From positions 385,246 through 449,245 of the forward strand of contig OY970382.1 of the NCBI GenBank assembly GCA_963719425.1: a DNA stretch of 64,000 nt. Reading direction: 5' to 3'. The stretch's first letter is position 1; the number at the start of each line of letters is the position of its first letter. Position numbers and translations under genes: made by a program. Positions 1 through 64,000 of this stretch are shown one piece after another. The stretch is from an uncultured bacterium. GTDB lineage: Bacteria; Patescibacteriota; Minisyncoccia; UBA6257; 2-01-FULL-56-20. The notes under the pieces are model-generated. The model had not been told where the DNA came from. It ran no database searches and saw only the letters and a program-made list of their open reading frames with translations.

Positions 1-3000
1 TTGTTGAAATGGGCGCCGGAAGGGTGAAACCGCTCAAGGTAACAGCCGTGCTGCTCAGAGAATAGCCCGTGCCAAAGGTAAAGCCCGATGACGTTGCATA
101 CTGCTGAGAGCTCGTCGCGAGCGTAGTCGTCGGAATGCCGCCCGTGAGGGATGCGAGCGCGGATAATTGGATCGTGGTTGAGCAGTTGCCCGCATTCTGA
201 ACCGTTGTCGTGAAATTTGTCGGACTTGTTTGCGGCGGCGCCAAGGTTCCGTAGTTGATGCTCATTGGCGTGACATTGATCGCATTGAGTATACCCATAT
301 TCACGGGGCTTGAGGTGGCGGTCGCCGTAGTATTCGCGGAATCCGCAACCGTTATCACGCCTGTCCACGAGTCCAACGGGTAACTTGACAAAGTGATGCC
401 AGCGGAATCGGCAAAGTACCAGACATTCGCGGTGCACGTCACGGTCGTTGTGCCGTTGCTGAACACACAGCTTGAGCTTGCGATCTGATAGCAATTCTTG
501 TTGTTTGCGACGCAGTTTGGTCCGAGGGAGGTGCGATAAATGGTTGACGTCGCGAACGCTATCGGATTGCCCCCTGCCATCGTTGAGGCGATAACGGAAA
601 TGGGAAGCGTCCCGCCCGGCGAGAGCGTGATGGTCGTACTGCCGTTGGCAAGAAGGGCACTGAAAATCCGAGGGGGCCGGGTCCCGTACGTGACGATCTC
701 GGGATAAGCGACGTACGCATAGAGCGGCGTACTGCTCGCAAAAACAGCTTCAAAACAATAATCGGTGCCTTGGGGAGAACCATTGTCCACAAGCGAGAAA
801 TCCCAATTGCCGTCTTGTCCCGCGTAGATGGTCGAAGTGGGCGTAAAATTATTTGACGATTGATAGGTTTCTTCCACAACCGTGCGTCCCCCATCCACAG
901 GATCGGTTGAGGTCGCCGCAAGCGCCGTTCCATTGGGAACGTTAGAATTCGTATAAAACGCGATTGACGTTGCACTGGTGATGGCAGTGTAACTGGCTGG
1001 CGGTACGGCGCTGCAATTGGCATAGCCACTTTCATTTGCAAATTCAAGCGCGAATGAATCCGCGCCGGCGATCGAATTCGTCGCGTCAACCGCAAGGAGC
1101 ATGCGCAAGCGGAACTGCTCGCCTGTAGAAATAAGCGTCGTCGAGGCGTTCGCCACCGCGAGCGTGGGACCGACCTGCGCGGAATTTTGATTGGCAAACC
1201 ATTGGTACGCCGCTTGAGTATACGCGGTGGGCGACGAGCTGGTGGCGAACGACCAGTTGCTGTTATTGCCACAATCCCTGTTCGTGATATTCTGGGCACT
1301 GATAGCAGCGGGACCGCTGGAAGCATTGGAACGGCTCACGTTCACATAGGCAAGCGGCGTCTGGTTTCCCGAAACGTTGAGGAGCCACTGACCGGAACTG
1401 ACGGAATTTCGGAAATAAATAGGATGGCCGGACGGCCCGACCCAATTGGTATTCGTGAAGGTATAGGTGGAACCATTGCTGTATTGAACCCCGACGCCCC
1501 CCGTCGTAACGGTGTAATTGTTGGTGACGGTGGCGCTCGCGGAAAACACTACGCTTGGCGTAAAACTGGTGATCTCACAATCCGATGGAACGGTGCCGGT
1601 ACTGTTCGTGATGACAAGGTTATAGAAAGCGGACGTTCCCGTCATCGTGCCTGAGAGTGTTTGTTGTGGACTGGTTCCACTGAGCGTGGTTGTGCCGTTG
1701 CGCGCGGTAAAGATACCATTGTTCGTAAAATTACCGTTTAAGGTCAGTGCGTAATTATTGGTGCTCACGTCAAACGTGCCGCCATTCGTAAAACTGCCGT
1801 TCACGGTAAGCGGCGCGCCGAGCGTCCACGAGACAGCGCCGATGGTCAAAGCGCCGAGGATGGGCGAGGTCGGCGCGCAGGTCACCGTGCCGCTGCCGCC
1901 CAAGGTGAGGTTGTAGTATTGGGTGACTTGGCAGGTCTGTCCTGCGCCGTTGTAGTTCATGGTGCTGCCGGTGGAGACCGCATTAAGGGTGCCGATGGCC
2001 AAAGTGCCTGCCGCGTTAAGAAGAGAATTGTTTCCCTGCGTCCAGCTTCCGCTGCCGGTAAAGTTCCCTGTTATGGTGGTCGTGCCATTGTTGGTAACGG
2101 CTCCGGGTGAATTTATAGTTACGATAGTAGCGGTAATCGTGCCGTTGTTCGTCACCGTGCCGGTATTGCTCCATGTGCCAATCGCAGTGACCGTGCCGTT
2201 GTTCGTTACGGTCCCAGTACCAGTCAAGGTGCCGCTCACGGCAAGCGAGCTGCTGTTTGTCACGGCGCCGGGACTCGTCACGGTGAGGTTCGCGATCGCA
2301 ATCGCGTTTGTGCCGCTCATAACCGCCGTACCGCTCGATACGGTGTCCGTTCCGGTGATCGCCACCGTGCCGCCGTTGTTCGTAATGCCGGCGGGCGTAA
2401 CGATGAGGGTGCTCGTTCCATTCAAAGTACCACCACTCAAAGTCACAAGCCCTGTGAGCGTTGTCGTGGCAGCGCCGTTCAAGGTGAGCGTCCCCGCCGA
2501 GATGGTTGTCGTAGTATTCACGGTGAACGGAAACGCGCCGGTCGTAACTGTGCCGCCAGAGCCGGAAACCGTGAAACCCCCTGTCACGGTCATCGACGTA
2601 CTCATCGTCCAGGTGCTGGTCCCGCCATAGACGAGGTTCCCGAGGATGGGCGAGATCGGCGCGCAGGTCACCGCCCCGCTGCCGCCGAAGGTGAGGTTGT
2701 AGTATTGGGTCGCCTTGCAGGTCACAGCCGCGCCGTTGTAGTTCACGGTGTTGCCGCTCGCGGTCGCGGTGAGCGTCGTGATGCTTGGAGAGCCGCCGGC
2801 GTAGTTGAGCGTGGCATTCGTGCCGTTCGTAAAGGTCCCGACACCGCTCATCACCACGTTCGTCGTGCTGCCGGAGAGCGTCGTCGTAGCGTTGTTGGTG
2901 AAGGTTCCCGCGATGGCGAAGGAACTCGCGGTGGTGGCGCTGTCGGTGAACGCGCCGCTGTTGACGAAGACGCCACTGTCCGTGAAAGCCCCCGTCATCG

Positions 3001-4990
3001 TGACGGTCCCGTTGTTGGTCGTCGTAGTGCTCGCAGGAACGGTGAAGGTGGTCGCGGTCAGGGTGCTGGTGCTTGTGAGCGTCAGCGTCGTGCCGCTCGT
3101 CAAGGTCGCAGTCGTGATGCTCGATGTTCCGCTCAGGGTCTGGTTGCCCGTGAAGGTCGCCGTGCCGGTGATCGTGACGGCACCGCTACCCGATTGGGTA
3201 AGACCGCCTTGAAAAATAATAAGGGTACTGTTGCCAGAGAGAGTCCCCCCGCTCACCGTCACGAGCCCTACAAGCGTTTTGTTGCCGGTGCTGCTGTTGA
3301 GCACAAGTCCGCCGGAGGAAATCGACGTGATGCTCGATGCGGTGAAGGCGTATCCCGCGGTGGTGAGGGTTCCGCCGGAGATCGTTACCGTGCCGGCGAC
3401 CGTCGTCGCCGCGCCGAGCGTCCACGTGGCGGTGCCCGTGACGACGAGGTTCCCGAGGATGGGCGAGGTGAACGAGGTACAGGTCTTTGTGCCGCTGCCG
3501 CCGAAGGTGAGGTTGTAGTATTGGGTCGCAATGCAAGTCTGTGTGCTCGCGCGATCATACGTCACGGTATTATTGTTCGTGTGTGCATCAAAAATCCCCG
3601 TCCCGCTGGTTGCAATGGCTACGCTAAATTCAAGGCCAGACCCTGCGCCCTGGGTCCAGTTCCCCGTCAAGGTGAGCGTGGCACCGGTTGAAGAAACGTT
3701 GGCATTATTTGTCAGTGTGATGCCTGCGGTACCGACTGTCATTAACCCCAAAGTCATCCTGCCGTTCAAGGCCTGACTGTTAGTGCCGAAGGTCGCCGTG
3801 CCGGTGATCGTGACGGCACCGCTACCCGATTGGGTAAGACCGCCTTGAAAAATAATAAGGGTACTGTTGCCAGAGAGAGTCCCCCCGCTCACCGTCACGA
3901 GCCCTACAAGCGTTTTGTTGCCGGTGCTGCTGTTGAGCACAAGTCCGCCGGAGGAAATCGACGTGATGCTCGATGCGGTGAAGGCGTATCCCGCGGTGGT
4001 GAGGGTTCCGCCGGAGATCGTTACCGTGCCGGCGACCGTCGTCGCCGCGCCGAGCGTCCACGTGGCGGTGCCCGTGACGACGAGGTTCCCGAGGATGGGC
4101 GAGGTGAACGAGGTACAGGTCTTTGTGCCGCTGCCGCCGAAGGTGAGGTTGTAGTATTGGGTCGCAATGCAGGTCACAGCCGCGCCGTTGTAGTTCACGG
4201 TGTTGCCGCTCGCGGTCGCGGTGAGCGTCGTGATGCTTGGAGAGCCGCCGGCGTAGTTGAGCGTGGCATTCGTGCCGTTCGTAAAGGTCCCGACACCGCT
4301 CATCACCACGTTCGTCGTGCTGCCGGAGAGCGTCGTCGTAGCGTTGTTGGTGAAGGTTCCCGCGATGGCGAAGGAACTCGCGGTGGTGGCGCTGTCGGTG
4401 AACGCGCCGCTGTTGACGAAGACGCCACTGTCCGTGAAAATCGCGTTCATCGCGATAGTTCCGTTATTTGTCGTCGTCGCGCTCGCGGAAATAGTGATCG
4501 CGCCCGCGAAAGAAAGGCTTGCGCTGGAAGAAACGGTTTTATTGCCCGTCAAAGTGGTGAGTCCCGTATATGACGGCGTTCCGGTTCCATCAATCCATGC
4601 ACCGGCTCCGCTTAACGTTACCGCACCCGTGCCGGAGAGCGTTCCATTGATGGTAAAGCCGTTCGGCGCCGTGCCCGTTCCCGCGTCGGTGAGCGTATAC
4701 GACGAAAGGGCCAACCTCCCGCCACTATCGATGACCACCCCCGCAACCTGCGTAGCCGCCACCAAGGTTGTCGTCACGCCACTCAGAATTTCAATGGTAT
4801 CAGTGGTCGCCGGCGTCGTGCCGCCGCAGTTCGTCCAGTCGGCCGCAACGTTAAAGTTATAGCTGCCAGCCGTGCTCGTGGTTACGCAATTATTGGCATG
4901 GGCCGTTTTGGTTCCGATCATCAAACAACCGAAAAAAAATAAAACGGAGGCTAATATGAAAAACGTTTTCCGAAAAAGACGCTCCCTCAT
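1..4990 (-). CDS. Giant secreted repetitive surface protein, partial: N-terminus and start inside the window, C-terminus runs off at position 1. Signal peptide MRERLFRKTFFILASVLFFFGCLMIGTKTAHA, followed by Thr/Gly/Asn/Ser-rich beta-helix-like repeats with a recurring module motif CIATQYYNLTFGGSGTKTC...PILGNL.
   Basis: Minus-strand ATG at 4990-4988 overlaps the upstream gene stop (ATGA overlap at 4987-4990). The ORF is absent from the track because it has no stop inside the window. Plus-strand V/P/T-rich track ORFs such as 1959..2630 and 4257..4862 are antisense shadows of this repeat gene. Module motif recurs at ~1855, 2640, 3455 and 4090. Confidence 0.65.
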   Translation of the reverse strand, partial: MRERLFRKTFFILASVLFFFGCLMIGTKTAHANNCVTTSTAGSYNFNVAADWTNCGGTTPATTDTIEILSGVTTTLVAATQVAGVVIDSGGRLALSSYTLTDAGTGTAPNGFTINGTLSGTGAVTLSGAGAWIDGTGTPSYTGLTTLTGNKTVSSSASLSFAGAITISASATTTNNGTIAMNAIFTDSGVFVNSGAFTDSATTASSFAIAGTFTNNATTTLSGSTTNVVMSGVGTFTNGTNATLNYAGGSPSITTLTATASGNTVNYNGAAVTCIATQYYNLTFGGSGTKTCTSFTSPILGNLVVTGTATWTLGAATTVAGTVTISGGTLTTAGYAFTASSITSISSGGLVLNSSTGNKTLVGLVTVSGGTLSGNSTLIIFQGGLTQSGSGAVTITGTATFGTNSQALNGRMTLGLMTVGTAGITLTNNANVSSTGATLTLTGNWTQGAGSGLEFSVAIATSGTGIFDAHTNNNTVTYDRASTQTCIATQYYNLTFGGSGTKTCTSFTSPILGNLVVTGTATWTLGAATTVAGTVTISGGTLTTAGYAFTASSITSISSGGLVLNSSTGNKTLVGLVTVSGGTLSGNSTLIIFQGGLTQSGSGAVTITGTATFTGNQTLSGTSSITTATLTSGTTLTLTSTSTLTATTFTVPASTTTTNNGTVTMTGAFTDSGVFVNSGAFTDSATTASSFAIAGTFTNNATTTLSGSTTNVVMSGVGTFTNGTNATLNYAGGSPSITTLTATASGNTVNYNGAAVTCKATQYYNLTFGGSGAVTCAPISPILGNLVYGGTSTWTMSTSMTVTGGFTVSGSGGTVTTGAFPFTVNTTTTISAGTLTLNGAATTTLTGLVTLSGGTLNGTSTLIVTPAGITNNGGTVAITGTDTVSSGTAVMSGTNAIAIANLTVTSPGAVTNSSSLAVSGTLTGTGTVTNNGTVTAIGTWSNTGTVTNNGTITATIVTINSPGAVTNNGTTTITGNFTGSGSWTQGNNSLLNAAGTLAIGTLNAVSTGSTMNYNGAGQTCQVTQYYNLTLGGSGTVTCAPTSPILGALTIGAVSWTLGAPLTVNGSFTNGGTFDVSTNNYALTLNGNFTNNGIFTARNGTTTLSGTSPQQTLSGTMTGTSAFYNLVITNSTGTVPSDCEITSFTPSVVFSASATVTNNYTVTTGGVGVQYSNGSTYTFTNTNWVGPSGHPIYFRNSVSSGQWLLNVSGNQTPLAYVNVSRSNASSGPAAISAQNITNRDCGNNSNWSFATSSSPTAYTQAAYQWFANQNSAQVGPTLAVANASTTLISTGEQFRLRMLLAVDATNSIAGADSFALEFANESGYANCSAVPPASYTAITSATSIAFYTNSNVPNGTALAATSTDPVDGGRTVVEETYQSSNNFTPTSTIYAGQDGNWDFSLVDNGSPQGTDYCFEAVFASSTPLYAYVAYPEIVTYGTRPPRIFSALLANGSTTITLSPGGTLPISVIASTMAGGNPIAFATSTIYRTSLGPNCVANNKNCYQIASSSCVFSNGTTTVTCTANVWYFADSAGITLSSYPLDSWTGVITVADSANTTATATSSPVNMGILNAINVTPMSINYGTLAPPQTSPTNFTTTVQNAGNCSTTIQLSALASLTGGIPTTTLATSSQQYATSSGFTFGTGYSLSSTAVTLSGFTLPAPIST
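2716..2987 (-). repeat. Intragenic direct repeat R1. It appears identical to 4168..4439 (offset 1452 bp), inside the giant gene.
   Basis: Track ORFs from both copies give identical translations in several frames (2705..3691 vs 3830..4573; 2805..3212 vs 4257..4862 share the first 61 aa). Boundary bases were aligned by eye. Confidence 0.7.
3152..3535 (-). repeat. Intragenic direct repeat R2. It appears identical to 3788..4171 (offset 636 bp), inside the giant gene.
   Basis: Track ORFs 3231..3518 and 3867..4154 are 95/95 aa identical. Track ORFs 3186..3536(-) and 3822..4061(-) share an identical C-terminal 79 aa. Repeat ends were located by eye. Confidence 0.7.
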
Positions 4991-6684
4991 CGAACAATGA
5001 TGTTTAATTGGCAAAAATTCGAGATCACGTTTCCGTCGGCTTCATGCTCGTGGTAGATCACGGAAATATTGAAGGAGCCGTGCTGGGCGTCCGCCGCTGC
5101 CCGAAAGGTGAGTGACGAGGTCGCCGCGATGGGACCGGTCGGACTGCCTACCAAAACGACAACGCCATGGGGAAGATATCCCGTGGAAAGATCGTATGAT
5201 ATGCCATTAATAGAGGGATGAAGCACGGCGATAAACTGCGCGGTCCCGCCGAGGGGTAATTCCTGCGAAAAGGGCTCTATTTCGCAGGTTTGCTGGGCAC
5301 CGGGATTCACAAGCGTGATTCGGACCGGTGGCGCGGTGGAAGAGACCTCTTCATCCGTCGAACTTGGCGTGACCGGCGTTTCGGCCACTGATGGCAGTTC
5401 ATAATGCACCTCCACAAGCATCCCGTCTAAATAGACCGGCGGCAAAGGATCCTGCGTCGTCGGGATCCCTTGGACCCTTATCTGAAGGTTCTGAAGATCG
5501 GTCCAGTGCGATATCGGGAGCGTGACCGTGAACTCTTGCCAATTATCCACATTGACCTCGCCGATACTGACCCATGTTTGCCCGTCGGTGCTGTAGCTCA
5601 CGTCCAAAAAATTCTCGTCGGGGGTTGCCGGTGGGGCGGTCGCGGCCGTGGCTGTCGTACTCGTTGAGGCGATCGTCTCTTCCGATGAAGTTGACGCGGA
5701 TGACGTGGGTGTTGAAGTCTCGGATAAAAGGTTCGCGATCAATGGCTCACCTAATATCACCGTTTGAGAGGCATCGTCATCCGCGCGCGCGGCAGGAACA
5801 GCCCATGAAAAGAATTCCGGGGGCGAAATAAAAGAAGTTGTTGAATCGTTTGTATCATTCGTTGGTGCAGGCGGCGGAAGCGGCGGCGAAGGTGGCGGGG
5901 GCGTCACGACCGGAGGCGTTTCCATGTTGCCAGAAGATGAATTATCAACCGGTGCGGCATCGGAAGACGTTCCACTGGCCTCTGTGTCCGGAACAACAAT
6001 AGGAGCAGTGTCTGTTGGCACGACGGATGTCGCCGTGGTAATTGATGTGGTCGGAACGGTGGTCGTGGGCTCCCCTTCTTCTATGTTCTCCATTGAGGAA
6101 GCCGATGTGGCGCTACTCGAAGTTGAACTCGTGAAGTCCGGCGACGAAGTTCCATTCGCTTCATCCGACGGTGCCGCCGCGGCGGTGCTGGTCGTGGTCG
6201 TGGCGGTGACGGTCGTGGCGGAAGCGGTTTCGTCACCTATCTGCCACATGAACGTGAGGCCGACGTTCGTGATGTTGCTGGAGGTTGGAATATCGCCGCT
6301 CAAAAACCCACCGCAAAAGATCTGCGTGTCCGAGCCGTTGCTCAACGCGGAATTTTCCGCAGAGAACGGAGTGCCCGTGGCCATCGTTTCGGGCCGCCCT
6401 TGGGCGTTTGCGGGATTTTGCCAATCACCAAGACAGATGGATGGATAGAAATCTTGCACATCGGCGCGGAGCGAAAGGAGGCGAACACCAAAAAAAACAG
6501 CGACGACGAGCGCTAAACAACCGAGTATCCAAACCCAAGGGTGCCGCACCCGGAAGTTCGGCCTGAGATTAAGCGCGTTCTTTCCGTAGAGGATGTGCTT
6601 AAGGATGTTTTTTGAAGACGGGCGTGATGCCTTATGTACATCAAAAACTTTCTTCTCTTTACTGTCTTTTCTCGAGGAGGTCAT
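4987..6684 (-). CDS. Membrane-anchored Ser/Thr/Pro-rich low-complexity protein (565 aa), hypothetical. Co-oriented with and translationally coupled to the downstream giant gene.
   Basis: Complete ORF with an N-terminal TM segment (WVWILGCLALVVAVFFGV) and long poly-S/T/P linker. Its stop overlaps the start of the giant gene. Confidence 0.6.
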   Translation of the reverse strand: MTSSRKDSKEKKVFDVHKASRPSSKNILKHILYGKNALNLRPNFRVRHPWVWILGCLALVVAVFFGVRLLSLRADVQDFYPSICLGDWQNPANAQGRPETMATGTPFSAENSALSNGSDTQIFCGGFLSGDIPTSSNITNVGLTFMWQIGDETASATTVTATTTTSTAAAAPSDEANGTSSPDFTSSTSSSATSASSMENIEEGEPTTTVPTTSITTATSVVPTDTAPIVVPDTEASGTSSDAAPVDNSSSGNMETPPVVTPPPPSPPLPPPAPTNDTNDSTTSFISPPEFFSWAVPAARADDDASQTVILGEPLIANLLSETSTPTSSASTSSEETIASTSTTATAATAPPATPDENFLDVSYSTDGQTWVSIGEVNVDNWQEFTVTLPISHWTDLQNLQIRVQGIPTTQDPLPPVYLDGMLVEVHYELPSVAETPVTPSSTDEEVSSTAPPVRITLVNPGAQQTCEIEPFSQELPLGGTAQFIAVLHPSINGISYDLSTGYLPHGVVVLVGSPTGPIAATSSLTFRAAADAQHGSFNISVIYHEHEADGNVISNFCQLNIIVR

Positions 6685-6698
6685 TCCTCTCTATTTTA

Positions 6699-6739
6699 CC
6701 ATCAAAAACAGAAAATCCGCAGAAAAACTGTGGATTTTC
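6699..6739 (-). terminator. Rho-independent terminator downstream of sodA.
   Basis: Hairpin GAAAAUCCACAG-uuuuu-CUGCGGAUUUUC read on the minus strand, immediately after the sodA stop and followed by a UGUUUUUGAU run. Confidence 0.5.
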
Positions 6740-7347
6740 TAGAGATGCTTCTCTACCTCGCTCCAATTCACGACATTCCACCAGGCAGTGATATAATCCG
6801 GGCGCCTATTCTGGTATTTCAGATAGTACGCGTGCTCCCAAACATCCAATCCGAGCACCGGTTCCTGCCCTTTCGTGAGCGGGCTATCCTGGTTCGGCGT
6901 TGTAGCGACGATCAGCTTGCCATTGGCATCGCGCACGAGCCATGCCCAGCCACTTCCGAAAACGCCCCCCGCCGCTTTCGTAAACTCCTCTTTGAATTTC
7001 AGGAATCCTCCGAACGTCCGTGCAATCGCATCCCCTATTTTTCCGCTCGGCTCGCCACCTCCGCCGTTGTTTGGTCCGGCCATGATCGTCCAGAAAAACG
7101 AGTGGTTCGCGTGTCCCCCGCCGTGATTGCGCACCGCGGTGCGGATGTCCTCCGGCACGGAATCCAGCAACCGCAAGAGTTCCGCAAGCGGTCTGTCGGC
7201 GATCTCCGGATACTTTTCAAGCGCGGCATTCAGATTGTTCACATACGCCTGATGATGCTTCGTAAGGTGGATCTCCATCGTCTTCGCATCAATATACGGT
7301 TCAAGCGCCTCATAGGCATACGGCAGTTCTGGCAGTTCGTATTTCAT
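6739..7347 (-). CDS. sodA: Fe/Mn superoxide dismutase.
   Basis: Motifs [25 protein letters not shown] and DVWEHAYYL over 202 aa. Confidence 0.93.
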
Positions 7348-7419
7348 ATTATTTTTTATTAGTTAATTATATTTTCGCCCTTTATTATTCTTCAGATTTT
7401 TATTATACTCTGAATTGAT

Positions 7420-7490
7420 TGCGGGGTCGTCTAATGGTAGGACAGCGGCCTTTGGAGCCGTTTATCCTGGTCCGAATCCAGGCCCCGCAG
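7420..7490 (+). tRNA. tRNA-Gln, anticodon UUG.
   Basis: Cloverleaf folded by hand. Acceptor UGCGGGG/CCCCGCA with U1:A72, D-stem GUCU/GGAC, anticodon stem GCGGC/GCCGU with loop CUUUGGA (UUG at 34-36), T-arm CCUGG-UCCGAAU-CCAGG close to the E. coli tRNA-Gln T-arm (CCUGGUUCGAAUCCAGG, from memory). No encoded CCA. Confidence 0.85.
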
Positions 7491-7582
7491 CAGTCTAGTT
7501 TAGTTACGATGGACCAAGAGCCGTCGAAAACCGGACATCTCCGTCCCACCCACGTCATACCGGCTGAGCGCCGTATCCAGAG

Positions 7583-7614
7583 AAGAAAACCGCCGACTAC
7601 TCGGCGGTTTTCTT
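7583..7614. terminator. Bidirectional intrinsic terminator between the tRNA-Gln gene and the 3' end of the minus-strand islet genes.
   Basis: Perfect 11-bp hairpin AAAACCGCCGA-cuac-UCGGCGGUUUU, with an A-run on one side and a U-run on the other. Confidence 0.6.
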
Positions 7615-7623
7615 CGTTCTTGT

Positions 7624-8223
7624 CTAGTTTACCCTGTATGATATTTTTCCACGTTCGTCTGCGTCTGCTCTTATTAAAACAAATTCTAGGTTGCCATTCT
7701 CGATGGTTCGCTCTATTGAACTTTGAATTTTCTCATCGGCCCTACTTTTTGCACGCCTAGACATGAAAGATATTTTTTCGACATCGTCTTTGCTGGTCAT
7801 GCCATGGAAAACAACGAATTCGACCGGCGAAAATAATAACCTCGCGTCTTTTGGATAGATATTTAGTTTTAGGAAAGTCTTATCCATGCCTATTTTCTTT
7901 ATTTGACTCACGGCCTGTCTCCTGCCTTTAATTACTACCTTCCTTGTATAAATTGGCTCAACCTTTTCGTACTGCTCTTGTTTATCGCTTAAATCATTTT
8001 GTATATCATTAAAATCCCATCCCAATAATTTAACTCGATCCTTGTAAGAATCAAGTTTCTCTTGCTCTTCAATAATCTCACCTAATTCAGGCAATGTTAC
8101 CTTCTTCCCCATTATAAAAAGGGCGGCGGCGCTTAGTTGAAAGATCTTGTTACAGCACGGACATATGCCAAAAATATAATGCTGCTCTTTATAAAACAGA
8201 ACTAAAAATTTTGTGATGTCCAT
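7624..8223 (-). CDS. P2: 199-aa paralog of the adjacent gene. N-terminal CPCC motif, central charged coiled coil, and a C-terminal Hjc/PD-(D/E)xK-like core that looks degenerate (the catalytic E-x-K position reads MSRR).
   Basis: Lies within a ~37% GC islet. C-terminal alignment to P1: KDARLLFSPVEFVVFHGMTSKDDVEKISFM vs GDCRAILNPIDYISFGGLTKKGKVEKISFIE. Confidence 0.6.
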   Translation of the reverse strand: MDITKFLVLFYKEQHYIFGICPCCNKIFQLSAAALFIMGKKVTLPELGEIIEEQEKLDSYKDRVKLLGWDFNDIQNDLSDKQEQYEKVEPIYTRKVVIKGRRQAVSQIKKIGMDKTFLKLNIYPKDARLLFSPVEFVVFHGMTSKDDVEKISFMSRRAKSRADEKIQSSIERTIENGNLEFVLIRADADERGKISYRVN

Positions 8224-8224
8224 T

Positions 8225-8794
8225 TTAATAAGGTATTAAGTTGATAGTCGATTTCCCCTCTCCGGCTTCTTTGACTCTTTCTTTTACCTGGTGCTGAGTT
8301 CTACTTAGGGGCTGACTGCCTGTCTTAGCTTCAATAAATGAAATTTTTTCAACCTTCCCCTTTTTTGTTAGCCCACCAAAAGATATGTAATCAATTGGGT
8401 TTAATATGGCCCTACAATCCCCATTCTCAAATCTGAACTTGTTTGAGGCTGGTAAAATTTGGTCAAATATTTGACCGATATTTGTATACTTTGTAATAAC
8501 CTGAACCCTCTTGGGTCTTTCTATTTTGCGATGTTTTAATTTTTTTATTTTTTCTTTTATGTCTTCGATTTTTTTCAACCAAGTTTCTTCTTCTTTCTCT
8601 GTTTTTTTAAAAGCTTTTTTGATATTATCACGCTGCTGATCTAATTTATTTAAAACATATCCGGGGTATGGTTTTTTTCTGATATCAAAAAGGTGGGCGT
8701 TCTTCGCACCGAAAGCTCCTCCGCAGTGATTGCATTTAATAGTTAGGCCCTTAACACCCTCCAGTATTTTTATTATGTCGATTTCTTCGTTCAT
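8225..8794 (-). CDS. P1: 189-aa protein with an N-terminal CNHC zinc-knuckle-like motif, a Lys/Glu-rich coiled coil, and a C-terminal restriction-endonuclease-fold core resembling Hjc / Mrr / YraN (PID-x13-IEAK).
   Basis: Segment IDYISFGG-LTKKGKVEKISFIEAK is similar to the Hjc catalytic core VDLVAGNG-KKYLCIEVK (Hjc sequence recalled from memory). Low GC. Call made from motifs only. Confidence 0.55.
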   Translation of the reverse strand: MNEEIDIIKILEGVKGLTIKCNHCGGAFGAKNAHLFDIRKKPYPGYVLNKLDQQRDNIKKAFKKTEKEEETWLKKIEDIKEKIKKLKHRKIERPKRVQVITKYTNIGQIFDQILPASNKFRFENGDCRAILNPIDYISFGGLTKKGKVEKISFIEAKTGSQPLSRTQHQVKERVKEAGEGKSTINLIPY

Positions 8795-8808
8795 ATTGCT
8801 TTTTATTT

Positions 8809-11800
8809 TTACGGGCGTCTTATCACGACCAATCTGATGTCCTTATTTGCGCTTCCTTTCCTGTTTAATTCTCGTCCCATATCTTCCAATACGACGCTAC
8901 AATCTTTCAGCGAGGCAAGATCCTTAAGGATTAAATCCCCCAATGTAGACGCATAATGAAAATCTTTGCTTGGTCCTTCAATATTGACTATCGTACGCTC
9001 CCCGCGCGATAGGTTAGCTTCGTCGTTTATGCTATTAAAACTTTCTAGTATTTTTTCGGAACCTGTCTTGGGTCCCACCGTGCCGTAGCCGGTGCCTGAG
9101 CAGATGATGTTTTGGAAACACTGGAATGCTTCGACGGCGCGCTCAGTCGCAGCGTCAAAGGTACCATTGATGAAAACGCCTGTAGAGAGATAACCGTCCT
9201 CGACCAGTATGTTCTGGAGGGTCGTGACCTCGGAGCCAACGCTCCCGAGAGAAAGGGATGATGCGGACGGGGCAAGCTGGGGAGACGAAACGGCAGTTGT
9301 CGGCGATGAGGATGGAGAAGAAGTGGGTGCGGAGGATATCGTCCCTCCCTCAAGGTTCTTGAGATACGCCCGGGTTATGGGGCCGAGGAACCCGCTCGCG
9401 GGCGAGATACCTGCACTCGCCTGATACTCGGCGAGGGCATCCTTCGTGAGATTGCCGAAGTAGCCCGTGGGATTGGTGAGCTTGCTTCCGGCGGGGCCGG
9501 TGGGGGCAAGGATATTGTTCGTGACGAGGTAGACCTGGAGGGCCCAGACGTCATCACCTTGGGAACCCACCGTCAAATTCCGGCCGGCATTCGCTGTGAA
9601 GAACATCTGGAGGGAGAGGGAGCGAACTTCTTGTACGAGTTGTAGCAACTGGGTGAGAAGATTAGTGCTTGCAGTGGAAACTATGGAAGTTGAGCTGCTG
9701 CCAGTTGTGGGCGGAGAATAGCCTCCACCGCCTCCACCACCACCACCGCCGCCGCCACTGCCGCCACTGCCGCCACTGCCTCCCGATACGACGGCCGCCT
9801 GGGTCGTCGCGCTGGTGCTCGAAGATTCTTCGGAGACATTGCCGGCGGCGTCGTAGGCATCAATAGTGTAGGTGTACGAGGTACCTGCCGAGAGACTGGT
9901 GTCATTGTAGGTTACGACGCTCGTCGTAGCAATCTTCGCACCGTTGCGGTAAACATGATAGCCAGCGACACCAACATAGTCCGTCGATGCGGACCAGGAT
10001 AGGTTGATCTCGCTTTGGGATACTGCGGTTGCGGTGAGGTTCTGCGGAATAGAAGGAGGTGTGCCGTCCACGGTCACGGTCACCTGGGCCGTTGAACTGC
10101 CGTTCGCATTCGCCGCCGTGAGGATATAGACGGTGGTGGAGGACGGAGAGACGACGACGAAGCCCGTCGACGTGGCGGATTGGTTGCCGATCCCTTGACT
10201 GATGGCGACAGTCGTCGCGAGCGCCGTCGTCCAGGAAAGGGTGCTTGATGCGCCGGGCATGATGAAGGCCGGGGACACCGTGAAGGACGTGATGGTCGGG
10301 GCGAGATTGCTCGGGGTCACGCTGTTGGAGGCCGAGGAGGACGCTGATGTTCCCGCGGCGTTCGTCGCCGTGACCGTGAAGGTGTAGCTCGTGCCGTTCG
10401 TGAGGCCGGAGACGACAATAAGGCTCGCCGTGGAGGAAGCCTGGATATTGCCGGAATCGGAGGTGGCTGCGTAATAGAGAACGGACGATCCCCCGTTCGA
10501 GCCAGGGGTGAAGGAAACGGTCGCTTGGGCATTTCCGGCAACAGCGGAAACGGACATCGGCGGGCTAGGGACCGTGTACGGCGTGGAGGAGACGACGTTG
10601 GAAGGCGTGGACGTACCGATGCTGTTCTCTGCCAGAACCTCAAAATCATAGCTCTGCCCATTCGCGAGGGAGGTCACTGTTGAGGTGGTTTGGCTTGGGG
10701 TAGTCGTGGCGTACAAAGCAAAGGTGGACGAGCCCGTCGTACGGTCGTAGACGAGGTATTGGGTGAGGATCGATCCACCATTTGAGGCGGGCGCCGACCA
10801 CGAGAGGGATACCTGGGCGTTGCTGGGGATGGCAGACAGGGACTGGGGTGGGGTGGGAGTGGTCGAAGTGACATTCTCAACGTTCACCGTGGTCGAGGCC
10901 GTGGAGGTGTTGTTTGAGGTGTCAGTCGAGAGCGCCCAGAGGGTCGTTGAACCGTTTGCGGTGCTGGTCGTATTCCAGAAAATGGAATAAAGGGTGCCGC
11001 TTGCGACCGTGGAGGAACCGACGAGGGTGCTCGAGGCAAGTCCCGCGCCATAGCTCCCTTCATAGAAAGCGACGCTCCGGACGTCAATATTGTCCGTGGA
11101 GGAGGCCGTGAGCGTAATGGTCGAGGAGACGGTGGCATTTGCGGCGGGGGCGATCCAGGTGACAACAGGAGGAGTGGTGTCGTTTGCGGTTGTAAGCGAG
11201 AGAGTCGCCCTGTCAAAGAAAGGCCCCGTAGAAAATGTATCATCCGCCTCAACGGTGAACGTAGTCGTCGTCGCGACAGTCGGCGTTCCCGAAATGACCC
11301 CGGTCGAGGTAGCCAGAGAAAGGCCCAGCGGCAACGAACCGCTTATGAGCATAAAGCTTACCGTTCCCTGCGTAGAGGTGGTCGTGAGCGTTTGGAAATA
11401 TGCGCTGCCGACCGCGCCCGTAGGAAACGAGGCGGTCGTTATCTTAATAAAGGAGAAGGACATAACTCGGTTCGCTGAGTTGTCAACGGCAAAAAGCCGA
11501 TTATTCACTGGATCGTAGGCCAGACCATACGGCGCACTAAGCCCGGTCTGCGTAACGCTCCCTCCCGATGAGGAAAAATCCGGCTGCCCAATATCGTTTG
11601 AGGCGGCCTCACCCTTTTGGATAGTCGAGGTTGCGACATTGTTCCAAACCATAATGCGTTGGTTTCCCTCATCGGTTACAAAGAGCCGTCCATTCGTCGC
11701 ATCATATGCAACACCGAAAGGAGTGCTCAATCCATCCGGGGCAGTATTGGTGTCTGATTCACCGAAGTCGGCCTGGCCGAGCTCGCTCAATGCAGCCTCG

Positions 11801-13905
11801 TGATTCGGAAAAGTTGACGTGCCGACCGCGAAGACCATGATGCGGTTATTGGTCTGATCCACCACAAACAGATGATTCAACGTCGGATCGTAGGTCACAG
11901 CCGTCGGCCCAGCAAGCCCCTGCGATGAGGAGTCCGCGGCCACTGTGGAAAAATCATCCTGGCCAAGCTCATCCGTCGAGCTCTCGTTGGTCGTCGCGAT
12001 GGTTGAGGTGGCGACATTGAAGACCATGATGCGACTATTGCCGTGATCCGCGACAAAAAGGCGGTTATCCGCCGCATCGTAGGCAAGACCGTACGGCGCA
12101 TTAAGACCGGTCTGCGTCGTGACGGAAGAGGAACTTGAAAAGTCCGCCTGGCCGAGCACGTCCGTTGAGGTCTCATTGGTCGCTATGGCTCCCGGAGCCA
12201 TATTGAAGACAAGGACGCGATTATTCCCGCTGTCAGCGACAAAAAGACGATCGTCCGCCGGATCATAGGCGAGACCATAGGGAGCATTGAGACCGTTTTG
12301 CGTTGTAGCGGCGTCGTCGCTCGTGAAATTGCTTTGTCCGAGAACGAACGAGGCGGTGGTGCTCGAAAGCCTGTTGTTCGCGTCCAAATTGAAGACAAGC
12401 ACGCGATTGTTGAGCTGGTCCGAAACAAAGAGCCGATGGTGCGCGACATCGAGTGCGGCATCAACCGGCGCATTGAAACCCTGGCCGTTCGGACCGCCGT
12501 TCGGCTCACCGGCGGTATATGTCGTCTGCCCGAGAAGACCGGAAGCGCTTTCGTTAGTGGAAATAGGGGCAATGACAGGGAAAACAATGACGCGGTTGTT
12601 ATTCTGATCGGAAACGAAAATCTGATCGCTCACCCCGTCAAACGCAACGCCAAAGGGGCCGTTCAGCCCATTTTGCGTCGTATTCGGGCCCTCACCCGAA
12701 AAATCAGCTTGGCCGATGACGCTCGTAGCGTCCTCGTCAGTCGGGAACGTCGAGGTGCCGACCGCGAAGACCATGACGCGGTTGTTGGCATTGTCGGTCA
12801 CAAAAAGACGATTATTGATTCCGTCGTAGGCCAGTCCTTCCGGACCGGAAAGGCCGTTTGATGAGGTATTCGGGTCCGCCGTTGAGAAATCCGCCTGGCC
12901 AAGCTCATCCGTCGAGCTCTCGTTAGTCGTCGTGATGGTTGAAGTGGCGACGTTAAAAACAAGGATACGATTGTTGCCCTGGTCCGCCACGAAGAGCCGG
13001 CTGTCACCGTCAAAGGCCAAACCACAGGGAGTCGTAAGCCCTTGTTGCGTCGTGGTGGCGACGGAACTTGAGAAATCCGCCTGGCCGAGCTCATCCGTCG
13101 AGCTCTCGTTGGGCGTCGCGATGGCTCCCGGAGCTGCATCAAAAACAAGGACACGATTGTTGCCTTGGTCCGCCACGAAGAGCCGGCTGCTCGTTGTGTC
13201 GTAGGCAAGGCCGTACGGGTCATTGAGGCCAGCCTGCGTCGTGGTGGCAACGGAACTTGAGAAATCCGCCTGGCCGAGCACCGCAGACGCAGCCTCGCCG
13301 TCCGCGAATCCCGGAGTCACATCGAACACCATCACGCGGTTGTTTACCCCGTCAGATACGAAGAGCCGCTCATTGACCGGATCGTACGCGAGGCCGTCGG
13401 GATACGCAAGGTTGGTTTGCGTCGTTATGGCGTTCACCGATATAAAATCGCTTTGTCCGAGAACGGAAGTCGGCGTCGTGCCCGAAATGGTGTTGTCCGC
13501 GTTAAGCGCGAACACGAGTACGCGGGCGTTGTTCTGGTCCGTCACAAAAAGACGGTGATGGAACGCATCCAGCGCGACGTCGCCCGGGTAATAGAATCCC
13601 TGGTTATTCGGACTATTGTTCGTCCCCCCTGCGGTATAAATAGGATTACCAATTTGGTCGACGTGCCCTAAAATACCGTCCGCATTATATAACGCGGCAC
13701 GCGCGGCAAGAGGAACCGTACAGACAATAAATCCAGCAATGGCGAAAAGGAAAACCCACCGAGAATCTTTGAGAAACGATCGACACATCATAGCTAGGAA
13801 GTCTACGCCAATCGGGTCGAAAAAAATAGGAAAAATTGTGGACAGCCTGTGAAATAATGCGCATACCGGCTCTCCAAGATCAGATCCGACAAAGAATGAT
13901 ACCAT
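8809..13905 (-). CDS. Giant secreted cell-surface protein (1698 aa). Signal peptide, ~16 or more NHL-type beta-propeller repeats (YDxxxxRLFVxDxxNNRVxVF), a putative Ig-like domain, 3 fibronectin-III-like domains, a GGSGG/poly-Gly linker, two PG_binding_1-like peptidoglycan-binding domains, and a short low-GC C-terminal tail.
   Basis: Single long ORF. The likely true start is the internal MMCRSFLKDSRWVFLFAIAGFIVCTVPLAARA signal peptide near 13791. Repeat motifs are readable in the translation. GC of the last ~250 nt (8809..9060) drops to ~40%. Confidence 0.85.
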   Translation of the reverse strand: MVSFFVGSDLGEPVCALFHRLSTIFPIFFDPIGVDFLAMMCRSFLKDSRWVFLFAIAGFIVCTVPLAARAALYNADGILGHVDQIGNPIYTAGGTNNSPNNQGFYYPGDVALDAFHHRLFVTDQNNARVLVFALNADNTISGTTPTSVLGQSDFISVNAITTQTNLAYPDGLAYDPVNERLFVSDGVNNRVMVFDVTPGFADGEAASAVLGQADFSSSVATTTQAGLNDPYGLAYDTTSSRLFVADQGNNRVLVFDAAPGAIATPNESSTDELGQADFSSSVATTTQQGLTTPCGLAFDGDSRLFVADQGNNRILVFNVATSTITTTNESSTDELGQADFSTADPNTSSNGLSGPEGLAYDGINNRLFVTDNANNRVMVFAVGTSTFPTDEDATSVIGQADFSGEGPNTTQNGLNGPFGVAFDGVSDQIFVSDQNNNRVIVFPVIAPISTNESASGLLGQTTYTAGEPNGGPNGQGFNAPVDAALDVAHHRLFVSDQLNNRVLVFNLDANNRLSSTTASFVLGQSNFTSDDAATTQNGLNAPYGLAYDPADDRLFVADSGNNRVLVFNMAPGAIATNETSTDVLGQADFSSSSSVTTQTGLNAPYGLAYDAADNRLFVADHGNSRIMVFNVATSTIATTNESSTDELGQDDFSTVAADSSSQGLAGPTAVTYDPTLNHLFVVDQTNNRIMVFAVGTSTFPNHEAALSELGQADFGESDTNTAPDGLSTPFGVAYDATNGRLFVTDEGNQRIMVWNNVATSTIQKGEAASNDIGQPDFSSSGGSVTQTGLSAPYGLAYDPVNNRLFAVDNSANRVMSFSFIKITTASFPTGAVGSAYFQTLTTTSTQGTVSFMLISGSLPLGLSLATSTGVISGTPTVATTTTFTVEADDTFSTGPFFDRATLSLTTANDTTPPVVTWIAPAANATVSSTITLTASSTDNIDVRSVAFYEGSYGAGLASSTLVGSSTVASGTLYSIFWNTTSTANGSTTLWALSTDTSNNTSTASTTVNVENVTSTTPTPPQSLSAIPSNAQVSLSWSAPASNGGSILTQYLVYDRTTGSSTFALYATTTPSQTTSTVTSLANGQSYDFEVLAENSIGTSTPSNVVSSTPYTVPSPPMSVSAVAGNAQATVSFTPGSNGGSSVLYYAATSDSGNIQASSTASLIVVSGLTNGTSYTFTVTATNAAGTSASSSASNSVTPSNLAPTITSFTVSPAFIMPGASSTLSWTTALATTVAISQGIGNQSATSTGFVVVSPSSTTVYILTAANANGSSTAQVTVTVDGTPPSIPQNLTATAVSQSEINLSWSASTDYVGVAGYHVYRNGAKIATTSVVTYNDTSLSAGTSYTYTIDAYDAAGNVSEESSSTSATTQAAVVSGGSGGSGGSGGGGGGGGGGGGYSPPTTGSSSTSIVSTASTNLLTQLLQLVQEVRSLSLQMFFTANAGRNLTVGSQGDDVWALQVYLVTNNILAPTGPAGSKLTNPTGYFGNLTKDALAEYQASAGISPASGFLGPITRAYLKNLEGGTISSAPTSSPSSSPTTAVSSPQLAPSASSLSLGSVGSEVTTLQNILVEDGYLSTGVFINGTFDAATERAVEAFQCFQNIICSGTGYGTVGPKTGSEKILESFNSINDEANLSRGERTIVNIEGPSKDFHYASTLGDLILKDLASLKDCSVVLEDMGRELNRKGSANKDIRLVVIRRP

Positions 13906-14046
13906 CCGAGCTTCAAATCTGGCTTCCCGAAAGGACGAGGCATACCCAATAAGTTTCCTAAATAATTCCCTAAAAGAATCCCTCCATTCATTGCATTGAT
14001 TGCGGGATTGATTGCAAGAATGGAGGGATGCAAGTTGAAAGTTTCG

Positions 14047-14730
14047 TCACGGCCTCGGGATTGTCGCAGAAACTTCGTTTGACGGGACGCTTTCCAGTTC
14101 CGTCTCAGATGGATAGGAGCACGAACTGCCATGGACGTAATCCGCTACAGTGGTCACCACGTGGTAATACGTGTTGCCTGCCTGGACGTTATAGTCCGGG
14201 TAAAATGTCCCGGGAACATTCCCAATCGTCGCATAGGGTCCCCCCGATACGGACGAGACCTTTATACGATAGCCCAGGTTCGCGTAACAGGGGTTCGTTG
14301 CCGAGGTGCTTGCGGTCCAGTATAAGTCAACGTCGTGCACACCCGTTCCGCTGAGCGAAACGGTCGGAACGTTCGTCGCGGTACTTTGGACCGAAAGCGT
14401 CCCGCTCGCGCCGCCCCCTATGGTCGGGCTGAACATCACTTTGAAACTCGCGGTCCCTTTCGCGGGAACCGCTACCGGCAGTGAAATGCAACAAATTGCG
14501 AACTCGCTACTGTTGCTTCCGCTGCCACCGCTCACAGTGATGGTATTAAGGGTCACCGCCACGCTGCCAGTGTTCGTGACGATGATCGTTCCTGAGTTCA
14601 TGCTGTTCACTACGACCGCCCCAGCGTTCCAGATAGTCGGACTCACCGATATCGTCCCGGCCTTACCGAATGCACTCCTGGCACACAACAAGACAATTAG
14701 AGCAACTAGCGCAAGTCGGACGCTTCTCAT
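14047..14730 (-). CDS. Secreted hypothetical protein (227 aa) with a signal peptide and beta-sandwich-like Ser/Thr/Gly-rich sequence. Probably co-transcribed with the giant gene.
   Basis: Signal peptide MRSVRLALVALIVLLCARSAFG. Sits directly upstream of and co-oriented with 8809..13905. Confidence 0.6.
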   Translation of the reverse strand: MRSVRLALVALIVLLCARSAFGKAGTISVSPTIWNAGAVVVNSMNSGTIIVTNTGSVAVTLNTITVSGGSGSNSSEFAICCISLPVAVPAKGTASFKVMFSPTIGGGASGTLSVQSTATNVPTVSLSGTGVHDVDLYWTASTSATNPCYANLGYRIKVSSVSGGPYATIGNVPGTFYPDYNVQAGNTYYHVVTTVADYVHGSSCSYPSETELESVPSNEVSATIPRP

Positions 14731-15116
14731 CTCGTGATCCTCCTTGTTGTTTCCAACCTTGTTATTTACAATGCAAACTCCGTCATCATCATATCGCAGA
14801 AGGGGCTTTACATCAACATTATGTGAGGCCGTTCGAAAACCAAAGCCATAGTAATCCCTGAGCGCTGCGGGTTAGCAAAAAACATTCCTAAAAATAACAC
14901 ATTCCACCGTCACACGCCGACCTCCAGTGGTACAGTAAGGAGATGCCGGGCGACCGGGTTCAAAACGGCGTGAAATTACTCAGTCGTTTGGAGGGAGAAC
15001 CCCGATTATCAAGAATCTTGCCATCATTGCGCTCGCCATTGGGATCGCCGCGGACGTCGCTCCACTTGAGGAGAAAAAACAAGAAAGGTAGCGGGACCAC
15101 AGCACCGCCACATCCA

Positions 15117-15662
15117 TCACCGATTCGCAGAGGCAAAAGTAACGAGCCGATGTTGCAGTCCCGCGCGAACATTGAATTCCTTTTTGGCCGCCCACGCATA
15201 GACGCCAAAGAGTGCCGCGCCAAACCCAAAGTCCCCGAGAAGCGTGTTGCGGAAGAAAGGAATCGCCGTCACGTAGCACGCGAGAAGACCCGCGAGCGTG
15301 TGCGGATACCACGGCGAGAGCGCCCACACGGCGAAATTCGTTGAGAGATAAAAGAGAATGGAACCGGTCGCAGTGCCGAGCGCAAATTTCCGCCACGTAA
15401 AATTCATACCAATCCAGTTACCGAGGAATGTTGCGAGGGCGAACGACCCGTAGACCGCGACCATGAGCCGCCAGTCGTAAAATCCGATCACGGCGTCCGA
15501 AACGAACATCGCGCCGAGGACGATGCCGATGCTCTGCCTTCGCGGCAAACGCGCGCCGAGAAACAGCGCGAGTGCGCCGATCGGCGCAAAATTCGCCGGA
15601 TGCGGCAGGAGCCGAAACGACGCGGCGGCGAGCGCAAGAAGAATTGCGAGAAAATATTTCAT
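15117..15662 (-). CDS. Small polytopic membrane protein (181 aa), possibly an ECF-type S-component-like transporter subunit.
   Basis: Five to six predicted TM helices. Immediately downstream of the DUF4430 genes. Confidence 0.5.
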   Translation of the reverse strand: MKYFLAILLALAAASFRLLPHPANFAPIGALALFLGARLPRRQSIGIVLGAMFVSDAVIGFYDWRLMVAVYGSFALATFLGNWIGMNFTWRKFALGTATGSILFYLSTNFAVWALSPWYPHTLAGLLACYVTAIPFFRNTLLGDFGFGAALFGVYAWAAKKEFNVRAGLQHRLVTFASANR

Positions 15663-15675
15663 GATGGTCTCGTTA

Positions 15676-16167
15676 TTATTGCTGCGATGCGGTAAATTTC
15701 CATTCTATGCGGTCGCCCGCATGCACTGTGGCGTGATCGGCGCCCTCCGTGGCATACGCACCATTCACCCAGTACTGCCAGTACGCGCCGCCTGCACCAT
15801 TTATCTTATCACCGATCTCCGTGATGAGAATCCCCGTGCCCGGATAGACCTTGTAATCAAAGGCAAGTCCAGTATTCGCGGCAGCAGCCTTGACCACCGA
15901 AAAAACGGTGGAGGTGGCGGCCACGGGAACGGCGCTGTTCACGATATTTTTCGTACCATCAAAGACAACGAGCGTCGTGGAGGCGACTGGCAGCAAAGCG
16001 GGCATGGACGCGGATGATGACAGGACTTTGGCGGGGACCGCCATGGGTGCGGCCCCCGGCGCCGGGAGCGGTGCCGATGAAAAGGAATGCCATCCTGCCC
16101 AACCGGCGAGTGCCGCCGCAACCACAACGCACGCAATGATAAAAAATCTTTTCATTGGCTCGTACAA
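15676..16167 (-). CDS. Secreted DUF4430-family protein (163 aa).
   Basis: Signal peptide, then a DUF4430-like core ...FDGTKNIV...GTGILITEIGDKINGAGGAYWQYWVNGAY...GDRIEWKF. Confidence 0.7.
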   Translation of the reverse strand: MYEPMKRFFIIACVVVAAALAGWAGWHSFSSAPLPAPGAAPMAVPAKVLSSSASMPALLPVASTTLVVFDGTKNIVNSAVPVAATSTVFSVVKAAAANTGLAFDYKVYPGTGILITEIGDKINGAGGAYWQYWVNGAYATEGADHATVHAGDRIEWKFTASQQ

Positions 16168-18053
16168 AGATTATTCAGAACTGCGCGGGTTGCGGAACCG
16201 ACAAAGCCGTTGCCGGACGAAAGCCCTTTCGGCGCAAGGATCTGATCGGCAAAAATATTTTGGAAGGCGGCAATCGCATTTTTGGTCCCATCGCCAAAGT
16301 AGGCGGTCTCGTTGCCCGGCGAGCCTGGGCCGTCCTTCGCCACCTCCGTAAGTGAGGTGTAGTTGAGGACCCTTTGGAGATTCTCTACGTCGGGGTCATG
16401 CATTCCCTGATACAAGTTCTTATTGAACGCGACCGCGCAATCGTTCGCCTTGAACTCCAGTGTGACCAATTCCTTTTCTAAATCAATGAGCTCGCCGATC
16501 ACACTTGTCGTTGACGCGCCGAGAATCTCCCCCGCCGTTGAGGTCGGGGTAGTCGTGGCCATGCTCTGTAGAGAAGGCGACGATGAGGATGCCGCGAGCG
16601 AAGATGATGCCGACACGCCGCTTCCTCCACCGCCGGAGCTCGCGGATACAGCCGGCGCCGTGACCGTGAGCGGCAATTCGGAACCGTCACCATAATACCA
16701 GACCACGTTGTCACCTTGCTTCACATTATAATCCGCCGCACTGACTGAAGGAGAAACAAAATTCACGAGATACAGCCACCCGTCCGCGCCGGCTGCCGCA
16801 ACGGATCCGATTTGATCCACGTATGATCCGAAGCTGTACTCGTGAACGTGATAGCTCGCGCCGCAGGATGACGACGCGTCCGCAAGAACATCCATCGCCG
16901 TGAGTGCCTGCCCCGTGCCCGCGCAGAGTTCCGCGGACGGTCCTTCAATGCGGTAAGAAACCTGCACGGGCGCCGGTCCACCGCTGCCTCCCCCTCCCCC
17001 ACCGCCTCCGCCGCTCCCTCCTCCCACTAGCACGACGATCCCCGTTGAGGTCGCCGTGGACGTCGTGCTTGTAGCCGTCGTTTTGGAAACTGTGGAAACT
17101 GGCGTAATCACGGCGGTCGGCAAAAACTTTCCAAGGAGAGCGATCACGGCATATGAGGTTGTCACCGGACTGAACGAGTCCTCACCGCTCCCCGACTGGT
17201 ATTCAAAAAATCCGGAAGACGCGTTCTGAAACGAAAGCAAACTCGCCACGGGATCGGTGCCGCTCGCCGCGGTCCAGGCGGACGACGTCGGACTTTGCCC
17301 GAGTGCATTGATCGCGGAAATAATCCACGAATCGGATGAGGCATCCGTAGACGTCCCGTAAGGGCTTGTGGGATCATACGAAAACCCGCCATCGGGGTTT
17401 TGCGCGCTCTTCAAATATTTGACGGCATTCTGAATGGCAGAGTCGGAAACATTTGACCCGGTCGCAAGGAGCGCCATGACGGCGGCTGCGGTCGTATTCG
17501 TATCGCTCGTTCCGCCGATGACATATGTGAAGCCGCCATTGGTGACGTTCTGGTTATTCAACAAAAAATTACGTGCGCCCAAGACCGTCGGATCGCTTGA
17601 CGACACTCCTGCCGCACTCAACGCGAGCAATCCGAAGATGTCGTCGTTAAGCGTAGAGGTGCCGCCGATCTCACCCGTCGTCGTGCTCACGAAGCCTTCA
17701 AGGTCCGCAACGAGGTCTTCACCGCCAATGATTGTGCGCGGATCGCTGCCGATCGCCGCGATCGCCATGATCGGCGCCTCAAGACCAATTGCCGTAGAGG
17801 TACTCGTGCTCGCGAGCGCAAGCGACACAGAAGAAGTGCTCGGTGCATTGCCCGCCGCAGAAAGTGCCATGATGCTCCACGGATTAAACGACTTGGATTG
17901 CAAATAAGAAACAGCAGCGGCAATTGCCGAGGAAATGTCCGGCGTCGTGGAAGTGGTGGAACTCGCGTCCACAAATGAATGCGTGGGCGACATCGACACA
18001 AAGAACAACGCAGCTGCGGCCAAGAGCACAACGAACAAAAAAGTTTTTTTCAT
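16152..18053 (-). CDS. Surface protein (633 aa): signal peptide, prenyltransferase/terpene-cyclase-like alpha-alpha toroid repeats, a poly-Gly linker, an internal DUF4430 domain, and a C-terminal peptidoglycan-binding domain.
   Basis: Repeated ...GGF.Y... toroid-like units. DUF4430-like segment VQVSYRIEGP...GWLYLVNFV...GDNVVWYYG. C-terminal PG_binding_1-like ...LQRVLN...FGDGTKNAIAAFQ.... Confidence 0.75.
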   Translation of the reverse strand: MKKTFLFVVLLAAAALFFVSMSPTHSFVDASSTTSTTPDISSAIAAAVSYLQSKSFNPWSIMALSAAGNAPSTSSVSLALASTSTSTAIGLEAPIMAIAAIGSDPRTIIGGEDLVADLEGFVSTTTGEIGGTSTLNDDIFGLLALSAAGVSSSDPTVLGARNFLLNNQNVTNGGFTYVIGGTSDTNTTAAAVMALLATGSNVSDSAIQNAVKYLKSAQNPDGGFSYDPTSPYGTSTDASSDSWIISAINALGQSPTSSAWTAASGTDPVASLLSFQNASSGFFEYQSGSGEDSFSPVTTSYAVIALLGKFLPTAVITPVSTVSKTTATSTTSTATSTGIVVLVGGGSGGGGGGGGGSGGPAPVQVSYRIEGPSAELCAGTGQALTAMDVLADASSSCGASYHVHEYSFGSYVDQIGSVAAAGADGWLYLVNFVSPSVSAADYNVKQGDNVVWYYGDGSELPLTVTAPAVSASSGGGGSGVSASSSLAASSSSPSLQSMATTTPTSTAGEILGASTTSVIGELIDLEKELVTLEFKANDCAVAFNKNLYQGMHDPDVENLQRVLNYTSLTEVAKDGPGSPGNETAYFGDGTKNAIAAFQNIFADQILAPKGLSSGNGFVGSATRAVLNNLCTSQ

Positions 18054-18119
18054 GAAACGAAAAATCCCGCAACGGGCGGGACGACGGGTGACAACACAAC
18101 ACCTCCACCGTCCCTTAGC

Positions 18120-18260
18120 TCGAGGAACCTGGTTTATTTTTATGTATCAGGAACGGTAATCGGACTTTCCGCGGCTCCGCGGATCACCGTAGCGGCACTG
18201 TGCGGGATTCCCACCCGCTTCCCCATTCCTGATACTGACCTTTCAAATTGTGAACGGTGC
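18120..18260 (-). promoter_or_regulatory. Candidate cobalamin (B12) riboswitch in the 5' leader of 16152..18053.
   Basis: On the minus strand, a 10-bp P1 helix GUAUCAGGAA...UUCCUGAUAC encloses UGGGGAAGCGGGUGGGAAUCCCGCACAGUGCC..., matching the GGGAA / GGUG / AAUCC / CCCGC-ACUGU-like core as recalled from memory. A downstream stem-loop UCCCGC-ccguu-GCGGGA plus UUUUUCGUUU precedes the start codon. The B12-box match is imperfect. Confidence 0.4.
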
Positions 18261-18350
18261 CTTTCCAGTGTAAGAACCCGTCCCACCGCGCGTCAATGGC
18301 CTTTCTGTGGATAACTCCCACCCGCCGCGCCCACGGTATAATCATGCATA

Positions 18351-19628
18351 ATGGTACGTTCGCGGATACGCCGCTTCCTTAAGGTCCTCGGGCCGGGTCT
18401 CATCACGGGCGCCGCGGACGACGACCCTTCCGGCATCGCAACATATTCACAGACGGGAGCCCAATTCGGTTACGGACAACTTTGGACGGCGGTTTTTCTT
18501 TACCCGCTCATGACTGCGGTTCAGGAGGCGGCCGCCCGCATCGGCGCTGTGACTCGAAAAGGCATTGCCGCAGTTACAAAAGAACATTATGCGCGGAGGG
18601 TGCTCTACGGCATTGTAGCGCTCGTCGTCGTCGCAAACACTATCAATATCGGCGCGGACATAGGCGCGATGGCCGCATCGCTCCGCCTGATTATTCCCGT
18701 TCCTTTTGTAATCGCCGCCCTCCTCTTCGTGGTTGTCATACTGCTCCTTGAGATTTTCATCCCGTATAAACGCTACGTGTGGATACTGAAATGGCTCGTT
18801 CTTGTCATGCTCGTCTATCCCGCAACGATGCTTATTGTGCAGGAACCGTGGGGCGAGATCTTGCGCGCGACTTTTCTTCCCCATCTTGCGTTCTCTCCCT
18901 TGTTCCTTTTCATTCTTACTGGCGTCGCCGGCACCACTATCTCACCGTACTTGTTTTTCTGGCAGGCGTCGGAAGAAGTCGAGGAGGAAATAAAGAAAAA
19001 GACCGCGATGCGGACTTCAATCGGCAAAACATTCATAAAAAATATGCGGATTGATAACGCATTCGGCATGCTCGTCTCGCAATTCACCACGTGGTGCATC
19101 ATTATCACCACCGCGACCGTTCTCAATCAGCATGGCGTCACAAATATTGCCACCGCCGCCGACGCGGCGAAAGCTCTCTTTCCTTTGGTGCGTACATTTC
19201 CCCATGCGGGATTCCTTGCCGAATGCATCTTCGCCGTAGGCGTGATCGGGCTTGGATTGCTCTCGGTGCCCGTGCTCGCCGGGTCTGCGGCATATGCGGT
19301 TGCGGAAACATTTGACTGGCACGAAGGACTTTATAGAAAACTACGTTCGGCGCACGGATTCTACGGCGTGATCACGCTTGCAACCCTCCTCGGCCTCTGC
19401 ATCAACTTCATCGGCATTGATCCAATAAAAGCACTCATCGTCGCAGCCGTCGTGAACGCCGTGGCCGCCGTGCCGCTCATCCTCGTCATCATTTTCATCT
19501 CATCGAACCGCACAATCATGGGCGAGCACGCGAGCGGAATTCTTTCGCAGACGTTCCTCTGGATCACATTCGCGGCGATGCTCATTGCCGCCGGCGCGAC
19601 CCTATGGACGACGTTTTTGCCCACTTAA
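18351..19628 (+). CDS. mntH: NRAMP-family divalent metal (Mn2+/Fe2+) transporter.
   Basis: LGPGLITGAADDDPSGIATYSQTGAQFGY motif and ~11 TM helices. Confidence 0.9.
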   Translation: MVRSRIRRFLKVLGPGLITGAADDDPSGIATYSQTGAQFGYGQLWTAVFLYPLMTAVQEAAARIGAVTRKGIAAVTKEHYARRVLYGIVALVVVANTINIGADIGAMAASLRLIIPVPFVIAALLFVVVILLLEIFIPYKRYVWILKWLVLVMLVYPATMLIVQEPWGEILRATFLPHLAFSPLFLFILTGVAGTTISPYLFFWQASEEVEEEIKKKTAMRTSIGKTFIKNMRIDNAFGMLVSQFTTWCIIITTATVLNQHGVTNIATAADAAKALFPLVRTFPHAGFLAECIFAVGVIGLGLLSVPVLAGSAAYAVAETFDWHEGLYRKLRSAHGFYGVITLATLLGLCINFIGIDPIKALIVAAVVNAVAAVPLILVIIFISSNRTIMGEHASGILSQTFLWITFAAMLIAAGATLWTTFLPT

Positions 19629-19794
19629 AAACTTGCAAGGCCGAAGCATCGGTAAAAAGTAAAGGGTTGGAGTTTGGGAAAATCAATGCACGCGAAGGGA
19701 AGCAGGGTGACCCCCATGTGGTTTGAATCTAGCCGCCGGAACGGACAGTTTTGGTGAAAGTGACCTGCCCAGGGTCAGTAAAGTGCAAGGTGAA

Positions 19795-20979
19795 TCACCT
19801 GCGCGGCGCGGAGACAACGAGGAAAAGTACAAAGCCGAGGAGCGATACCGCGGCGGCATACCCGAGCGCGACGCTTGAATCAACGATTGTCCATAAAAAT
19901 CCGCCGATGAGACCCGCGCCGAGCGACGAAAAGCCGACCGCCATGTTCAAAAATCCCTGGGCCGTCGCGATGAGCTCGTGCTCCGCGCCGAACGCTTTCG
20001 CGGCGAGCATCCGCTGCATCCCGTCGGTCGCCGCGGAGTAAAGTCCGAGCGCGGCAAACGAAACCGTAAGCATTACAATATGCGCTGAAGACAAAAGTCC
20101 GAGGTATGCAAGGACCGCAATGAGAAATCCTCCGGCGATCACCGCGCGCTCCCCGATCCGATCGGCCAATCGGCCGAGCGGTATTGAAAAGAGTACGAAC
20201 GCAAAGCTGTACACAAAATACATGAGCGGCACATCGGCCACGTTGCCCACCTCCTTCGCCTTCAAAAGCACGAGGGCGATAGGAAGCGTGCCAAGACCGA
20301 AGACGAAAATGGAAAGGACGATGGATACGAAACGCCGATGTGTGCGGAAAAGATTCCAGTTCAAACGCGGACGCGGTTTTTGAATGGCACTTTCAACTTT
20401 CTTATCTTTCACAAACACGAAAGACGCGATAGCCAGGAATCCGAGCACAAAGGCGATAAAAAAAAGCTTTCTGTAGTTCCCACCCAAAAACGGTAAAAGA
20501 AAAAATGCCGAGAGCGGGCCGATCGTCGCGCCCAATGTGTCCATCGCGCGGTGAAAGCCGTAGGAACGGCCGAGCTCCGATTCGGGCACCGACTCGGCGA
20601 TCAACGCATCGCGCGGCGCGTCGCGGAAGCCCTTGCCCACGCGATCCACGACGCGCAGGCCGAATACCTGCCAGAAGTTTTGCACGAACATCAGAAACCA
20701 CCTCGTGGCATCCGAAATGACGTAGCCCACGACCGCCGGCAGTTTGCGCTTGTGGACCTTGTCCGAGAACCATCCGGAGACCACCTTGAGCACGCTTGAA
20801 ATTGCGTCCGCCGCGCCGTCTATAAAGCCCACGAAGATCGCGGGGGCGCCCAGGACAGAGGTAAGGAAAACGGGCATTACCGACTGCACCATTTCGCCCG
20901 AGAGGTCATTGAACATGCTGACGAGTCCGAGGAAGAAAATATTCTTCCGCACGCCCATGATCTTTTTCTCTTCGTCCAT
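19795..20979 (-). CDS. MFS transporter.
   Basis: 394 aa with ~12 TM helices and MFS-like loops. Confidence 0.8.
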   Translation of the reverse strand: MDEEKKIMGVRKNIFFLGLVSMFNDLSGEMVQSVMPVFLTSVLGAPAIFVGFIDGAADAISSVLKVVSGWFSDKVHKRKLPAVVGYVISDATRWFLMFVQNFWQVFGLRVVDRVGKGFRDAPRDALIAESVPESELGRSYGFHRAMDTLGATIGPLSAFFLLPFLGGNYRKLFFIAFVLGFLAIASFVFVKDKKVESAIQKPRPRLNWNLFRTHRRFVSIVLSIFVFGLGTLPIALVLLKAKEVGNVADVPLMYFVYSFAFVLFSIPLGRLADRIGERAVIAGGFLIAVLAYLGLLSSAHIVMLTVSFAALGLYSAATDGMQRMLAAKAFGAEHELIATAQGFLNMAVGFSSLGAGLIGGFLWTIVDSSVALGYAAAVSLLGFVLFLVVSAPRR

Positions 20980-21020
20980 CGCTCTATTATACCGCGCGTT
21001 TTGGGATATACTAATGGAAT

Positions 21021-22187
21021 ATGCCTCCGCAAAAAAGATCCGTCATTTCCCGCGCACGGAGCTGGTATGCGCGGTTTGAACGGCCGATCTCGTCCCTATC
21101 GCTCGTCGGCGGGTTCGTATTTGACGCACTCACGCTGCGGCGCGTGGACGTGTGGCTGGATAATTTCTGGGTGATCGCGCATCTTACGATCGTCACGATC
21201 TGCGCCGTCTGGATCAATCTTTTGGACAATACCGTGAGCGAGACCGGCGTACGGCCGGAAGTGGACCCGCGCAAACTCCACTTCTGGCTCGTGAACGTTA
21301 TGCAGTTCTTTTTCGGCGGCATCCTGTCCGTCTATCTCGTCTTTTATTTTCGGAGCGGCACGTTCGCAACGAGCTGGCCATTCCTTTTGCTCCTTGCCGT
21401 CGCATTCCTTGCAAATGAATCCCTGAAGCGGCGCTTTGCGCGGCTCTCGTTCCAGATCGCACTTCTCTTCCTCGCGTTCTATTCCTTCGCCATCTATCTC
21501 ATGCCGATCCTCCTCCACACGATCGGCACGACGGTATTTTTGATAAGCGGCGCAGTAAGCGTAGCCGCGATCTGCGTGCTCCTTCTCATCCTTGCCCACT
21601 TTTCGCGCGAGCGGTTCAGGGGATGGAGCGGCTGGGCGGTGCTCTCTTCCATCGCGGGCATACTCATCATCGTGAACGGCCTTTATTTTTTGAACCTCAT
21701 CCCGCCGCTTCCCCTCTCCCTGAAAGATGCCGACGTGTATCACTCGCTCGTTGCAAACGGTCCCGGCAATTATACGGTGGCCGACGAAAACCAGCCTACG
21801 ACCGGACTTGCTTCCGTGGATTTCCTCACGCGCTTTTTCGCAGTGAGCCAAACCGTCCATATCGTGGCGGGCGATTCGCTCACGGCATATACCGCCGTTT
21901 TTTCTCCTACGTCATTAAACGCGGACGTCATCCATGAGTGGCAATATTACAACGCGACGACGGGTACCTGGGTCACGCGCGGCCGCATCCCGCTCTCCGT
22001 CGTGGGCGGCAGCGACCGGGGCTACCGTACTTTTTCCGAAGAATCCGCAATAACCGCCGGTCCATGGCGCGTAAACGTGGAAACCCCGACCGGCCAAGTC
22101 ATCGGACGCCTGAACTTTGACGTGGTCGTGCAAAACGCGGAACCCGCGCTTGTCACGAAGGCGATCGGCGGGGCCGCAACGAATTGA
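21021..22187 (+). CDS. Membrane protein with an N-terminal polytopic region and a C-terminal extracytoplasmic beta domain, hypothetical.
   Basis: Complete 388-aa ORF whose stop overlaps the uppP start. Confidence 0.6.
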   Translation: MPPQKRSVISRARSWYARFERPISSLSLVGGFVFDALTLRRVDVWLDNFWVIAHLTIVTICAVWINLLDNTVSETGVRPEVDPRKLHFWLVNVMQFFFGGILSVYLVFYFRSGTFATSWPFLLLLAVAFLANESLKRRFARLSFQIALLFLAFYSFAIYLMPILLHTIGTTVFLISGAVSVAAICVLLLILAHFSRERFRGWSGWAVLSSIAGILIIVNGLYFLNLIPPLPLSLKDADVYHSLVANGPGNYTVADENQPTTGLASVDFLTRFFAVSQTVHIVAGDSLTAYTAVFSPTSLNADVIHEWQYYNATTGTWVTRGRIPLSVVGGSDRGYRTFSEESAITAGPWRVNVETPTGQVIGRLNFDVVVQNAEPALVTKAIGGAATN

Positions 22188-23062
22188 TACCCAATCGCAT
22201 GATCTCTTTCGCGCACGCAATAATGCTCGGCCTTCTCCAGGGCATCACGGAACTTTTCCCGATCTCAAGTTTGGGACACAGCATAATACTGCCCGGCCTT
22301 TTGGGATGGCATTTTGACGAGAACGCGACGGACGTGGTGGAATTTTTGGTCGCCACCCATCTTGCAACCGCGCTCGTATTATTCTTTATTTATTGGAAGG
22401 ATTGGGTGCGTGTCATACGCGGCATTTTCCGATCGCTCGCGGCGCGCGAAATTGCGCCGACCGACACCGATGCGAAACTCGGCTGGCTCCTTGTTGCGGG
22501 CACCGTGCCCGTCGGCATCGCGGGACTTTCGTTTGAAGAACAAGCCAAGCAATTTTTCGTCTCCCCGCGCCAAGCGGCATTCTTTCTTATAGTAAACGGC
22601 GCAATCCTTCTTGGCGCCGAACTCCTGCGCCGCCGCAAAACGCGCGCAAAACCGCAGGCCGAGATCGTTGAGGGCGCAGACGAGCGGATCGCAAAACTCT
22701 CGTGGGTACAGGCAATCAAGGTCGGCTGCATGCAAATACTCGCACTTGTTCCCGGCATCTCGCGGACCGGCTCCGCCATGACGGGCGGCCTTTTCGCAGA
22801 CCTCTCGCACGAAGACGCGCTCCGCTTCTCGTTCCTGCTCGCGACGCCGATCATCGGCGCCGCCGCGCTCCTTGAACTTCCCGGGCTTTTCGCCGCAGGC
22901 GGCGCTATCCTCCAAGCTGCTCTTGTGGGCGCCCTCGCGGCCGCCATCGCCGCCTATCTTTCCGTCAAATTCCTCGTCCACCATTTCAAAACGAAAACAC
23001 TCCTCCCTTTCGCGATGTACTGCTTCCTCGCCGGCGCGCTCGCACTATTTCTTATCCACTGA
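22184..23062 (+). CDS. uppP: Undecaprenyl-diphosphate phosphatase.
   Basis: GITELFPISSLGH and PGISRSG-like motifs. Confidence 0.9.
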   Translation: MIPNRMISFAHAIMLGLLQGITELFPISSLGHSIILPGLLGWHFDENATDVVEFLVATHLATALVLFFIYWKDWVRVIRGIFRSLAAREIAPTDTDAKLGWLLVAGTVPVGIAGLSFEEQAKQFFVSPRQAAFFLIVNGAILLGAELLRRRKTRAKPQAEIVEGADERIAKLSWVQAIKVGCMQILALVPGISRTGSAMTGGLFADLSHEDALRFSFLLATPIIGAAALLELPGLFAAGGAILQAALVGALAAAIAAYLSVKFLVHHFKTKTLLPFAMYCFLAGALALFLIH

Positions 23063-23299
23063 CCCGCCCGCGGCGGCGCCCGTACTCTTTTTCCCCGTCC
23101 TGAACCACGCGAATACGAACAACGCCGCGCCCACGATGAATGCCCCCAAACCGTGTTTGAAATGGACCGAGCTCAACGCCGGATTATATCCCGGCAGATA
23201 CGACGGCAGCATGTTCGCCGGCGTCATCCAATAGACGAGCGCCACCCCAACAAAGACCAAACCGACCACAACCGCGAGCACATTCAATGTTTTACGCAT
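23045..23299 (-). CDS. Small two-TM membrane protein (84 aa), hypothetical.
   Basis: ORF with two hydrophobic helices. Confidence 0.4.
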   Translation of the reverse strand: MRKTLNVLAVVVGLVFVGVALVYWMTPANMLPSYLPGYNPALSSVHFKHGLGAFIVGAALFVFAWFRTGKKSTGAAAGGSVDKK

Positions 23300-23328
23300 G
23301 CATCAATTGTAGCAAATTACCGCTCAAT

Positions 23329-23928
23329 CTATCTGCCATTATATTTCCTCATAATCCGGCGATAGATCCGGATGAGGACGAACATAATGACAGCGACCGC
23401 AACGACCGCCGCGAATAAGCTTACGATGTTAGAAAAGTCGCTCCAATAGCTTCCGACCGCATAGCCGAGCGCGAGCGCCACGAAGGGCTCTATAAAGTTC
23501 CCCAGAAAATCGTAAACGAGGAAGACAAAAAACGGCACCGCAACGATGCCCGCGAGAAAATTCGCGATCGGGCTTAATGAGCCCGCAAAGCGAGTGGTGA
23601 AAACGGTGACCGCCGCGTCCGTGCGGAGCTCTTCTTTCAGATAGTCAAAAAAACGGGCTTTGTGCAACCGCAAAACCCGAATGATCGCGTCGCCGTAGCG
23701 CCGCGTGAGCGCGTAGCCCGAGAGATCGCCCAGGGTGTTTGCAACGACCGCGACCGCGAGCGAAAGCCAAAAGCTGAAATAGCCCTGGCTTGCGAAGGCG
23801 CCCACGGCGAGGAGCATCGTGTTCCCGGGAAACGGGACGATGAGTGCGGCGGAATAGACGATCAAAAAAAGCGCGGCATATTTGTACACCAGGACGTACG
23901 ACAAAAGCGGGCCGAGCAGCGCTTCCAT
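23329..23928 (-). CDS. DedA / VTT-domain membrane protein.
   Basis: 199 aa with a DedA-like G-x-L-x-G-Y motif region. Confidence 0.75.
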   Translation of the reverse strand: MEALLGPLLSYVLVYKYAALFLIVYSAALIVPFPGNTMLLAVGAFASQGYFSFWLSLAVAVVANTLGDLSGYALTRRYGDAIIRVLRLHKARFFDYLKEELRTDAAVTVFTTRFAGSLSPIANFLAGIVAVPFFVFLVYDFLGNFIEPFVALALGYAVGSYWSDFSNIVSLFAAVVAVAVIMFVLIRIYRRIMRKYNGR

Positions 23929-23935
23929 TGGTCGT

Positions 23936-24349
23936 TTATCGTGCCGTCAGATATTCACACACTGCAATTTCCACCTGGTTTAAAAACGCAGTGGGGTCCA
24001 AAGACCTGCTCCTCGCGTAGCCGCCGAGGGAAAGCTGCGGATAATGCGGGTCAGCAATGGACAAGCGAGTTCTCAAATAATCGGGAGGGAGATTGAAAAT
24101 CTTGTCCAGATAATCAAACGTCATCCAGGAGCGGATAAGGCCCACGTCGCTCGCCGTCAAGGGACCGTGATACTTGACGAAAGATGCTATGAAAAATTCG
24201 CGCGCGTTCATGATTTGAGCACGCCGCAGTGCGCGGTATTGCAGCACAAAAAAGACGACCAAGACGGCGAGAATTATAGCTAGGATTATCAGGGTATACT
24301 TTACCTGCCGGGCAAGCCGCTGGTTCCGATGATTGGGTTCGACTGGCAT
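23936..24349 (-). CDS. Membrane-anchored hypothetical protein (137 aa).
   Basis: Single N-terminal TM. Confidence 0.5.
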   Translation of the reverse strand: MPVEPNHRNQRLARQVKYTLIILAIILAVLVVFFVLQYRALRRAQIMNAREFFIASFVKYHGPLTASDVGLIRSWMTFDYLDKIFNLPPDYLRTRLSIADPHYPQLSLGGYARSRSLDPTAFLNQVEIAVCEYLTAR

Positions 24350-24498
24350 ATACCTATTATAGCCGTTCCACGCGCCGTTTCGTTACCCGCATGGATATAA
24401 ACTCGTTTAACGACTTAACAATTAACAGCATACGAAATTGTCCGCCATTTTGCAACGTTGCCCGCGCAAGCCCGGCCGTGATATACTCTCCGTACCGA

Positions 24499-24912
24499 AT
24501 GACCAAAGAACAACAGTGGCAAATGAAGCAGGTGAGGCGTGCGACATGGATTTTCATCGCGATTGCCGCCGCACTTTCCATTCTTCTCTACCTCAAAAAT
24601 CTGCCGCCGCCGAATGGAACCTATGATGCGTTTGCCAAGTGCATCGCGAGCACCACGGCGAAATTCTACGGCGCGTTTTGGTGCCCCCACTGCGAGGATC
24701 AAAAGCGCGAATTCGGCGATGCTGCCCAGTATCTCCCCTACGTAGAATGCTCAACGCCGGATGCCTCGGGAGAAACCAAGCCATGCAAAGACGCGGGCAT
24801 CACGGAATACCCGACATGGTACTTCCCCGACGGCTCAAGTTCCACAGGCGTTCAATCGCTGCAGACGCTTTCCCAAAAAACCGGCTGTTCCCTGTCCACG
24901 TCCACGCCGTAG
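24499..24912 (+). CDS. Membrane-anchored thioredoxin-fold thiol-disulfide oxidoreductase (DsbA/BdbD-like) with a CPHC active site.
   Basis: KFYGAFWCPHCEDQKREFG. The probable start is the internal MTKEQQ at 24499; the track ORF begins at 24391. Confidence 0.7.
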   Translation: MTKEQQWQMKQVRRATWIFIAIAAALSILLYLKNLPPPNGTYDAFAKCIASTTAKFYGAFWCPHCEDQKREFGDAAQYLPYVECSTPDASGETKPCKDAGITEYPTWYFPDGSSSTGVQSLQTLSQKTGCSLSTSTP

Positions 24913-24936
24913 GGCATATGTAATATAATTCCATCT

Positions 24937-25494
24937 ATGGCCCCGTTCGCCGAGCACATCACGGATATTCTTTCGCTCCTCACGCTCCTCGCCGACATCT
25001 TTGCCGTGGCACTTTTTCTTCTGCTCATAACCCCGCTCAAGCGGCATGGCTGGGGCAGAACGCTCGCCGACTTTTTCGGCGAGCGGGCAATTTTCCTTTC
25101 GTTCCTCACCGCCTTCGCCGCCACCTTCGGCAGCTTGTTCTATTCGCAAGTAGTGGGATTCCCGCCATGCGATCTCTGCTGGTGGCAGCGCATCTTCCTC
25201 TATCCGCAAACGATCCTCCTTTTCACCGCGTTCATAAAAAAAGACGAGAATATGCGCCTGCATTCCATCGTCCTCTCAAGCGTGGGCGCCCTGATCGCGC
25301 TCTATCAGACATTCATACAATTCGGCGGCATGTCGCTCGTCCCCTGCTCCGCCACCAGTCCGAGCTGCACCGTCTTATATTTCCTTGAGTACGGCTATAT
25401 CACCATCCCCACAATGTCCCTCACCGCGTTCGTGCTGCTTCTCCTCTTTATGGCGGCGCCGAATCCCAAACGGAAGGAAGTGAATGAGCTGTAA
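24937..25494 (+). CDS. DsbB/BdbC-family disulfide bond formation protein.
   Basis: Four TM helices and a CDLCWWQRI motif. Adjacent to the thioredoxin-like gene. Confidence 0.75.
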   Translation: MAPFAEHITDILSLLTLLADIFAVALFLLLITPLKRHGWGRTLADFFGERAIFLSFLTAFAATFGSLFYSQVVGFPPCDLCWWQRIFLYPQTILLFTAFIKKDENMRLHSIVLSSVGALIALYQTFIQFGGMSLVPCSATSPSCTVLYFLEYGYITIPTMSLTAFVLLLLFMAAPNPKRKEVNEL

Positions 25495-25505
25495 CTCGCG
25501 CTTTC

Positions 25506-26606
25506 TTACCGCAACGTCACGCAAACAATCTCCGATTTCGTCCCAAACCGCAAGGGCGGCCCCCAAGTACCTGCGCCGCTTGAGATATATACCTGCATAC
25601 CATTCAAACGCATGAGGCCATAATCAAAGCCGCGATATATCCTCCGAGTCAAAAAATTAATCGGGAAGATCTGGCCATGGTGGGTGTGGCCGGACAGCAC
25701 GAGCGGAACTCCCACGTCGCGCGCGACCGTAAGGTGGCTCGGTTCGTGTTTGATAAGAATTGTGGGCTTGTCTTTGGGAATACTCATGTCGTGTAATACA
25801 CGCGCGAAATCGTTTTTGTGATGTACGGCCCTATTGTCCACGCCCGCAATCGCAAGTCCCTCGAGATCCGCAACTTCGTTATTTAAAATCCTGATGCCGA
25901 CGGCCCGTATCGCTGCAAGCGCCTCCGTCATGTTTGGCAAAAAATATTCGTGATTGCCTGTCACGAAATAAACACCCTGCAGCGGGCGGAGCGATCGCAG
26001 CGGTTCAATGAGCGCCGCGGCATCGCACCGCGTGCCGTCGTAGAGATCACCGCCGATCGCAACGGCTTCCGGATGCAATGCGTTTATCCTCTCCGCAACC
26101 TTCCGCGCGAATGCCTGACGCCGCACATTCCCCAAGTGAAGATCGCTCACGAACGCGAGGCGTTTCCCCCGCCACGACGCGGGGAGATCGGGAAGCGCGA
26201 TATCCAAAAACGTCGTCCCCACCCTGCCGCTCATCCACGTTCCATAACAATGCAGAAGAAAAAGTGCCCCAAAAGCAATGCCGCCGAGGAAGGCGGGCGG
26301 CACATAAACGTTCGTGCGATACAGCACGTTCGCGGACAGGAAAAACAAAACTGCGCCCACAAAGAGAAAATGTACGAGACCGAACCAATATGCAGCAGCG
26401 GTATAAAACCAGTCAACTGCACGGCCGCGGTACCGGTGGGTAAGAAGGGACGCCGAAAGAAAAGTAAACGCCAAGACCGTAAAGGCTATTTCAAGCGCTG
26501 TCCCGCCGATGCCGAACGCCGCAGCCAAGGTCGCGTACACCGCGAGATGGACGAATATCAAAAGAACTTGCAGCGCGCACAGCACGAGGATGACCGTAAG
26601 CAGCAT
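25506..26606 (-). CDS. Membrane-anchored calcineurin-like metallophosphoesterase.
   Basis: GDLHLG, GDLYDG and GNHEY motifs. Confidence 0.8.
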   Translation of the reverse strand: MLLTVILVLCALQVLLIFVHLAVYATLAAAFGIGGTALEIAFTVLAFTFLSASLLTHRYRGRAVDWFYTAAAYWFGLVHFLFVGAVLFFLSANVLYRTNVYVPPAFLGGIAFGALFLLHCYGTWMSGRVGTTFLDIALPDLPASWRGKRLAFVSDLHLGNVRRQAFARKVAERINALHPEAVAIGGDLYDGTRCDAAALIEPLRSLRPLQGVYFVTGNHEYFLPNMTEALAAIRAVGIRILNNEVADLEGLAIAGVDNRAVHHKNDFARVLHDMSIPKDKPTILIKHEPSHLTVARDVGVPLVLSGHTHHGQIFPINFLTRRIYRGFDYGLMRLNGMQVYISSGAGTWGPPLRFGTKSEIVCVTLR

Positions 26607-26608
26607 GG

Positions 26609-27013
26609 CTACGAATTCTCCCTTGCTATTTTTCCCAGGATTGCGATGAGTGTCGCGCGCTCCCGTGGCGTGAGTACCGCGAACATCCTGTTCAACTGCC
26701 CTGCTTTTTTGCGGATACCCTGTGCAAGGAACTCCTTACCGCGACTGGTAAGCTTGATACGCACCGTACGCCGGTCTTTTTTGTCAAACGACCGCGCAAG
26801 CAACTTGTCCTTCACCAATCCGTCAATGAGAAGCGTCGCCGCCGGCGGCGTCACGCGAAGGTACCGTGCGACATCGTGCATGAAGGGACGCCCTTCCTCT
26901 TGCACATATCGAAGCGTGTGGAAATGCAGCATGGAGTACGCATGGTGCTCGTCCCGCATGCGGCGTCCGACGCAAAAGAGCAAAGAAAGGATCTTGACGT
27001 TCTTGGAGGGCAT
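26609..27013 (-). CDS. MarR-family transcriptional regulator.
   Basis: 134 aa with a winged-HTH MarR pattern. Confidence 0.8.
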   Translation of the reverse strand: MPSKNVKILSLLFCVGRRMRDEHHAYSMLHFHTLRYVQEEGRPFMHDVARYLRVTPPAATLLIDGLVKDKLLARSFDKKDRRTVRIKLTSRGKEFLAQGIRKKAGQLNRMFAVLTPRERATLIAILGKIARENS

Positions 27014-27093
27014 GGATAATTAGGTTACTTAACTATTATGCGGCCTGGCAGCGAAGGATGTCAAGGAGGCATAGTGAATGCTATAATTAAGGC

Positions 27094-28857
27094 ATTCAAA
27101 CGAAAGAAACAAAAGCCTGTCAGAATTGCAAAAACCAATTTACGATTGAGCCGGAGGACTTCGCATTTTACGAGAGGATTGACGTCCCGCCGCCGACATG
27201 GTGCCCAGAGTGCCGAATCCAGAGGCGATCGGTATTTTGGAACGAGCATTCCCTGTTCCGCAAAAAGGACGCCCTCACCGGAAAAGAAATATTTTCCACC
27301 TATCCCGAAGAGTCCCGCATTTCGATTTACGACCATGATTACTGGTGGTCAGACGCGTTCGATCCGATGCGGTACGGGCGGGAGTATGATTTCTCTAAAC
27401 CATTTTTTGAGCAGTTCAATACACTGTCATATGAAGTTCCGTGGCCTTCACGAGCGGTCCAAAGGTTGGTGAACAGCGATTACTCGAACCAAGCGTCAGA
27501 TGACAAAAATTGTTACCTTTGTTTCAACGGGAACTTTGGCGAAGACTGCCTCTATGGAGTTGCTTTCAACCGGACGAAGAACTGCGTTGACTTTTATCAA
27601 ATCCAAGATTGCGGGTACTCGTATGAAATCTTTTCAGTAAACAAGGGCTACAAGAATTTCTTCACCGTGGAGAGTGACAACTGCCGCGAATCATGGTTTT
27701 TGCTCAACTGCCACGATTGCGACCATTGTTTCGGCTGTGTGAACCTGTGGCACAAACAATACCACATTTTCAACGTCCCCTACTCAAAAGAGGAGTATGC
27801 AGAGCGGATAAAGAAGCTCAACCTGGGATCCTACGAATCCCTACAGAAAATACGCAAAGAAGTGCTTGCATTTCAGACGCGATATCCGCTGCGGTTCATG
27901 CACGGGGGAGGACTCAATACCAATGTCACCGGAGAGTACGTCTACCAGTCAAGAAATGCGCGGGATTGCTACCAAGGGGTGGCGATAGAAAATTCAAGGT
28001 TCGTGCAAAGCGTCTCTGACGGCGTCAAGGACTCATATGATTACACGAACTGGGGCCAGAACAGCGAATTGATTTATGAATCGGTAAGCATCGGGGAGGA
28101 TTGCCAGAGAATCAAGTTCTCCTTTGATTGCTGGCCCGCGTGCCAAGACGTTGAATATTCCATGAATTGCCACTCCTCTTTCGGATTGTTCGGCTGCGTC
28201 GGACTGAAAAAGAAAAATTACTGTGTCCTTAACAAGCAATATTCGAAAAAGGCCTACGAAGACCTGGTGGAAAAGATCAAGGCGCATATGAATTCAGTGC
28301 CGTATAAGGACAAGGCGGGAAGGACATACCGCTACGGCGAGTTCTTTCCGCCAGAATTCTCCCCTCTCGCCTATAATGATTCATCCGCGATAGATTACTT
28401 CCCGCTCAGCAAAGAGTCAGCGACAAAAGGCGGCTTTGCTTGGCGCGATGCTCCTCCCCAAAAATATGTAGCCGATGTCCTCGCTCGTAATTTGCCGGAT
28501 CACATAGACGATGCGGGGAAAGAGATCACGAAGAAGATCATCTCCTGCGGTGCCTGTTCAAAAGCATATCGGATAGTGCCGACCGAGTTTGACTTTTATC
28601 AACAGTTCGGCATTCCGCTGCCGCGGCTTTGCCACAATTGCCGCTTTTCGGAGAGACTGAAGTTCAAAAACCCACCGAGGTTCTGGCATCGCGCTTGCCA
28701 ATGCACAGGTCAAAAAAGCGAAAACGGCGCATATGCAAATACAGGAGTCCATTTCCACAAGGACACTCGTTGCCCCAACGAATTTGAAACACCCTATGCC
28801 CCCGACCGCCCCGAGATCGTGTACTGCGAGCAGTGCTACAACGCAGAAGTGGTGTAA
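27094..28857 (+). CDS. Cysteine-rich multi-zinc-ribbon protein. The track ORF starts at 27367, but the conserved-looking coding frame is open from 27091 with no canonical start.
   Basis: The same frame upstream of Met-27367 encodes ...KACQNCKNQFTIEPEDFAFYERIDVPPPTWCPEC.... That segment is an internal repeat of ISCGACSKAYRIVPTEFDFYQQFGIPLPRLCHNC later in the protein. Other repeats include CH..FGCVxL...Y.xxN..YSK..YE. There is no ATG/GTG/TTG between the stop at 27088-27090 and 27367. ATT at 27094 is the only start-like codon. Confidence 0.55.
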   Translation: MQTKETKACQNCKNQFTIEPEDFAFYERIDVPPPTWCPECRIQRRSVFWNEHSLFRKKDALTGKEIFSTYPEESRISIYDHDYWWSDAFDPMRYGREYDFSKPFFEQFNTLSYEVPWPSRAVQRLVNSDYSNQASDDKNCYLCFNGNFGEDCLYGVAFNRTKNCVDFYQIQDCGYSYEIFSVNKGYKNFFTVESDNCRESWFLLNCHDCDHCFGCVNLWHKQYHIFNVPYSKEEYAERIKKLNLGSYESLQKIRKEVLAFQTRYPLRFMHGGGLNTNVTGEYVYQSRNARDCYQGVAIENSRFVQSVSDGVKDSYDYTNWGQNSELIYESVSIGEDCQRIKFSFDCWPACQDVEYSMNCHSSFGLFGCVGLKKKNYCVLNKQYSKKAYEDLVEKIKAHMNSVPYKDKAGRTYRYGEFFPPEFSPLAYNDSSAIDYFPLSKESATKGGFAWRDAPPQKYVADVLARNLPDHIDDAGKEITKKIISCGACSKAYRIVPTEFDFYQQFGIPLPRLCHNCRFSERLKFKNPPRFWHRACQCTGQKSENGAYANTGVHFHKDTRCPNEFETPYAPDRPEIVYCEQCYNAEVV

Positions 28858-28957
28858 GGCAGTGGACAGTAAACACGGTGCTCAAAAAAACCCGCACACG
28901 TGCGGATTCTTTTGAACAAGAACATATTACCCATCGCTGGGCCCATTGCTAAGCCCG

Positions 28958-29413
28958 TTACTGGCCCGTTGGGGCGACGCTACCCCCGCTGCCATTGCCG
29001 CCGCCCCCGGGGCCGGGCGCATTGCCTCCGCGCACCTGGATGGTCTGCGCGGTTACGCTCCCGTCGGAATTCTGTGTCCCTCCGATGATCACGCTTGTTC
29101 CGGGTGCAAGATCACTTACGGACGCCGGCGAGGGTTTGATGACCGAGGTAGAACTGGAATAGAACACAACCTCGGAATTGCCGTTCGGAAGCTGCACCGT
29201 CAAGCTCTGCGCGTCCTTGGAGGTGATTTGTCCCGTCACGAAACCGCCGCCGCTCCCCGTGCGACCGCCCCCGCTGCGCGTTGAACTCGCAAAGGCGCCA
29301 CGCCCCGCAAACGAAGGGGAAGCCGTCGCCTTTCCGTAATACATGCCGCCCACGAATGCCACGATCGCGACGACAAGCCAGACGATATGCACGATATATT
29401 TTTTCATAAACAT
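28958..29413 (-). CDS. Membrane-anchored small protein with a Gly-rich region and a beta domain (DUF5666-like), hypothetical.
   Basis: 151-aa ORF at the distal end of the efflux operon. Confidence 0.5.
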   Translation of the reverse strand: MFMKKYIVHIVWLVVAIVAFVGGMYYGKATASPSFAGRGAFASSTRSGGGRTGSGGGFVTGQITSKDAQSLTVQLPNGNSEVVFYSSSTSVIKPSPASVSDLAPGTSVIIGGTQNSDGSVTAQTIQVRGGNAPGPGGGGNGSGGSVAPTGQ

Positions 29414-29440
29414 TTAACGATTGATTTTAACGACCTTTCG

Positions 29441-30682
29441 TCACTCATATCGCAACGCTTCAATAGGACTCAATCCTGCCGCGCGACGCGCGGGATAATA
29501 GCCAAAAACGATGCCGATGGCAGCAGAAACGCCGAACGCAAGGATGATAGAGCTCAACGACACGCTGGTCGCGATGGAAGTGAAATGCGTAACCAAGAAC
29601 GCGATCAGCCATCCAAGAATGATCCCGACCATCCCGCCGACGAAGGTCAACATGACAGATTCGGCGAGGAACTGGAGCGTAATGTCCTTCCGTTTTGCGC
29701 CGATCGCCTTACGAAGGCCGATCTCGCGCGTACGCTCCGTGACCGTCGTGAGCATCATATTCATGATGCCGATACCACCGACGAGGAGCGAGATGCCCGC
29801 AATCGCAGCGAGAAGCGTCGTAAAAGTACCCGTTACGGACGATGCCGCCGCCACGATATCTGCCTGATTCAGCACGTTAAAATCCGCCAGCGTCGGATCG
29901 GAAATATTGTGCCGTTGAAGCAAGAGGTTTGCAATATCATTTTGCGCCTGCGTCATAACCGCCTGGGTGGCAGCTTCCACATCAATCTCCGTGACGTAAG
30001 AAGTACTGCCCAAAAGAAAGTGCTGTGCCGTCGTGAGGGGTACATAGATCATGTTGTCCTGATTGTTGAACCCGCTACCGCCTTTAGAAACGGTAACGCC
30101 GACAACTTTGAAATCAAGATTTTTTATGCGAATCGTCTGCCCAATTGCCATATCCGGCGTCGCGGTGGCATTCGTGCTTCCGAAAAGATCTTGAAGCACC
30201 GTGGGACCGATCACCGCGACGCGGCTGGAGGCGGAAACGTCTGCGTCTGAAATGAACACCCCCTGCGCCACCTGTAGGTTGCGCACCTGGGTATACGCGG
30301 AAACCACTCCCATCACGCTCGTATTGGTATTCGTGCCTTTGTAAAGCACTTGGTACCGCCCACTCACCTCGGGCGAGATCGCCGCGACGCCCGAAAGCTG
30401 TCCGATGGCGGTCGCATCGTCGGGTGTGAGTGTTTCCGCGCTCCCCCGCCCCGCGCTCACCGTGGAACCAATGGAACGCTGCGTGCCCGGCATGATGATA
30501 AGAAGGTTGGAGCCGATGGACTGGATGCTGGACTGAATTGAACCTTGCGCGCCCTGCCCAATCGCCTGCAATGCGATCACGGACGCAATGCCGATCACGA
30601 TGCCCAACATCGTAAGCCCCGACCGCACTTTGTTTACGGTCACGGCGCCATAGGTTTCTTCAAAGAGATCTTGAGTGGTCAT
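29441..30682 (-). CDS. ABC transporter permease, MacB/FtsX-type.
   Basis: Two blocks of FtsX-type TM helices around a large extracytoplasmic domain, 413 aa. Confidence 0.85.
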   Translation of the reverse strand: MTTQDLFEETYGAVTVNKVRSGLTMLGIVIGIASVIALQAIGQGAQGSIQSSIQSIGSNLLIIMPGTQRSIGSTVSAGRGSAETLTPDDATAIGQLSGVAAISPEVSGRYQVLYKGTNTNTSVMGVVSAYTQVRNLQVAQGVFISDADVSASSRVAVIGPTVLQDLFGSTNATATPDMAIGQTIRIKNLDFKVVGVTVSKGGSGFNNQDNMIYVPLTTAQHFLLGSTSYVTEIDVEAATQAVMTQAQNDIANLLLQRHNISDPTLADFNVLNQADIVAAASSVTGTFTTLLAAIAGISLLVGGIGIMNMMLTTVTERTREIGLRKAIGAKRKDITLQFLAESVMLTFVGGMVGIILGWLIAFLVTHFTSIATSVSLSSIILAFGVSAAIGIVFGYYPARRAAGLSPIEALRYE

Positions 30683-30690
30683 GGCAAAAG

Positions 30691-31419
30691 TTATTGCAAT
30701 TCCTTTTCGTGCCGCGCGAGGCGTTTTTGATGATTTTTTTCGTCGCTTAAAATGTTTCCGTCGCGGATATGGATGATCCGGTCCGCGTGCTTCGCAATAT
30801 CATCTTCGTGCGTGATCAAGATGATGGTCTTGCCGTGTTGTGTGTTGAGTGTCTGGAACGTGTACAGCACCATCTCACCGGTTTTGGAATCAAGGTTGCC
30901 CGTCGGCTCGTCGGCGAGGATAAGCGCTGGATTGTTCACGAGCGACCGTGCAACCGCCACGCGCTGCATCATGCCGCCACTAAGCTGGTTTGAGTGATAC
31001 TGCCAGAACTCCTCAGGAAATGCTGAATCGCGGAGCGCTTGTGCAGCGATCGTTTCCCTTTTTTCCTTGGCAACCCCTTCGTAGATGAGTGGCAGGGAAA
31101 CATTGCGCAATACCGTCGTGCGCGGCAAAAGATTGAACGCCTGGAACACAAACCCTATTTTTTCCCGACGGATGTCGGCAAGCTCGTCATCCGAAAGTTC
31201 CGCAATATTCTTACCGTCCAAAAAATACTCGCCGCCCGAGGGCGTATCCAGCGCACCCAAAATGTGCATAAGGGTTGACTTGCCCGACCCCGACGGTCCC
31301 ATAACGGCGACGAACTCACCCTCTCCGATGGAAAACGTAATGCCTTTCAGAACTTCAGTGTCTATGCCGCCGGTGTGATAGGTCTTCCGGATATCATTGC
31401 ATTCAATGATGGTCTTCAT
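30691..31419 (-). CDS. ABC transporter ATP-binding protein (MacB/LolD-type).
   Basis: Walker [10 protein letters not shown], signature [15 protein letters not shown], Walker [12 protein letters not shown]. Confidence 0.9.
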
Positions 31420-33224
31420 CTCCCTGGTGCGCCTCCCCCGCCGCCCCCGCCCAGAATGCGGAAGACGCTCGTCCCTCCACTCGTCACAGACCCTGCACTC
31501 GCCGACGCAGAAGAAGTAAGGGTTTGAGTAATAATTTGGTCGCCCGCGCTCACGCCCGAAGTGATCTCCGTGAACGTATCATCGGAAAGCCCGACCGTGA
31601 CTGGCACGCGCTTCACCGCGGGGAGTTCAACGCCCCCCGTCGCGCTCGCCGCAAGCGTTGAAGTGGAAACCGGCGTCGCGGGCTCTGTCACATAGCTCGT
31701 CGTCCCCTGCGCCGTGACCGCCGCATTCGGTACCGCGATGACATTCTGATGCACCTGCGTCACGATGTCCGCTGTCACGCTCATGCCCGGCTTCACCTCG
31801 CTCGTCCCTGACGCCTCTTCAAACGCAACTTGCACGTTGTAGTTCACGACGCCTTGGCTCACCGTTCCCACTGTGTCTATCTCCGACACAGTGCCCGCAA
31901 GCGAAAGATCGGGAAGCGCATCAAAAGAAAGCGTCGCTTTGTTGCCGATTGCCACCTTCGCTGCATCTACTTCGTTCAGGGTCACCTCGGCAAGCTCCCC
32001 TTGCGTCACCATACTCACGGCGGGCGACGACACTGTCGTCCCCACGATCGCAGGAACGGCGGAGATCACCCCGCTGATCGGCGCACGGATGGAACAATAT
32101 GCGAGGTTCTGCTCCGCGGTCGCAAGCGCATTTTGCGCGCTCTGAATGCTGATCTGCTGAGAAAGAAGGTTAAGCTGTGTCGGGCCAGCGACCAATTCCG
32201 CAAGCGTTTCGCTCGCCTGCGCAAGCGAAAGCTGGTCGTTCTCAAGGGTATTCTTGTCATTCGCAATGCCCACGATAACGTTCTCTACGCTTGAGACGTT
32301 GTTGTTGACCGCAGTGATTTCGGTGCCGAAGGTCGTCTGAAACGTGGTCGTGATCGTGGGAAGCGGGGCAAGCCGGTTATCCTTCGGATAATTATTCACC
32401 ACGTAGTTCAGAAGGTCATTGATCGCCTTCACGCTCGCGCTCACGAGCTGTGTCGTCTGATAGGTTTCCGAAAACAGCGTGTCAAGCGTGGTGCGATCCG
32501 AGTTCTGCGCGGCGGTATGGTAGTCGGCCAGGTTTTGCTGGTACGCGGTGAGGGCGGCGTTGTAGCTCGGCGCGACCGCGTTGCTGTACAACTGCGTGCT
32601 CGCCTGAAGATAGGTCGGCATGATGCTTACGTACGCATCAGGATTTTCCTGGCTTTTATTGATGTTGTTCCCAGTCACGAAGTTGCCCGCATCCGTGATG
32701 ACGCTCTGGAGGTTCACGAACACGGACGAGAGCGTGTCAAAACCGTTTTCATAATCCGAAACAAGCGTCGTAGAGGCATCAGGGATGCTTTGCTGCGCTT
32801 TTATAAGCGCGCTCTGGTCCTGGAGCAAGGTAGTCGTGGACATCTGCTGCAACTCTGCAAGGGAAAGCTCGGCCGACTGGAGCGACAATTGCGCCTGGTT
32901 CACCGCCCTTTGTTCGTTTGTTGTATCCAGCTGCACGAGGAGCTGCCCCGCCGTCACGTGGTCGCCCACGCTCACGTACACCTTCGTCACATTTTCGGAA
33001 ACCTGCGGCTTAATGTCTATGGACGTCACCGCCTGAACCTGCCCGCTTCCCGTGACCGAAGAAACGACTGTCCCGGGGGTTGCATCCTCTATAACATACT
33101 TAGTCACCGTCACCGTGCCCTGCGAGGAAGAATACCAATAATAACCGCCGCCAACCACAAGAATCACCACGATGGCGGAGATCACCTTGTGCGCACGTAT
33201 GCGTTCTCCTAATTTCTTAAACAT
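31416..33224 (-). CDS. HlyD/MacA-family periplasmic adaptor (membrane fusion protein) with a long coiled coil.
   Basis: N-terminal TM, biotinyl/lipoyl-like VQAVTSIDIKP...GDHVTAGQLLVQLD, coiled coil, C-terminal Gly-rich tail. 4-nt overlap with the ATPase gene. Confidence 0.8.
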   Translation of the reverse strand: MFKKLGERIRAHKVISAIVVILVVGGGYYWYSSSQGTVTVTKYVIEDATPGTVVSSVTGSGQVQAVTSIDIKPQVSENVTKVYVSVGDHVTAGQLLVQLDTTNEQRAVNQAQLSLQSAELSLAELQQMSTTTLLQDQSALIKAQQSIPDASTTLVSDYENGFDTLSSVFVNLQSVITDAGNFVTGNNINKSQENPDAYVSIMPTYLQASTQLYSNAVAPSYNAALTAYQQNLADYHTAAQNSDRTTLDTLFSETYQTTQLVSASVKAINDLLNYVVNNYPKDNRLAPLPTITTTFQTTFGTEITAVNNNVSSVENVIVGIANDKNTLENDQLSLAQASETLAELVAGPTQLNLLSQQISIQSAQNALATAEQNLAYCSIRAPISGVISAVPAIVGTTVSSPAVSMVTQGELAEVTLNEVDAAKVAIGNKATLSFDALPDLSLAGTVSEIDTVGTVSQGVVNYNVQVAFEEASGTSEVKPGMSVTADIVTQVHQNVIAVPNAAVTAQGTTSYVTEPATPVSTSTLAASATGGVELPAVKRVPVTVGLSDDTFTEITSGVSAGDQIITQTLTSSASASAGSVTSGGTSVFRILGGGGGGGAPGR

Positions 33225-33234
33225 GGAGCGTGAT

Positions 33235-33825
33235 CTAGTTTAGCTGCAGCTGCAGTTGTGGCTGCGGCTGCCCATCGGGCGACTGGGACAGTGGCGGCAC
33301 GGGGAGAGAAGACGATGACGCAAAGATGCGGACAAATTGTGCTTCAATTTGTCCGTTTTCGTTCGGCGCGCCGATCACGACCACGCCGTTGCCTACCTGC
33401 ACATCTGACAGCATAATCGTGCGATCGGCTTCCCGGATCACCGTAGCGGGCTCGATCGCGACCGAAGATTCGTCGCCGTCGGCGTCACGCACCGAGAGCG
33501 AAGAACTTGCCACATCAATCACTTCCCCCGCCACCCCGTGCCCATTCGCCATGCGCCCTGGCGGAAATTCACCAAAAAAATTGCGGTAATAATTCTCGCC
33601 GAACCGACCGACATAGAAGGCCCCGTGATATCCTACGAGCACTCCCGCGCCAAACACAAGGAGTACCACGATGGCTGCCCCCAATATCCAAAGGATCGTC
33701 CGCGTTTTTGAAGATTGCAAAAGGTCTTTCACGTTTTTTCGGGTTTGTCCCGTTACGACAGCATGGAAAACATGTGCCGCCCTTGCATAGACGCCATCTC
33801 GTCTATAAAGCGCGCTGCCGACCAT
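33235..33825 (-). CDS. Membrane-anchored hypothetical protein with a C-terminal beta domain. The start is probably internal.
   Basis: ORF overlaps the anti-sigma gene by 73 nt in another frame. A TM segment is present. Confidence 0.45.
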   Translation of the reverse strand: MVGSALYRRDGVYARAAHVFHAVVTGQTRKNVKDLLQSSKTRTILWILGAAIVVLLVFGAGVLVGYHGAFYVGRFGENYYRNFFGEFPPGRMANGHGVAGEVIDVASSSLSVRDADGDESSVAIEPATVIREADRTIMLSDVQVGNGVVVIGAPNENGQIEAQFVRIFASSSSLPVPPLSQSPDGQPQPQLQLQLN

Positions 33826-34226
33826 ACGGCGACAAAAATCCCTGAGAGGAGGACTGCGGCGGAAAACACCGGAAACGATTCCACGGCGGAAAGCATAAAG
33901 TCAGAGAAGCTTGCAATCACCGCGGAGAAATCGGAGAACAAAAGCGAGGAAAACATCACGAACCCCGATCGCGAGGCCTCTCGCACCACATCCACCGATC
34001 CATATACGATGAGTGCGACGGAAGCCGCAAGCAGCGCACCGGATGCAATGGTCTTTATCATCAGGCGGCGGCGCTCTTCTTTCTCAATCCGAAGCAAAAT
34101 CCGCCGCGCCAAGTCGGCGTGCGGCACAACCGCCTCTCCTTCAATACGTGAAAAAATTTTCTTCATTTGCTCACCACCCATGATTATTGCTACGAAGCAA
34201 TGGTTCTTTTTGGTGCGTGTTGCCAT
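33753..34226 (-). CDS. Putative anti-sigma factor (membrane protein) cognate to the upstream ECF sigma.
   Basis: Sits immediately after the sigma gene with a 1-nt overlap. A single TM splits a cytoplasmic N-domain from an extracytoplasmic region. Confidence 0.5.
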   Translation of the reverse strand: MATRTKKNHCFVAIIMGGEQMKKIFSRIEGEAVVPHADLARRILLRIEKEERRRLMIKTIASGALLAASVALIVYGSVDVVREASRSGFVMFSSLLFSDFSAVIASFSDFMLSAVESFPVFSAAVLLSGIFVAVWSAARFIDEMASMQGRHMFSMLS

Positions 34227-34810
34227 TAGGCGAAACTTGACCCGCCCGCATCTCCCGAGATCACCCGTCGGAGGAGTATGATCCCCCGCCGGTGTTTACT
34301 CTTTACGGTATCAATGGGTTCCCCCAGCGCTTCCGCGATTTCGCGAAACTTAAGGTGATCGCGGTAGCGCATGGCAAGCACCGCCCGGTACCCGGGCGGG
34401 AGAACTCCCAGGGCGCGTTCAACATCTGCCGCCACCATCTTGCGTTGAAGCAAGGCATCGGGAAGTTCCTGCGCGTCAGCATACGGAGCCAAAATCACGT
34501 CAAGCTGGTCGTCATCTTCGTTGATCTGCGAGAACAAAAGCGGTTTCTTCTTTTTGATAAGGTCAAGCGCGGCGTTCTTTGCGATCGTAAAAATCCATGT
34601 CTTGAAATTCTTTGTTGTATCAAACCGTTTGAGATTTTTCCACGCGCGCACGAACGTTTCCTGCGTCACGTCCTCGGTATCCGCGCCATGGCGGAGGTAA
34701 CGATAGGCAAAACGGTATACCCCGTCCATATGACGCGTGAGCAGTGCGGGGAATGCATCCTTATCCCCAGCGAGAACTGCACGCACAAGCTCCGCATCTG
34801 TTTGCTCCAT
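34226..34810 (-). CDS. ECF (sigma-70 family, group 4) RNA polymerase sigma factor.
   Basis: Region 2 (YRFAYRYL...DVTQETFVRAW) and region 4 (LKFREIAEALGEPIDTVKSKHRRG) motifs. Confidence 0.85.
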   Translation of the reverse strand: MEQTDAELVRAVLAGDKDAFPALLTRHMDGVYRFAYRYLRHGADTEDVTQETFVRAWKNLKRFDTTKNFKTWIFTIAKNAALDLIKKKKPLLFSQINEDDDQLDVILAPYADAQELPDALLQRKMVAADVERALGVLPPGYRAVLAMRYRDHLKFREIAEALGEPIDTVKSKHRRGIILLRRVISGDAGGSSFA

Positions 34811-34834
34811 AGTAATAGTATTGAAATCCTGTTC

Positions 34835-35395
34835 CTAATTCTCGCGCGTATAAAGCCCGACGAACGACGCCTCCGCGAGAAGGTGCTTACTTATCTCTGT
34901 TTCAAGTTCCGCCTTGCCGGAAGTACTTGCAAGATCAAGCAGCGCATCCAGCGCGTAAAGATGAAACCCGTAATGGTGCATTCCCGACGGCGGACAGGGA
35001 CCGATATACCCCGTGCGCCCCGCGTCATTTTTCCCTTCCACGCTTTCCGGAGGAACCCCGTTCTCTGCAATGGCCATCGTCGCAGGATTGATGTTCCAAA
35101 CAACCCAATGGGTAAATCCGCCCGCCCGCGGTGCATCTGGGTCGTGCATGATAAGCGCCAAACTTTTCGCGCCCGCCGGCACTCCTTCAATCCGCAACTC
35201 CGGGCTTGTGTTACTCCCGTCGCAGGTGAACTCCGCGGGAATCATTCCGCCATTTTTAAGTGATAGACTGGTAATGTTCATCATAGTGATTTCTGGTTCC
35301 CCTGGCCCCTGCCCCGATAACACCCAAAGCGTCACTGCTCCGAGCACCGCAAGCAAGACCACCGCAATTATAGCGCCTTTTCTCGTATGCATCAA
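34835..35395 (-). CDS. YbhB/YbcL-family phosphatidylethanolamine-binding protein (PEBP), secreted.
   Basis: DPDAP...HWVVWNI...GPCPP...H.Y.F.LYALD motifs. Confidence 0.85.
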   Translation of the reverse strand: MMHTRKGAIIAVVLLAVLGAVTLWVLSGQGPGEPEITMMNITSLSLKNGGMIPAEFTCDGSNTSPELRIEGVPAGAKSLALIMHDPDAPRAGGFTHWVVWNINPATMAIAENGVPPESVEGKNDAGRTGYIGPCPPSGMHHYGFHLYALDALLDLASTSGKAELETEISKHLLAEASFVGLYTREN

Positions 35396-35761
35396 TCAGC
35401 CCCCCTTCGATACGAATTCGTCGTACTCTTTGCGCACGAGGCCGACGATAACGGCACTGCGCGGCTTCGTGACTCCAGGATAGCGCCACGCGCTGATCAC
35501 TCTCCGATGTGGGCCGACGTCCTGCACCATCACCCAGATTTCCTGCGTCCATGTTTCTTTGCCCTTAATGGTTCTTTTGAACGAAGCCGGCTGCATCATC
35601 GCAACCGTCTTCGGCGCCACGCCCTCCTCCACGCGTTTTGGTGAATTGAGCACGCGCCGCACCCGTGCCTGCGACAATCTATAAAATCCCATCTTCGCCT
35701 GCGCGTGGAGGGTCCAGGAAAGGATCTTCGGCTTCGGAACGGTCGCAACGGAAAGCATCAT
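35396..35761 (-). CDS. Hypothetical small protein.
   Basis: 121-aa ORF directly abutting the PEBP gene. Weak call. Confidence 0.35.
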   Translation of the reverse strand: MMLSVATVPKPKILSWTLHAQAKMGFYRLSQARVRRVLNSPKRVEEGVAPKTVAMMQPASFKRTIKGKETWTQEIWVMVQDVGPHRRVISAWRYPGVTKPRSAVIVGLVRKEYDEFVSKGG

Positions 35762-35850
35762 CAGTATTATATCAATCGCGAATTAAATGTTGATAAAAAG
35801 GAAGGAGCCGCGCCCGAGGACGCGGCCCACAAAGAAGAAACCGGAACGGC

Positions 35851-36360
35851 TTACGAAACGAAAAGTTGCTCCACCGTTCTATAAAGGGCAACAGCGGGTA
35901 ACAGCGTTGCCACTGTTACCGCTGCGGATCCAAGCCAAACCCACATGGTTGCTCTGCCCAGCGGGAGAGGCATCAATGCCGCAATACATGTGCATATCGC
36001 CCACACACTGTACCCCAGCGCAAAAGAAATGAAACGCTGCCAAGCGCGGCACTGCTTGTGCTCCGGCGGACCTCCGATAACCTTCCGCCATGCCGTGGCA
36101 TATACCAGGGAATACACCACAATAGCCAGCGCAAGGCTAACCGCCGTGGTGCCGAAAGCAAACCAATAACCGTCGATGACATCTGTGAACGACACCAAGC
36201 GCTTAGAGATGGAGTCAGATAACCAAGACGCCAGCCCCCAGATAATGCAGGCCGCCTTAAATGACCCGCCCCGAAGCAACCACATCCTCCGCCGTGTGCC
36301 CATAAAGCCTCCATTCCGCGCAAGATATGCGCAAGATAATAACCAAAAACCTGAAAGCAA
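35851..36360 (-). CDS. Polytopic membrane protein, hypothetical.
   Basis: 169 aa with 4-5 TM helices. Confidence 0.45.
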   Translation of the reverse strand: MLSGFWLLSCAYLARNGGFMGTRRRMWLLRGGSFKAACIIWGLASWLSDSISKRLVSFTDVIDGYWFAFGTTAVSLALAIVVYSLVYATAWRKVIGGPPEHKQCRAWQRFISFALGYSVWAICTCIAALMPLPLGRATMWVWLGSAAVTVATLLPAVALYRTVEQLFVS

Positions 36361-36387
36361 TATAACCCAACCAAAAGGAAATTACCA

Positions 36388-37065
36388 CTACAGCCCTTCC
36401 GCGGCGCGGCGGTAGTTGCAATAATCGCAGGTCAGCGTCGGGTCCGGCGCCTCGGGCTGGTCCAGCGTCGCCCGCGCGCTCATAAGCGCCTGCGCCACCC
36501 ACGAATCGTCGCCAACGAGCGGCTCCACAAAAAGATCAAACGCAAGCGACGCGGTCCCGTCGCCGAATCCCTTCCCCTTGTCCACGCGCGCAAACACAAA
36601 ATAACCGACTGAAGCAACGTCAAATTTGTTTTGCCGCAAGAGCCACTGGTAAATTTCCATCTGCCGCCGATAGGAATCATAAATCTTGTGCTCGCGCGCG
36701 CCGGTCGCTTTATAATCCACGACGATGAGCTTTCCCTCGGGATTCACCCAGATATCATCCACCGCGCCAGTGACCAAAAAGTCCGTCGGTTCGTGATGGA
36801 ACTGTACGCCGGTAAAATTATGCCGCCACTGGTCCAGCTTTTCGTGTTGGAACGGAATCGCGTCAATTTTATTTTTGACCATCACTGGATGCGGCCGCCC
36901 CTTCGCGCGGTGTACGTCAAATTCCTCTTTCAGCAAGAAATCCACCGCATTGTTGAGCGTAAAGGGCATGCTCGGCGGGCGCTTGATCCCCTTGTTAAGA
37001 TCAAGCCAAAAGCACTTCCGACATTCAAGAAACAGTTCCAACTTTGAGCGGGAGAGTTTCGTCAT
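36388..37065 (-). CDS. PD-(D/E)XK nuclease of the Cas4 / RecB-like (DUF83) type with N- and C-terminal Cys pairs.
   Basis: ECRKCF at the N-terminus, VVDYKATG (D..K), QMEIYQWLL (QxxxY), and C-terminal CDYCNY. Stand-alone, with no CRISPR nearby. Confidence 0.7.
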   Translation of the reverse strand: MTKLSRSKLELFLECRKCFWLDLNKGIKRPPSMPFTLNNAVDFLLKEEFDVHRAKGRPHPVMVKNKIDAIPFQHEKLDQWRHNFTGVQFHHEPTDFLVTGAVDDIWVNPEGKLIVVDYKATGAREHKIYDSYRRQMEIYQWLLRQNKFDVASVGYFVFARVDKGKGFGDGTASLAFDLFVEPLVGDDSWVAQALMSARATLDQPEAPDPTLTCDYCNYRRAAEGL

Positions 37066-37096
37066 TGAAAAACAGTGTCACTATTATAACTGAAAT

Positions 37097-37366
37097 TCAT
37101 TTCATTGAAAAATCAGAAAATTTACCAGTAGCCTCCGACCACTCCGTTTCCACCCGCTCCACCTTCGCAAGCCACGGCCCTTTGCCACACCATGCGAGAA
37201 AATTCTTAAGCGCTGCCTCCTGCCCCTCCACTTCAATGTATACCGAACCGTCCGGCTCGTTCCGCGCAAAGCCCACGAGCTTTCGTTTTCGCGCTTCCGC
37301 TTGCGCGGCGTATCGGAACCCAATGCCTTGCACGCGCCCGTAAATTCTAATCGCGAGACATTTCAT
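37097..37366 (-). CDS. acyP: Acylphosphatase.
   Basis: GRVQGIGFR motif. Start taken at the internal Met (MKCLAIRIYGRVQG) to limit overlap with the hydrolase gene. Confidence 0.8.
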   Translation of the reverse strand: MKCLAIRIYGRVQGIGFRYAAQAEARKRKLVGFARNEPDGSVYIEVEGQEAALKNFLAWCGKGPWLAKVERVETEWSEATGKFSDFSMK

Positions 37367-38213
37367 GAAGTATCTTCTCCGCCCAGGTAATCGCGTAATC
37401 GGCGATTTCTTCCCATCCCGGTTCCACAACGGAGAGATGGGTCCTTTGTGGAAACTCTTTGAATTCGGTAATTGCCTTTGAAGAACGATACTTCGTGAAA
37501 TTGGCGCGATTCATGCCGGGCGGCACAACATTATCCCTTTCCCCCGCAATGAAGAGGAGCGGAGCTCGCGCCTCATTCGCAAAATTGACCGCTGCTTCTC
37601 TACTAAGGAGGAGTTGAAAAAATATCTTCCCTGGCGCGGGAACAAGGTAAGCATCAACCAGTTTTCGCTGTGCCGCTTCCGGAAAGGCCTGGGCAAAATT
37701 CTTTTTCAGATTTCCGAATGACAACGTAACAGTTTTCTTCCAAACGCCCCAGTGAAGAAAGGTGGGAAGAAGTCCGAAAAGCTTCCGAATCGCACTCCAC
37801 CCTGGAAATACACCGCGTGGCGGTCCCGATTCGATAGCAATACCGCACGCGCCCAGCCCCCTATCAAGCAGAAGCTGTACTAAAAGACCGCCAAAAGAAT
37901 GGCCTATGAGAATCGGCGGCTCATCAAGCTTCGTGATAATCGCAGCGTAGTAATCGGCGATCTCTTTTATCCCAAGCGTGGCGATGCGAGGATCGGTTCG
38001 TTGATTCAGCTCCGCCACGGAACGATCGAAATACGGCCATGCAGGCGCAAGGCAATGATAGCCGCGCTGTTCGTAATAACGCTTGAACGGTTCCCAATAT
38101 TGCGGAGTCACCCACGCGCCATGAATCAAAACGATGGTGTGCCGCGTGTGCAACATATCATTCCTTATGCCCTTCTTGGTTCGCATAGACGAAATAAATT
38201 CATGCAGCGCCAT
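37347..38213 (-). CDS. Alpha/beta-fold hydrolase.
   Basis: GHSFGG nucleophile elbow, 288 aa. Confidence 0.8.
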   Translation of the reverse strand: MALHEFISSMRTKKGIRNDMLHTRHTIVLIHGAWVTPQYWEPFKRYYEQRGYHCLAPAWPYFDRSVAELNQRTDPRIATLGIKEIADYYAAIITKLDEPPILIGHSFGGLLVQLLLDRGLGACGIAIESGPPRGVFPGWSAIRKLFGLLPTFLHWGVWKKTVTLSFGNLKKNFAQAFPEAAQRKLVDAYLVPAPGKIFFQLLLSREAAVNFANEARAPLLFIAGERDNVVPPGMNRANFTKYRSSKAITEFKEFPQRTHLSVVEPGWEEIADYAITWAEKILHEMSRD

Positions 38214-38784
38214 TTCGTAGTACGACTATTTTCCTGTCGCGCACGCTCACCACAGTTGATGGCCTCGCCGCCAACCGTCCTGTATCAATATAAAATTGCA
38301 CCTTGTCGCCGAAATATTTCTTCGCTTCGCGGATCGTCCTCGCCGACGGCTCACCTTCAACGTTTGCGCTTGGTGCGACGAGCGGACCCGTTTCCCGAAG
38401 CAACGCCCGAAGCCACGTTGGTTTGGGCACGCGGAATGCAAGCGTTTTGGTTCCGCGATGGAGATAGGCGAATGTTCGAGAGCGGCACGGCAAAATAATG
38501 CTTACCTTTCCCGGCCATACTTTCTTCAAGATCTTTTTTGTGCGCACGTTGGGCTCTACCCCAAAACGCCGCATCTCATCCGGCGACGCGATCAGAACAA
38601 TCATCGGCTTTTTCGGATCCCGCCTCCGCAAACGATAGATCCGCTCCACCGTGCGCCGCCGGAGCGCGGAGCCGACAAGGCCGTAGATCGTGTCGGTCGG
38701 CATCACACCAACATCACCCGCCACGAGTATCTCGCTTGCGGCTCGGACGGTCCGTGCAAAACGGCGCATTTTCACGTTGCCCAT
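38200..38784 (-). CDS. tsaC: L-threonylcarbamoyladenylate synthase (YrdC/Sua5 family).
   Basis: PTDTIYGL and SANVEGEPS-like motifs. Confidence 0.85.
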   Translation of the reverse strand: MGNVKMRRFARTVRAASEILVAGDVGVMPTDTIYGLVGSALRRRTVERIYRLRRRDPKKPMIVLIASPDEMRRFGVEPNVRTKKILKKVWPGKVSIILPCRSRTFAYLHRGTKTLAFRVPKPTWLRALLRETGPLVAPSANVEGEPSARTIREAKKYFGDKVQFYIDTGRLAARPSTVVSVRDRKIVVLRNGAA

Positions 38785-38807
38785 AGCTCTTATGGTATCA
38801 TTATGGT

Positions 38808-39395
38808 ATGGCCTTCATAAACAAATACAGCGGAATCATCATCGTCGTGCTTATTATCGCAGTCGTCGTACTCTCCGCGCTCCTTATAGCGCAAAACAGC
38901 GGCACCCCGAGCCCCTCGCCCACTACCGCACCGATTCCTACCTCTACCTCCACCACCTCCGCTTCCGGCACTCCTGCGCAAGCCGCCGAAAACCAAACCT
39001 CCACGAAATCTAATGTTCCTTCCGCTCCGCGCCACAGCGCTGCCAGCAGTGGCATCGCGCCTGCAACGACCGGTTTCGTCATTCGTCTCGTTAATCCGAT
39101 TCCGGGCGAAATATGGATCATCGCGCAGCAGAACCTCATAAGCTGGGACCGTGAAGCGGGAGTGGCGGGGCAAATAGAACTGCTTGACGCTGCAACCTAC
39201 AAACTGGTCGGCGTGATTCTCAATCAAATCGGACCGAGCCAGACCTCCTACACGTGGAACACGAGGGATCTCCTTTTGAGCCGGAACAATCCTGCAAAAA
39301 CAACGGTGGTGCCGGGACAATACGTCGTCCGGATCGCGTTTGACGGCAACAACCTTTCGCCGATCACGAGCCAGCCGATAACGATCACGCAATAA
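38808..39395 (+). CDS. Membrane-anchored secreted protein with a Ser/Thr/Pro-rich linker and a C-terminal beta-sandwich domain, hypothetical.
   Basis: 195-aa ORF with an N-terminal TM. Confidence 0.55.
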   Translation: MAFINKYSGIIIVVLIIAVVVLSALLIAQNSGTPSPSPTTAPIPTSTSTTSASGTPAQAAENQTSTKSNVPSAPRHSAASSGIAPATTGFVIRLVNPIPGEIWIIAQQNLISWDREAGVAGQIELLDAATYKLVGVILNQIGPSQTSYTWNTRDLLLSRNNPAKTTVVPGQYVVRIAFDGNNLSPITSQPITITQ

Positions 39396-40659
39396 AGAGA
39401 CGCCGGCGGAGCGCCTTGTGATATCCGATCGCGAACCGGTGCGCTTCGTTGCGCACGCGGACGAGCGTGGACTTCTGCACGCCCTTGGGAACAGTGCCTA
39501 CGACGTCGTTGCGCTTCCGCTCCGGTCCCTTCGCGATGCCTATGATCGGGATCCGCAAGCCGGCGTGCAGGAGCACGCGCCGCGCCGCATTCACCTGCGC
39601 GATGCCGCCGTCGATCAGGATGAGGTCCGGCAAGCGCCATCCCCCGGCATCATTTTTTCCGTCTGCGGAAAAACCAGCGCCGTGGCCAGCACTTCTAAAA
39701 TGCTTGAACCGCCGCTCTAAAACTTCCGTGAGCATGCCCACGTCATTCGGTTTGAAAATGCTGCGAATCCTGAATTTCCGATATTCGTTCTTGTTCGGCT
39801 CACCGTTCTCAAACACCACCATGGAACCGACCGCCGAGGTGCCAGAGATATTTGATATATCGTATCCCTCAATGCGGTAAACGCTGCCCGCCGATTTTTC
39901 GTCCACGCCATTCGTACGTGCGCCCGGCATTACCAATATCTCCGAATCGGAAATGAGCGCTGTGTCGCGGATGTGCCTGAGTGCGAAGATTTGCCGACGC
40001 AACTTCTCCGCCGCTTCAAAATCCAACTTCCTGCTTGCCGCATTCATCTCTTTCATTAGTGATTGGAGAAGGCGCTTTTTCTTCCCGAGAAGAATGAGCC
40101 GGAGTCGGTGTATGTTCTTCATATACTCTTCGCGCGAGATCTCGCCCACACACGTTCCCGGGCACAGCCCAATTTCATAATCAAAGCATGGCCGCGTGAA
40201 CTTCCCGAGCCGTTCCGGATCGTGCGTGCTCCACGGAAAGATCTTTCGGAGAATCCGCAATGCCTCCCGCACATTTGAAGCCGACGTGAATGGGCCGAAA
40301 CGCGAACCGTTCTCAGGACTCTTCCCGCGCACCAAGAGCACGCGCGGAAACTTCTCTTTCGTAATTTCTACGCTCAAGAAACTTTTGTCGTCCTTCTCGC
40401 GCACATTGAACGGCGGCGTGAACTTCTTGATAAACTCCGCCTCTAAAATGAGCGCCTCAAGTGCCGTGTCGGTTTTCTCGTAATCAATCTTCGCGATCTT
40501 CCGCACAAGCGTTTCAATCCGCACGTCATGCGGCCGCTCAAAATAGCTCGCGACGCGCCGGCGCAGGTTCCCCGCTTTCCCTACGTAAAGCACGCGGCCA
40601 TTACCGCCCTTCATCAAATACACGCCCGGCGTCTCCGGAAACTTCTTATAGTTGATCAC
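39385..40659 (-). CDS. uvrC: Excinuclease ABC subunit C, short form lacking the C-terminal HhH region.
   Basis: GIY-YIG (GVYLMKG...VLYVGKA), UvrBC-like helix region and an RNase H-like endonuclease domain in 424 aa. The HhH absence was judged by length and eye, not a search. Confidence 0.9.
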   Translation of the reverse strand: MINYKKFPETPGVYLMKGGNGRVLYVGKAGNLRRRVASYFERPHDVRIETLVRKIAKIDYEKTDTALEALILEAEFIKKFTPPFNVREKDDKSFLSVEITKEKFPRVLLVRGKSPENGSRFGPFTSASNVREALRILRKIFPWSTHDPERLGKFTRPCFDYEIGLCPGTCVGEISREEYMKNIHRLRLILLGKKKRLLQSLMKEMNAASRKLDFEAAEKLRRQIFALRHIRDTALISDSEILVMPGARTNGVDEKSAGSVYRIEGYDISNISGTSAVGSMVVFENGEPNKNEYRKFRIRSIFKPNDVGMLTEVLERRFKHFRSAGHGAGFSADGKNDAGGWRLPDLILIDGGIAQVNAARRVLLHAGLRIPIIGIAKGPERKRNDVVGTVPKGVQKSTLVRVRNEAHRFAIGYHKALRRRLFIA

Positions 40660-40684
40660 TTTTTAATTTTTAGCAGATAAGCGG

Positions 40685-40965
40685 CTAACTCCCCAACAAC
40701 ACATACACCGCGCACTTGCCAATCTCGGGCAGGAGGCCACCCTCTATCGCTTCGCTTACCTTTTCTAAGGGAATCTTTTCGTTGCTACCGTAGGAAATCA
40801 GATGGTCACCCTCCAGGTACGCCAGCTTGTGGCCATCCTCGCCGTACACGAAGTTCGCCTCAAAGTAGCCGAGTCTTTTGCCATCATGGCGCGAATGTGA
40901 TCACCATCAATCCACCCCACCTTCTGCCCGCCGCGCCAGATGTCGTTGCCGACGATTTTGACCAT
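40685..40965 (-). pseudogene. Small beta-repeat (4-fold beta-flower-like) protein gene interrupted by a frameshift at an A4 run (~40878-40881).
   Basis: Frame A reads MVKIVGNDIWRGGQKVGWIDGDHIRAMMAK. Frame +2 continues DGKRLGYFEANFVYGEDGHKLAYLEGDHLISYGSNEKIPLEKVSEAIEGGLLPEIGKCAVYVLLGS. One extra A would fuse the two. Confidence 0.4.
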
Positions 40966-40983
40966 AGCCTTATTATAACAAAT

Positions 40984-43539
40984 TCATTGTGCGAGAACTT
41001 TCCTCAAATACTGCCCGGTGTAGCTCGCCGCCTTGCGCACGATCTGTTCCGGCGTGCCAACCGCAACGACGCGCCCGCCGCGCTCGCCGCCTTCGGGACC
41101 AAGGTCAACAATCCAATCGGCGGTCTTGATAACATCCAGGTTGTGTTCAATGATAACGACGGTGTTTCCCCTGTCCACAAGCCGCTGAAGCACTTTCACC
41201 AGTTGATCAACATCTGCGAAGTGCAAACCGGTCGTTGGTTCGTCAAGCAAGTAGAGCGTCCGGCGCGTGTCGCGCTTGCCAAGTTCGGCGGAAAGCTTGA
41301 TGCGTTGCGCTTCGCCGCCGGACAAGGTCGTCGCCGACTGGCCGAGTTCCAAATATCCAAGCCCCACTTCTTCCAAAATTGTGAGCTTCTCGTGAAGCCA
41401 CGGAATGTCCTCAAAAAATTTCACCGCTTCCTCCACTGTCATCCGCAAGATGTCGTAAATATTTTTGCTGTGATACTCCACCGCGAGCGTCTCGCGATCA
41501 AAGCGCTTGCCCTTGCAGACATCGCAGGTCACATAGACCGTTGGCAAAAAGTGCATCTCAATCGCGATCGTGCCATGGCCTTCGCAGTTCTCGCAACGGC
41601 CGCCCGGCACATTGAAGCTGAACCGCCCCGGCTTGTAGCCGCGCACGCGCGCGTCCTCCGTCGCGACAAAAAGATCGCGGACGTGCGTCCAGGCGCCCAC
41701 ATAGGTTGCAGGATTTGACCGCGGCGTGCGGCCGATGGCCGACTGGTCAATATTCACGATACGGTTTATGTATTCCAAACCGAGCATCTGCTCCATGCTG
41801 CCCGCCTTGTAGTTCGCGCGATTCAGTTTATCCGCGATCGTTTTATAGAGCACATCGTAAACCAGGCTGGACTTGCCGGAGCCAGAAACGCCCGTCACCG
41901 CTACCATCCGGCGCAATGGAATATCCACATCAATGTCTCTCAGATTGTTCGCGTGCGCACCGCGAATCTTCAAATATTCCTGCTTGCTGGGCGAATCCAC
42001 CTTCCGCCGCTCGGCCGGCACGTCAATAAACTTTTTCCCGCGCAAATATTGAAGCGTGAGCGAATCTTTTTTTGCATCTTTGATAATCTCCGGAATCGGC
42101 CCCTGCGCCACGATGCGGCCGCCATGCACGCCAGCGGCAGGTCCGATGTCCACGAGATAATCCGACTTGCGGATCGTTTCTTCGTCGTGTTCCACTACAA
42201 TGATCGTGTTCCCAAGGTCACGCAGGTCGTAGAGCGTCTGGATGAGCTTCGCGTTGTCGCGTTGATGGAGTCCGATTGTTGGTTCGTCCAGAATATAAAG
42301 CGTGCCGACAAGCCGCGACCCGATCTGCGATGCGAGCCGGATCCGCTGCGCCTCGCCGCCCGACAACGTTCCCGCCTTGCGGTCAAGCGTCAAATATTCC
42401 AAACCGACGTCTGTCATGAACTTCAGCCGGCTCTTGATCTCGCGGAGCGGCGCCTCGGCGACTTCCGCGAGCGATGTACTCTTGAATTTCATCTTTTCAA
42501 AAAAAGTATATGCCTCCTCAATGGAAAATGCCGTCGTGTGATTGATGTTTTTGCCGTCAATCAAAACACTCAAGCTTTCCTCGCGCAGGCGCTTTCCCGC
42601 GCACGCGGGGCAGATCTCTTCCGACCAGATATCTCTCGTGCCCAAGCCGTGGCATTCCGGACACGCGCCGTAGGGGCTATTGAACGAAAATAGGCGCGGC
42701 TCAATCTCGGGGAATGAGAATCCGTCATGCGGACAGGTGAACTTCGCGGACAAAGAGACTTCCTTGTCCGTGATGATCGTCACGACATCATTGCCGTATT
42801 TCAGCGCCGATTCAATCGCCTCCGCGAGCCGCAAGCGATTATCCTTCTCTTTGAAATTCATGCTGGCGGGCATCCGGTCCACGACAAGCTCAATCGTATG
42901 CGTCTTGTAGCGCGAAAGTTCCACGCGCTCACGGAGCGAATGATATTTCCCGTCAATGCGCACCTCGCTGAATCCGGCGTTCAGAAAATCGTAAAGCATC
43001 TGGTAATACTCCCCTTTTCGGCCGCGCACGACGGGTGCCAAAATGACCATATTTTTCCCAACCGTGTCGCGCGCAGGGACAGCATTTTTCTTGTCGTTCT
43101 CGCTCGCGATGCCAATCGCTACGTCCACGATCTCTTCGTTCGCAAGTTTTTTAATCTCACGGCCGCATATAGGACAGAACGGTTTTCCGACCCTTGCAAA
43201 AAGCACGCGGAGGTAGTCATAGATTTCCGTGATCGTCGCGACCGTGGAGCGCGGGTTTGAGGAATGGCTTTTCTGATCAATGGAGATCGCGGGCGAGAGC
43301 CCCTCAATATCGTCCACGTCCGGCTTGTCCAAGCGCCCCAAAAATTGCCGCGCATAGGCGGACAAGGATTCTATGTAGCGGCGCTGACCCTCGGCGAAGA
43401 TCGTGTCAAACGCCAAACTGGACTTCCCCGAACCAGAAAGCCCCGTAAAAACGACCATCTTGTCCCGCGGGATCTCAAGATTGATATTCTTCAAATTATG
43501 CTCGCGTGCGCCTTTAATGATGATCTTGTCGTGCGGCAT
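40984..43539 (-). CDS. uvrA: Excinuclease ABC subunit A.
   Basis: Two ABC ATPase modules (GLSGSGKSS / [17 protein letters not shown] x2) and zinc fingers, 851 aa. Confidence 0.95.
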
Positions 43540-43772
43540 GGTGGCAATACGTAAACTTCCCCCGAGTCGTGCTCACGAGGGGTATAAGAAAAAGCTTAGT
43601 GATATCCGTACTGAAAGTCAACGCGCTCCTTGTTAGGTCAGTGGCTATCGGTGGCTACTAGATGTAGCGTGCCAGCAGGCCCGGACGATGCTTGTGCACA
43701 GCTACTCTATGTTTGCTCTATGCTAGAATAAGTCTGTGGACGATTTGCGCCAAAATATGTCTGAGCAAGTCC

Positions 43773-44777
43773 ATGGATAATAAAGGTAGAGGAGTCATAC
43801 TGGACTTTTCCGCGCAAAAACGGCGTACATTTCTTGTAACGGGTGTTGTTTTTGTAGTCCTGCTCATAATTCCGGGGTTAATCGGCGTCGCCTATTACCA
43901 AGCCGACCAAAGCCTTACGGCACAGATATACCTTCAGCAACAAACTTTGGTCAATCTTGCGACAAGCGCGCTGGAAATCAAAATCAATCGTCTCGTTGAG
44001 ATAGGAGAGTTAGTTGCATCGTCTGACCAAATCTCCAAGGATGCCGCGAATGGCCATTGGAGCGATGCAGCGAACTTTGCGCGCGATATGGAGAACGATG
44101 TTGCCTATGATACCTTCATCGATAGAATTATCTTCTACGACGCGGACGGCATCCAACAGTCGGCATATCCGGAACTCAAAGGCGGCCTTGGGACAGCTGC
44201 GACGAGCACGGATTGGTATCGTTTATTAAGCAGTGGAGGAAACTTCTACGTTTCCGGCGTGTCACAACGGATTTCTGTACCACGGATCAATGTGGTAAGC
44301 ATTATAACGCCAATAAAGACCGGCGGGACAATCAACGGCTTTTCAGTTCTCCAAATCCCTGCGCGTAATTTCTTAGAGTTCGGTACGGATCTTTCCCTTG
44401 GGACCTACGGGTTTGCATATATTGTTGACTCAAAAGGCAACCTTGTGGCGCACCCACAGTTCTCTTCGCAGAACGGCGAGGTGGTCAATTATTCTTTTGT
44501 GCCGGCGGTAAAGGAGATAATGGCAGGTAAGACGGGAGTGATGATTGTTTATAATCAGAATGGGACCGAGAAAAGCATTGTGGGATACGAGCCGTTGCAG
44601 CGGTATCGGTGGGGAGTTGTGATACAAGAATTGTACGACGAAGTGTTTGCACCAAGAGACAGCATCCTTTTTTCCTACCTGATCGAGATGATAACCGCCT
44701 TCGTATTTGACCTCTTGTTTTCCTATCTTGTGCTCAGATTATTGCTTGCCAAGGCCAAGAAATACCAAAAGCCATGA
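43773..44777 (+). CDS. Cache-type extracytoplasmic sensor domain protein with two TM segments and no cytoplasmic output domain.
   Basis: TM, periplasmic Cache-like domain, TM, stop. The probable start is MDNKGRG at 43773; the track ORF starts at 43692. 4-nt overlap with the pilin gene. Confidence 0.65.
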   Translation: MDNKGRGVILDFSAQKRRTFLVTGVVFVVLLIIPGLIGVAYYQADQSLTAQIYLQQQTLVNLATSALEIKINRLVEIGELVASSDQISKDAANGHWSDAANFARDMENDVAYDTFIDRIIFYDADGIQQSAYPELKGGLGTAATSTDWYRLLSSGGNFYVSGVSQRISVPRINVVSIITPIKTGGTINGFSVLQIPARNFLEFGTDLSLGTYGFAYIVDSKGNLVAHPQFSSQNGEVVNYSFVPAVKEIMAGKTGVMIVYNQNGTEKSIVGYEPLQRYRWGVVIQELYDEVFAPRDSILFSYLIEMITAFVFDLLFSYLVLRLLLAKAKKYQKP

Positions 44778-45421
44778 AAAAAGGCTTCACCCTCATCGAG
44801 CTTTTGATCGTGATCGCAATCATAGCGGTCATCTCGGTCGTCATCATTTTATCTTTGAACCCAGCGGAATTGCTGCGTCAAGCAAGAGATTCCAACCGGA
44901 TCTCCGACATGGCAACATTGAAAAGCGCCCTTTCGCTTTATCTGACAGACGTAATAATCCCCAATCTCGGAACCTCCACCATCTGTTATGCGAGCAACAG
45001 TACCACGACATTTGCCGTCGTGAGCAGCACGGGGTCGTGGACCGCGCCTGCCACCGCCGCGAACTGCGCGTATTGGTTTTCCACCGCAAGCACCACCAAC
45101 ACGATCGCCACGACGTCAAGGTTGACAACAGGTAACGGTTGGCTCCCGGTCAATCTCGCAGGTATCTCTTCCGGGTCGCCCCTTAGCCAGGAGCCGATTG
45201 ACCCCAAAAACCAGGGCGGGGACTCCACCTGCACCGGCTCCTCCCCCGCGCTCTCGAGTTGCTCCCTTTTCTACAGCTACATCACGAGCGGTACGAGCTT
45301 CAAGCTCGCAGCGTTCATGGAGAGCGCGAAATTCTATAAAGGCGGCGCTAGCGACGTCACGTCAAAAGACGGCGGGAATAACCCGTACGTTTACGAGCAG
45401 GGAACAGGCCTAAGTCTGTAG
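44774..45421 (+). CDS. Type IV pilin / pseudopilin with a prepilin N-terminal methylation motif.
   Basis: MKKGFTLIELLIVIAIIAV N-terminus. Confidence 0.85.
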   Translation: MKKGFTLIELLIVIAIIAVISVVIILSLNPAELLRQARDSNRISDMATLKSALSLYLTDVIIPNLGTSTICYASNSTTTFAVVSSTGSWTAPATAANCAYWFSTASTTNTIATTSRLTTGNGWLPVNLAGISSGSPLSQEPIDPKNQGGDSTCTGSSPALSSCSLFYSYITSGTSFKLAAFMESAKFYKGGASDVTSKDGGNNPYVYEQGTGLSL

Positions 45422-45441
45422 CCGGTGCCTTGGATCCTGGC

Positions 45442-47460
45442 TTAATCCTTCCCTACCTTTTTAGCCAATTCCCTTATTTCATCCCTCAAGAGTGCCGCGA
45501 GTTCAAAGTCCAGGCGCTTGGCGGCCTCGCGCATCTCGTGTTCCTTTTCGGCGATCAGTCTCTGAATACCGGCCCTTGATTTGGGCACCGGTTTGGTTTC
45601 CAATTTCAATATCTCATCCACATTGGGCAGGATGTCAGAGATTGCTTTCACGATCGTGCGCGGCGTGATGCCATGTACCTTGTTATATGCGGCCTGTAAT
45701 GCGCGGCGCCGTTCGGTCTCCGCAACCGCGCGCTTGATGGAACCCGTGATTTTGTCCGCATAGATCAGCACTTCGCCTTCCACATTCCGCGCCGCACGGC
45801 CGATCGTCTGGATTAAAGACACCTCGCTTCGCAGAAAACCTTCTTTATCCGCATCCATAATGGCGACGAGTGACACCTCCGGCAAATCCAGTCCTTCACG
45901 CAAAAGATTTACGCCGACAAGCACTTCAATTTTTCCACGCCGCAATTCAGTAAGAATTTTAATACGATCCAGCGTCTTCACGTCGCTATGGAGATAATTC
46001 ACTTTCATTTTGCGCTCCTCCAGGTACGCGGAAAGGTCCTCGGCCATTCGCTTCGTGAGAGTTGTTACCAGCACGCGCTCTTTCTTTGCCACGCGCTCCT
46101 CAATGCGCGGGATGAGGTCATCCACCTGCCCGCGCGCGGGGCGCATGGTGATCTTCGGGTCCACAAGACCGGTGGGGCGGATGATCTGCTCCACGATTTG
46201 TCCCGAGCCGGTCTTTGGATCGCTTTCCTTACGCTCATAGGGACCAGGCGTCGCAGAAGTATAGATCGTCTGCCCGACACGGTTCACGAATTCCGCGAAC
46301 CGCAGAGGCCGATTGTCCACGGCCGACGGCAGCCGGAAACCATACTCAACGAGCGTCTTCTTGCGCGAGGCGTCGCCCTCATACATCCCTTGGAGCTGCG
46401 GAATGGTCATGTGCGATTCGTCAATTACGGTCAAAAAATCCGGTTTGCCTTCCGTTGTGTGTGGGAAATAGTCCAGGAGCGTGTCCGGCGGCTCGCCCGC
46501 CGCGCGACCAGAAAGATGGCGGGAATAATTCTCAATGCCGTGGCAGTAGCCCACCTCGCGCATCATCGCGATGTCAAACTTGGTGCGGCGCTCCAGCCGC
46601 TCCGCCTCCAAAAACTTTTTCTCGCGCTCAAAATATTTCAGGCGCTCACGGAGCTCCTCCTGGATCGCCTTGATAGCCCGCTCGCGTTCCGGCGCCTCAG
46701 TGATGAAGTGCTTTGCGGGAGCGAAAACAACGTCGGCGATACGCGGCGTCTTGCCGACCTGAAATCCAACCACCGGATCAATCTCATAAATGGCACGAAT
46801 CACCCTATCCTTCACCTCAAAGTTATAGACCACCTCGCGGTCGGCGGGCATGATCTCCCAATTTTCGCCGCGCAGGCGATAGGTGCCGCGCTTCAGGTCC
46901 GCATTCGTGCGGGAGAATTGCAGTTCAACGAGCTTTCGCGCGAAATCCTTTCGCTCAATCCTGTCCCCAACCTTGAAATGGAAAATATTCTGCGCATAGA
47001 CCTCCGGCGCCCCAAGGCCATAGATGCACGACACGGACGCCACGATGATCACGTCGCGCCGCGTGAGGAGCGCGGTCGTCGCCGCATGGCGAAGCTTGTC
47101 TATTTCGTCATTGATCAGCGCTTCCTTATCTATATATGTATCGCTTGACGGAATATACGCCTCCGGCTGGTAGTAATCGTAGTAGGAAACAAAATAATTC
47201 ACCGAGTTCTTTGGAAACAATTCACGGAACTCGTTGCAAAGCTGCGCCGCCAAGGTCTTATTGTGCGCGATCACGAGCGCGGGCATATCGCACTCCGCGA
47301 TCACGTTCGCAACGGTGAACGTTTTTCCGGAGCCCGTGACACCCAAAAGCGTCTGATCGCGGTAGCCCTTTTCTAAACCCGAAACGAGCGATGTGATCGC
47401 CTTCGGCTGGTCCCCTGCGGGTTTGTTCTTTGAAATCAGTTCAAAATGGTCCATGGCCAT
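45442..47460 (-). CDS. uvrB: Excinuclease ABC subunit B.
   Basis: Helicase motifs (GVTGSGKT, DESH), a beta-hairpin and the UvrB C-terminal interaction domain, 672 aa. Confidence 0.95.
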   Translation of the reverse strand: MAMDHFELISKNKPAGDQPKAITSLVSGLEKGYRDQTLLGVTGSGKTFTVANVIAECDMPALVIAHNKTLAAQLCNEFRELFPKNSVNYFVSYYDYYQPEAYIPSSDTYIDKEALINDEIDKLRHAATTALLTRRDVIIVASVSCIYGLGAPEVYAQNIFHFKVGDRIERKDFARKLVELQFSRTNADLKRGTYRLRGENWEIMPADREVVYNFEVKDRVIRAIYEIDPVVGFQVGKTPRIADVVFAPAKHFITEAPERERAIKAIQEELRERLKYFEREKKFLEAERLERRTKFDIAMMREVGYCHGIENYSRHLSGRAAGEPPDTLLDYFPHTTEGKPDFLTVIDESHMTIPQLQGMYEGDASRKKTLVEYGFRLPSAVDNRPLRFAEFVNRVGQTIYTSATPGPYERKESDPKTGSGQIVEQIIRPTGLVDPKITMRPARGQVDDLIPRIEERVAKKERVLVTTLTKRMAEDLSAYLEERKMKVNYLHSDVKTLDRIKILTELRRGKIEVLVGVNLLREGLDLPEVSLVAIMDADKEGFLRSEVSLIQTIGRAARNVEGEVLIYADKITGSIKRAVAETERRRALQAAYNKVHGITPRTIVKAISDILPNVDEILKLETKPVPKSRAGIQRLIAEKEHEMREAAKRLDFELAALLRDEIRELAKKVGKD

Positions 47461-47644
47461 GCGTGAATCCCCCGCGGGCCCGAGCCCTAAGGGGTAGCTA
47501 TCACACTCTAAGCGCTAAACCGCCCACCGTCAAACAAAAACCGCTTCTCGCTTCACACGAAAAACGGCTTTTGCTCCGTTAACTCATCGTTAACTACAAG
47601 AACCATTGTAGCAAACCTGCTCCGGAGGCAACTGTGGATAAGAA

Positions 47645-48241
47645 CTAGCGGTTCAAGGGTGTCCAGATTTCGTCCCACCAACTTGAAGGATCTTCTTTCA
47701 TGATCGCTTTGGCGAGCTTTTTCGCGCTTTTTGATCTCAACCGGGAGAACTGCACGTTTTCCTTTTGGCCGCTCTTGCCCCGCAGCCATATGCCGGCTTC
47801 CTTGTTTCCCTGCCATTCGTATTCCCGCAGAAGCAGAATCTGGTCCAAGAGGTCCGCATCTTTCGCTATAACCGCTTCTTTTGTTTCCCGTTTATGATAT
47901 TCCATCGCAAGGTCCTCAAGATCATGGTATGGCAACGTCCCAAGCTGTTCTTTCATAATCTCTTCGTCAAAGACCTTCATGTATCTTTTATGAACGTAGT
48001 TGTGGTCGCCGCTCCGGGCCTCTGCCATATCGTGTACCAGACACATCATGACCGTTTTATACACATCCGCTTCCTCCGCTTTCGCGAGGAACCACCCAAT
48101 GAATGCCACGCGATACGAGTGCGCCGCAATGCTGTCCGACATGTCGTCCGTAAGGAGCGTCTGCCGGTGCATGCGCATCAGCTTTCGCATCGTTCCCACT
48201 TCAAAAAGAAAATTGGCGATCCGCCGGTCTTTGTTCATCAT
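47645..48241 (-). CDS. HD-domain phosphohydrolase (YfbR-like).
   Basis: H...HD...D motif pattern (HSYRVA...LVHDMAE...GD). Confidence 0.8.
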   Translation of the reverse strand: MMNKDRRIANFLFEVGTMRKLMRMHRQTLLTDDMSDSIAAHSYRVAFIGWFLAKAEEADVYKTVMMCLVHDMAEARSGDHNYVHKRYMKVFDEEIMKEQLGTLPYHDLEDLAMEYHKRETKEAVIAKDADLLDQILLLREYEWQGNKEAGIWLRGKSGQKENVQFSRLRSKSAKKLAKAIMKEDPSSWWDEIWTPLNR

Positions 48242-48268
48242 CCAAAGTATAGCAAACTTTCCGCCCCG

Positions 48269-48919
48269 CTAGCTTGTCCCGCGAAGCACCTTGGTAAGTG
48301 GACAGAGTTCGTGGCGGTGCGGCCGCGCGGGGCAATACTTGCGGCCGTAATCAATCAAAAGATAGGCCACGCGGAACCAATCGCGGCGCGGAATGATAGC
48401 CATCAAATCGCGCTCTATCTTCTCCGGCGTTTTCTCACGCGAGAGGCCAAGGACGTGGGCGAGGCGTTTCACATGCGTGTCCACGGCGATCCCCGCGACT
48501 ACGCCGTAGGCGTTCCCCAAAATCACGTTCGCCGACTTGCGGCCCACGCCCGGAATCGTAATCATTTCCTCCATCGTCCGCGGCAGCTTACCGCGGAATT
48601 TCTGCTTCACCACTTTTGCCGCCGCCAGGATATTCCGCGTCTTTGCACGATAAAATCCGCACTGGTGGATATCGCGTTCAAATTCACGCGGGTTTGCACG
48701 AACATAGTTATCTAACTTTCGATATTTTTTGAAGAGCGCCGGCGTCACCTCGTTCACCTTTTTGTCCGTACACTGCGCGGAGAGCTCCACTGCCACCAAA
48801 AGTTCCCAATGGTTCCCGCACTTGAGTGCGATCTTCGCATCGGGAAAAAGTTTTTTCAAAACCTTGAAAATGCGCGCCGCGCGCCACCGCAGCCGTGGGA
48901 GGTCCTTTTTCTCAATCAT
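48269..48919 (-). CDS. nth: Endonuclease III (DNA glycosylase / AP lyase).
   Basis: HhH-GPD (LPGVGRKSANV) and a C-terminal 4Fe-4S Cys cluster. Confidence 0.9.
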   Translation of the reverse strand: MIEKKDLPRLRWRAARIFKVLKKLFPDAKIALKCGNHWELLVAVELSAQCTDKKVNEVTPALFKKYRKLDNYVRANPREFERDIHQCGFYRAKTRNILAAAKVVKQKFRGKLPRTMEEMITIPGVGRKSANVILGNAYGVVAGIAVDTHVKRLAHVLGLSREKTPEKIERDLMAIIPRRDWFRVAYLLIDYGRKYCPARPHRHELCPLTKVLRGTS

Positions 48920-48947
48920 CTTTCCATTATACTGGCCCCTTGTTAAA

Positions 48948-49403
48948 ATGACAGGAATGAGCGAACAAAAACCGAGGGTCGGCGTTGGGTTTGGCGTGAT
49001 GTTTCTTAAGAACGGCGGCGTTCTCCTCGGGAAACGGCATGCCGATCCTGCGAAGGCCGACAGCGAGCTTCACGGGGAAGGGACATGGACTATGCCGGGA
49101 GGAAAACTGGAATTCGGCGAAAGCTTTGAAGGCGGCGCTCTCCGGGAAGTTCTGGAAGAAACCGGAATAAAAATTAACGAGAAAGAACTCACACTGATCA
49201 GCGTAAGCAATGATAGGGTCGAAGACGCGCACTTTGTAACGCTCGGATTCCTCTCGGAAGATTTTGAAGGCGAAGCACAAATCAAGGAACCGAATGAAAT
49301 CACTGAATGGAAATGGTTTCCTCTAAATGACCTGCCAAGCCCTCTTTATTTTCCCAGTAAAAGAGTGCTCAAAAACTATTTGGAGAAAACAATCTATGGT
49401 TAG
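48948..49403 (+). CDS. NUDIX hydrolase.
   Basis: Nudix box GGKLEFGESFEGGALREVLEETGI. Start taken at the internal Met 48948, after the overlapping nth gene ends. Confidence 0.85.
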   Translation: MTGMSEQKPRVGVGFGVMFLKNGGVLLGKRHADPAKADSELHGEGTWTMPGGKLEFGESFEGGALREVLEETGIKINEKELTLISVSNDRVEDAHFVTLGFLSEDFEGEAQIKEPNEITEWKWFPLNDLPSPLYFPSKRVLKNYLEKTIYG

Positions 49404-49406
49404 AAA

Positions 49407-50093
49407 TCACTCCTCTATCCGATAGCCGAAGCCGTGGACGGTCTTAATCAGTTTCTTCTTGAAGCCCTCGTCCATTTTGCCACGCAGGAAACGGATGTGC
49501 ACGTCCACCGTGTTCGTGAAGGGATCGGCGTTCATGTCCCAGACATGCTCCAAGATCATCGCACGCGTCAAATTCGTCCCTGGATTTCTCATTAAATATT
49601 CAAGCAGCGCAAATTCCTTCCGGTTGAGCTCAATGCGCTTCCCGCCGCGCTTCACCGTGCGGGTGTGGGTATCCATTTCCAGATCGGCAACCGCGAGGAT
49701 CGGCCCCGTGATCTTTTTCTCACACCGGAGAAGCGCGTTCACCCGCGCCAAAAGTTCGGCGAACGAGAACGGCTTTGCCAAATAATCGTCCGCGCCGAGA
49801 TTGAGCGCCTCTATTTTCATCGTCACATCCCCCGTGATGGAAAGGATGATGATAGGAAACGTCTTCCCGCGTTCGCGGACAGCTTTGCACACTTGGAGCC
49901 CGTTCTGCTCACCAACAAGTTTGATGTCAAAAATACCCACGTCATACGAGTTCACCTTTGCCCACATGAGCCCCTTTTCGCCCGTTTCGGCCCAATCTAC
50001 CGCAAATCGCTCGGCCTTAAGGCTATTCGCGATGTAGTTTCCCATATCCTTTTCGTCCTCCAAAAGAAGTACACGCATGATGATGTACCCCAA
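49407..50093 (-). CDS. OmpR/PhoB-family response regulator, orphan.
   Basis: Receiver domain with a C-terminal winged helix. No histidine kinase is adjacent. Confidence 0.85.
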   Translation of the reverse strand: MGYIIMRVLLLEDEKDMGNYIANSLKAERFAVDWAETGEKGLMWAKVNSYDVGIFDIKLVGEQNGLQVCKAVRERGKTFPIIILSITGDVTMKIEALNLGADDYLAKPFSFAELLARVNALLRCEKKITGPILAVADLEMDTHTRTVKRGGKRIELNRKEFALLEYLMRNPGTNLTRAMILEHVWDMNADPFTNTVDVHIRFLRGKMDEGFKKKLIKTVHGFGYRIEE

Positions 50094-50160
50094 TTATGAC
50101 AAATCAATCATTAAAAAATTCTAAAATCCCAGCCTCCCAAAAACCCTTGACAGGATGCGG

Positions 50161-50643
50161 CTATTGTGTGCTCACCGACAAAAGCTCAACCGTAAAATGG
50201 AGTGTCGTGTTCGGAGGGATGACCGGCGGATAGCCGTTCGCGCCGTAGCCAAGCTCCGGCGGAATTGTAAGCTCCCGCTCCCCGCCGACCCTCATGCCAA
50301 CCACGCCGAGATCCCATCCTTTAATGACCTTGCCCGCGCCAAGCGTAAAAATGAACGGCTGATTGCGGTCATATGAACTGTCAAACTTCGTACCGTCGTC
50401 CAATGTACCTACATAATTCACCGTCACCGAATCGCCGTTCTTTGCCTCGGCGCCAGTGCCCACCGTCACATCGTTTATTTTTAAGTTTTGCATAATTTGT
50501 TGCGGCGCTTGTTCCGCGGCCGCGCCCGCCTGTACTTCAGCCGCGCGCATCGCTTCATCGGATTTTGTATTATACCACAGCGCCGCAGCAACAATCCCGG
50601 CGGCAAGCACTACAAAAATAATGATGGAGAGAGTTTTTCTCAT
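50161..50643 (-). CDS. FKBP-type peptidyl-prolyl cis-trans isomerase, membrane-anchored or secreted.
   Basis: FKBP core VTVNYVGTLDDGTKFDSSYDR...LGAGKVIKGWD. Start at the internal Met before the TM. Confidence 0.85.
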   Translation of the reverse strand: MRKTLSIIIFVVLAAGIVAAALWYNTKSDEAMRAAEVQAGAAAEQAPQQIMQNLKINDVTVGTGAEAKNGDSVTVNYVGTLDDGTKFDSSYDRNQPFIFTLGAGKVIKGWDLGVVGMRVGGERELTIPPELGYGANGYPPVIPPNTTLHFTVELLSVSTQ

Positions 50644-50659
50644 GTTTGGATATTTTATT

Positions 50660-50977
50660 TTACGATACTTCCGAACCCGGTGGAACAGGGCTCTTGGGTA
50701 CAAGGAGCACCGGCTCGCCGCCTTCGCCATGCGCTGCAAGCAGCATCCCTTGGCTTGTGAGTCCCATCAATTGCCGCGGTTCAAGGTTCGCCACGACTAT
50801 AATTTCCTCCCCGACCAGATCCTCCGGCGCATACGCCTTTCCGATGCCCGCCACGATTTGCCGCAGCTCGCCAAGATCTATGTGCAACATGACCAGCTTT
50901 TCCGATCCCTCCACTCGTTCCGCGGAAAGAATTTTCGCAACGCGCAGCTCAACGCTCCCGAATTCATCCAAGGTCAC
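50660..50977 (-). CDS. tRNA-binding domain protein (CsaA / MetG C-terminal-like).
   Basis: LRVAKILSAERVEGSEKL...GEEIIVVANLEPRQLMGLTSQGMLLA. Confidence 0.8.
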   Translation of the reverse strand: MTLDEFGSVELRVAKILSAERVEGSEKLVMLHIDLGELRQIVAGIGKAYAPEDLVGEEIIVVANLEPRQLMGLTSQGMLLAAHGEGGEPVLLVPKSPVPPGSEVS

Positions 50978-50989
50978 GAGGATAGTGTA

Positions 50990-51958
50990 TCAAAAGTTCC
51001 AATTTCCGTCGAGTGGAGTCTCAAAACTCGACGAAGCCTCCGAGCTTGAAGAAGAAGTAGTCGCGGTACGCGCCCTCTGAAAGTGAAAATTATTTTCGTT
51101 CTCTCCGCGACGTGGGAACGGTATAGGCGACGCAGGCGTTGTAGTCGCAGACGTCGTGGTTGCAACTGTCGTGGTCGCAGTCCCTCCGTTGAATTCGAAA
51201 TTGCCGCGCCCGCGAGAACGTCGAGGTTGAGGTGGGGATTGAGCAGGATAAGTGCTCGTCGCTGCCGTCCCCACAGGAACCACGGACGACGATGTTGCAT
51301 TCGCTGATCCGCAGCGGTCCTCAAACCGTTGGAGAACATTGGTATGACCCAAGAATCCTCCTTCCACAACCGACGAGGAAGGATTTAAGAACGACTGGAG
51401 CGTTCCGCATACCCTCTTCAAATTATCCGGCTTAGGCGATTGCGCCGTACTTGATGCGACCGGTGAAATCATGGTGTTTGCCACGGGTCGCGCTGCCGGC
51501 GCGCCGTTACCCGTTCCCGTTTCTCCTCCCCTATTTTCGGTTCCGCCAAGAGAGGCAGTGACCGCGTTCGCAAGATCCTGTGCAAGGTTTGGCAAAAGCG
51601 TGCTTGAGGGATGCCGCTCCGCAAGATCGGTGATTTCGCCTGCCCGCCGCGCGGCAAGCGTCGCTTCAAGCTGCGGCTTTGCGGCAGGAACGGTGAGCGT
51701 AAGCTGCACCGATTCGCCCAATCGTTTCAAGGGATACAGCGGATTATCCGCAGGAACGTTTTGGGTATCCGCATAGACGGTAGCACTGCCGAGCGCAACC
51801 GCCGCAATGCCGAGCACAATGGCAAGCGCCCGTATCGCGAGGACGAATTCCGATGTGCGCGGACGCAGAGGTGTGGGATAGCGCGCGTCAAACGCCGCCA
51901 AAAATCGCGCCTTGGTTCTTTCCTTAAATTCTTTTGATGGTGAAAAATTAAATTTCAT
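50990..51958 (-). CDS. Putative anti-sigma factor / membrane-anchored low-complexity protein downstream of the ECF sigma.
   Basis: Overlaps the sigma gene end. Single TM followed by a Ser/Thr/Ala-rich region. Confidence 0.45.
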   Translation of the reverse strand: MKFNFSPSKEFKERTKARFLAAFDARYPTPLRPRTSEFVLAIRALAIVLGIAAVALGSATVYADTQNVPADNPLYPLKRLGESVQLTLTVPAAKPQLEATLAARRAGEITDLAERHPSSTLLPNLAQDLANAVTASLGGTENRGGETGTGNGAPAARPVANTMISPVASSTAQSPKPDNLKRVCGTLQSFLNPSSSVVEGGFLGHTNVLQRFEDRCGSANATSSSVVPVGTAATSTYPAQSPPQPRRSRGRGNFEFNGGTATTTVATTTSATTTPASPIPFPRRGENENNFHFQRARTATTSSSSSEASSSFETPLDGNWNF

Positions 51959-52517
51959 GCTTGTGAGCTTTGAAATGGCGCTTTATTTTCTCTTTGACGC
52001 GCAACGCCGCCACGCGGAGGGCTCCCTCGGACCGGTGAAGGAGCTCGCTCATGTCTTTGTAGGGCATTTCCGCAACATAGCGAAGTTCAAAAATTTCCCG
52101 CTCATCGTCATCCAAAGTTTTTATGAATTCTTGCACGTTGCGATAGCGGAGCCGATGATCAAGGTCCGGTGCCGCGGTTACGGACATCGCTTCCACCTCG
52201 CTCTCTTCAAACGAGGAAAAGGGCGTTTCCTTTTTGCTGCGATAATGGTCCACAAGCAGGTTGCGGGCCATCTGCCAGAACCATACAACGAATCTTCCGC
52301 GCCTTTCGTCAAAACGTTCAACGTTCTCCACAAGCTTCAGAAGAATGTCCTGTGAAAGATCCTCGGCAGTTTCCTTTTTTCCCGTCCTCGCAAAAAAGAA
52401 TCCGTACACTTTGGGCGTGAGCTCATCGCAAAGCTTCGCAGCCGCTTTCCGGTCACCATGCTTCATGCGCACCGCAAGGTCGGTCAGCGGGTCTCGTTCA
52501 AAGATGTGAAATGCCAT
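51948..52517 (-). CDS. ECF-type sigma-70 family sigma factor.
   Basis: Region 2 and region 4 motifs (IFELRYVAEMPYKDMSELL). Confidence 0.8.
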   Translation of the reverse strand: MAFHIFERDPLTDLAVRMKHGDRKAAAKLCDELTPKVYGFFFARTGKKETAEDLSQDILLKLVENVERFDERRGRFVVWFWQMARNLLVDHYRSKKETPFSSFEESEVEAMSVTAAPDLDHRLRYRNVQEFIKTLDDDEREIFELRYVAEMPYKDMSELLHRSEGALRVAALRVKEKIKRHFKAHKHEI

Positions 52518-52597
52518 AAGAAAATACGTTTGAAGAGAGGAAATTGTTACGTTATGCGCAAGAAAATATCATACCTTCCTGTCGCGCGAAAATCCAG

Positions 52598-53973
52598 TTA
52601 CAGCACGCCCCACGTCTGCAGCTCGTCGCTCTCCGCAAACCACTTCGCGCCGATGTCCGTTCGGTAGAACATATTCTGCAGCATGATGCTGTCTATCCGG
52701 CGATAGGCCTGCCGGCGCGCGTCAGCCACCGTGCTGTTGGATCCCGTGACGACGAGCGCGTAGCCGCTCTTCCCCGCCAACTTCCAGTCGTTCTCCACCA
52801 TCTTCACGTCGCCCAAATGGATACCATCGAGATTTGATTTCTTAAACAAGATAGAAATGTCTTTGTAGATCTGCAGCATTTTCTCGTCACGATACGGGAA
52901 CGGCGGCACCGCCACGACCACGCCCACCTGAAACCCTTTCTGAACCCTTAGGGGATATTGTTCTCCTTTCGCAATCGCATAGAGAAATTCCCCCATTGGG
53001 CTCTGGATGCCTTCCATATGGATGCTGATCGTCGGGTACCCGAAGCGCGAGGTGAATTCCAGCGGATACACGCCGCGTGCGTTCGCGATGCAATTCACAT
53101 CAATATACCCAACGTACTTGCTCGCGCGCAGCTTCGTGAGCATCCTGCCGAGCGTATCTTGGAAAAATCCGTTGGGCTCCGCCCAGAACATGAGCGTGCC
53201 CATCTCTCCCGTCGGCGGCCCGATGTCACTCGGAAATAATTTCTTGTGTTCAAAGTTGATATTGATCGGCGTAATAAAATCGTGCCCGTTGAAAAACGCC
53301 CCTACGGCGATCTCCGCGCCTGACGCGACTTTCTGCAACTGGAACCGTTTGATCTTCCGCGACCAGCTTTTGCGGTTGTGCTCCAGCACTTCCAAGAGAT
53401 CCTTCCCATCCTCTTCATGTCCGATAAAAAGAAGATTCTTCATGTGCCAGTCCAAGTCGCCCTCGGATGGTTTGAACACGTAGCGGCCAGGATTTGCTTT
53501 CAAAAATTCTATCGCGTCGCCGAAGTTATCAAAGTCCCAGTGGGCTAGCACAAGCATCCCCGCATCTTTCATCTCCTGCTGCCCGAACTCGCGGTCTATT
53601 TCCAACCGGTCGGTATATTCGCTCCCGCCGACCACGAGCTTCCCCTTCGCGCGCAGCTCGTCGGCCATTTTTCCGAAACCGTCCTCTCCCGCAATCACGT
53701 CGTCAAAAACAACCACATCCGCCCAATCAACGTTCGCTTTCCAATCATCCACCTTGTCCACAAATCCGTCGCCGATGTCCTGGTCATCCTCCTGGCCAAT
53801 ATACATCTTCACCTCATTGCCTTCCTGCTTGATCTTCCACGCCAAGTCAACCGAAAGCGCCTCGTCGGTCACAAAAAGAAATTTTTTGCTAAATGTCGGC
53901 TCTGCAACAACTTCCTCCACAGGAACATTGTCATCACTTCCGTTCGCCGGTTTCTGATTCTGATCGTTTTCCA
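52598..53973 (-). CDS. PurD (phosphoribosylamine-glycine ligase)-family ATP-grasp enzyme, divergent at conserved motifs.
   Basis: Colinear similarity to PurD (E. coli PurD recalled from memory): LAWK, GPPTGEMG vs GPNTGGMG, EFTSRFGYP vs EFNCRFGDPE, C-terminal DIGAKW. Start trimmed to the internal MENDQ to remove overlap with the upstream gene. Confidence 0.6.
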
Positions 53974-54002
53974 TATGCACGTAACTTCCCGTACCTTTTA
54001 TC

Positions 54003-54926
54003 TTACTTCTTCCCCACAGAAAAAACAAAGGTCTTGTACCGTGACGTAGGACAAAATTTATTTTTGAACGCGGTGAGTGCTTTTTCTCCTCCTGCCATAT
54101 CAACTTCTCGATATCCACGCTGCTGCAACCACACTAAGTCTTCTAAATATAGCATTGATCCTAGATCCTTCACTGAATAATTGTGGATGCCCATTGCACC
54201 ATAATAGCGATCGCTGTTCGGAATAGGCCAGCCTCCGTTAATTCCCGCCGCCCTGCCATCAACAATAAATACGCGCGCTTCGGTCATGCCTTCAAAATTT
54301 CCATCTATTACGTTGTGATATTCTGCTGTCCATGCACGATCATGGGCGTTACGCTTCTTCCGCCAATCGTGTATGATGGCGTGCAACGCTTCTTTGTCGG
54401 TATAGGTTTTTGCATCACGTACCGCAACGGCATGCTCACGATAAAATTTGTGCTTTTCTTTCCGCAACGCCTTATAGTGCCCGCCGGGAAGCTCCGGATC
54501 GAACGTACGGAGATCTGTCACTGGCAACGTGAGCGTGTTATTGATCGGCCGGGCTCTCAAACGGTCCGGCAAAAAGCGCAAGAAATCCCTTCGCAGCGGA
54601 GCTTCAAGCTCAAGCCAGATCTTACGCGCATCCGTATTTGAAAAGATATATTTCGCGTATTCAATAAGGAGTGGTGCGCGCCGCTCTGGAGGCGCAACAG
54701 GACTTGAAAACACAGTATATTCGTGCTTGGCCGGATCCTCCTTTGTGAGCAGCGCACCTTCGTCAGTTTCTACAAAGACATTCTTGTCTCCTTCTTCGGA
54801 GCTGAAGTGATACCACCAGAAATTATGTTCCGGAGCATACCCATACCGACGTATTGATTCTTCTATGCGCGTCCGTTCCGCTAAAATATCATCATAAAAT
54901 TTCATGCTTAAGAAAAGTATAGCCAA
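54003..54926 (-). CDS. DUF2156 / MprF C-terminal-like (FemAB-fold) putative aminoacyl-tRNA-dependent transferase.
   Basis: 307 aa. Family-level resemblance only. Confidence 0.55.
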   Translation of the reverse strand: MAILFLSMKFYDDILAERTRIEESIRRYGYAPEHNFWWYHFSSEEGDKNVFVETDEGALLTKEDPAKHEYTVFSSPVAPPERRAPLLIEYAKYIFSNTDARKIWLELEAPLRRDFLRFLPDRLRARPINNTLTLPVTDLRTFDPELPGGHYKALRKEKHKFYREHAVAVRDAKTYTDKEALHAIIHDWRKKRNAHDRAWTAEYHNVIDGNFEGMTEARVFIVDGRAAGINGGWPIPNSDRYYGAMGIHNYSVKDLGSMLYLEDLVWLQQRGYREVDMAGGEKALTAFKNKFCPTSRYKTFVFSVGKK

Positions 54927-54928
54927 TT

Positions 54929-55690
54929 ATGATATATTTTAACAATATGTTCTTAATCACCGATACGTCATACATCATAAAAAAAATAAAAGGGAAAGGG
55001 CGCGGTGTTTCTGCGACGCGCGACATTGATGCGGGAACGGTAATCGGCGATTATCTCAGGACCATCATGCGGCCAAAAGACACTGATGAAAAGAAAAACG
55101 GCCTCTATGATATGGCCGGCGGAGACAAGTATGATATCTTAGGCGATCCTCGCGTTCCGGGGGTCCATCTCATCAACCATTCCTGCGCCGAGAACTGCGA
55201 GGTGTATCCATACAAAGGACACATCCTGTATTTCGCCTTACGCAAGATTTTCAAAGGAGAAGAATTGACGGTCAACTATGATCTTTATGCCCCTGATGAG
55301 AGGAAAACTACATGCGATATGCACGCCTGTTCTTGCGGAAGCAAGATCTGTGTGGGCACTATGCATCACGCTCCTTCGCCCGCGGACGAGGCGTGGGAAA
55401 AATTAAAAAAGAAAGAATTTGGGCCGTTGTATCACCACAAAGTTCCCGGGAAATATGGCACCTTGCTTCGTCCGCTTAAAAAATATCCGCATGCTATTCG
55501 CGATCACGCAAACCTCTACGATATATTCGGCACTGAAACAAGGCTACCTGCCCGCTACGCCGACCGGACACTCCCGGCCATTGGAGCGTTACGTAAGAGA
55601 ATCCGCGAGACCGGCCGACAACTTTCTTTCCCGAATTTGCACCTACAAGTTTACGGAATAAGGAGCGGGATGCTGATAATAAGGCGTTAG
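54929..55690 (+). CDS. SET-domain protein (putative protein lysine methyltransferase).
   Basis: GRGVSATRDIDAGTVIGDY, INHSCAENCEV, GEELTVNY and post-SET CSCGSKIC. Confidence 0.8.
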   Translation: MIYFNNMFLITDTSYIIKKIKGKGRGVSATRDIDAGTVIGDYLRTIMRPKDTDEKKNGLYDMAGGDKYDILGDPRVPGVHLINHSCAENCEVYPYKGHILYFALRKIFKGEELTVNYDLYAPDERKTTCDMHACSCGSKICVGTMHHAPSPADEAWEKLKKKEFGPLYHHKVPGKYGTLLRPLKKYPHAIRDHANLYDIFGTETRLPARYADRTLPAIGALRKRIRETGRQLSFPNLHLQVYGIRSGMLIIRR

Positions 55691-55693
55691 GCG

Positions 55694-58354
55694 CTACGCC
55701 CCATGGCACTTTTTATATTTTTTGCCGCTACCGCAGGGGCAGGGATCGTTGCGACCAATTTTTCCGGAACGTGATGCGCTGTGGGACGATGGGAACGCCG
55801 CGCGGTTCGGATTGGCGACACCACTGGCACCGCCCGCCTGCGCGGGAAAATTCAGCAACTTGAACGCGTTCGCAAACACCATGCCGTTGAAATTGTGCCA
55901 GAAATCCTTGAAGAGCCGGCTCGCTTCATGGCGGTATTCCACGAGCGGATCGCGCTGGCCGTAGGCGCGGAGGCCGACGGATTCCTGGAGTGCTTCCAGA
56001 TCCTCAAGATTCGTCATCCAAAGCATGTCCAAAATGCCGAGGAGTTGGTTTTTGGCGAGTGAATTCTCCGCCACCTTGGTCGCCTGCGCTTCCAAAAACT
56101 TTTTCGCGTCGTCCGCGGTTTTCAGATTTTCAAAGGCAATATCCCCTACAGCGCCGCTTGGAATGAGCTGCGCCTCTTTAAATACCTTCGCAATCCCCTC
56201 GCGCTGCTCCTGCGATCCTGCGCCAAATTCTCCTTCAAACATCGGCGCGAACGCCATGTCAAAATGCGCCGTCACGGCATCCGCGATTGTCTTCGCAACG
56301 TCCGTTTTTGTCAGCAATCCCAAAATTTCCCCACGGCGCTTATAGACCGCTGCGCGCTGCTTATTCAGAACGTCATCATATTCAAGTAGATGCTTGCGGA
56401 GATCAAAATTCGCGCCCTCCACCTTCGCCTGCGCCTCGGCAACCGCCTTCGTCACGAATTTGAACTCAATCGGTTGATCATCCGGAACGTCAAGCCGCTC
56501 CATCATATTCTTTAGCCGGTCGCCGCCGAAAATCCGCAGCAGATCGTCTTCTGCGGAGAGAAAAAATTGCGTGGAGCCAGGATCGCCCTGTCGCCCGGAG
56601 CGGCCGCGGAGCTGGTTATCAATGCGCCGCGCCTCGTGCCGTTCGGTGCCCACGACGTGCACACCGCCGAGTTCGCGCACTCTTGCCGCGTCTTCCGGCT
56701 TCGGCGGATTGCCGCCCAAAATGATGTCCACGCCGCGTCCGGCGACGTTCGTCGCAACCGTAACGGCGCCGGGCCTGCCTGCCTGCGCGATGATCGCACC
56801 CTCGCGTTCGTTGTTTTTTGCGTTGAGAACCTCGTGCGAAACGCCTGCCCTTGAAAGCGCGGCTGAAAGAATCTCGTTCTTCGCAATGGAGGTCGTTCCA
56901 ATGAGAACCGGCTGGCCCTCCTTCTGCCGCTCGCCCACATCCTTCACGACCGCATCAATCTTCGTCCTGAAATTCTTATAAATGAGATCGTTCATGTCGC
57001 GGCGCACAAGCGGCCGGTTCGGCGGGACGCTCATTACCTCAAGGTTGTACACTTTGAAGAATTCCTCCGCCGAGGTCTGCGCGGTTCCCGTCATGCCAGA
57101 AATTTTTTTATACATGCGGAAATAATTCTGGATGGAGATCTTCGCGTACGTCCGCGATTCTTCTTTTACATTCACGCCTTCTTTCGCTTCAATCGCTTGG
57201 TGCAATCCCGCCTGATAGCGCCGGCCTATCAGCATCCTTCCCGTGAATTCATCCACAATGATCACTTCCCCGTTTTTGACCACATAGTCGCGGTCGCGCT
57301 GGAAAAGCGCCTTCGCCTTTACGCTTTCTTCCAAATAATGCACGAGGCGGATATTCTCCGGCGCGTAAATGTTCTTGATACCGAGCATCTTTTCCACTTT
57401 TTCCACGCCCGCATCCGCGATCGCGACAGATTTCCGTTTCTCATCCACTTCATAATCCTTTTCTTTTTCCAAAAGCGCTGCCACCCGCGCAAAGGCTTTG
57501 TACGCGTCGCTCGATTCCGAATCGGCCGCCGCGATGATGAGCGGCGTCCTCGCTTCGTCTATCAAAATGCTGTCCACCTCGTCTATGATCGCAAAGTAAT
57601 GCTCGCGCTGGACTCGATCCTCCAAGCGATACACCAAATTATCGCGCAAATAATCAAAACCGAACTCATGGTTCGTGCCGTAGGTGATGTCCGCATTATA
57701 CGCTTCGCGACGCGGCACCGGGCGCAAAAATTCCTGCTGCACTAAGAAGCTACCGGTCGTGTCCCGTTCTTTGTCCAACAGTTTTGATGCCTCGGGATTT
57801 TGGGAAGCTGCTCCCTTTCCCTCTTCCGGCGCTTTATAGAGCGGGTCGTACATGAACGCGGCATTCGGCACGAGGCACGCCACGGAGAGGCCGAGCGCGC
57901 GATAGATTTGTCCCATCCAAACCGCATCGCGGCGGGCCAAATATTCGTTCACGGTGACGATATGCACACCGCGTCCTCTAAGCGCATTGAGATACGCAGG
58001 CGCAACGGCCGCAAGCGTTTTCCCTTCGCCCGTTATCATCTCCGCGACCGCGCCCTTGTGAAGCACGAGCCCGCCCAAAAGCTGCACGTCAAACGGGCGT
58101 TGGCCGAGCGTCCGCTTTGCCGCCTCGCGCACGAGGGCAAACGCGCGCGGGAGGATCTCGTCAAGCATTGTTGTATCCACCTCGCGCTCGGTCGTTTCCC
58201 CCGCCATCTTAACCTTCAGTTTTATACTCTCCGCCACGAGCCCTTCGTCGCTCAATTTCGCAATCTCCTCCTCAAGCGCATTTATTGCGCGCACCGTCTC
58301 GGAAAGCTCTGTGAGCGACCGCTTCGCGAAAAATTTTTTGATGGAGCCGAGCAT
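55694..58354 (-). CDS. secA: Preprotein translocase ATPase SecA.
   Basis: DEAD-like motor motifs, 886 aa, C-terminal zinc-binding [14 protein letters not shown]. Confidence 0.95.
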
Positions 58355-58476
58355 GTGTAAGGATTATAAGCGCTCTATCGGAAAATTTCCACATGAATTA
58401 GACAAAATGACTATTTTGTGATAAGATTATTCCCAGCTGGGAGCCCTACCCTAGGGGTTCCTGGTGGAGGTGAAAA

Positions 58477-59016
58477 TTGACTTCGCGAAACAACCACGTT
58501 GGGCTGATGGTGCTGCTCGTGATGGTACTTTCATCGGCCGCACGCGCTCAGGTCCAGGACTTCCGACAACGAACGCCAGAGGAAACAAAAAAGGGCTCCA
58601 GGAAACTGGATACCTTTTATAGAATTTCCCGGCTGTATCTCGGCGTCGGCACCGGACTGGACGGGTTCAGCACCGCTCGGGTGTTGAATCACCCCACGGT
58701 AGCATACAGGACGGACAAAACCGTTCTGGGACACTTCTACGGTGTGGAGGTTGGTTGGGCAGGCTCTGTCGTCGGGAAGAGGAATACGGACGCCGTAGTA
58801 GCGGCGAACGTTCTTCTGAACGTCGGCATAGAACGACTCAGCCGAACTCTCTACCGTCGCGGGGGACGCTGGCGGTTTCTCGCCATCGGGCTTGTGCTCT
58901 GGAAGGCAACAGACAGCACGGTGGCAGGGGCCGGCAACCTGAAGTTCGACGCGGGAATCGATGCAAGATTGCGTATGGCGACGGGTTACACGGGGAAGAT
59001 TATCTGGTCCCGCTGA
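58477..59016 (+). CDS. Hypothetical secreted protein (179 aa). Coding status is uncertain.
   Basis: Signal-peptide-like N-terminus. A comparably long antisense ORF exists, and there is no family match by eye. Confidence 0.3.
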   Translation: MTSRNNHVGLMVLLVMVLSSAARAQVQDFRQRTPEETKKGSRKLDTFYRISRLYLGVGTGLDGFSTARVLNHPTVAYRTDKTVLGHFYGVEVGWAGSVVGKRNTDAVVAANVLLNVGIERLSRTLYRRGGRWRFLAIGLVLWKATDSTVAGAGNLKFDAGIDARLRMATGYTGKIIWSR

Positions 59017-59135
59017 CGGGATTGATAGATCTGAACTGGTAACCCTGCGCATGGCCGGCGGCCGAGGGGTAACTCCTTCGGCTGCCGGTCGGTTTCACCA
59101 AAGCCGCGAAGTCAAATTCGGCCTACCATGTCAAC

Positions 59136-59300
59136 CCCTTGACATTTGGGATTGTCTTGGTAGACTGAATCTAGGTCTTGTTTTTTCAGCTGGCCGGGTG
59201 GCCCTGTTGCTCGCAGTCGAAGCTGCGGGCGGCAGTAGGGGGCTGAAAAAACCATACTCGAGAGGAGGGTTGTAGCCTTGGCTCCCCTCCTCTTCGCTTT
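59136..59300 (+). ncRNA. Candidate structured small RNA or 3'UTR element with its own promoter-like signal and an intrinsic terminator.
   Basis: TTGACA-N17-TAGACT at 59136-59164. A perfect 11-bp long-range helix GUUUUUUCAGC...GCUGAAAAAAC (59183-59193 / 59243-59253) encloses a CGCAG-ucgaag-CUGCG hairpin. A terminator GAGGAGGG-loop-CCCUCCUC plus UUCGCUUUUU follows at ~59257-59297. Confidence 0.3.
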
Positions 59301-59321
59301 TTAGAACCGGATTATCGAAAT

Positions 59322-59663
59322 TTACCGCCCGGCGATTCTCCTTATCGACTTCGCAAATTTCGTTTTATACTTTTCAATCTCCAGTCGCAGCGTGTCCTTT
59401 GTTCGATCTATCGCCTTGCGCACGTCATCCGCATACTCCTCGGCGCGGAGGATCTTTCGCGGCAGGCGCAAATCCGCGACCACAAGAAACACTTCCTCAC
59501 CTTTCTGGTGATGGCGCGTGGTGCGGGAGATCTCAAGCCAGATCTCGGCATCGCCGGTCTCGTCAAACTTTTTCAAAAATTTCGCAAGCGGCGCAAGTTT
59601 CTCATCAATATAGGCGCGGAGGGGCGCCGTAAGATCAAGGTTGGTTTTTATGTTGATTTTCAT
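59322..59663 (-). CDS. hpf: Ribosome hibernation promoting factor / RaiA (short form).
   Basis: 113-aa beta-alpha-beta-beta-beta-alpha pattern typical of HPF/YfiA. Confidence 0.8.
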   Translation of the reverse strand: MKINIKTNLDLTAPLRAYIDEKLAPLAKFLKKFDETGDAEIWLEISRTTRHHQKGEEVFLVVADLRLPRKILRAEEYADDVRKAIDRTKDTLRLEIEKYKTKFAKSIRRIAGR

Positions 59664-59668
59664 AAGAG

Positions 59669-60640
59669 TTATATGATTTGCACTTCTTCTTCCAGTTCCA
59701 CGTCGAATTTTTCCTTCACGGCGGACTTTGCGAGCGCGATGAGTTCCTTCACGTCGGAAGATTGCGCGCCGAGGACGTTCACAATGAAGTTCGGGTGTTT
59801 GGCGGAGATCATCGCGCCGCCGGAACTTACCCCGCGCAGCCCGGCTTCCGCGATGAGCTTCACCGCATAGATCACGGGAAAAGGATCGGTCTTTATGGAA
59901 AAATGAGAGCCGCGAAAATGGAGCTTTCCTTCTTGCAACGCTTTCTTGTATTCTGCACTGCCCTTTCTATGGACTGCCGCGAGCGGCACATTCTTGAAAA
60001 TGCTGCCGATATTGGGATAGTCCAGCGGGTGGTTCTTCGCACGATGATTTATCTTCTCCTGGATCGCGGCGGCGATTTCTTTTTTATCTCCCTTCTTTAG
60101 TCGAAGTATCGCCGAGAGGATAATCTCCTGGCCATCCTTTTTTTTGAAGATACTCGCACGATAGCCAAACACGCATTTCGCGAGGGGCCGCTCAATTATC
60201 TTCGTCGTCTTCGTATCAAAGCTCCGCACCGATTCCACCACGTCTTTTATCTCGCCGCCGAAGCAGCCGGCATTGCCGCGGATCGCGCCTCCCAAAGTTC
60301 CCGGCAGGCCGCCTGCCCACTCAAGACCAGAGAGCGATTTCCTTGCGGAAAATTTCAAAAGTTTTTCCATGGACAACCCTGCGCCCACGATGAGTCTCGT
60401 ACCCACCGCTTTGAGCATGAGGAGGTCCGGCCGGAGCACGAGCCCGTCAAACCCGCGGTCATCAATCAAAAGGTTCGTCCCGCCGCCCAAAATAAAAATG
60501 GGCAACTTTCTCGCTTTTGCCTCTTTCACCGCCCATTGCACCTCGTTCTCGTTTTTGGGTGCAAAAAAGAAACGCGCCGGGCCGCCGATCCTGTAATTGC
60601 TGTAACGCGCGAGCGTCACATTTTCCTGAAATTTTGGCAT
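59669..60640 (-). CDS. murB: UDP-N-acetylenolpyruvoylglucosamine reductase.
   Basis: FAD-binding and MurB C-terminal motifs (RIGGPA...GGGTNLL...GNAGCFGGEI). Start at the internal MPKFQ. Confidence 0.85.
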   Translation of the reverse strand: MPKFQENVTLARYSNYRIGGPARFFFAPKNENEVQWAVKEAKARKLPIFILGGGTNLLIDDRGFDGLVLRPDLLMLKAVGTRLIVGAGLSMEKLLKFSARKSLSGLEWAGGLPGTLGGAIRGNAGCFGGEIKDVVESVRSFDTKTTKIIERPLAKCVFGYRASIFKKKDGQEIILSAILRLKKGDKKEIAAAIQEKINHRAKNHPLDYPNIGSIFKNVPLAAVHRKGSAEYKKALQEGKLHFRGSHFSIKTDPFPVIYAVKLIAEAGLRGVSSGGAMISAKHPNFIVNVLGAQSSDVKELIALAKSAVKEKFDVELEEEVQII

Positions 60641-60898
60641 ATTGATTTTTGAGCCGCACGTTGAAAGCCCACGCCACACTACGCGAGTGAACGGGGAACA
60701 GAAAGAAAATAAGACCGCCGCTCCACTCAGTCCTCAAAGAATTTTACGAACCACGCGCCGCGAGGGTGCGTTTCCTGCTTTAAAGAACTGGGTGGAGCGG
60801 CTGTGGTGACCTCCAATTCTTTTTGTGGTTGAATGAGTGCTCTCCAGCCGGCTCCGCTATCAGTATAGAATATGAGCATTAAAATTCAATAAAACGGC

Positions 60899-60928
60899 TT
60901 ATAAACCAAAAGTCCCCTTGCGGGGACT
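60899..60928 (-). terminator. Intrinsic terminator downstream of the GtrA-like gene.
   Basis: AGUCCCC-gcaa-GGGGACU hairpin followed, on the minus strand, by UUUUGGUUU. Confidence 0.5.
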
Positions 60929-61036
60929 TCTGGCCAAAAAGAATTGTGTGGGATTTTCCTCAGTCGACGTCGTCGTTAAGGAAAACTCGCACCCATTCAC
61001 TGGCATTATAGCAGATAGCCGGAGAAAGCGCAAGTT

Positions 61037-61660
61037 CTACACCTGCTCCGCAGGCTTCTTGAAAACGAGGTATTTATAGCCGAGGAAGTCCCACAGAAAG
61101 GCGGCAGCTACCCCAACGATCGCCCCGACATTCGCCCAGAGGTTCGGGGAAATCGTTGTGGGGCGGCTGACATTGCTGAATACATAGGATGCGAGGCCGA
61201 CATTGAGGCAAAATCCCACGATCGCGACAAGGTAGAATTTCACGGTTTGATTCGCATTTGCGGGCTCGCGCGAATTGAACGTCCAAAACTTGTTCCAGAG
61301 AAAGCTGTTCGTCGTTGCCGCAAGGAACGAAATTGCTTTAAAGATCCGGTATGGCCAGGCAGCGGGCGTCCCGAAGACCAAAATCTCAAGATTGAGAACG
61401 CCGATATCCACAAAGGTATTCAATACGCCCACGGCCGCGAACTTCCCGAACTGGTAGAGCACCGGCACGAGTTTCCCCAAGAGGTAGAGAATGAAGAGCG
61501 CAAGCGGCGCAAGAACGATGAAACCGACGAGTATTCCCGCGCGCAATGCAAACGTGAGATTGAGGTGAAGCGAACCTGCCACGTTCGCCAAAATCGCCTG
61601 CGAGAGAAGTCCCACCACTGCCCCGATGACGACGATCGCCCACCAATCACCTCGTTTCAT
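61037..61660 (-). CDS. GtrA-family membrane protein.
   Basis: Four TM helices with GtrA-like FGKFAAVGVLNTFVDIGVLN. Confidence 0.75.
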   Translation of the reverse strand: MKRGDWWAIVVIGAVVGLLSQAILANVAGSLHLNLTFALRAGILVGFIVLAPLALFILYLLGKLVPVLYQFGKFAAVGVLNTFVDIGVLNLEILVFGTPAAWPYRIFKAISFLAATTNSFLWNKFWTFNSREPANANQTVKFYLVAIVGFCLNVGLASYVFSNVSRPTTISPNLWANVGAIVGVAAAFLWDFLGYKYLVFKKPAEQV

Positions 61661-61668
61661 GGGAAAGA

Positions 61669-62424
61669 TTAGTTCAGCTGGTAGGTAATGCTCACGTTGT
61701 CGGTAATGTCCTGCGTGCCCGGCTGGATCGTCGGCGCAACCGCAGCGCTTCCCGCACCCATCGCTTCATTGGCAACTGAAAACATAGCCCGCGGCGAAGG
61801 AATGTAATTATTCTCCGCAACGCTGACCACCTTCCCCAAAGATACCCCTGCCTCCGATGCCATCTCCTTCGCTTTCGCAAGCGCTTTCGTAAACGCATCC
61901 GCCCGCGCGGCCGCAAGAACCTTCTCCTCGTCAGCAAACGTGAACGTGATGCCGCCGATCTGATTCACGCCCAAGGGGGCGAGCCCGCCGACCACCGACG
62001 CCACCTTGCTCAAATCTCGCACTTTCACCTCCACTGTCTGCGTGAGCGTGTAGCCCGTGATGTAATTGCGCTCTGTGTTCTTATCCCATTCATAATTCGG
62101 CGAAAGATCGTAATTGGTCGTCGTAATATCGGCATCCGCAATGTTTTGCGATTTTACAAACTGCAAGACCGCATTCATCTTTTGATTATTGTTGTCGGAA
62201 AGGGTGGCAGGATTCTGCCCTTGGGTAACGACCGAGAAGGAAACTTCCGCAAGATCCGGACCCGCCGTTGTCTTCCCTTCCACCGTAACCGTAATGGTCC
62301 GCGACGGATAGAAACTATCCCCTATTTTCTGGAGCATGGGCATTACGAAGAACACGACATTGATGACCGCGACCGCGATGAAGATATCAAACACGATCCA
62401 AAACCATTTTTTTGCGTTATCCAT
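61669..62424 (-). CDS. SIMPL/DUF541 (YggE-like) protein.
   Basis: N-terminal TM plus a SIMPL-like domain, 251 aa. Confidence 0.75.
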   Translation of the reverse strand: MDNAKKWFWIVFDIFIAVAVINVVFFVMPMLQKIGDSFYPSRTITVTVEGKTTAGPDLAEVSFSVVTQGQNPATLSDNNNQKMNAVLQFVKSQNIADADITTTNYDLSPNYEWDKNTERNYITGYTLTQTVEVKVRDLSKVASVVGGLAPLGVNQIGGITFTFADEEKVLAAARADAFTKALAKAKEMASEAGVSLGKVVSVAENNYIPSPRAMFSVANEAMGAGSAAVAPTIQPGTQDITDNVSITYQLN

Positions 62425-62428
62425 GTAG

Positions 62429-63187
62429 TTATATATTGGTTATTATTTTTTTGAATTCACCGGCCTTTATGCTCGCGCCCCCGACGAGAGCACCATTTAC
62501 TTGATTACATTGTACATAATCGGCAACGTTTTTGCTGTCCACAGAACCACCATATAGCACGCGCGGGGCAAAATGAAAAGTTTCCTTTAAGAAATTTTTA
62601 ATGCTGCCGACCATAGCTGCCGCATCCTCCGGACGGTCGTAGCGGCCGGTGCCGATGGCCCAAACCGGCTCGTAGGCAATCGTGAGATGCGAGATCTTCG
62701 CGCGTGAAACACTTGCAAGATCTTTCTTGAGTTGCCCTTCCACGAATTTTTTCGCAGATGCTATCCCTTTCTTGCGAACCGAAAGCGATTCGCCGACGCA
62801 AAGGATCGCGTGCAAGCCGTCGCGCAATGCACGCCGCACCTTCTTGTTGATCATCGCATCCGTTTCTTTAAGCCACTTCCGCCGCTCCGAATGGCCGACG
62901 ATCACGTATCGCACCCCAAACGATTTGAGCATCCGCGGCCCCACCTCGCTCGTGTACGGGCCTTTCTCTTCCCAAAAAACGTCCTGCGCGCCGAGCACGA
63001 CATGCCGTCCATTCCCGCGTTTTTGGAGTTCTCTGAACTTTTCCAAATAGACGAACGGCGGACAGATTGCTACTTCAATTTTTTTTGAATGCTTTATCTT
63101 TGCCACGGCGCGGAAGAGGGCGATGGCCTGATCCTCGCTCTTTGGATTTTCTTTCCAGTTACCGACGATCAGTTTCATTACCATCAA
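62429..63187 (-). CDS. tpiA: Triosephosphate isomerase.
   Basis: GNWK, GHSERR and AYEPVWAIGTG. Confidence 0.92.
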   Translation of the reverse strand: MMVMKLIVGNWKENPKSEDQAIALFRAVAKIKHSKKIEVAICPPFVYLEKFRELQKRGNGRHVVLGAQDVFWEEKGPYTSEVGPRMLKSFGVRYVIVGHSERRKWLKETDAMINKKVRRALRDGLHAILCVGESLSVRKKGIASAKKFVEGQLKKDLASVSRAKISHLTIAYEPVWAIGTGRYDRPEDAAAMVGSIKNFLKETFHFAPRVLYGGSVDSKNVADYVQCNQVNGALVGGASIKAGEFKKIITNI

Positions 63188-63448
63188 TCATCGCGCGATG
63201 AGGGGAGTTTGTAAATAACCCTTTACTGGGTTGGAAGGGAATATGGGAGGGGGTTCCAAGCTATTAAACTTACGGTGTGCTGACAAATTGTTCGAAAAAG
63301 TGTTACATTATGCCCAGCTTTCTTGGAAATTGAGTAAGTCATCCAAGGACGGAGTGGCCGAAAAAGACTGAGGGCGCGAACCCGAGGTCTGGAGTGCGGC
63401 TCCAAAGGCATTCTGCCGCCGCAAGCGGAGCAAAAAGTGAGGTGAAAC

Positions 63449-64000
63449 ATGATCGTAACAAGAAGGCATGTTCAGCATTACCGCATAAGGTATCTTGCGG
63501 CACTGACGACAGTCATGTGTCTGTTTGCTACGTTATTCATTATGTCCGCCGATGCGAAATGGGGTTCACCGGCTCGGGGCAGTTGGAAGACCCTCCTAGA
63601 TATTTTGCTATGGTGCGTTGTGGCCGCAGGGGTGAGTTCTTGTGCTACCCTCGTGTTTGTTGGTATGAGTGGCGGAGAAGGATGGAGAGAGGTTACGAAG
63701 ATACTCTCCGACTGGGAAGCCATCATGAAACTGTCCCCCAAGTACTTTCCGCAAAACACGGAGGAGGTGGAGACCCTTCACGAGAGGATGCTGCACCGTT
63801 TGCTTATGCTCGGGCGCCTCGCGATGGTAACTATCGAAACGCGGAACAGGGCCTCCACAGCGCTCAAGGAGGCAGCGAGGGCAATTACCTATGAAGGTGC
63901 CGAACTCAATGATCTCCTCCGTATTCGCAAGAAGTTTGCCCGCGAACAAATCGCATTCGAAAAAGCCGAGCGCCGGGCAAATAAGGCTCACCGCCTGTTT
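63449..64000 (+). CDS. Membrane protein, partial (runs off the window end), hypothetical.
   Basis: GAGGTG Shine-Dalgarno 5 nt before ATG 63449. Two TM helices, then a helical soluble region with an open frame to 64000. The track ORF 63394..63894 is in a different frame and looks non-coding. Confidence 0.45.
   Translation, partial: MIVTRRHVQHYRIRYLAALTTVMCLFATLFIMSADAKWGSPARGSWKTLLDILLWCVVAAGVSSCATLVFVGMSGGEGWREVTKILSDWEAIMKLSPKYFPQNTEEVETLHERMLHRLLMLGRLAMVTIETRNRASTALKEAARAITYEGAELNDLLRIRKKFAREQIAFEKAERRANKAHRLF

Follow-up and report, generated by a model that had tools for sequence, protein, structure and literature searches.

A short segment of sharply reduced GC content, carrying two tandem genes, interrupts the 64-kb window (the whole stretch of DNA analysed here, 64,000 nucleotides in length). 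Which proteins are encoded by this islet, how did it reach its position, and what could the gene pair do for its host? The explanation proposed below, which is held with somewhat more belief than doubt, is that the islet represents a horizontally acquired operon whose two products form an obligate heterodimer, a PD-(D/E)xK endonuclease of the PF10107 family and a probable defence effector.

Position, Composition and Borders of the Islet

The minus strand carries two paralogous genes in tandem, designated here A and B, at the positions given in the first-pass annotation (Table 1). The sliding GC analysis revealed a non-uniform composition: positions 7624–8794 have a GC content of 0.362 versus 0.547 across the remaining window and form the minimum of the 64 kb at the 1.17-kb scale (window mean 0.543, sd 0.037). 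The drop was originally described as coinciding exactly with the two genes; it does cover both of them, but low GC runs on to approximately position 9055.

The borders agree with the initial description. On one side the islet is limited by tRNA-Gln and a hairpin, which is predicted from its sequence to be a bidirectional terminator common to tRNA-Gln (plus strand) and the A–B operon (minus strand). On the other side the 1698-aa ORF of a surface protein with NHL, fn3 and PG_binding domains ends at position 8809. The GC content is 0.37–0.42 in the 3' tail of this ORF (8809..9055) and 0.57–0.63 in its upstream parts. Similarity to the tail was sought in all relative loci examined and none was found. 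This tail may be foreign DNA joined in frame to the surface-protein ORF.

Table 1. Features of the islet and its borders (positions are those of the window).
Feature	Position	Strand	Description
tRNA-Gln(TTG)	7420..7491	+	boundary landmark of the islet
Hairpin	7582..7615		perfect 15-bp stem, 4-nt loop, A and T runs on the flanks
11-nt direct repeat, downstream copy	7609..7619		TTTCTTCGTTC (GAACGAAGAAA on the gene strand), 4 nt past the B stop codon
Gene B	7624..8223	-	199 aa; ORF and PF10107 match
Degenerate core of B	7753..7848	-	D126-x-R and P-V-E135 retained
Long helix of B (predicted)	7894..8091	-	acidic; net charge -7 over the central 50 residues
CPCC knuckle of B	8152..8163	-	residues 21-24, three Cys
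Gene A	8225..8794	-	189 aa; ORF and PF10107 match
Q167 of A	8294..8296	-	C-terminal to E155-A-K157
Catalytic residues of A (predicted)	8324..8464	-	D111, D135, E155-A-K157
Long helix of A (predicted)	8447..8662	-	Lys-rich; net charge +7 over the central 50 residues
CNHC knuckle of A	8723..8734	-	residues 21-24
11-nt direct repeat, upstream copy	8782..8792		spans codons 1-4 of gene A
Surface-protein ORF, 3' tail	8809..9055	-	low GC, ~82 codons, beyond the second PG_binding_1 domain

Family Assignment

By profile, A and B belong to PF10107 (Endonuc_Holl)/COG4741, a predicted PD-(D/E)xK nuclease family related to Hjc/YraN. Protein A matches PF10107 with 62.1 bits (7e-17) and protein B with 33.6 bits (4e-8), the Pfam gathering threshold being 23.8; the profile is also matched by 61 of 61 aligned homologues. 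The Hjc/Mrr/YraN-type nuclease reading proposed earlier is thus borne out at the profile level. The family has been tied to YraN/AHJR (PMC1189080). A direct Pfam match to Hjc or YraN is absent from both A and B, no Hjc match at E ≤ 1 was obtained among the 61 members, and VRR_NUC gives weak matches in five of them. The relation to the archaeal Hjc family is one of resemblance, not membership.

Structure searches against solved nucleases gave no significant match, since the long helix dominates the comparison; the best Foldseek matches of B, themselves non-significant, were subunits of tRNA-splicing endonucleases (E 1.2). NCBIfam and PHROGs scans of A and B returned nothing informative. In PADLOC-DB v2.0, B has no match and A matches only LmuB, a match of the coiled-coil type (E 0.001). 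The islet had not been matched to a named system; neither protein has a convincing PADLOC match, while the family itself is named (PF10107/COG4741), although uncharacterised. The literature found on PF10107 comprises bioinformatic classifications of 2005–2012 and one mention in a domain list, with no experiment on any member and no described pair or named system. For twenty years PF10107 has stood as a "predicted endonuclease" with neither a function nor a structure assigned.

The PF10107/COG4741 archetype shares with A and B the minimal C-terminal PD-(D/E)xK core, the E-(V/I)D-E(V/I)K motif and a long helix before the core. It differs in being encoded singly and anchored in the membrane (PMC1189080), whereas A and B carry a CxxC knuckle in place of the anchor and always form a pair, in which B is degenerate. 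The N-terminal transmembrane or signal helix of the COG4741 type is absent from both proteins: the maximum N-terminal hydropathy over 19 residues is 0.6 in A and 1.5 in B, compared with 2.0–3.3 in transmembrane-type relatives. The place of the anchor is occupied by the CxxC hairpin.

Predicted Catalytic Subunit A and Degenerate Paralogue B

The AF2 model of A (pLDDT 80) consists of a helix, a hairpin, a 72-residue helix and a beta-beta-beta-alpha unit. This corresponds to an N-terminal helix with a CxxC beta-hairpin, a single long helix (residues 45–116) and a minimal PD-(D/E)xK core, the latter modelled with moderate confidence (pLDDT 58–81). Hjc and YraN/UPF0102 are small dimeric PD-(D/E)xK nucleases with the residues E, D and ExK located on helix 1, strand 2 and strand 3. 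The candidate catalytic residues of A, D111, D135 and E155-A-K157, map to the same three elements of the model, where a PD-(D/E)xK nuclease would be expected to have them; they are invariant or almost so among A homologues, position 111 being D in the window and E in most homologues. Sequence and model together predict a full PD-(D/E)xK catalytic motif in protein A. Its spacing, initially given as PID-x13-IEAK, is in fact PID-x18-IEAK.

Residues C21, C24, G107, P133, D135, F139 and K157 are invariant across A homologues. The two cysteines are conserved without exception in alignments of 46 and 61 homologues, and no further conserved Cys or His was found in the head of A in either alignment. 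As sole conserved candidates for metal ligands in this head, C21 and C24 could constitute half of a zinc site. Weak matches to the CpXC zinc-ribbon were obtained in 15 of the 61 members.

Gene B starts 1 nt beyond the stop codon of A (TAA-A-ATG), and the two proteins are paralogues (28% identity, E 7e-12). The AF2 model of B (pLDDT 73) has the architecture of A plus a C-terminal beta-hairpin. In the core of B, GRRQA stands where the helix-1 acidic residue is expected, S-R-R occupies the position of ExK, and of the catalytic acids only that of strand 2 (E135) remains. The helix-1 acid and the ExK acid are absent in 13 of 13 aligned B-type sequences, and the catalytic loss is seen even in pairs only ~22–25% identical to that of the window. 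A nuclease core had been ascribed to both proteins; both do match PF10107, but the full catalytic motif is found in A and not in B. Judging from these residues, A and B are not equivalent, A being the predicted catalytic subunit and B a degenerate one. The knuckle of B is invariant among B-type proteins (C21, P22, C23, C24) and takes the form C-x-C-x2-C in other clades. The conserved cysteines of the head thus number two in A and three in B, with no other conserved ligand in either head.

The A–B Pair as a Proposed Heterodimer

Among CxxC-type PF10107 members, A is followed by B in every locus with enough contig, the junction being -1 to +2 nt (window, L001, L002, L007, L008, L009, L010, L011, L013/14, L015, L016 and L029–L050). 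About 20 independent loci follow this rule; they represent several phyla, one archaeon-like contig and two contigs of viral origin. All 12 relatives with an N-terminal transmembrane segment are solo genes. The A–B pair is an ancient, widely conserved two-gene unit and not a local duplication.

The spacing between knuckle and core is correlated in A and B (r = 0.99, 21 non-redundant pairs), although the length classes track clades, so that this co-variation stands on only about 3–4 independent length changes. The classes of about 90, 97, 104 and 111 residues correspond to heptad steps. Both proteins show a hydrophobic periodicity with its maximum at 3.5 residues, and the phase is equal in the length class of the window. 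In the nine pairs of this class the charge of the central helix is +7 to +13 in A and -6 to -14 in B; such basic/acidic complementarity is absent outside the clade of the window. Taken together, the constant A–B pairing, the degenerate state of B, the match in spacing and charge and the half zinc sites point to an obligate coiled-coil heterodimer A:B.

In such a complex the sole complete active site (D/E111, D135, E155-x-K157) would be supplied by A, while B, an ancient paralogue minus the catalytic acids, would serve as a structural or regulatory partner. Structure predictions were made for the monomers. The long helices of A and B could align in parallel and in register to give a coiled-coil stalk about 10 nm long, joining two nuclease-fold domains at one end and two half zinc knuckles at the other. 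The CxxC of A and the CxCC of B may form one common zinc-bound head. One active site per heterodimer leads to a prediction of nicking or structure-specific cutting, not blunt double-strand cleavage. The most likely role of the complex would be defence, as a nuclease effector that works autonomously and attacks invading DNA.

Several enzymes share parts of this design. XPF-ERCC1, Mus81-Eme1 and heteromeric archaeal tRNA-splicing endonucleases combine a catalytic subunit with a degenerate paralogue and have a single active site. The proposed A:B complex would likewise contain one catalytic and one degenerate nuclease-fold subunit; however, those enzymes use HhH or other dimerisation domains, are conserved housekeeping enzymes and have no detectable sequence relationship to A or B. 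Hjc pairs two identical subunits and has two active sites, in contrast to the one active subunit of A:B; it lacks both stalk and knuckle. In the Rad50 zinc hook, each chain contributes one CxxC at the end of a coiled coil, and one zinc ion can be held by two chains. A and B resemble it, in sequence features only, by a CxxC-type knuckle that terminates a long predicted coiled coil. In Rad50 the coiled coil is intramolecular and antiparallel, and the hook at its apex connects two complexes, whereas in A and B the knuckle is located at the N-terminus of a stalk that is presumably parallel and made of two chains.

A bolder version of the heterodimer reading, which is speculative and rather improbable, regards CxxC-type PF10107 pairs as a new widespread autonomous immune nuclease, in which the zinc head senses the invader and the stalk is a molecular ruler. 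The composite inter-subunit head would recognise a DNA end, a modified base or a phage protein. The rigid stalk, altered in length only by whole heptads and always in both subunits at once, would fix the place of nicking or cutting by the single active site with respect to the feature recognised.

Enzyme engineers could take an interest in a nuclease whose single active site is kept at a fixed distance from a separate head. If the zinc-knuckle branch always consists of an active and a degenerate partner with a matched stalk, PF10107 becomes a defined, readily testable two-protein machine.

The same pair could instead function as a toxin–antitoxin or addiction module, which appears fairly unlikely. 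A would be a DNA-cutting toxin restrained through the coiled coil by its inactive paralogue B, and A would be released once the cassette is lost or B is degraded. This reading is consistent with the tight two-gene operon and its translational coupling, with the combination of one active and one inactive paralogue, with a patchy, horizontally mobile distribution, and with the toxin–antitoxin genes (e.g., MazE, MqsA-like HTH) carried by islands that contain the pair; a defence role by way of abortive infection can exist alongside it. However, B matches A in size and retains its entire architecture, knuckle and heptad-matched stalk included, which makes co-assembly into one machine likelier than simple neutralisation. 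Pfam reveals no DNA-binding antitoxin domain in B. Moreover, B lies downstream of the putative toxin, and this position of the antitoxin gene is the less common order in type II systems.

Genes Neighbouring the Pair in Other Genomes

The defence role assumed for the heterodimer is suggested by the neighbours of the pair elsewhere. Of ~16 independent loci for which flanks are available, at least 9 have known defence genes within about 5 kb of the pair (a raw count without a background rate); defence neighbours comprise Gabija/OLD, BREX, GmrSD, dGTPase, Shedu, Mrr and RM genes. The pair is accompanied by Mrr/PDC-S02 in L007, GmrSD and dGTPase in L008, OLD-TOPRIM and SduA_C in L009, and SNF2 and a methyltransferase in L010. 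The gene order in L013/14 is WYL regulator, A–B, PglZ, BrxL. In L032, L033 and L036, GajA or GajA with GajB lies directly beside the pair, together with an RM system. Housekeeping genes are the neighbours in the window, L001 and L011, and no known defence gene lies near the pair in the window itself, so the link to defence is an association from other genomes only. By this association, a putative anti-mobile-element function of the A–B pair is likely. The earlier suggestion of a candidate defence, toxin or addiction function agrees with these surroundings.

Gabija GajAB and Septu PtuAB resemble A–B as compact nuclease operons with patchy horizontal spread and a location in defence islands. They differ in that A–B, whose defence role is putative, has no ATPase, no recognisable sensor domain and no match to a PADLOC model. 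If its function is as proposed, a compact (~1.2 kb) candidate joins the defence and addiction modules.

Alternatively, A:B could be an accessory effector that needs a partner ATPase of the OLD/GajA type, as PtuB needs PtuA and GajB needs GajA; the probability of this is low. A gene with AAA_15/AAA_21 and OLD-TOPRIM domains is found within 3.5 kb in 4 of ~20 independent loci and directly adjoins the pair in L032 (48-nt gap) and L033. PF10107 is also included among the nuclease domains used for annotating AAA15/21 ATPase defence systems (PMC11464382). However, no such ATPase is located near the pair in the window, L001, L007, L008, L011 or L013. The ATPase is upstream of the pair in L032 and downstream in L033, and L033 has its own complete GajA+GajB, which fits co-location in an island better than a fixed operon.

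Horizontal Transfer of the Pair

Horizontal acquisition of the operon, the remaining part of the heterodimeric nuclease explanation, had been suggested from composition. It is corroborated by the foreign GC content and by the same cassette at an unrelated locus of another genome (L001), located between trmD and comEC, where 86.5% nucleotide identity to the window is restricted to the two ORFs. In other genomes A–B recurs as a unit with differing flanks: five close relatives of the window pair are found in five different gene contexts, with no conserved synteny. More divergent copies are present in Omnitrophota and Aminicenantes as well as on an archaeon-like contig and on viral contigs. The clade of the window's B was found in only 3 of 185,579 species representatives. 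In seven other loci the GC content of the pair is 0.08–0.16 below that of its flanks. The module seems to move as the two genes alone and to reach very small genomes too.

These observations bear on a further possibility, that A:B is a housekeeping repair or recombination enzyme, a structure-specific endonuclease acting on a Holliday junction, flap or fork and built like XPF-ERCC1/Mus81-Eme1. The pairing of an active with a degenerate subunit parallels the eukaryotic structure-specific nucleases, and housekeeping neighbours surround the pair in L011 and the window. Profile kinship of PF10107 to archaeal Holliday junction resolvases and YraN (PMC1189080) agrees with such a function. Nevertheless, the rarity of the clade, the lack of conserved synteny, the strongly foreign composition and the recurrence of the pair within defence islands make a repair enzyme quite improbable.

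The mode of transfer of this operon was considered from its flanks. The islet was reported to be free of integrase, transposase and attachment repeat; no integrase or transposase domains were found in the neighbouring ORFs scanned, but an 11-nt direct repeat brackets the cassette. The repeat is exact, occurs in the window in two copies only (0.05 expected) and encloses a 1,173-bp unit, which is the block common to the window and L001. It is the sole significant flanking repeat and does not overlap tRNA-Gln. The view that the islet is not a classical integrative element is upheld, given the lack of an integrase and of an att repeat duplicating the 3' end of the tRNA. An imperfect 41-nt repeat brackets the pair in L037; flanking repeats were not found at L001 and L033, and there is no consistent mobility signature. 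The neighbours of L001 were searched for in the window as an indication of an empty site, and none is present.

Spread as a selfish cassette, in which the nuclease would propagate itself like a free-standing homing endonuclease with no benefit to the host, is likewise of low probability: the restriction of window/L001 homology to exactly two ORFs at unrelated sites, the repeats around the pair in the window and L037 and the absence of a nearby integrase or transposase would fit it, but the donor–recipient flanking homology required for homing is not seen between the window and L001, L001 and L033 have no flanking repeat, a degenerate partner with a length-matched stalk is foreign to known homing enzymes, and the loci examined contain one copy per genome only.

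A tblastn search of cultured plasmids and phages with A gave no match. More central PF10107 members retrieved from the same collection only solo transmembrane-type relatives, which are carried by Sulfolobus and Acidianus plasmids and by Acinetobacter and Flavobacterium phages.

Composition and boundaries of the cassette

A two-gene islet of sharply lowered GC content had been proposed in the first-pass annotation and is borne out by sliding-window and interval calculations. GC drops from 0.55–0.62 to 0.31–0.40 across ~7600 to ~9050 (sliding window of 300 nt) and equals 0.362 at 7624–8794 compared with 0.547 in the remaining window. This is the minimum-GC 1.17-kb segment of the 64 kb (window mean 0.543, sd 0.037). 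The coordinates of genes A and B had been given exactly; the low GC is not confined to them, since it reaches ~9055 and includes the final ~82 codons of the surface-protein ORF. The stop codon of A is separated from the ATG of B by a single nucleotide (TAA-A-ATG), and the two products are paralogues, as was stated earlier (28% identity over 167 residues, E 7e-12). The boundaries were also described correctly: tRNA-Gln and a hairpin on one side, the 1698-aa surface-protein gene on the other.

The tail of the surface-protein ORF, 3' of the second PG_binding_1 domain, has a GC content of ~0.40 versus ~0.60 upstream and looks like foreign DNA joined in frame. No similarity to this tail was found in any of the fetched loci, and it falls outside the repeat-bracketed cassette unit discussed below.

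Table. Features of the window and of the relatives' loci (L numbers) fetched for comparison
Feature	Sequence	Position	Strand	Remarks
Gene A	window	8225..8794	-	189 aa; ORF list
Gene B	window	7624..8223	-	199 aa; ORF list
tRNA-Gln(TTG)	window	7420-7491	+	
Hairpin	window	7582-7615		perfect, 15 bp; A and T runs on its flanks
Surface-protein ORF	window	end at 8809	-	1698 aa; NHL repeats, fn3, Big_7, 2 PG_binding_1
Low-GC tail of surface-protein ORF	window	8809-9055	-	
TTTCTTCGTTC, upstream copy	window	8782-8792		spans A codons 1-4
TTTCTTCGTTC, downstream copy	window	7609-7619		4 nt past B stop, entering terminator stem
Ser/Thr/Pro-rich ORF	window	4987-6684	-	565 aa
DUF4430 ORF	window	16152..18053		633 aa
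AdoCbl (B12) riboswitch	window	18101-18249	-	69 bits
Nramp transporter gene	window	18351..19628		divergent from DUF4430 ORF
OLD/GajA-type AAA_15+TOPRIM	L032	248-2206		
OLD/GajA-type AAA_15+TOPRIM	L033	7242-11343		
OLD/GajA-type AAA_15+TOPRIM	L036	590-2566		
OLD/GajA-type AAA_15+TOPRIM	L009	1426-3462		
Pair inside BREX cluster	L013	3912-6040		
Pair inside BREX cluster	L014	2703-4960		
Imperfect direct repeat	L037	5946-5986 and 7073-7113		41 nt, 76%
Coupling-protein and DUF8128 genes	L001	4258-6897		~1 kb upstream of pair

Family and architecture

Both proteins match PF10107 (COG4741, 'endonuclease related to archaeal Holliday junction resolvase') with 62.1 bits for A and 33.6 bits for B (cut-off 23.8 bits); the first-pass annotation had matched the module to no named system. 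NCBIfam, PHROGs and PADLOC scans of A and B gave no informative match. PF10107 is an established family with a name, and the prediction that its members are nucleases is old. The family is known solely as a bioinformatic prediction with a speculative function; it is described by a minimal PD-(D/E)xK core with the motif E-(V/I)D-E(V/I)K, by profile links to YraN and archaeal resolvases, and by an archetype with an N-terminal transmembrane helix (PMC1189080, PMC3424549). With a threshold of E<=1e-3, an exhaustive profile search yielded 1,575 cluster representatives. Among the 150 best of these, the majority have a window-like N-terminal knuckle ('CPxC...F...A.LFD'), and in a minority a transmembrane helix replaces it.

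For the knuckle, coiled coil and nuclease core previously read in both proteins, AlphaFold2 models (mean pLDDT 80 in A and 73 in B) show one shared architecture. It starts with a short helix and a beta-hairpin whose turn holds the Cys knuckle; an unbroken long helix (stalk) of ~70 residues and a small beta-beta-beta-alpha core come next, and B has an extra C-terminal hairpin. In the model of A, the conserved residues D/E111 (helix 1), D135 (strand 2), E155-x-K157 (strand 3) and Q167 (helix 2) occupy canonical PD-(D/E)xK positions. The nuclease core attributed to both proteins is supported at profile level by family matches for both, and the catalytic residues are complete in A only. The motif reported as PID-x13-IEAK is actually PID-x18-IEAK and is present in A alone.

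Pairing of A and B

Whether the pair travels as a unit was answered in the affirmative: A is followed by B in all knuckle-type loci inspected, with varying flanks and a junction of -1 to +2 nt. All the closest relatives possess the pair. In L001 it lies between trmD and comEC (A 86% and B 79% identical to the window), in L002-L005 within a 6.5-kb low-GC island (47% identical), and it also occurs in L007 (Omnitrophota) and L008 (Aminicenantes). A second PF10107 gene follows directly in four of four distant family members (25-30% identity; L009, L010, L011, L013/14). Both CxxC-type matches on viral contigs (L015, L016) are paired, as are all 22 metagenome loci whose contig extends beyond gene A. 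In contrast, the transmembrane type, found on the other 12 of 14 viral contigs (IMG/VR, L017-L028), is a solo gene in all 12. The resulting rule is that the knuckle type forms a pair and the membrane type a single gene. Plasmids of Sulfolobus and Acidianus and phages of Acinetobacter and Flavobacterium also carry transmembrane-type members (H1-H12); this type may serve mobile elements as a membrane-anchored nuclease.

Evidence for a probable A:B complex

According to homologue alignments, catalytic residues are kept in A-type proteins. All B-type proteins examined have lost the helix-1 acid (GR.Q for IG.I.EK) and the ExK acid, retaining the strand-2 D/E as the only catalytic acid. Since even the most divergent pairs show these losses in their B partners, the A/B split is old and its asymmetry is maintained.

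Stalk length, taken as the distance between the first Cys of the knuckle and the P(I/V)(D/E) motif, was compared over 21 non-redundant pairs. Within each pair the A and B stalks differ by no more than 3 residues (Pearson r 0.99, Spearman 0.97), and the lengths fall into classes of ~90, ~97, ~104 and ~111 residues, i.e., one-heptad steps; because these classes track clades, the correlation reflects ~3-4 matched changes in length that arose independently, and not 21 independent observations. Both stalks show a hydrophobic periodicity with its peak at 3.5 residues, and in the length class of the window their phases, measured against the catalytic anchor, coincide (A 91, B 92 degrees). The central helix is charged +7 to +13 in A and -6 to -14 in B in the nine pairs of this class (+7 and -7 in the window); no charge complementarity was found in shorter classes.

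Two conserved Cys are present in the head of A and three in that of B (CxCC or CxCxxC), with no further conserved ligands in either, so a putative four-ligand zinc site is possible only between chains. Such a putative half ribbon is consistent with weak CpXC and zinc-ribbon matches in 15 of the 61 members.

Taken together, degenerate B, matched stalks, periodicity, charge and half zinc sites indicate a parallel, in-register A:B coiled coil that would hold the two nuclease-fold domains together at one end and a knuckle head composed of both chains at the opposite end. An antiparallel orientation is less likely. That A and B make up one nuclease complex is considered highly probable. No description of obligate A/B pairing in the knuckle-type branch, systematic B degeneracy, heptad-quantised stalk co-variation, the putative split zinc site or the defence-island association of knuckle-type pairs was found in the searchable literature or PADLOC. 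The pair hypothesis is of interest because it is concrete and readily testable.

Horizontal acquisition

The horizontal acquisition suggested earlier is supported by the low GC content and by a block shared with L001 (86.5% nucleotide identity over 1,151 nt), which starts within a few bases of the A start codon and ends at the B stop, with unrelated flanks. None of the other L001 genes is present in the window. The B clade of the window occurs in only 3 genomes, from different phyla (pattern scan of 185,579 species representatives). Pair GC is 0.08-0.16 below the surroundings in L001, L002, L032, L033, L036, L037 and L040, similar to the flanks in other loci and above them in L008.

No integrase or transposase is located near the cassette, as noted previously. 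An attachment repeat had also been denied; an exact 11-nt direct repeat, TTTCTTCGTTC, in fact flanks the cassette on both sides. It has exactly two copies in 64 kb (0.05 expected; two copies in 0 of 100 shuffles), bracketing a unit of 1,173 bp that coincides with the block common to the window and L001. The repeat looks like junction microhomology or may be a target duplication. No flanking repeat was found around the pair in L001 and L033, and a common mobility mechanism is not apparent from the flanking repeats. The cassette is rated as a PD-(D/E)xK-based mobile nuclease module; a selfish cassette is a rival reading of the pair.

An imperfect direct repeat surrounds the pair in the metagenome contig L037. 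Upstream of the L001 pair, two genes, one for a TraG/TrwB-like coupling protein of type IV secretion and one with DUF8128, hint at nearby conjugative-element DNA.

Neighbourhoods and possible function

Known defence genes lie within ~5 kb in at least 9 of ~16 independent loci with usable flanks (raw count). The neighbours include an Mrr-type enzyme (PADLOC PDC-S02) and two more restriction-like proteins (L007), GmrSD (HEC-06) and dGTPase (L008), an OLD-family ATPase-TOPRIM, a Shedu SduA_C protein and MazE (L009), and SNF2 helicase, DNA methyltransferase and NOV_C (L010). The BREX-embedded pair of L013/14 has a WYL/HTH regulator 16 nt upstream, ARPP-1 and HIRAN genes likewise upstream, and PglZ and BrxL downstream. 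Ten further loci (62 neighbours) contributed three type II methyltransferases and R.HinP1I. Housekeeping genes surround the pair in the window as well as in L001 and in L011.

The favoured interpretation is a nuclease of two subunits that acts autonomously against invading DNA; for the defence role as such, the chances are judged about even. Alternatively, the pair could be an accessory effector of OLD/GajA-type ATPases, whose AAA_15+TOPRIM genes adjoin it in 4 of ~20 loci. GajA or GajA+GajB, which count among the defence neighbours too, adjoin it directly in L032, L033 and L036, GajB being present in L033; in L032 the pair lies 48 nt downstream of the GajA-like gene, at the usual GajB position. 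With a single active site in each heterodimer, the two-subunit nuclease would be expected to nick DNA or to cut in a structure-specific way. Another rival is a structure-specific repair nuclease comparable to XPF-ERCC1. A toxin-antitoxin or addiction pair is a further one.

Other features of the window

The AdoCbl riboswitch is located immediately upstream of the 633-aa ORF with DUF4430, prenyltransferase-like and PG_binding domains. The 565-aa ORF, without a Pfam match, adjoins a superoxide dismutase gene and probably encodes another surface or secreted protein. Three milder GC dips (0.46-0.48 versus ~0.55, 1-kb windows) occur at ~27000-28000, ~43700-45000 and ~53800-55000.

What the first reader, a model, noticed from the sequence alone, without database searches (positions are those of the whole stretch)
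18120..18260. Candidate cobalamin riboswitch controlling a DUF4430 surface-protein cluster
The minus-strand leader of 16152..18053 contains a 10-bp closing helix around GGGAAGCGGGUGGGAAUCCCGCACAGUG..., matching several hallmark cobalamin-aptamer elements as recalled from memory (GGGAA, GGUG, AAUCC, CCCGC-A-CUGU-like). A terminator-like hairpin plus U-run follows just before the start codon. The regulated genes are exactly what one expects under B12 control: DUF4430 proteins are B12-associated in other bacteria.
Basis: partly seen in the sequence, partly recalled or inferred. Interest (0 to 1): 0.6.

Follow-up and report, generated by a model that had tools for sequence, protein, structure and literature searches.

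The report
B12 riboswitch controlling B12-scavenging operon
This is a genuine vitamin B12-sensing RNA switch that most likely shuts off, by premature transcription termination, a three-gene vitamin B12 capture-and-import operon in an ultra-small (Patescibacteria/CPR) bacterium; the switch is an ordinary member of a well-known family, while the three proteins it controls have never been tested experimentally.

Summary
Rfam finds a full-length AdoCbl riboswitch (RF01482, 69 bits against a gathering score of 50, E 1.3e-10) at 18249..18101 on the minus strand. The 10-bp closing helix and the terminator hairpin with its U-run just before ATG 18053 are both present.

Nineteen of 34 related loci scanned carry a cobalamin-clan riboswitch at Rfam's gathering score in front of the orthologous gene. 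A model built from the window finds one in 54 of 86 related loci, always upstream and on the same strand. Thirty of 34 base pairs show compensatory changes, and the L5-L13 kissing loop covaries.

Folding shows that the 3' strand of P13 can pair either within P13 or with the 5' strand of the terminator. This is a classical OFF switch acting through transcription termination.

The controlled unit is three genes, not the whole surface-protein cluster:
- **g1:** a protein whose predicted fold best matches mammalian transcobalamin, intrinsic factor and haptocorrin.
- **g2:** a small membrane-anchored DUF4430 protein.
- **g3:** a DUF6580 membrane protein with an ECF S-component fold, closest to the B12 transporters BtuM and CbrT.

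The host is a Patescibacteria genome. The riboswitch is a new member of a known kind. The modest novelty is a well-supported B12-transport assignment for DUF6580.

The parts
18267..18296 (-). Promoter-like site: TTGACG, 18-nt spacer, TACACT. Predicted transcription start near 18260.
   Evidence: Consensus scan. Both hexamers are invariant in relatives L001 and L089 while the spacer varies. Function not tested.
18101..18249 (-). Cobalamin riboswitch aptamer, AdoCbl class (RF01482), including the P13 hairpin.
   Evidence: Rfam cmscan: 69 bits, gathering score 50, E 1.3e-10, model positions 1-149 of 149.
18225..18235 (-). P1 closing helix, 5' strand (GUAUCAGGAAU).
   Evidence: Pairs with 18154..18144. 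Two compensatory double changes relative to L001. All 11 pairs of P1 show double changes across the 55 aligned sequences (window plus 54 relatives).
18144..18154 (-). P1 closing helix, 3' strand (GUUCCUGAUAC).
   Evidence: As above.
18194..18196 (-). L5 loop GCC, one partner of the kissing loop.
   Evidence: Pairs with G18121, G18119 and C18118 of L13, with A18120 bulged. The variable pair covaries across relatives: GC 24, CG 7, UA 2, AU 1, GU 1, unpaired 5.
18110..18128 (-). P13 hairpin: GUUCCU, loop CGAGCUA (L13, 18122..18116), AGGGAC.
   Evidence: Rfam alignment. All 6 pairs show compensatory changes across relatives. The loop takes part in the kissing loop.
18078..18114 (-). Antiterminator: GGGACGG (18114..18108) pairs with UCGUCCC (18084..18078), with an inner GGUG/CACC helix.
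   Evidence: It forms in the centroid fold and in the constrained fold when the 5' strand of P13 is unavailable (-21.8 kcal/mol). It excludes both P13 and the terminator. The same design is seen in relatives.
18054..18082 (-). Intrinsic terminator: GUCCCGC, loop CCGUU, GCGGGAU (18082..18064), then U-run UUUUUCGUUUC (18063..18054).
   Evidence: Terminator scan. It forms when P13 is enforced (-21.6 kcal/mol). An equivalent hairpin plus U-run follows P13 in the nine closest relatives folded: L001, L089, L085, L081, L083, L087, L088, L005 and L010. L010 carries compensatory stem changes.
16152..18053 (-). g1, 633 aa: signal peptide or membrane anchor, alpha/alpha toroid, DUF4430 (SLBB beta-grasp) and a marginal C-terminal PG_binding_1. 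Predicted cell-surface B12 binder of transcobalamin architecture.
   Evidence: Pfam. AlphaFold2 model with pLDDT above 90 for about residues 40-320 and 360-460. The 15 best Foldseek PDB hits are transcobalamin, intrinsic factor and haptocorrin, E 6e-11 to 2e-8 over about 460 columns.
15676..16155 (-). g2, 159 aa: N-terminal hydrophobic anchor plus a single DUF4430 (SLBB) domain. Its ATG overlaps the g1 stop codon (ATGA).
   Evidence: Pfam PF14478, 47.8 bits against a cut-off of 23.8. Sequence.
15117..15662 (-). g3, 181 aa: DUF6580 membrane protein with an ECF S-component fold. Predicted corrinoid transporter.
   Evidence: Pfam PF20221, E 1.3e-45. AlphaFold2 pLDDT 92.9. Best Foldseek PDB hit is BtuM with cyanocobalamin, TM 0.65, followed by RibU, FolT and ThiT. 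The family profile's only PDB hit is the 182-residue membrane chain of ECF-CbrT, 6FNP, E 0.0017.
15071..15111 (-). Possible end of the operon: hairpin GUGGCGG...CCGCUAC (15111..15088) followed by a U-rich run.
   Evidence: RNAfold hairpin, z-score only -1.07. Not reported by the terminator scan. Weak evidence. In relatives L085 and L089 the next gene is on the other strand.

Best explanation
The minus-strand leader at 18260..18054 is a class-I (AdoCbl-type) cobalamin riboswitch that acts as an OFF switch through intrinsic transcription termination.

Transcription probably starts near 18260, from the TTGACG/TACACT promoter. When coenzyme B12 is bound in the junction closed by P1, the L5 loop (GCC) forms a kissing loop with L13 (G-A-G-C). 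This holds the P13 hairpin shut. With AGGGAC locked inside P13, the downstream GUCCCGC/GCGGGAU hairpin and its U-run form, and RNA polymerase terminates 0-10 nt before the start codon.

Without B12, P13 is not stabilised. Its 3' strand (GGGACGG) then pairs with UCGUCCC, which removes the 5' half of the terminator, and the operon is transcribed.

The operon encodes a B12 capture-and-import route for a bacterium that presumably cannot make B12:
- g1 is a wall-associated protein built like transcobalamin (toroid plus beta-grasp).
- g2 is a membrane-anchored single beta-grasp (SLBB) protein.
- g3 is a DUF6580 S-component-like membrane transporter.

Shown here: the aptamer identity, the covariation, the mutually exclusive helices, the conserved gene order and the fold similarities. 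Inferred: ligand binding, actual termination, the hand-off order g1 to g2 to g3, and whether g3 needs an ECF energising module.
For: Aptamer identity and structure:
- RF01482 matches over its full length at 69 bits against a gathering score of 50, E 1.3e-10.
- On 55 aligned sequences (the window plus 54 relatives), 92.9% of cells are paired, against 37-48% when partners are slid. Thirty of 34 pairs have double changes. The covariation score is 0.565 against 0.145 in shuffles.
- The kissing-loop pair covaries although the model did not encode it.

Switch mechanism:
- With P13 enforced the terminator forms (-21.6 kcal/mol). With the 5' strand of P13 unavailable the antiterminator forms and the terminator is lost (-21.8 kcal/mol).
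- The same layout of P13, antiterminator, terminator and U-run is seen in nine relatives.

Regulatory link to the genes:
- A cobalamin-clan riboswitch lies upstream of the orthologous gene at Rfam's gathering score in 19 of 34 loci. The window-derived model finds one in 54 of 86 loci.
- These hits end a median 81.5 nt before the gene.

Proteins:
- g1 fold best matches transcobalamin, intrinsic factor and haptocorrin.
- g1 and g2 hit DUF4430 above the Pfam cut-off.
- g3 fold best matches BtuM, and its profile hits CbrT.
- The three-gene order or the DUF4430-DUF6580 pair recurs in 26 of 89 loci, and the pair also occurs in 3 of 6 DUF6580 contexts found independently.
- One of those independent pairs has its own RF01482 riboswitch (72 bits) and lies next to nrdR and a ribonucleotide reductase with a TSCPD domain.
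- Burroughs et al. 2007 (PMC1796856) predicted that bacterial toroid+SLBB surface proteins scavenge B12.
Against: - No ligand-binding or termination experiment exists.
- The terminator-like hairpin is not statistically unusual by itself: 2 were found in the region against 1.4 expected.
- The outer part of P13 in the Rfam model is poorly paired in the window, with three non-standard pairs flagged.
- The covariation alignment was fitted to the model, which inflates the paired fraction.
- No B12-dependent enzyme and no ECF module lie within the 64-kb window, so the need for B12 in this organism is not shown.
- g3 has no significant single-sequence match to any solved B12 transporter. Its Foldseek E-value to BtuM is only 0.18, and its profile E-value to CbrT is 0.0017.
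- Three other DUF6580 genes sit in glycosyltransferase clusters without a riboswitch.
Confidence: 0.88

Rival explanations
1. The switch acts mainly or additionally on translation. The terminator hairpin sits only 11 nt before the ATG. It sequesters the only purine-rich stretch (GCGGGA) that could serve as a weak ribosome-binding site.
For: There is no Shine-Dalgarno sequence between the hairpin and ATG 18053. The 3' half of the hairpin (GCGGGAU, 18070..18064) is single-stranded in the antiterminator state. A subgroup of related riboswitches (L051, L052, L056, L059) carries AAGGAG in L13, which points to translational control there.
Against: In relatives L081, L083, L085, L087 and L088 the same hairpin plus U-run lies roughly 55-200 nt upstream of the start codon, so it cannot occlude initiation there. 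The U-run is typical of intrinsic terminators.
Confidence: 0.15
2. The aptamer is real, but its physiological ligand is not specifically AdoCbl. It could be another cobalamin form such as MeCbl or HyCbl, or another cobamide obtained from the host bacterium.
For: Orthologous genes in other Patescibacteria are preceded by all three Rfam cobalamin families: RF01482, RF00174 and RF01689. From general knowledge, cobalamin riboswitches vary widely in discrimination between upper ligands.
Against: The window's best match is the AdoCbl model over its full length, including the P6 extension hairpin (18183..18168) typical of class I.
Confidence: 0.2
3. The operon carries a different tetrapyrrole or other cargo, such as haem or a corrinoid precursor, rather than complete B12. 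Alternatively, DUF6580 has a non-transport role.
For: Several DUF6580 genes lie in glycosyltransferase clusters without a riboswitch. One UniRef name for a homologue (P0191, truncated in the output) appears to read 'Rod shape-determining protein'. A preprint on an ECF-like haem uptake system in Lactobacillus sakei (10.1101/864751) turned up in the 'transcobalamin-like' text search but was not read. CbrT itself also transports cobinamide (PMC5997447).
Against: A cobalamin riboswitch controls the genes in many genomes. g1's fold best matches the three mammalian B12 carriers. g3's only Pfam hit is DUF6580. Two of the three glycosyltransferase contexts include B12-binding radical SAM genes.
Confidence: 0.08
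4. The match is a chance resemblance or a decayed, non-functional relic.
For: None beyond the absence of experiments.
Against: E 1.3e-10 and a score well above the gathering score. The leader is 93% identical to that of a relative whose protein is only about 85% identical, and its P1 differences are compensatory. Covariation is extensive.
Confidence: 0.02

Closest known systems
AdoCbl riboswitch, Rfam RF01482 (clan CL00101; class-I cobalamin riboswitch of the Thermoanaerobacter tengcongensis type)
   Same: Full-length match above the gathering score. It has a P1-closed junction, an L4 loop GGUGGGAAUCC, a B12-box-like AAGUCCG, a P6 extension hairpin, and an L5-L13 kissing loop that couples the aptamer to the expression platform.
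   Different: Nothing essential differs. The outer P13 helix of the model is poorly formed. The platform is a separate terminator and antiterminator that overlap the 3' strand of P13, rather than a ribosome-binding site inside P13/L13. The start codon follows the terminator by only 11 nt with no Shine-Dalgarno sequence.
Mammalian transcobalamin, intrinsic factor and haptocorrin, and the bacterial toroid+SLBB surface proteins predicted by Burroughs et al. 2007 (PMC1796856)
   Same: [quoted passage not shown] The 15 best PDB fold matches are these B12 carriers, and they span both domains. A second, small SLBB paralogue is encoded next to it, as that paper described for bacterial operons.
   Different: Sequence identity is only 14-16%. 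There is no Pfam Cobalamin_bind (PF01122) hit; the toroid scores as squalene-cyclase/prenyltransferase-like. g1 has an extra C-terminal region of about 170 residues with a marginal peptidoglycan-binding domain. The host is Patescibacteria rather than the Gram-positive groups discussed in 2007. The operon partner is DUF6580 rather than CbiO/CbiQ. B12 binding is untested.
B12-specific S-components: CbrT of ECF-CbrT (Lactobacillus delbrueckii, PDB 6FNP, PMC5997447) and the solitary transporter BtuM (Thiobacillus denitrificans, PMC6072759)
   Same: g3 is a small membrane protein of about 180 residues with a confidently predicted S-component fold. BtuM bound to cyanocobalamin is its best PDB fold match. 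The 182-residue membrane chain of 6FNP is the only PDB sequence reached by the DUF6580 profile. g3 is under B12 riboswitch control.
   Different: It belongs to a different Pfam family (DUF6580). It lacks the invariant cysteine that defines BtuM (PMC6072759). The sequence relation to CbrT is marginal (E 0.0017). No ECF module is encoded nearby, so the energisation mode is unknown.

Membership tests
Cobalamin riboswitch (Rfam RF01482 AdoCbl, clan CL00101) | Covariance-model score at or above the curated gathering score | tested here: met
   69 bits against 50, E 1.3e-10, model positions 1-149 of 149.
Cobalamin riboswitch (Rfam RF01482 AdoCbl, clan CL00101) | Junction helices (P1, P4, P5, P6 and its extension) supported by compensatory changes in relatives | tested here: met
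   Thirty of 34 pairs have double changes. 92.9% of cells are paired against 37-48% with slid partners. No shuffle of 500 reaches the observed covariation. Caveat: the alignment was fitted to the model.
Cobalamin riboswitch (Rfam RF01482 AdoCbl, clan CL00101) | L5-L13 kissing loop linking the aptamer to the regulatory hairpin | tested here: met
   Window L5 GCC pairs with L13 G(A)GC. The variable pair covaries: GC 24, CG 7, UA 2, AU 1, GU 1. Covariation is 0.143 against at most 0.044 for slid partners.
Cobalamin riboswitch (Rfam RF01482 AdoCbl, clan CL00101) | Expression platform with mutually exclusive structures | tested here: met
   Constrained folds switch between terminator and antiterminator. 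The design is conserved in nine relatives.
Cobalamin riboswitch (Rfam RF01482 AdoCbl, clan CL00101) | Location in the 5' leader of B12 transport or metabolism genes | tested here: met
   The riboswitch sits in the leader of the DUF4430/DUF6580 operon. The same link is seen in 19 of 34 loci at Rfam's gathering score and 54 of 86 with the window-derived model.
Cobalamin riboswitch (Rfam RF01482 AdoCbl, clan CL00101) | Direct, selective binding of adenosylcobalamin | not testable with these tools
   Needs in-line probing, ITC or transcription assays.
Transcobalamin-like B12 binders (alpha/alpha toroid + SLBB/DUF4430) | DUF4430 (PF14478, transcobalamin-like C-terminal beta-grasp) above the Pfam cut-off | tested here: met
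   g1 scores 38.3 bits and g2 47.8 bits against a cut-off of 23.8.
Transcobalamin-like B12 binders (alpha/alpha toroid + SLBB/DUF4430) | Two-domain fold (toroid followed by beta-grasp) matching solved B12 carriers | tested here: met
   The Foldseek top 15 are transcobalamin, intrinsic factor and haptocorrin, E 6e-11 to 2e-8 over about 460 aligned columns. Toroid-only enzymes come next at about 1e-5. The global rmsd is high (about 21 A), so the relative domain orientation differs or is not well predicted.
Transcobalamin-like B12 binders (alpha/alpha toroid + SLBB/DUF4430) | Sequence membership in the eukaryotic cobalamin-binding family (Pfam PF01122) | tested here: not met
   No PF01122 hit at E up to 0.01. 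The toroid hits SQHop_cyclase_C and Prenyltrans instead. phmmer against PDB finds squalene cyclases, not transcobalamin.
Transcobalamin-like B12 binders (alpha/alpha toroid + SLBB/DUF4430) | Binds cobalamin between the two domains | not testable with these tools
   Needs purified protein.
BtuM (solitary B12 S-component) | Invariant cysteine (Cys80 in BtuM of T. denitrificans) that ligates cobalt | tested here: not met
   The invariant residues of the 56-sequence DUF6580 alignment are R17, H21, N24, D56, G60, V70, T108, N109, W113, Y119, G125, P135 and F136. None is a cysteine. The requirement is stated in PMC6072759.
BtuM (solitary B12 S-component) | S-component fold | tested here: met
   Model pLDDT 92.9. 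Best PDB match is 8c7p, BtuM with cyanocobalamin: TM 0.65, probability 1.00, but E 0.18. RibU, FolT and ThiT follow.
ECF-type B12 transporter S-component CbrT | Detectable sequence homology to CbrT | tested here: inconclusive
   The single sequence has no PDB hit at E up to 10. The family profile hits only 6fnp_A, the 182-residue membrane chain of ECF-CbrT, at E 0.0017 and 21 bits over profile positions 6-116. Identifying that chain as CbrT rests on its length.
ECF-type B12 transporter S-component CbrT | An ECF module (EcfA, EcfA', EcfT) encoded in the genome | not testable with these tools
   None is found in the 64-kb window. The rest of the roughly 888-kb contig could not be read.

The most novel reading that the evidence does not exclude
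DUF6580 is a previously unrecognised family of corrinoid-specific S-component transporters. Together with a wall-tethered transcobalamin-like receptor (g1) and a membrane-anchored single-SLBB protein (g2), it would form a three-tier B12 capture relay that is widespread in Patescibacteria. The relay might work without an ECF module, as BtuM does. It would be a bacterial counterpart of the mammalian transcobalamin system in organisms that live on other cells' cofactors.
Probability: 0.5. Interest if true: 0.55.

Novelty: new member of a known kind. Interest (0 to 1): 0.33.

Why it matters
The riboswitch itself adds nothing new in principle. It is a textbook cobalamin OFF switch.

Its value is as a functional label. 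It marks a conserved three-gene module (toroid-DUF4430, small DUF4430, DUF6580) as B12-related in Patescibacteria. These are ultra-small, mostly uncultivated bacteria with reduced genomes, and very little is known about how they acquire cofactors.

The analysis gives a testable function to the Pfam family DUF6580, for which no paper was found in the library searched. It also provides bacterial proteins whose predicted fold is closest to human transcobalamin. A natural ligand-responsive switch from this group could also be useful for the inducible expression tools that reviewers of the field ask for (PMC11665869).

Tried and rejected
- phmmer of g3 against PDB gave nothing at E up to 10. Only the family profile reached CbrT.
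- Text searches found no paper for 'DUF6580', and none combining riboswitch, Patescibacteria and cobalamin. Papers mentioning both CPR and riboswitches concern synthetic tools or other organisms.
- I looked in the window for a B12-dependent enzyme, an ECF module or B12 salvage genes. Twenty further large ORFs were scanned against Pfam. They are housekeeping genes (uvrABC, secA, murB, a MacB-type ABC system and others) or have no Pfam match, and none is B12-related.
- I looked for a terminator after g3. The scan found none, and RNAfold gives only a weak hairpin with z-score -1.07. The operon end is therefore inferred mainly from the 390-nt gap, g4's own promoter-like site and Shine-Dalgarno sequence, and gene order in relatives.
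- The outer P13 helix of the Rfam model was dropped from my own model because three of its pairs are non-standard in the window.
- I considered whether the divergent Nramp gene (18351..19628) is co-regulated and rejected it. It is on the other strand, upstream of the promoter, and it is not the neighbour in L089.
- One search was an incomplete script with no result.
Full report
**Observation**

Read on the minus strand, the leader of ORF 18053..16152 contains the described elements. GUAUCAGGAA (18235..18226) pairs perfectly with UUCCUGAUAC (18153..18144). These strands enclose GGGGAAGCGGGUGGGAAUCCCGCACAGUGCCGCUACGGUGA... A hairpin GUCCCGC-CCGUU-GCGGGAU (18082..18064) is followed by UUUUUCGUUUC and then the ATG at 18053.

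A scan of the whole 64-kb window against all 4227 Rfam families at gathering thresholds returns two matches. One is a tRNA. The other is RF01482 (AdoCbl riboswitch aptamer) at 18249..18101 on the minus strand: 69 bits against a gathering score of 50, E 1.3e-10, covering model positions 1-149 of 149.

It stops short of the P13 hairpin (to 18110) and the expression platform (to 18054).

**Anatomy of the RNA**

A promoter-like site lies at 18296..18267 (TTGACG, 18-nt spacer, TACACT). Both hexamers are invariant in two related genomes while the spacer varies. Transcription probably starts near 18260.

Following the Rfam alignment and my own mapping, the structural elements are:

| Element | Coordinates (minus strand) | Note |
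|---|---|---|
| P1 | 18235..18225 with 18154..18144 | 11 pairs |
| P4/L4 hairpin | 18218..18202 | loop UGGGAAU |
| P5 | 18199..18191 | L5 loop GCC at 18196..18194 |
| P6 with extension hairpin | 18189..18161 | extension is UCCGCG-GAGC-CGCGGA |
| B12-box-like AAGUCCG | about 18167..18161 | |
| P13 hairpin | 18128..18110 | GUUCCU, loop CGAGCUA, AGGGAC |

The outer helix that the Rfam model places around P13 is poorly paired in the window, with three non-standard pairs flagged.

**Relatives and covariation**

The first downstream protein has homologues almost only in Patescibacteria (CPR) metagenome-assembled genomes. These include Taylorbacteria, Liptonbacteria, Colwellbacteria, Uhrbacteria and Minisyncoccia. 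An essentially identical protein (100% identity over 99% of the query) lies on an 887,956-bp contig.

I fetched 80 loci from species-representative genomes and nine loci for six closer relatives from assemblies. Six of those nine were used in the scans. At Rfam gathering thresholds, 19 of the 34 loci scanned carry a cobalamin-clan riboswitch on the same strand just upstream of the orthologous gene:

| Rfam family | Loci |
|---|---|
| RF01482 | 9 |
| RF00174 | 8 |
| RF01689 | 2 |

I built a covariance model from the window and its two closest relatives (34 pairs). It finds one match in 54 of the 86 related loci searched, always on the gene's strand. The match ends a median 81.5 nt before the next start codon of an SLBB-family ORF, and within 300 nt in 49 of 54 cases.

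On the resulting 55-sequence alignment:
- 92.9% of cells form standard pairs, against 37-48% when partners are slid by 1-3 columns.
- Thirty of 34 pairs show changes on both sides.
- The covariation score is 0.565 against 0.145 in shuffles, and none of 500 shuffles reaches it.

The alignment was fitted to the model, which favours pairing. The compensatory changes are also visible in a plain two-sequence alignment: against L001, P1 changes G-C to U-A and A-U to G-C.

The L5-L13 kissing loop was not part of the model, so it is an unbiased test. L5 GCC faces L13 G(A)GC, and the variable pair covaries: GC 24, CG 7, UA 2, AU 1, GU 1, unpaired 5. Examples are UACC with GAGUA, AUCC with GAGAU, and GGCC with GAGCC.

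**Expression platform**

The 3' strand of P13 (GGGACGG, 18114..18108) is complementary to UCGUCCC (18084..18078), which overlaps the 5' strand of the terminator (18082..18076).
- With P13 enforced, the minimum-energy fold contains the terminator (-21.6 kcal/mol).
- With the 5' strand and loop of P13 made unavailable, the antiterminator forms and the terminator is lost (-21.8 kcal/mol).

The two states are nearly isoenergetic, as expected for a switch. The centroid fold of the whole leader already shows the antiterminator.

The same order (P13, antiterminator complementarity, G+C-rich hairpin, U-run) is present in L001, L089, L085, L081, L083, L087, L088, L005 and L010.
- L010 has compensatory changes in the terminator stem.
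- L085 and L088 have wobble-compatible changes in the antiterminator.
- In several of these relatives the hairpin lies roughly 55-200 nt upstream of the start codon.

That spacing argues that transcription termination, not occlusion of the start site, is the conserved mechanism. In the window the start codon follows the hairpin by 11 nt and has no Shine-Dalgarno sequence, so an added translational effect cannot be excluded.

**What is regulated**

Three tightly packed genes follow the leader:

| Gene | Coordinates | Size | Features |
|---|---|---|---|
| g1 | 18053..16152 | 633 aa | signal peptide or anchor, alpha/alpha toroid (Pfam SQHop_cyclase_C/Prenyltrans), DUF4430, marginal PG_binding_1 |
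| g2 | 16155..15676 | 159 aa | its ATG overlaps the g1 stop as ATGA; hydrophobic N-terminus plus DUF4430 |
| g3 | 15662..15117 | 181 aa | DUF6580, E 1.3e-45 |

After g3 there is only a weak hairpin plus a U-rich run, then a 390-nt gap. The next gene (14730..14047) has its own promoter-like site and an AAGGAGG ribosome-binding site. In L085 and L089 the gene after DUF6580 is on the other strand. The regulated unit is therefore most likely g1-g3. It probably does not include the choice-of-anchor-D protein or the 1698-residue NHL/FN3 protein further downstream.

**Proteins**

*g1.* An AlphaFold2 model is confident for the toroid (about residues 40-320) and the beta-grasp (about 360-460), and poor for the C-terminal third. 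Its 15 best Foldseek matches in PDB are rat, human and bovine transcobalamin, intrinsic factor and haptocorrin (E 6e-11 to 2e-8, about 460 aligned columns spanning both domains). Prenyltransferases and squalene cyclases follow at about 1e-5 and cover the toroid only. This is the bacterial toroid+SLBB architecture that Burroughs et al. (PMC1796856) predicted in 2007 to scavenge B12. They noted that it is often accompanied by a second small SLBB paralogue, which is what g2 is. g1 is not a sequence member of the eukaryotic cobalamin-binding family, because there is no PF01122 hit.

*g3.* The model is confident (pLDDT 92.9). Its best PDB fold match is BtuM bound to cyanocobalamin (8c7p; TM 0.65, probability 1.00, E 0.18), followed by the ECF S-components RibU, FolT and ThiT. 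A profile of 56 DUF6580 sequences hits a single PDB sequence: the 182-residue membrane chain of 6FNP, at E 0.0017. 6FNP is the B12-specific ECF-CbrT transporter of Lactobacillus delbrueckii (PMC5997447). The BtuM family is defined by an invariant cobalt-ligating cysteine (PMC6072759). DUF6580 has no invariant cysteine, so g3 is not a BtuM. Its relation to CbrT is marginal.

**Gene context**

A local HMM scan finds DUF6580 on the same strand in 26 of 89 loci. The usual order is toroid-SLBB, small SLBB, DUF6580. I also looked up six DUF6580 genes independently of g1:
- Three are directly preceded by a small DUF4430 gene.
- One of these pairs has its own RF01482 riboswitch (72 bits). It lies next to nrdR and a ribonucleotide reductase with a TSCPD domain. 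From general knowledge, that domain is typical of B12-dependent class II enzymes.
- The other three sit in glycosyltransferase clusters without a riboswitch. Two of those three clusters include B12-binding radical SAM genes.

**Mechanism proposed**

When intracellular coenzyme B12 is sufficient, it binds the aptamer. The L5-L13 kissing loop then locks P13, the terminator forms, and transcription stops just before g1. When B12 is scarce, the antiterminator forms and the operon is made.

In the proposed route, g1 is tethered in the wall and captures cobalamin from the surroundings or from a host cell. g2 on the membrane surface may relay it, and g3 carries it across the membrane. g3 might work alone like BtuM, or it might dock on an ECF module encoded elsewhere.

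The RNA identity, the covariation, the mutually exclusive helices and the conserved gene context are shown here. Ligand binding, termination, the relay order and the energisation mode are inferred.

**Comparison with known systems and novelty**

The RNA is an ordinary member of a known family and meets every defining feature that could be tested here. The protein module belongs to a kind predicted by comparative genomics in 2007 but, as far as the searched library shows, never characterised. No paper was found for DUF6580, and none links cobalamin riboswitches with Patescibacteria.

The finding is correct and mostly ordinary. Its added value is a well-supported B12-transport assignment for DUF6580, and a picture of how genome-reduced CPR bacteria may acquire B12.

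**Limits**

- No B12-dependent enzyme or ECF module lies in the window, and the rest of the genome could not be read.

Noticed in passing
window 18306..18314 (-), 47633..47641 (-), 5543..5551 (+), and 18 one-mismatch sites: The DnaA-box consensus TTATCCACA is enriched in the window: 21 matches with at most 1 mismatch against 8.3 +/- 2.8 in shuffles, and none of 100 shuffles reaches 21. One perfect copy lies 8 nt upstream of the -35 hexamer of the riboswitch promoter and is conserved, with its flanks, in L001 and L089. Another directly abuts a TTGCCT-15-TACAAT promoter-like site about 170 nt upstream of uvrB. It may be a binding site for DnaA or another factor next to promoters.
   Followed up: partly
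L006, L015 (RF01689); L019, L012, L008, L007, L021, L002, L023, L028 (RF00174); L001, L005, L089, L085, L016, L088, L081, L083, L087 (RF01482): Orthologous toroid-DUF4430 genes in different Patescibacteria are preceded by all three Rfam cobalamin riboswitch families. Upper-ligand selectivity may therefore differ between lineages for the same uptake gene.
   Followed up: partly
L051:3170-3295, L052:1963-2093, L056:3624-3754, L059:3809-3933: In a subgroup of these riboswitches the L5 loop is UCCUA and the L13 loop contains UAAGGAG, a Shine-Dalgarno-like sequence. The kissing loop would sequester the ribosome-binding site directly, which points to translational rather than termination control.
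   Followed up: no
L081:3614-3886, L083:3761-3952, L087:911-1153: Public gene calls place small 'hypothetical protein' ORFs of 63-90 aa on top of the riboswitch in these relatives. They are probably spurious.
   Followed up: no
L093:1011-5516: In another Patescibacteria genome the order is nrdR, a 787-aa ribonucleotide reductase with a TSCPD domain, an RF01482 riboswitch (4163-4326, 72 bits), and then a DUF4430-DUF6580 pair with no toroid gene. A probable B12-dependent enzyme thus sits next to its probable cofactor importer.
   Followed up: partly
L090:4001-8531, L092:4001-8531, L091: Other DUF6580 genes are embedded in glycosyltransferase and sugar-modification clusters without a riboswitch. 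In two of the three, B12-binding radical SAM genes are within 4 kb.
   Followed up: partly
window 18054..18064 and 16152..16155: g1 has no Shine-Dalgarno sequence, and its ATG follows the terminator stem by 11 nt inside the U-rich tail. The g1 stop and g2 start overlap as ATGA, which suggests translational coupling. By contrast, the gene at 14730 has a canonical AAGGAGG.
   Followed up: no
window 7624..8794 (-): Two adjacent paralogous genes (199 and 189 aa) both hit Pfam Endonuc_Holl, an endonuclease related to the archaeal Holliday junction resolvase. They lie next to tRNA-Gln (7420..7491, +).
   Followed up: no
window 8809..13905 (-) and 14047..14730 (-): A 1698-residue predicted surface protein has NHL repeats, three fibronectin type III domains, a bacterial Ig domain and two peptidoglycan-binding domains. 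It is preceded by a choice-of-anchor-D protein. Both lie downstream of the B12 operon but probably form a separate transcription unit.
   Followed up: no
window 4987..6684 (-), 27367..28857 (+), 2705..3691 (+): Three large ORFs (565, 496 and 328 aa) have no Pfam match at E up to 1e-5.
   Followed up: no
window 18351..19628 (+): An Nramp-family divalent metal transporter gene is divergently oriented from the riboswitch promoter. The pairing is not conserved in L089, so it is probably coincidental.
   Followed up: partly

Follow-up and report, generated by a model that had tools for sequence, protein, structure and literature searches.

The locus described here lies in a 64-kb window (the whole stretch of DNA that was analysed, to which all positions refer). 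It comprises a gene for a Cys-rich, multi-zinc-ribbon protein, a divergent gene for a MarR-family regulator, and a short region carrying two promoter-like sites and a near-palindrome (Table 1). Because the stop codon of the Cys-rich gene is followed by its own terminator-like hairpin, the gene forms a self-contained promoter–ORF–terminator unit. An Rfam scan of 25000–31000 returned no match.

Table 1. Features of the Cys-rich gene and its surroundings, in window coordinates
Feature	Position	Strand	Remarks
MarR-family regulator gene, divergent	26609..27013	-	Pfam MarR_2 / MarR, E about 2e-7
marR promoter-like site	27035..27064	-	TTGACA (27064-59), 18 nt, CATAAT (27040-35); 11/12 matches in promoter scan
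Promoter of Cys-rich gene	27058..27087	+	-35 ATGTCA (27058-63), 18 nt, extended -10 TGcTATAAT (27079-87)
AAGGAGG	27063..27069	+	Upstream of predicted +1; overlaps marR -35 on opposite strand
24-bp near-palindrome, TGAATGCTATAA / TTAAGGCATTCA	27075..27098		Repeat search; spans -10 box, +1 and ATT codon
Full CDS	27094..28857	+	587 codons + TAA; relatives of 585-590 aa cover 99-100% of it
ATT, presumptive start codon and predicted +1 (A27094)	27094..27096	+	6 nt past TATAAT; aligns with relatives' Met
N-terminal Zn ribbon / treble-clef-like module	27118..27213	+	C9, C12 ... C37, C40; invariant in 111/111
First canonical in-frame ATG, not the family start	27367..27369	+	No SD visible upstream
Two Cys-rich, beta-rich repeat modules	27454..28293	+	Each ends FGCVxL..K.Y.I.N..YSK.EY + helix (AF2 secondary structure)
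GTG, start in public annotation	27472..27474	+	462-aa product P0001
C-terminal Zn ribbon	28546..28836	+	C485, C488, C513, C516, columns invariant or nearly so; also codes terminal Cys/His cluster C535, C537, H553, H555, C560, C578, C581
Intrinsic terminator-like hairpin CCGCACACGTGCGG + T-run	28892..28915	+	Terminator scan

The reading frame of ATG 27367 has no stop codon between TAA 27088–27090 and TAA 28855–28857, and no in-frame ATG, GTG or TTG occurs in 27091–27366. Upstream of 27367 the frame offers eight near-cognate codons: ATT at 27094, 27145, 27178, 27319 and 27325, ATC at 27217, CTG at 27253, and ATA at 27289. Residues are numbered here from ATT 27094, so that ATG 27367 is Met92 of a 587-aa product; it is codon 93 past the upstream TAA. 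On re-reading the sequence we arrived at the same frame as the preliminary description, which had reported it open back to that TAA and devoid of ATG, GTG and TTG. The divergent MarR neighbour named there is likewise supported by the Pfam match of the gene at 26609–27013.

The protein and its family

The 587-aa product contains thirty Cys. An FGCVxL..K.Y...N..YSK..YE module occurs in it twice, at residues 213 and 366; both features match the earlier impression of roughly thirty Cys and repeated FGCVxL/YSK units. Its N-terminal ribbon had been read as a repeat of a later one, and BLASTP agrees, aligning it with the C-terminal ribbon at 35 per cent identity over 46 aa (E = 5e-11). An AF2 model of the protein has a pLDDT of 86 and a pTM of 0.88, and the Cys-rich repeat modules show faint similarity to beta-helix proteins.

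The preliminary description could name no family, and our Pfam, NCBIfam and PDB searches lead to the same view: the window's protein has no Pfam, NCBIfam, PADLOC or PDB match, and its single weak match in PHROGs is to a family of unknown function. The closest known domains are zf_Tbcl and zf_Tbcl_2 (PF13451, PF23477), probable treble-clef zinc fingers that have the CxxC...CxxC ribbons common to the family. Both models match some relatives, PF13451 eight of twenty-two (best E = 1.1e-6, scored over the protein as a whole). These models cover only a domain-sized part, however, and the window's own protein falls below every Pfam threshold. For the other ~450 residues, Pfam, NCBIfam, PDB-sequence and Foldseek-PDB searches gave no match.

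Searching a protein database with the 588-aa conceptual protein gave at least 6,500 relatives, typically 585–590 aa long. All of those that are named come from Patescibacteria (Jorgensen-, Lipton-, Sung- and Harrisonbacteria among them). The best share 58 per cent identity at 99–100 per cent query coverage, with E values down to 1e-245, and no relative closer than 58–60 per cent identity was present in the protein database, species-representative genomes or metagenome contigs. Homology to this multi-Zn-ribbon family is collinear over the full length: the protein has both terminal ribbons as well as the FGCVxL duplication, and it keeps every invariant column.

Same-strand arrays of three to seven paralogs occur among relatives, and the stop codon of one gene often overlaps the start codon of the next. 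The arrays adjoin a gene for a VirD4/TraG-like coupling ATPase, and often CutA1 as well; a T4CP-like gene lies within 1.2–1.5 kb in 34 of 124 relatives' loci. The copy in the 64-kb window is solitary, and the window holds neither a T4CP-like nor a CutA1 gene, a setting compatible with this copy being a dispensable stray. A recent survey counted 5,713 VirD4-like genes in Patescibacteria, of which only 148 were near virB4 (PMC12102498); the orphans are scattered over these genomes. Judging from gene neighbourhoods, orphan VirD4-like ATPases may work with the multi-Zn-ribbon family, one possibility being that family members are substrates or adaptors of these ATPases. The family is very large (at least 6,500 sequences), Zn-rich and without a detectable solved-structure match, and its arrays beside orphan VirD4-like ATPases give a lead to what those ATPases act on.

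Conservation of the upstream codons and the starts of relatives

Conservation of the upstream 92 codons extends to all full-length relatives. Nine residues in this region (C9, C12, C37, C40, R41, R44, R45, W84, D87) are invariant in all 111 aligned sequences, and the window's protein keeps all of them. This conservation indicates that the stretch is truly coding, and the earlier proposal that it is translated gains the support of the whole family. The public annotation is truncated, since these codons are conserved in full-length relatives: its product, P0001, is 100 per cent identical to the 588-aa query over 79 per cent of the query, and its 462-aa length is an artefact of gene calling.

We then asked where relatives start, using 153 distinct N-termini from 127 fetched loci. 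The start codon was ATG in 152 and TTG in one; GTG was not found. In 149 of the 153, an in-frame ATG lies 3–16 codons ahead of the first Cys (ninety-seven at −7, fifteen at −8), and three others have ATG at −24 or −25. ATT 27094, coding for Ile, is at −8 in the window, where relatives usually have their Met at −7 or −8, and the residues I-Q-T-K-E-T-K-A-C align with N-termini such as M-N-Q-S-E-T-K-T-C. The codon already listed as a candidate start is thus aligned with the family's ATG, from which it differs by a single G to T change at 27096. Among the members examined, only the window's gene lacks a canonical start, and none of more than 155 relatives shares its ATT.

Four N-terminally short relatives were examined as further cases of non-canonical starts and rejected. 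In P0022, P0039 and P0107 a normal ATG is present upstream and the start had been mis-called at an internal ATG; their truncation is therefore an artefact of the gene caller. The fourth, P0108, has a frameshift in a short contig.

These results bear directly on the idea that the functional product is N-terminally truncated and begins at ATG 27367 or GTG 27472, leaving the upstream 92 codons as an untranslated relic. While these two codons are the first canonical in-frame starts, and the GTG is the one called in the public record, no relative starts at the equivalent of either, Met-27367 included, and the short-annotated P0022, P0039 and P0107 really have their normal upstream ATG. With the upstream part the protein would lose four invariant Cys along with other invariant residues, none of which is altered here, and no convincing SD precedes 27367 or 27472. 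We consider a truncated functional product very unlikely.

Nor does the gene look like a pseudogene: the ORF is intact, constraint is not relaxed, and the start codon alone is affected. Its protein departs from seven of 144 conserved columns, all by conservative changes, against a family median of six. It is conserved to the same degree as other members of the family, which means that there has been no long-term decay. It follows that the change in the start codon is recent, tolerated or artefactual. An intact 587-codon ORF would be equally expected if the true base were G.

Promoter, leader and near-palindrome

The promoter scan found two sites in the region, against 0.4 expected. That of the Cys-rich gene was called independently, with ten of twelve matches plus the TG at 27079–80 that makes TATAAT 27082–27087 an extended −10. 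From the end of this box (27087) to ATT 27094 the gap is 6 nt, which is also the modal gap in relatives. Thirty of 150 relatives have a TATAAT-like hexamer ending 5–9 nt before the start, peaking at 6 nt, compared with 0–10 in shifted controls; just fifteen of the 150 have an SD-like core. Other genes of the window share this geometry. Seven of its thirty-one perfect TATAAT boxes are followed 5–9 nt on by the ATG of a long ORF (chance is 2.3 per cent per site), and SecA, Nramp, an MFS transporter and DsbB are among the seven ORFs.

No GGAG, GAGG or AGGA occurs at −17 to −5 of ATT 27094, and the first 40 nt from 27094 are A-rich and unstructured (0 kcal/mol, with 200 of 200 shuffles folding at least as well). 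Promoter and start positions show leaderless architecture in the family and in this genome, and we predict that the family is typically expressed from leaderless mRNA. The preliminary description had taken the TATAAT box as a hint of a near-leaderless mRNA for this gene, a reading now backed by the same geometry in relatives and in other window genes. Our literature search found nothing specific on leaderless translation in CPR/Patescibacteria.

In 610 kb of DNA from Patescibacteria, ATG occupied the leaderless position thirty-three times. Non-ATG codons there are background, having a canonical start 0–15 codons away, and the sole exception is the window's ATT, for which the next canonical start is 91 codons downstream. 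ATA 7359 (minus strand, TATAAT 7371) came up as a second non-ATG leaderless start and was discarded, as the gene in question encodes superoxide dismutase and starts at ATG 7347.

The AAGGAGG at 27063–69 is 24 nt from ATT 27094, too far for an SD role. The window contains eleven copies of this motif versus ~8 expected, and it is therefore not enriched. We judge this copy probably fortuitous. Its presence 24 nt upstream of the ATT was counted against the leaderless explanation.

Two alternatives would give this AAGGAGG a role. In the first, translation begins at GTG 27074, in the +2 frame, and shifts by −1 on A_AAG (27103–05), either as a programmed event or because of an assembly indel in the A-rich stretch, giving a product MNAIIKAFKRK-ETKAC.... 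The frame of the GTG has no stop codon across the region, AAGGAGG is in place, and A_AAG is a known slippery tetramer, but the full slippery heptamer is absent and no stimulator is evident. The spacing from AAGGAGG to GTG is just 4 nt, both lie upstream of the predicted +1, and the motif is not enriched in the genome. Since the family has ATG where the window has ATT, and none of the relatives begins with an N-terminus of this sort, we give this model only a slim chance.

The second alternative invokes a longer transcript carrying an SD-led mini-ORF, ATG-CTA-TAA (27078–86), with 70S reinitiation at AUU 27094, 7 nt downstream. AAGGAGG ends 8 nt before ATG 27078, an ideal spacing, and this ATG opens ML* alone. 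Its letters, however, are an A and the TG of the extended −10, followed by TATAA; being made of promoter letters, the ATG comes along with the promoter. There is no promoter further upstream and the arrangement is found in no relative; in a longer RNA, moreover, the palindrome would fold the AUU into a hairpin. We regard reinitiation after this mini-ORF as scarcely credible. Frameshifting from either GTG 27074 or ATG 27078 was also rejected on the grounds that the in-frame ATG of relatives falls where the window has ATT and that the frame of ATG 27078 ends after two codons. Taken together, models other than a real substitution or a consensus error/minority allele are improbable.

The 24-bp near-palindrome has perfect outer arms of 7 bp, and its pattern is unique in the window. 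It is a candidate operator, plausibly for the divergent MarR. MarR repressors are known with palindromic operators over divergent −10/+1 regions, and the window's marR and near-palindrome would, as predicted, resemble them. The likeness is limited in that the marR pairing is absent in all relatives sampled: tblastn gave no marR match in 127 loci, so that marR is not a conserved neighbour of the family. T27096 pairs with A27077 in the palindrome, and a G there would break the pair, which slightly favours a real, possibly meaningful T.

The base at 27096 and comparison with known systems

We propose that the extended −10 sets the transcription start at A27094, a position we infer from its spacing, and that the +1 codon of a leaderless family gene went from ATG to ATT by a G to T change at 27096. 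The preliminary description had left three explanations open. An unusual mechanism is unneeded, since a one-base departure at a leaderless start calls for neither a frameshift nor a new mechanism; ATT initiation and a mutation or error have been narrowed to this one-base change. As an explanation this is of an ordinary kind: the start codon of a leaderless gene differs by one base.

If the T is real, the sole initiation left would be the binding of 70S/fMet-tRNA to a 5′-terminal AUU. The full 587-aa protein would then be made at a small fraction of the normal level, or not at all, and the gene would be a hypomorphic or very recently silenced solitary copy. In Caulobacter leaderless reporters, replacing AUG by AUU or another near-cognate causes a drastic drop in expression (PMC8459731), and in mycobacteria leaderless translation works with ATG or GTG only, ATT being functional solely when SD-led (PMC4633059). 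Given how poorly, if at all, AUU works at leaderless 5′ ends in such reporters, the gene is probably hypomorphic or freshly silenced, unless the base is a consensus error. A real T27096 substitution, with weak or no expression, is the account we favour and hold to be probable.

The main rival to a real substitution is that the consensus or base call is wrong, or that the assembler picked a minority allele; in either case the true genome has ATG at 27094–96 and the gene is an ordinary leaderless member of the family. The uniqueness of the ATT among more than 155 relatives fits an error, as does the fact that one base restores a canonical start in a fully intact ORF of typical conservation, and with no relative closer than 58–60 per cent identity there is room for one. 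On the other hand, the window contains many intact ORFs of 600–1700 aa and shows no apparent large indel-type assembly damage. By our own estimate, a wrong base at one given position of an accurate consensus is also rarer a priori than a real start-codon substitution. That T27096 completes a base pair of the 24-bp palindrome likewise speaks against an error, but weakly, since a random error would have a one-in-three chance of doing so. We think such an error or minority allele unlikely, though a serious contender.

Less likely again, in our estimation, is that T27096 is real and maintained and that the full-length protein is translated from a leaderless mRNA with a 5′-terminal AUU. The T might in that case be retained for throttling expression and perfecting the 24-bp operator palindrome.

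For annotation, the public record cuts this protein to 462 aa and several relatives are mis-started too, since gene-calling programs look for an SD. Such start calls are corrected once leaderless architecture is recognised in Patescibacteria.

Bacterial leaderless mRNAs, such as lambda cI and genes of mycobacteria, Caulobacter and Deinococcus, resemble the window's gene in having the −10 at 6–8 nt, no SD, and an unstructured, A-rich 5′ coding end. Their known starts are AUG, or GUG in mycobacteria, whereas the predicted 5′-terminal codon here is AUU. The infC and pcnB genes of E. coli have AUU start codons, and together with SD-led mycobacterial ATT they show that expression is low and tunable where a real protein start is naturally AUU. 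Those genes, however, use SD-led 30S initiation under IF3 discrimination. ATT 27094 has no usable SD, and their mechanism would therefore not apply.

The remaining comparison is with mitochondria, where AUH initiation differs in being organellar and in involving IF3mt; mammalian mitochondria also have a specialised tRNA-Met. We know of no demonstrated counterpart of this mode of leaderless initiation in free-living or episymbiotic bacteria. Mammalian mitochondrial leaderless mRNAs have AUU, AUA or AUC starts (PMC8459731, PMC11775629), the 5′-terminal AUH being read as initiator in the way that the window's AUU may be. Routine use of these three codons on leaderless mRNAs is confined to mitochondria. 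Should the ATT be real and the protein produced, the gene would be a rare natural test case, given that reporters allow AUG or GUG alone for bacterial leaderless starts. The chance of a leaderless mRNA naturally initiated at AUU is modest. It would deserve notice, since it would, if true, be natural non-RUG leaderless initiation in a bacterium, otherwise known from mitochondria only.

Probable leaderless initiation in the window and the start of the Cys-rich gene

Seven genes in the window carry a perfect TATAAT 6-8 nt upstream of their ATG and have no Shine-Dalgarno (SD) sequence; they include genes for Nramp, an MFS transporter, DsbB, and SecA. Judging by these seven starts, this genome seems to use leaderless initiation regularly, even for SecA. 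The Fe/Mn superoxide dismutase gene has its TATAAT 18 nt upstream of the ATG, which gives a short leader, also without an SD. An overlapping ORF on the plus strand (6634-7362) is longer than the dismutase gene but is a shadow ORF.

The start of the Cys-rich multi-zinc-ribbon protein gene, where an ATT replaces the ATG of its relatives, lies within a 24-bp near-palindrome. The anomalous T27096, third base of that ATT, completes one of its base pairs, and the near-palindrome is a candidate operator for the divergently encoded MarR-family regulator. A perfect AAGGAGG lies nearby and is probably fortuitous. The ATG that follows it encodes ML* and nothing more, and the motif overlaps the -35 element of the opposite-strand marR.

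This Patescibacterium encodes a pair for disulfide-bond formation, a DsbB homologue next to a thioredoxin-fold protein, at a distance of two genes upstream from the gene for the Cys-rich protein. The window also encodes a 1,698-aa putative large surface or cell-contact protein with NHL repeats and fibronectin type III, Big_7, and peptidoglycan-binding domains.

Features in the window and tandem arrays in relatives' loci
Feature	Sequence	Position	Strand	Remark
TATAAT-ATG genes	window	18351(+), 20979(-), 24349(-), 24937(+), 35758(-), 48919(-), 58354(-)		
Fe/Mn superoxide dismutase	window	6741-7347	-	
tRNA-Gln(TTG)	window	7420-7491	+	adjoins dismutase gene
1,698-aa protein	window	8809-13905	-	
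Thioredoxin-fold protein and DsbB homologue	window	24391-25494	+	side by side
AAGGAGG	window	27063-27069		8 nt before ATG 27078; 4 nt before GTG in other frame
Near-palindrome TGAATGCTATAA/TTAAGGCATTCA	window	27075-27098		spans -10 box, predicted +1, and ATT
Tandem array	L134	4361-13611		
Tandem array	L135	2541-13758		
Tandem array	L136	4247-9579		
Tandem array	L128			
Tandem array	L131			

Gene calls and lengths among relatives

For three relatives (P0022, P0039, and P0107; loci L128, L130, and L131/L132), the public start is an internal ATG directly after the N-terminal ribbon, and the usual ATG is present upstream. Such calls look like systematic mis-annotation of leaderless genes lacking an SD. 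The family's tblastn match spans ~2.2-2.6 kb in twelve loci (L006, L034, L062, L073, L087, L089, L094, L117-L120, and L122) versus ~1.77 kb otherwise; the longer span could reflect an insertion inside the gene or tandem copies joined together.

Tandem arrays and coupling ATPases

Each tandem array consists of three to seven paralogs of the Cys-rich protein, all on the same strand. Adjoining the arrays is a VirD4/TraG-like coupling ATPase (PF02534, PF10412, PF12696, DUF87, DUF8128), often with CutA1 also alongside, and a T4CP-like gene lies no more than 1.2-1.5 kb away in 34 of the 124 relatives' loci. Many ‘orphan’ VirD4 homologues have been reported from Patescibacteria (PMC12102498), and this neighbourhood of array and coupling ATPase may account for them.
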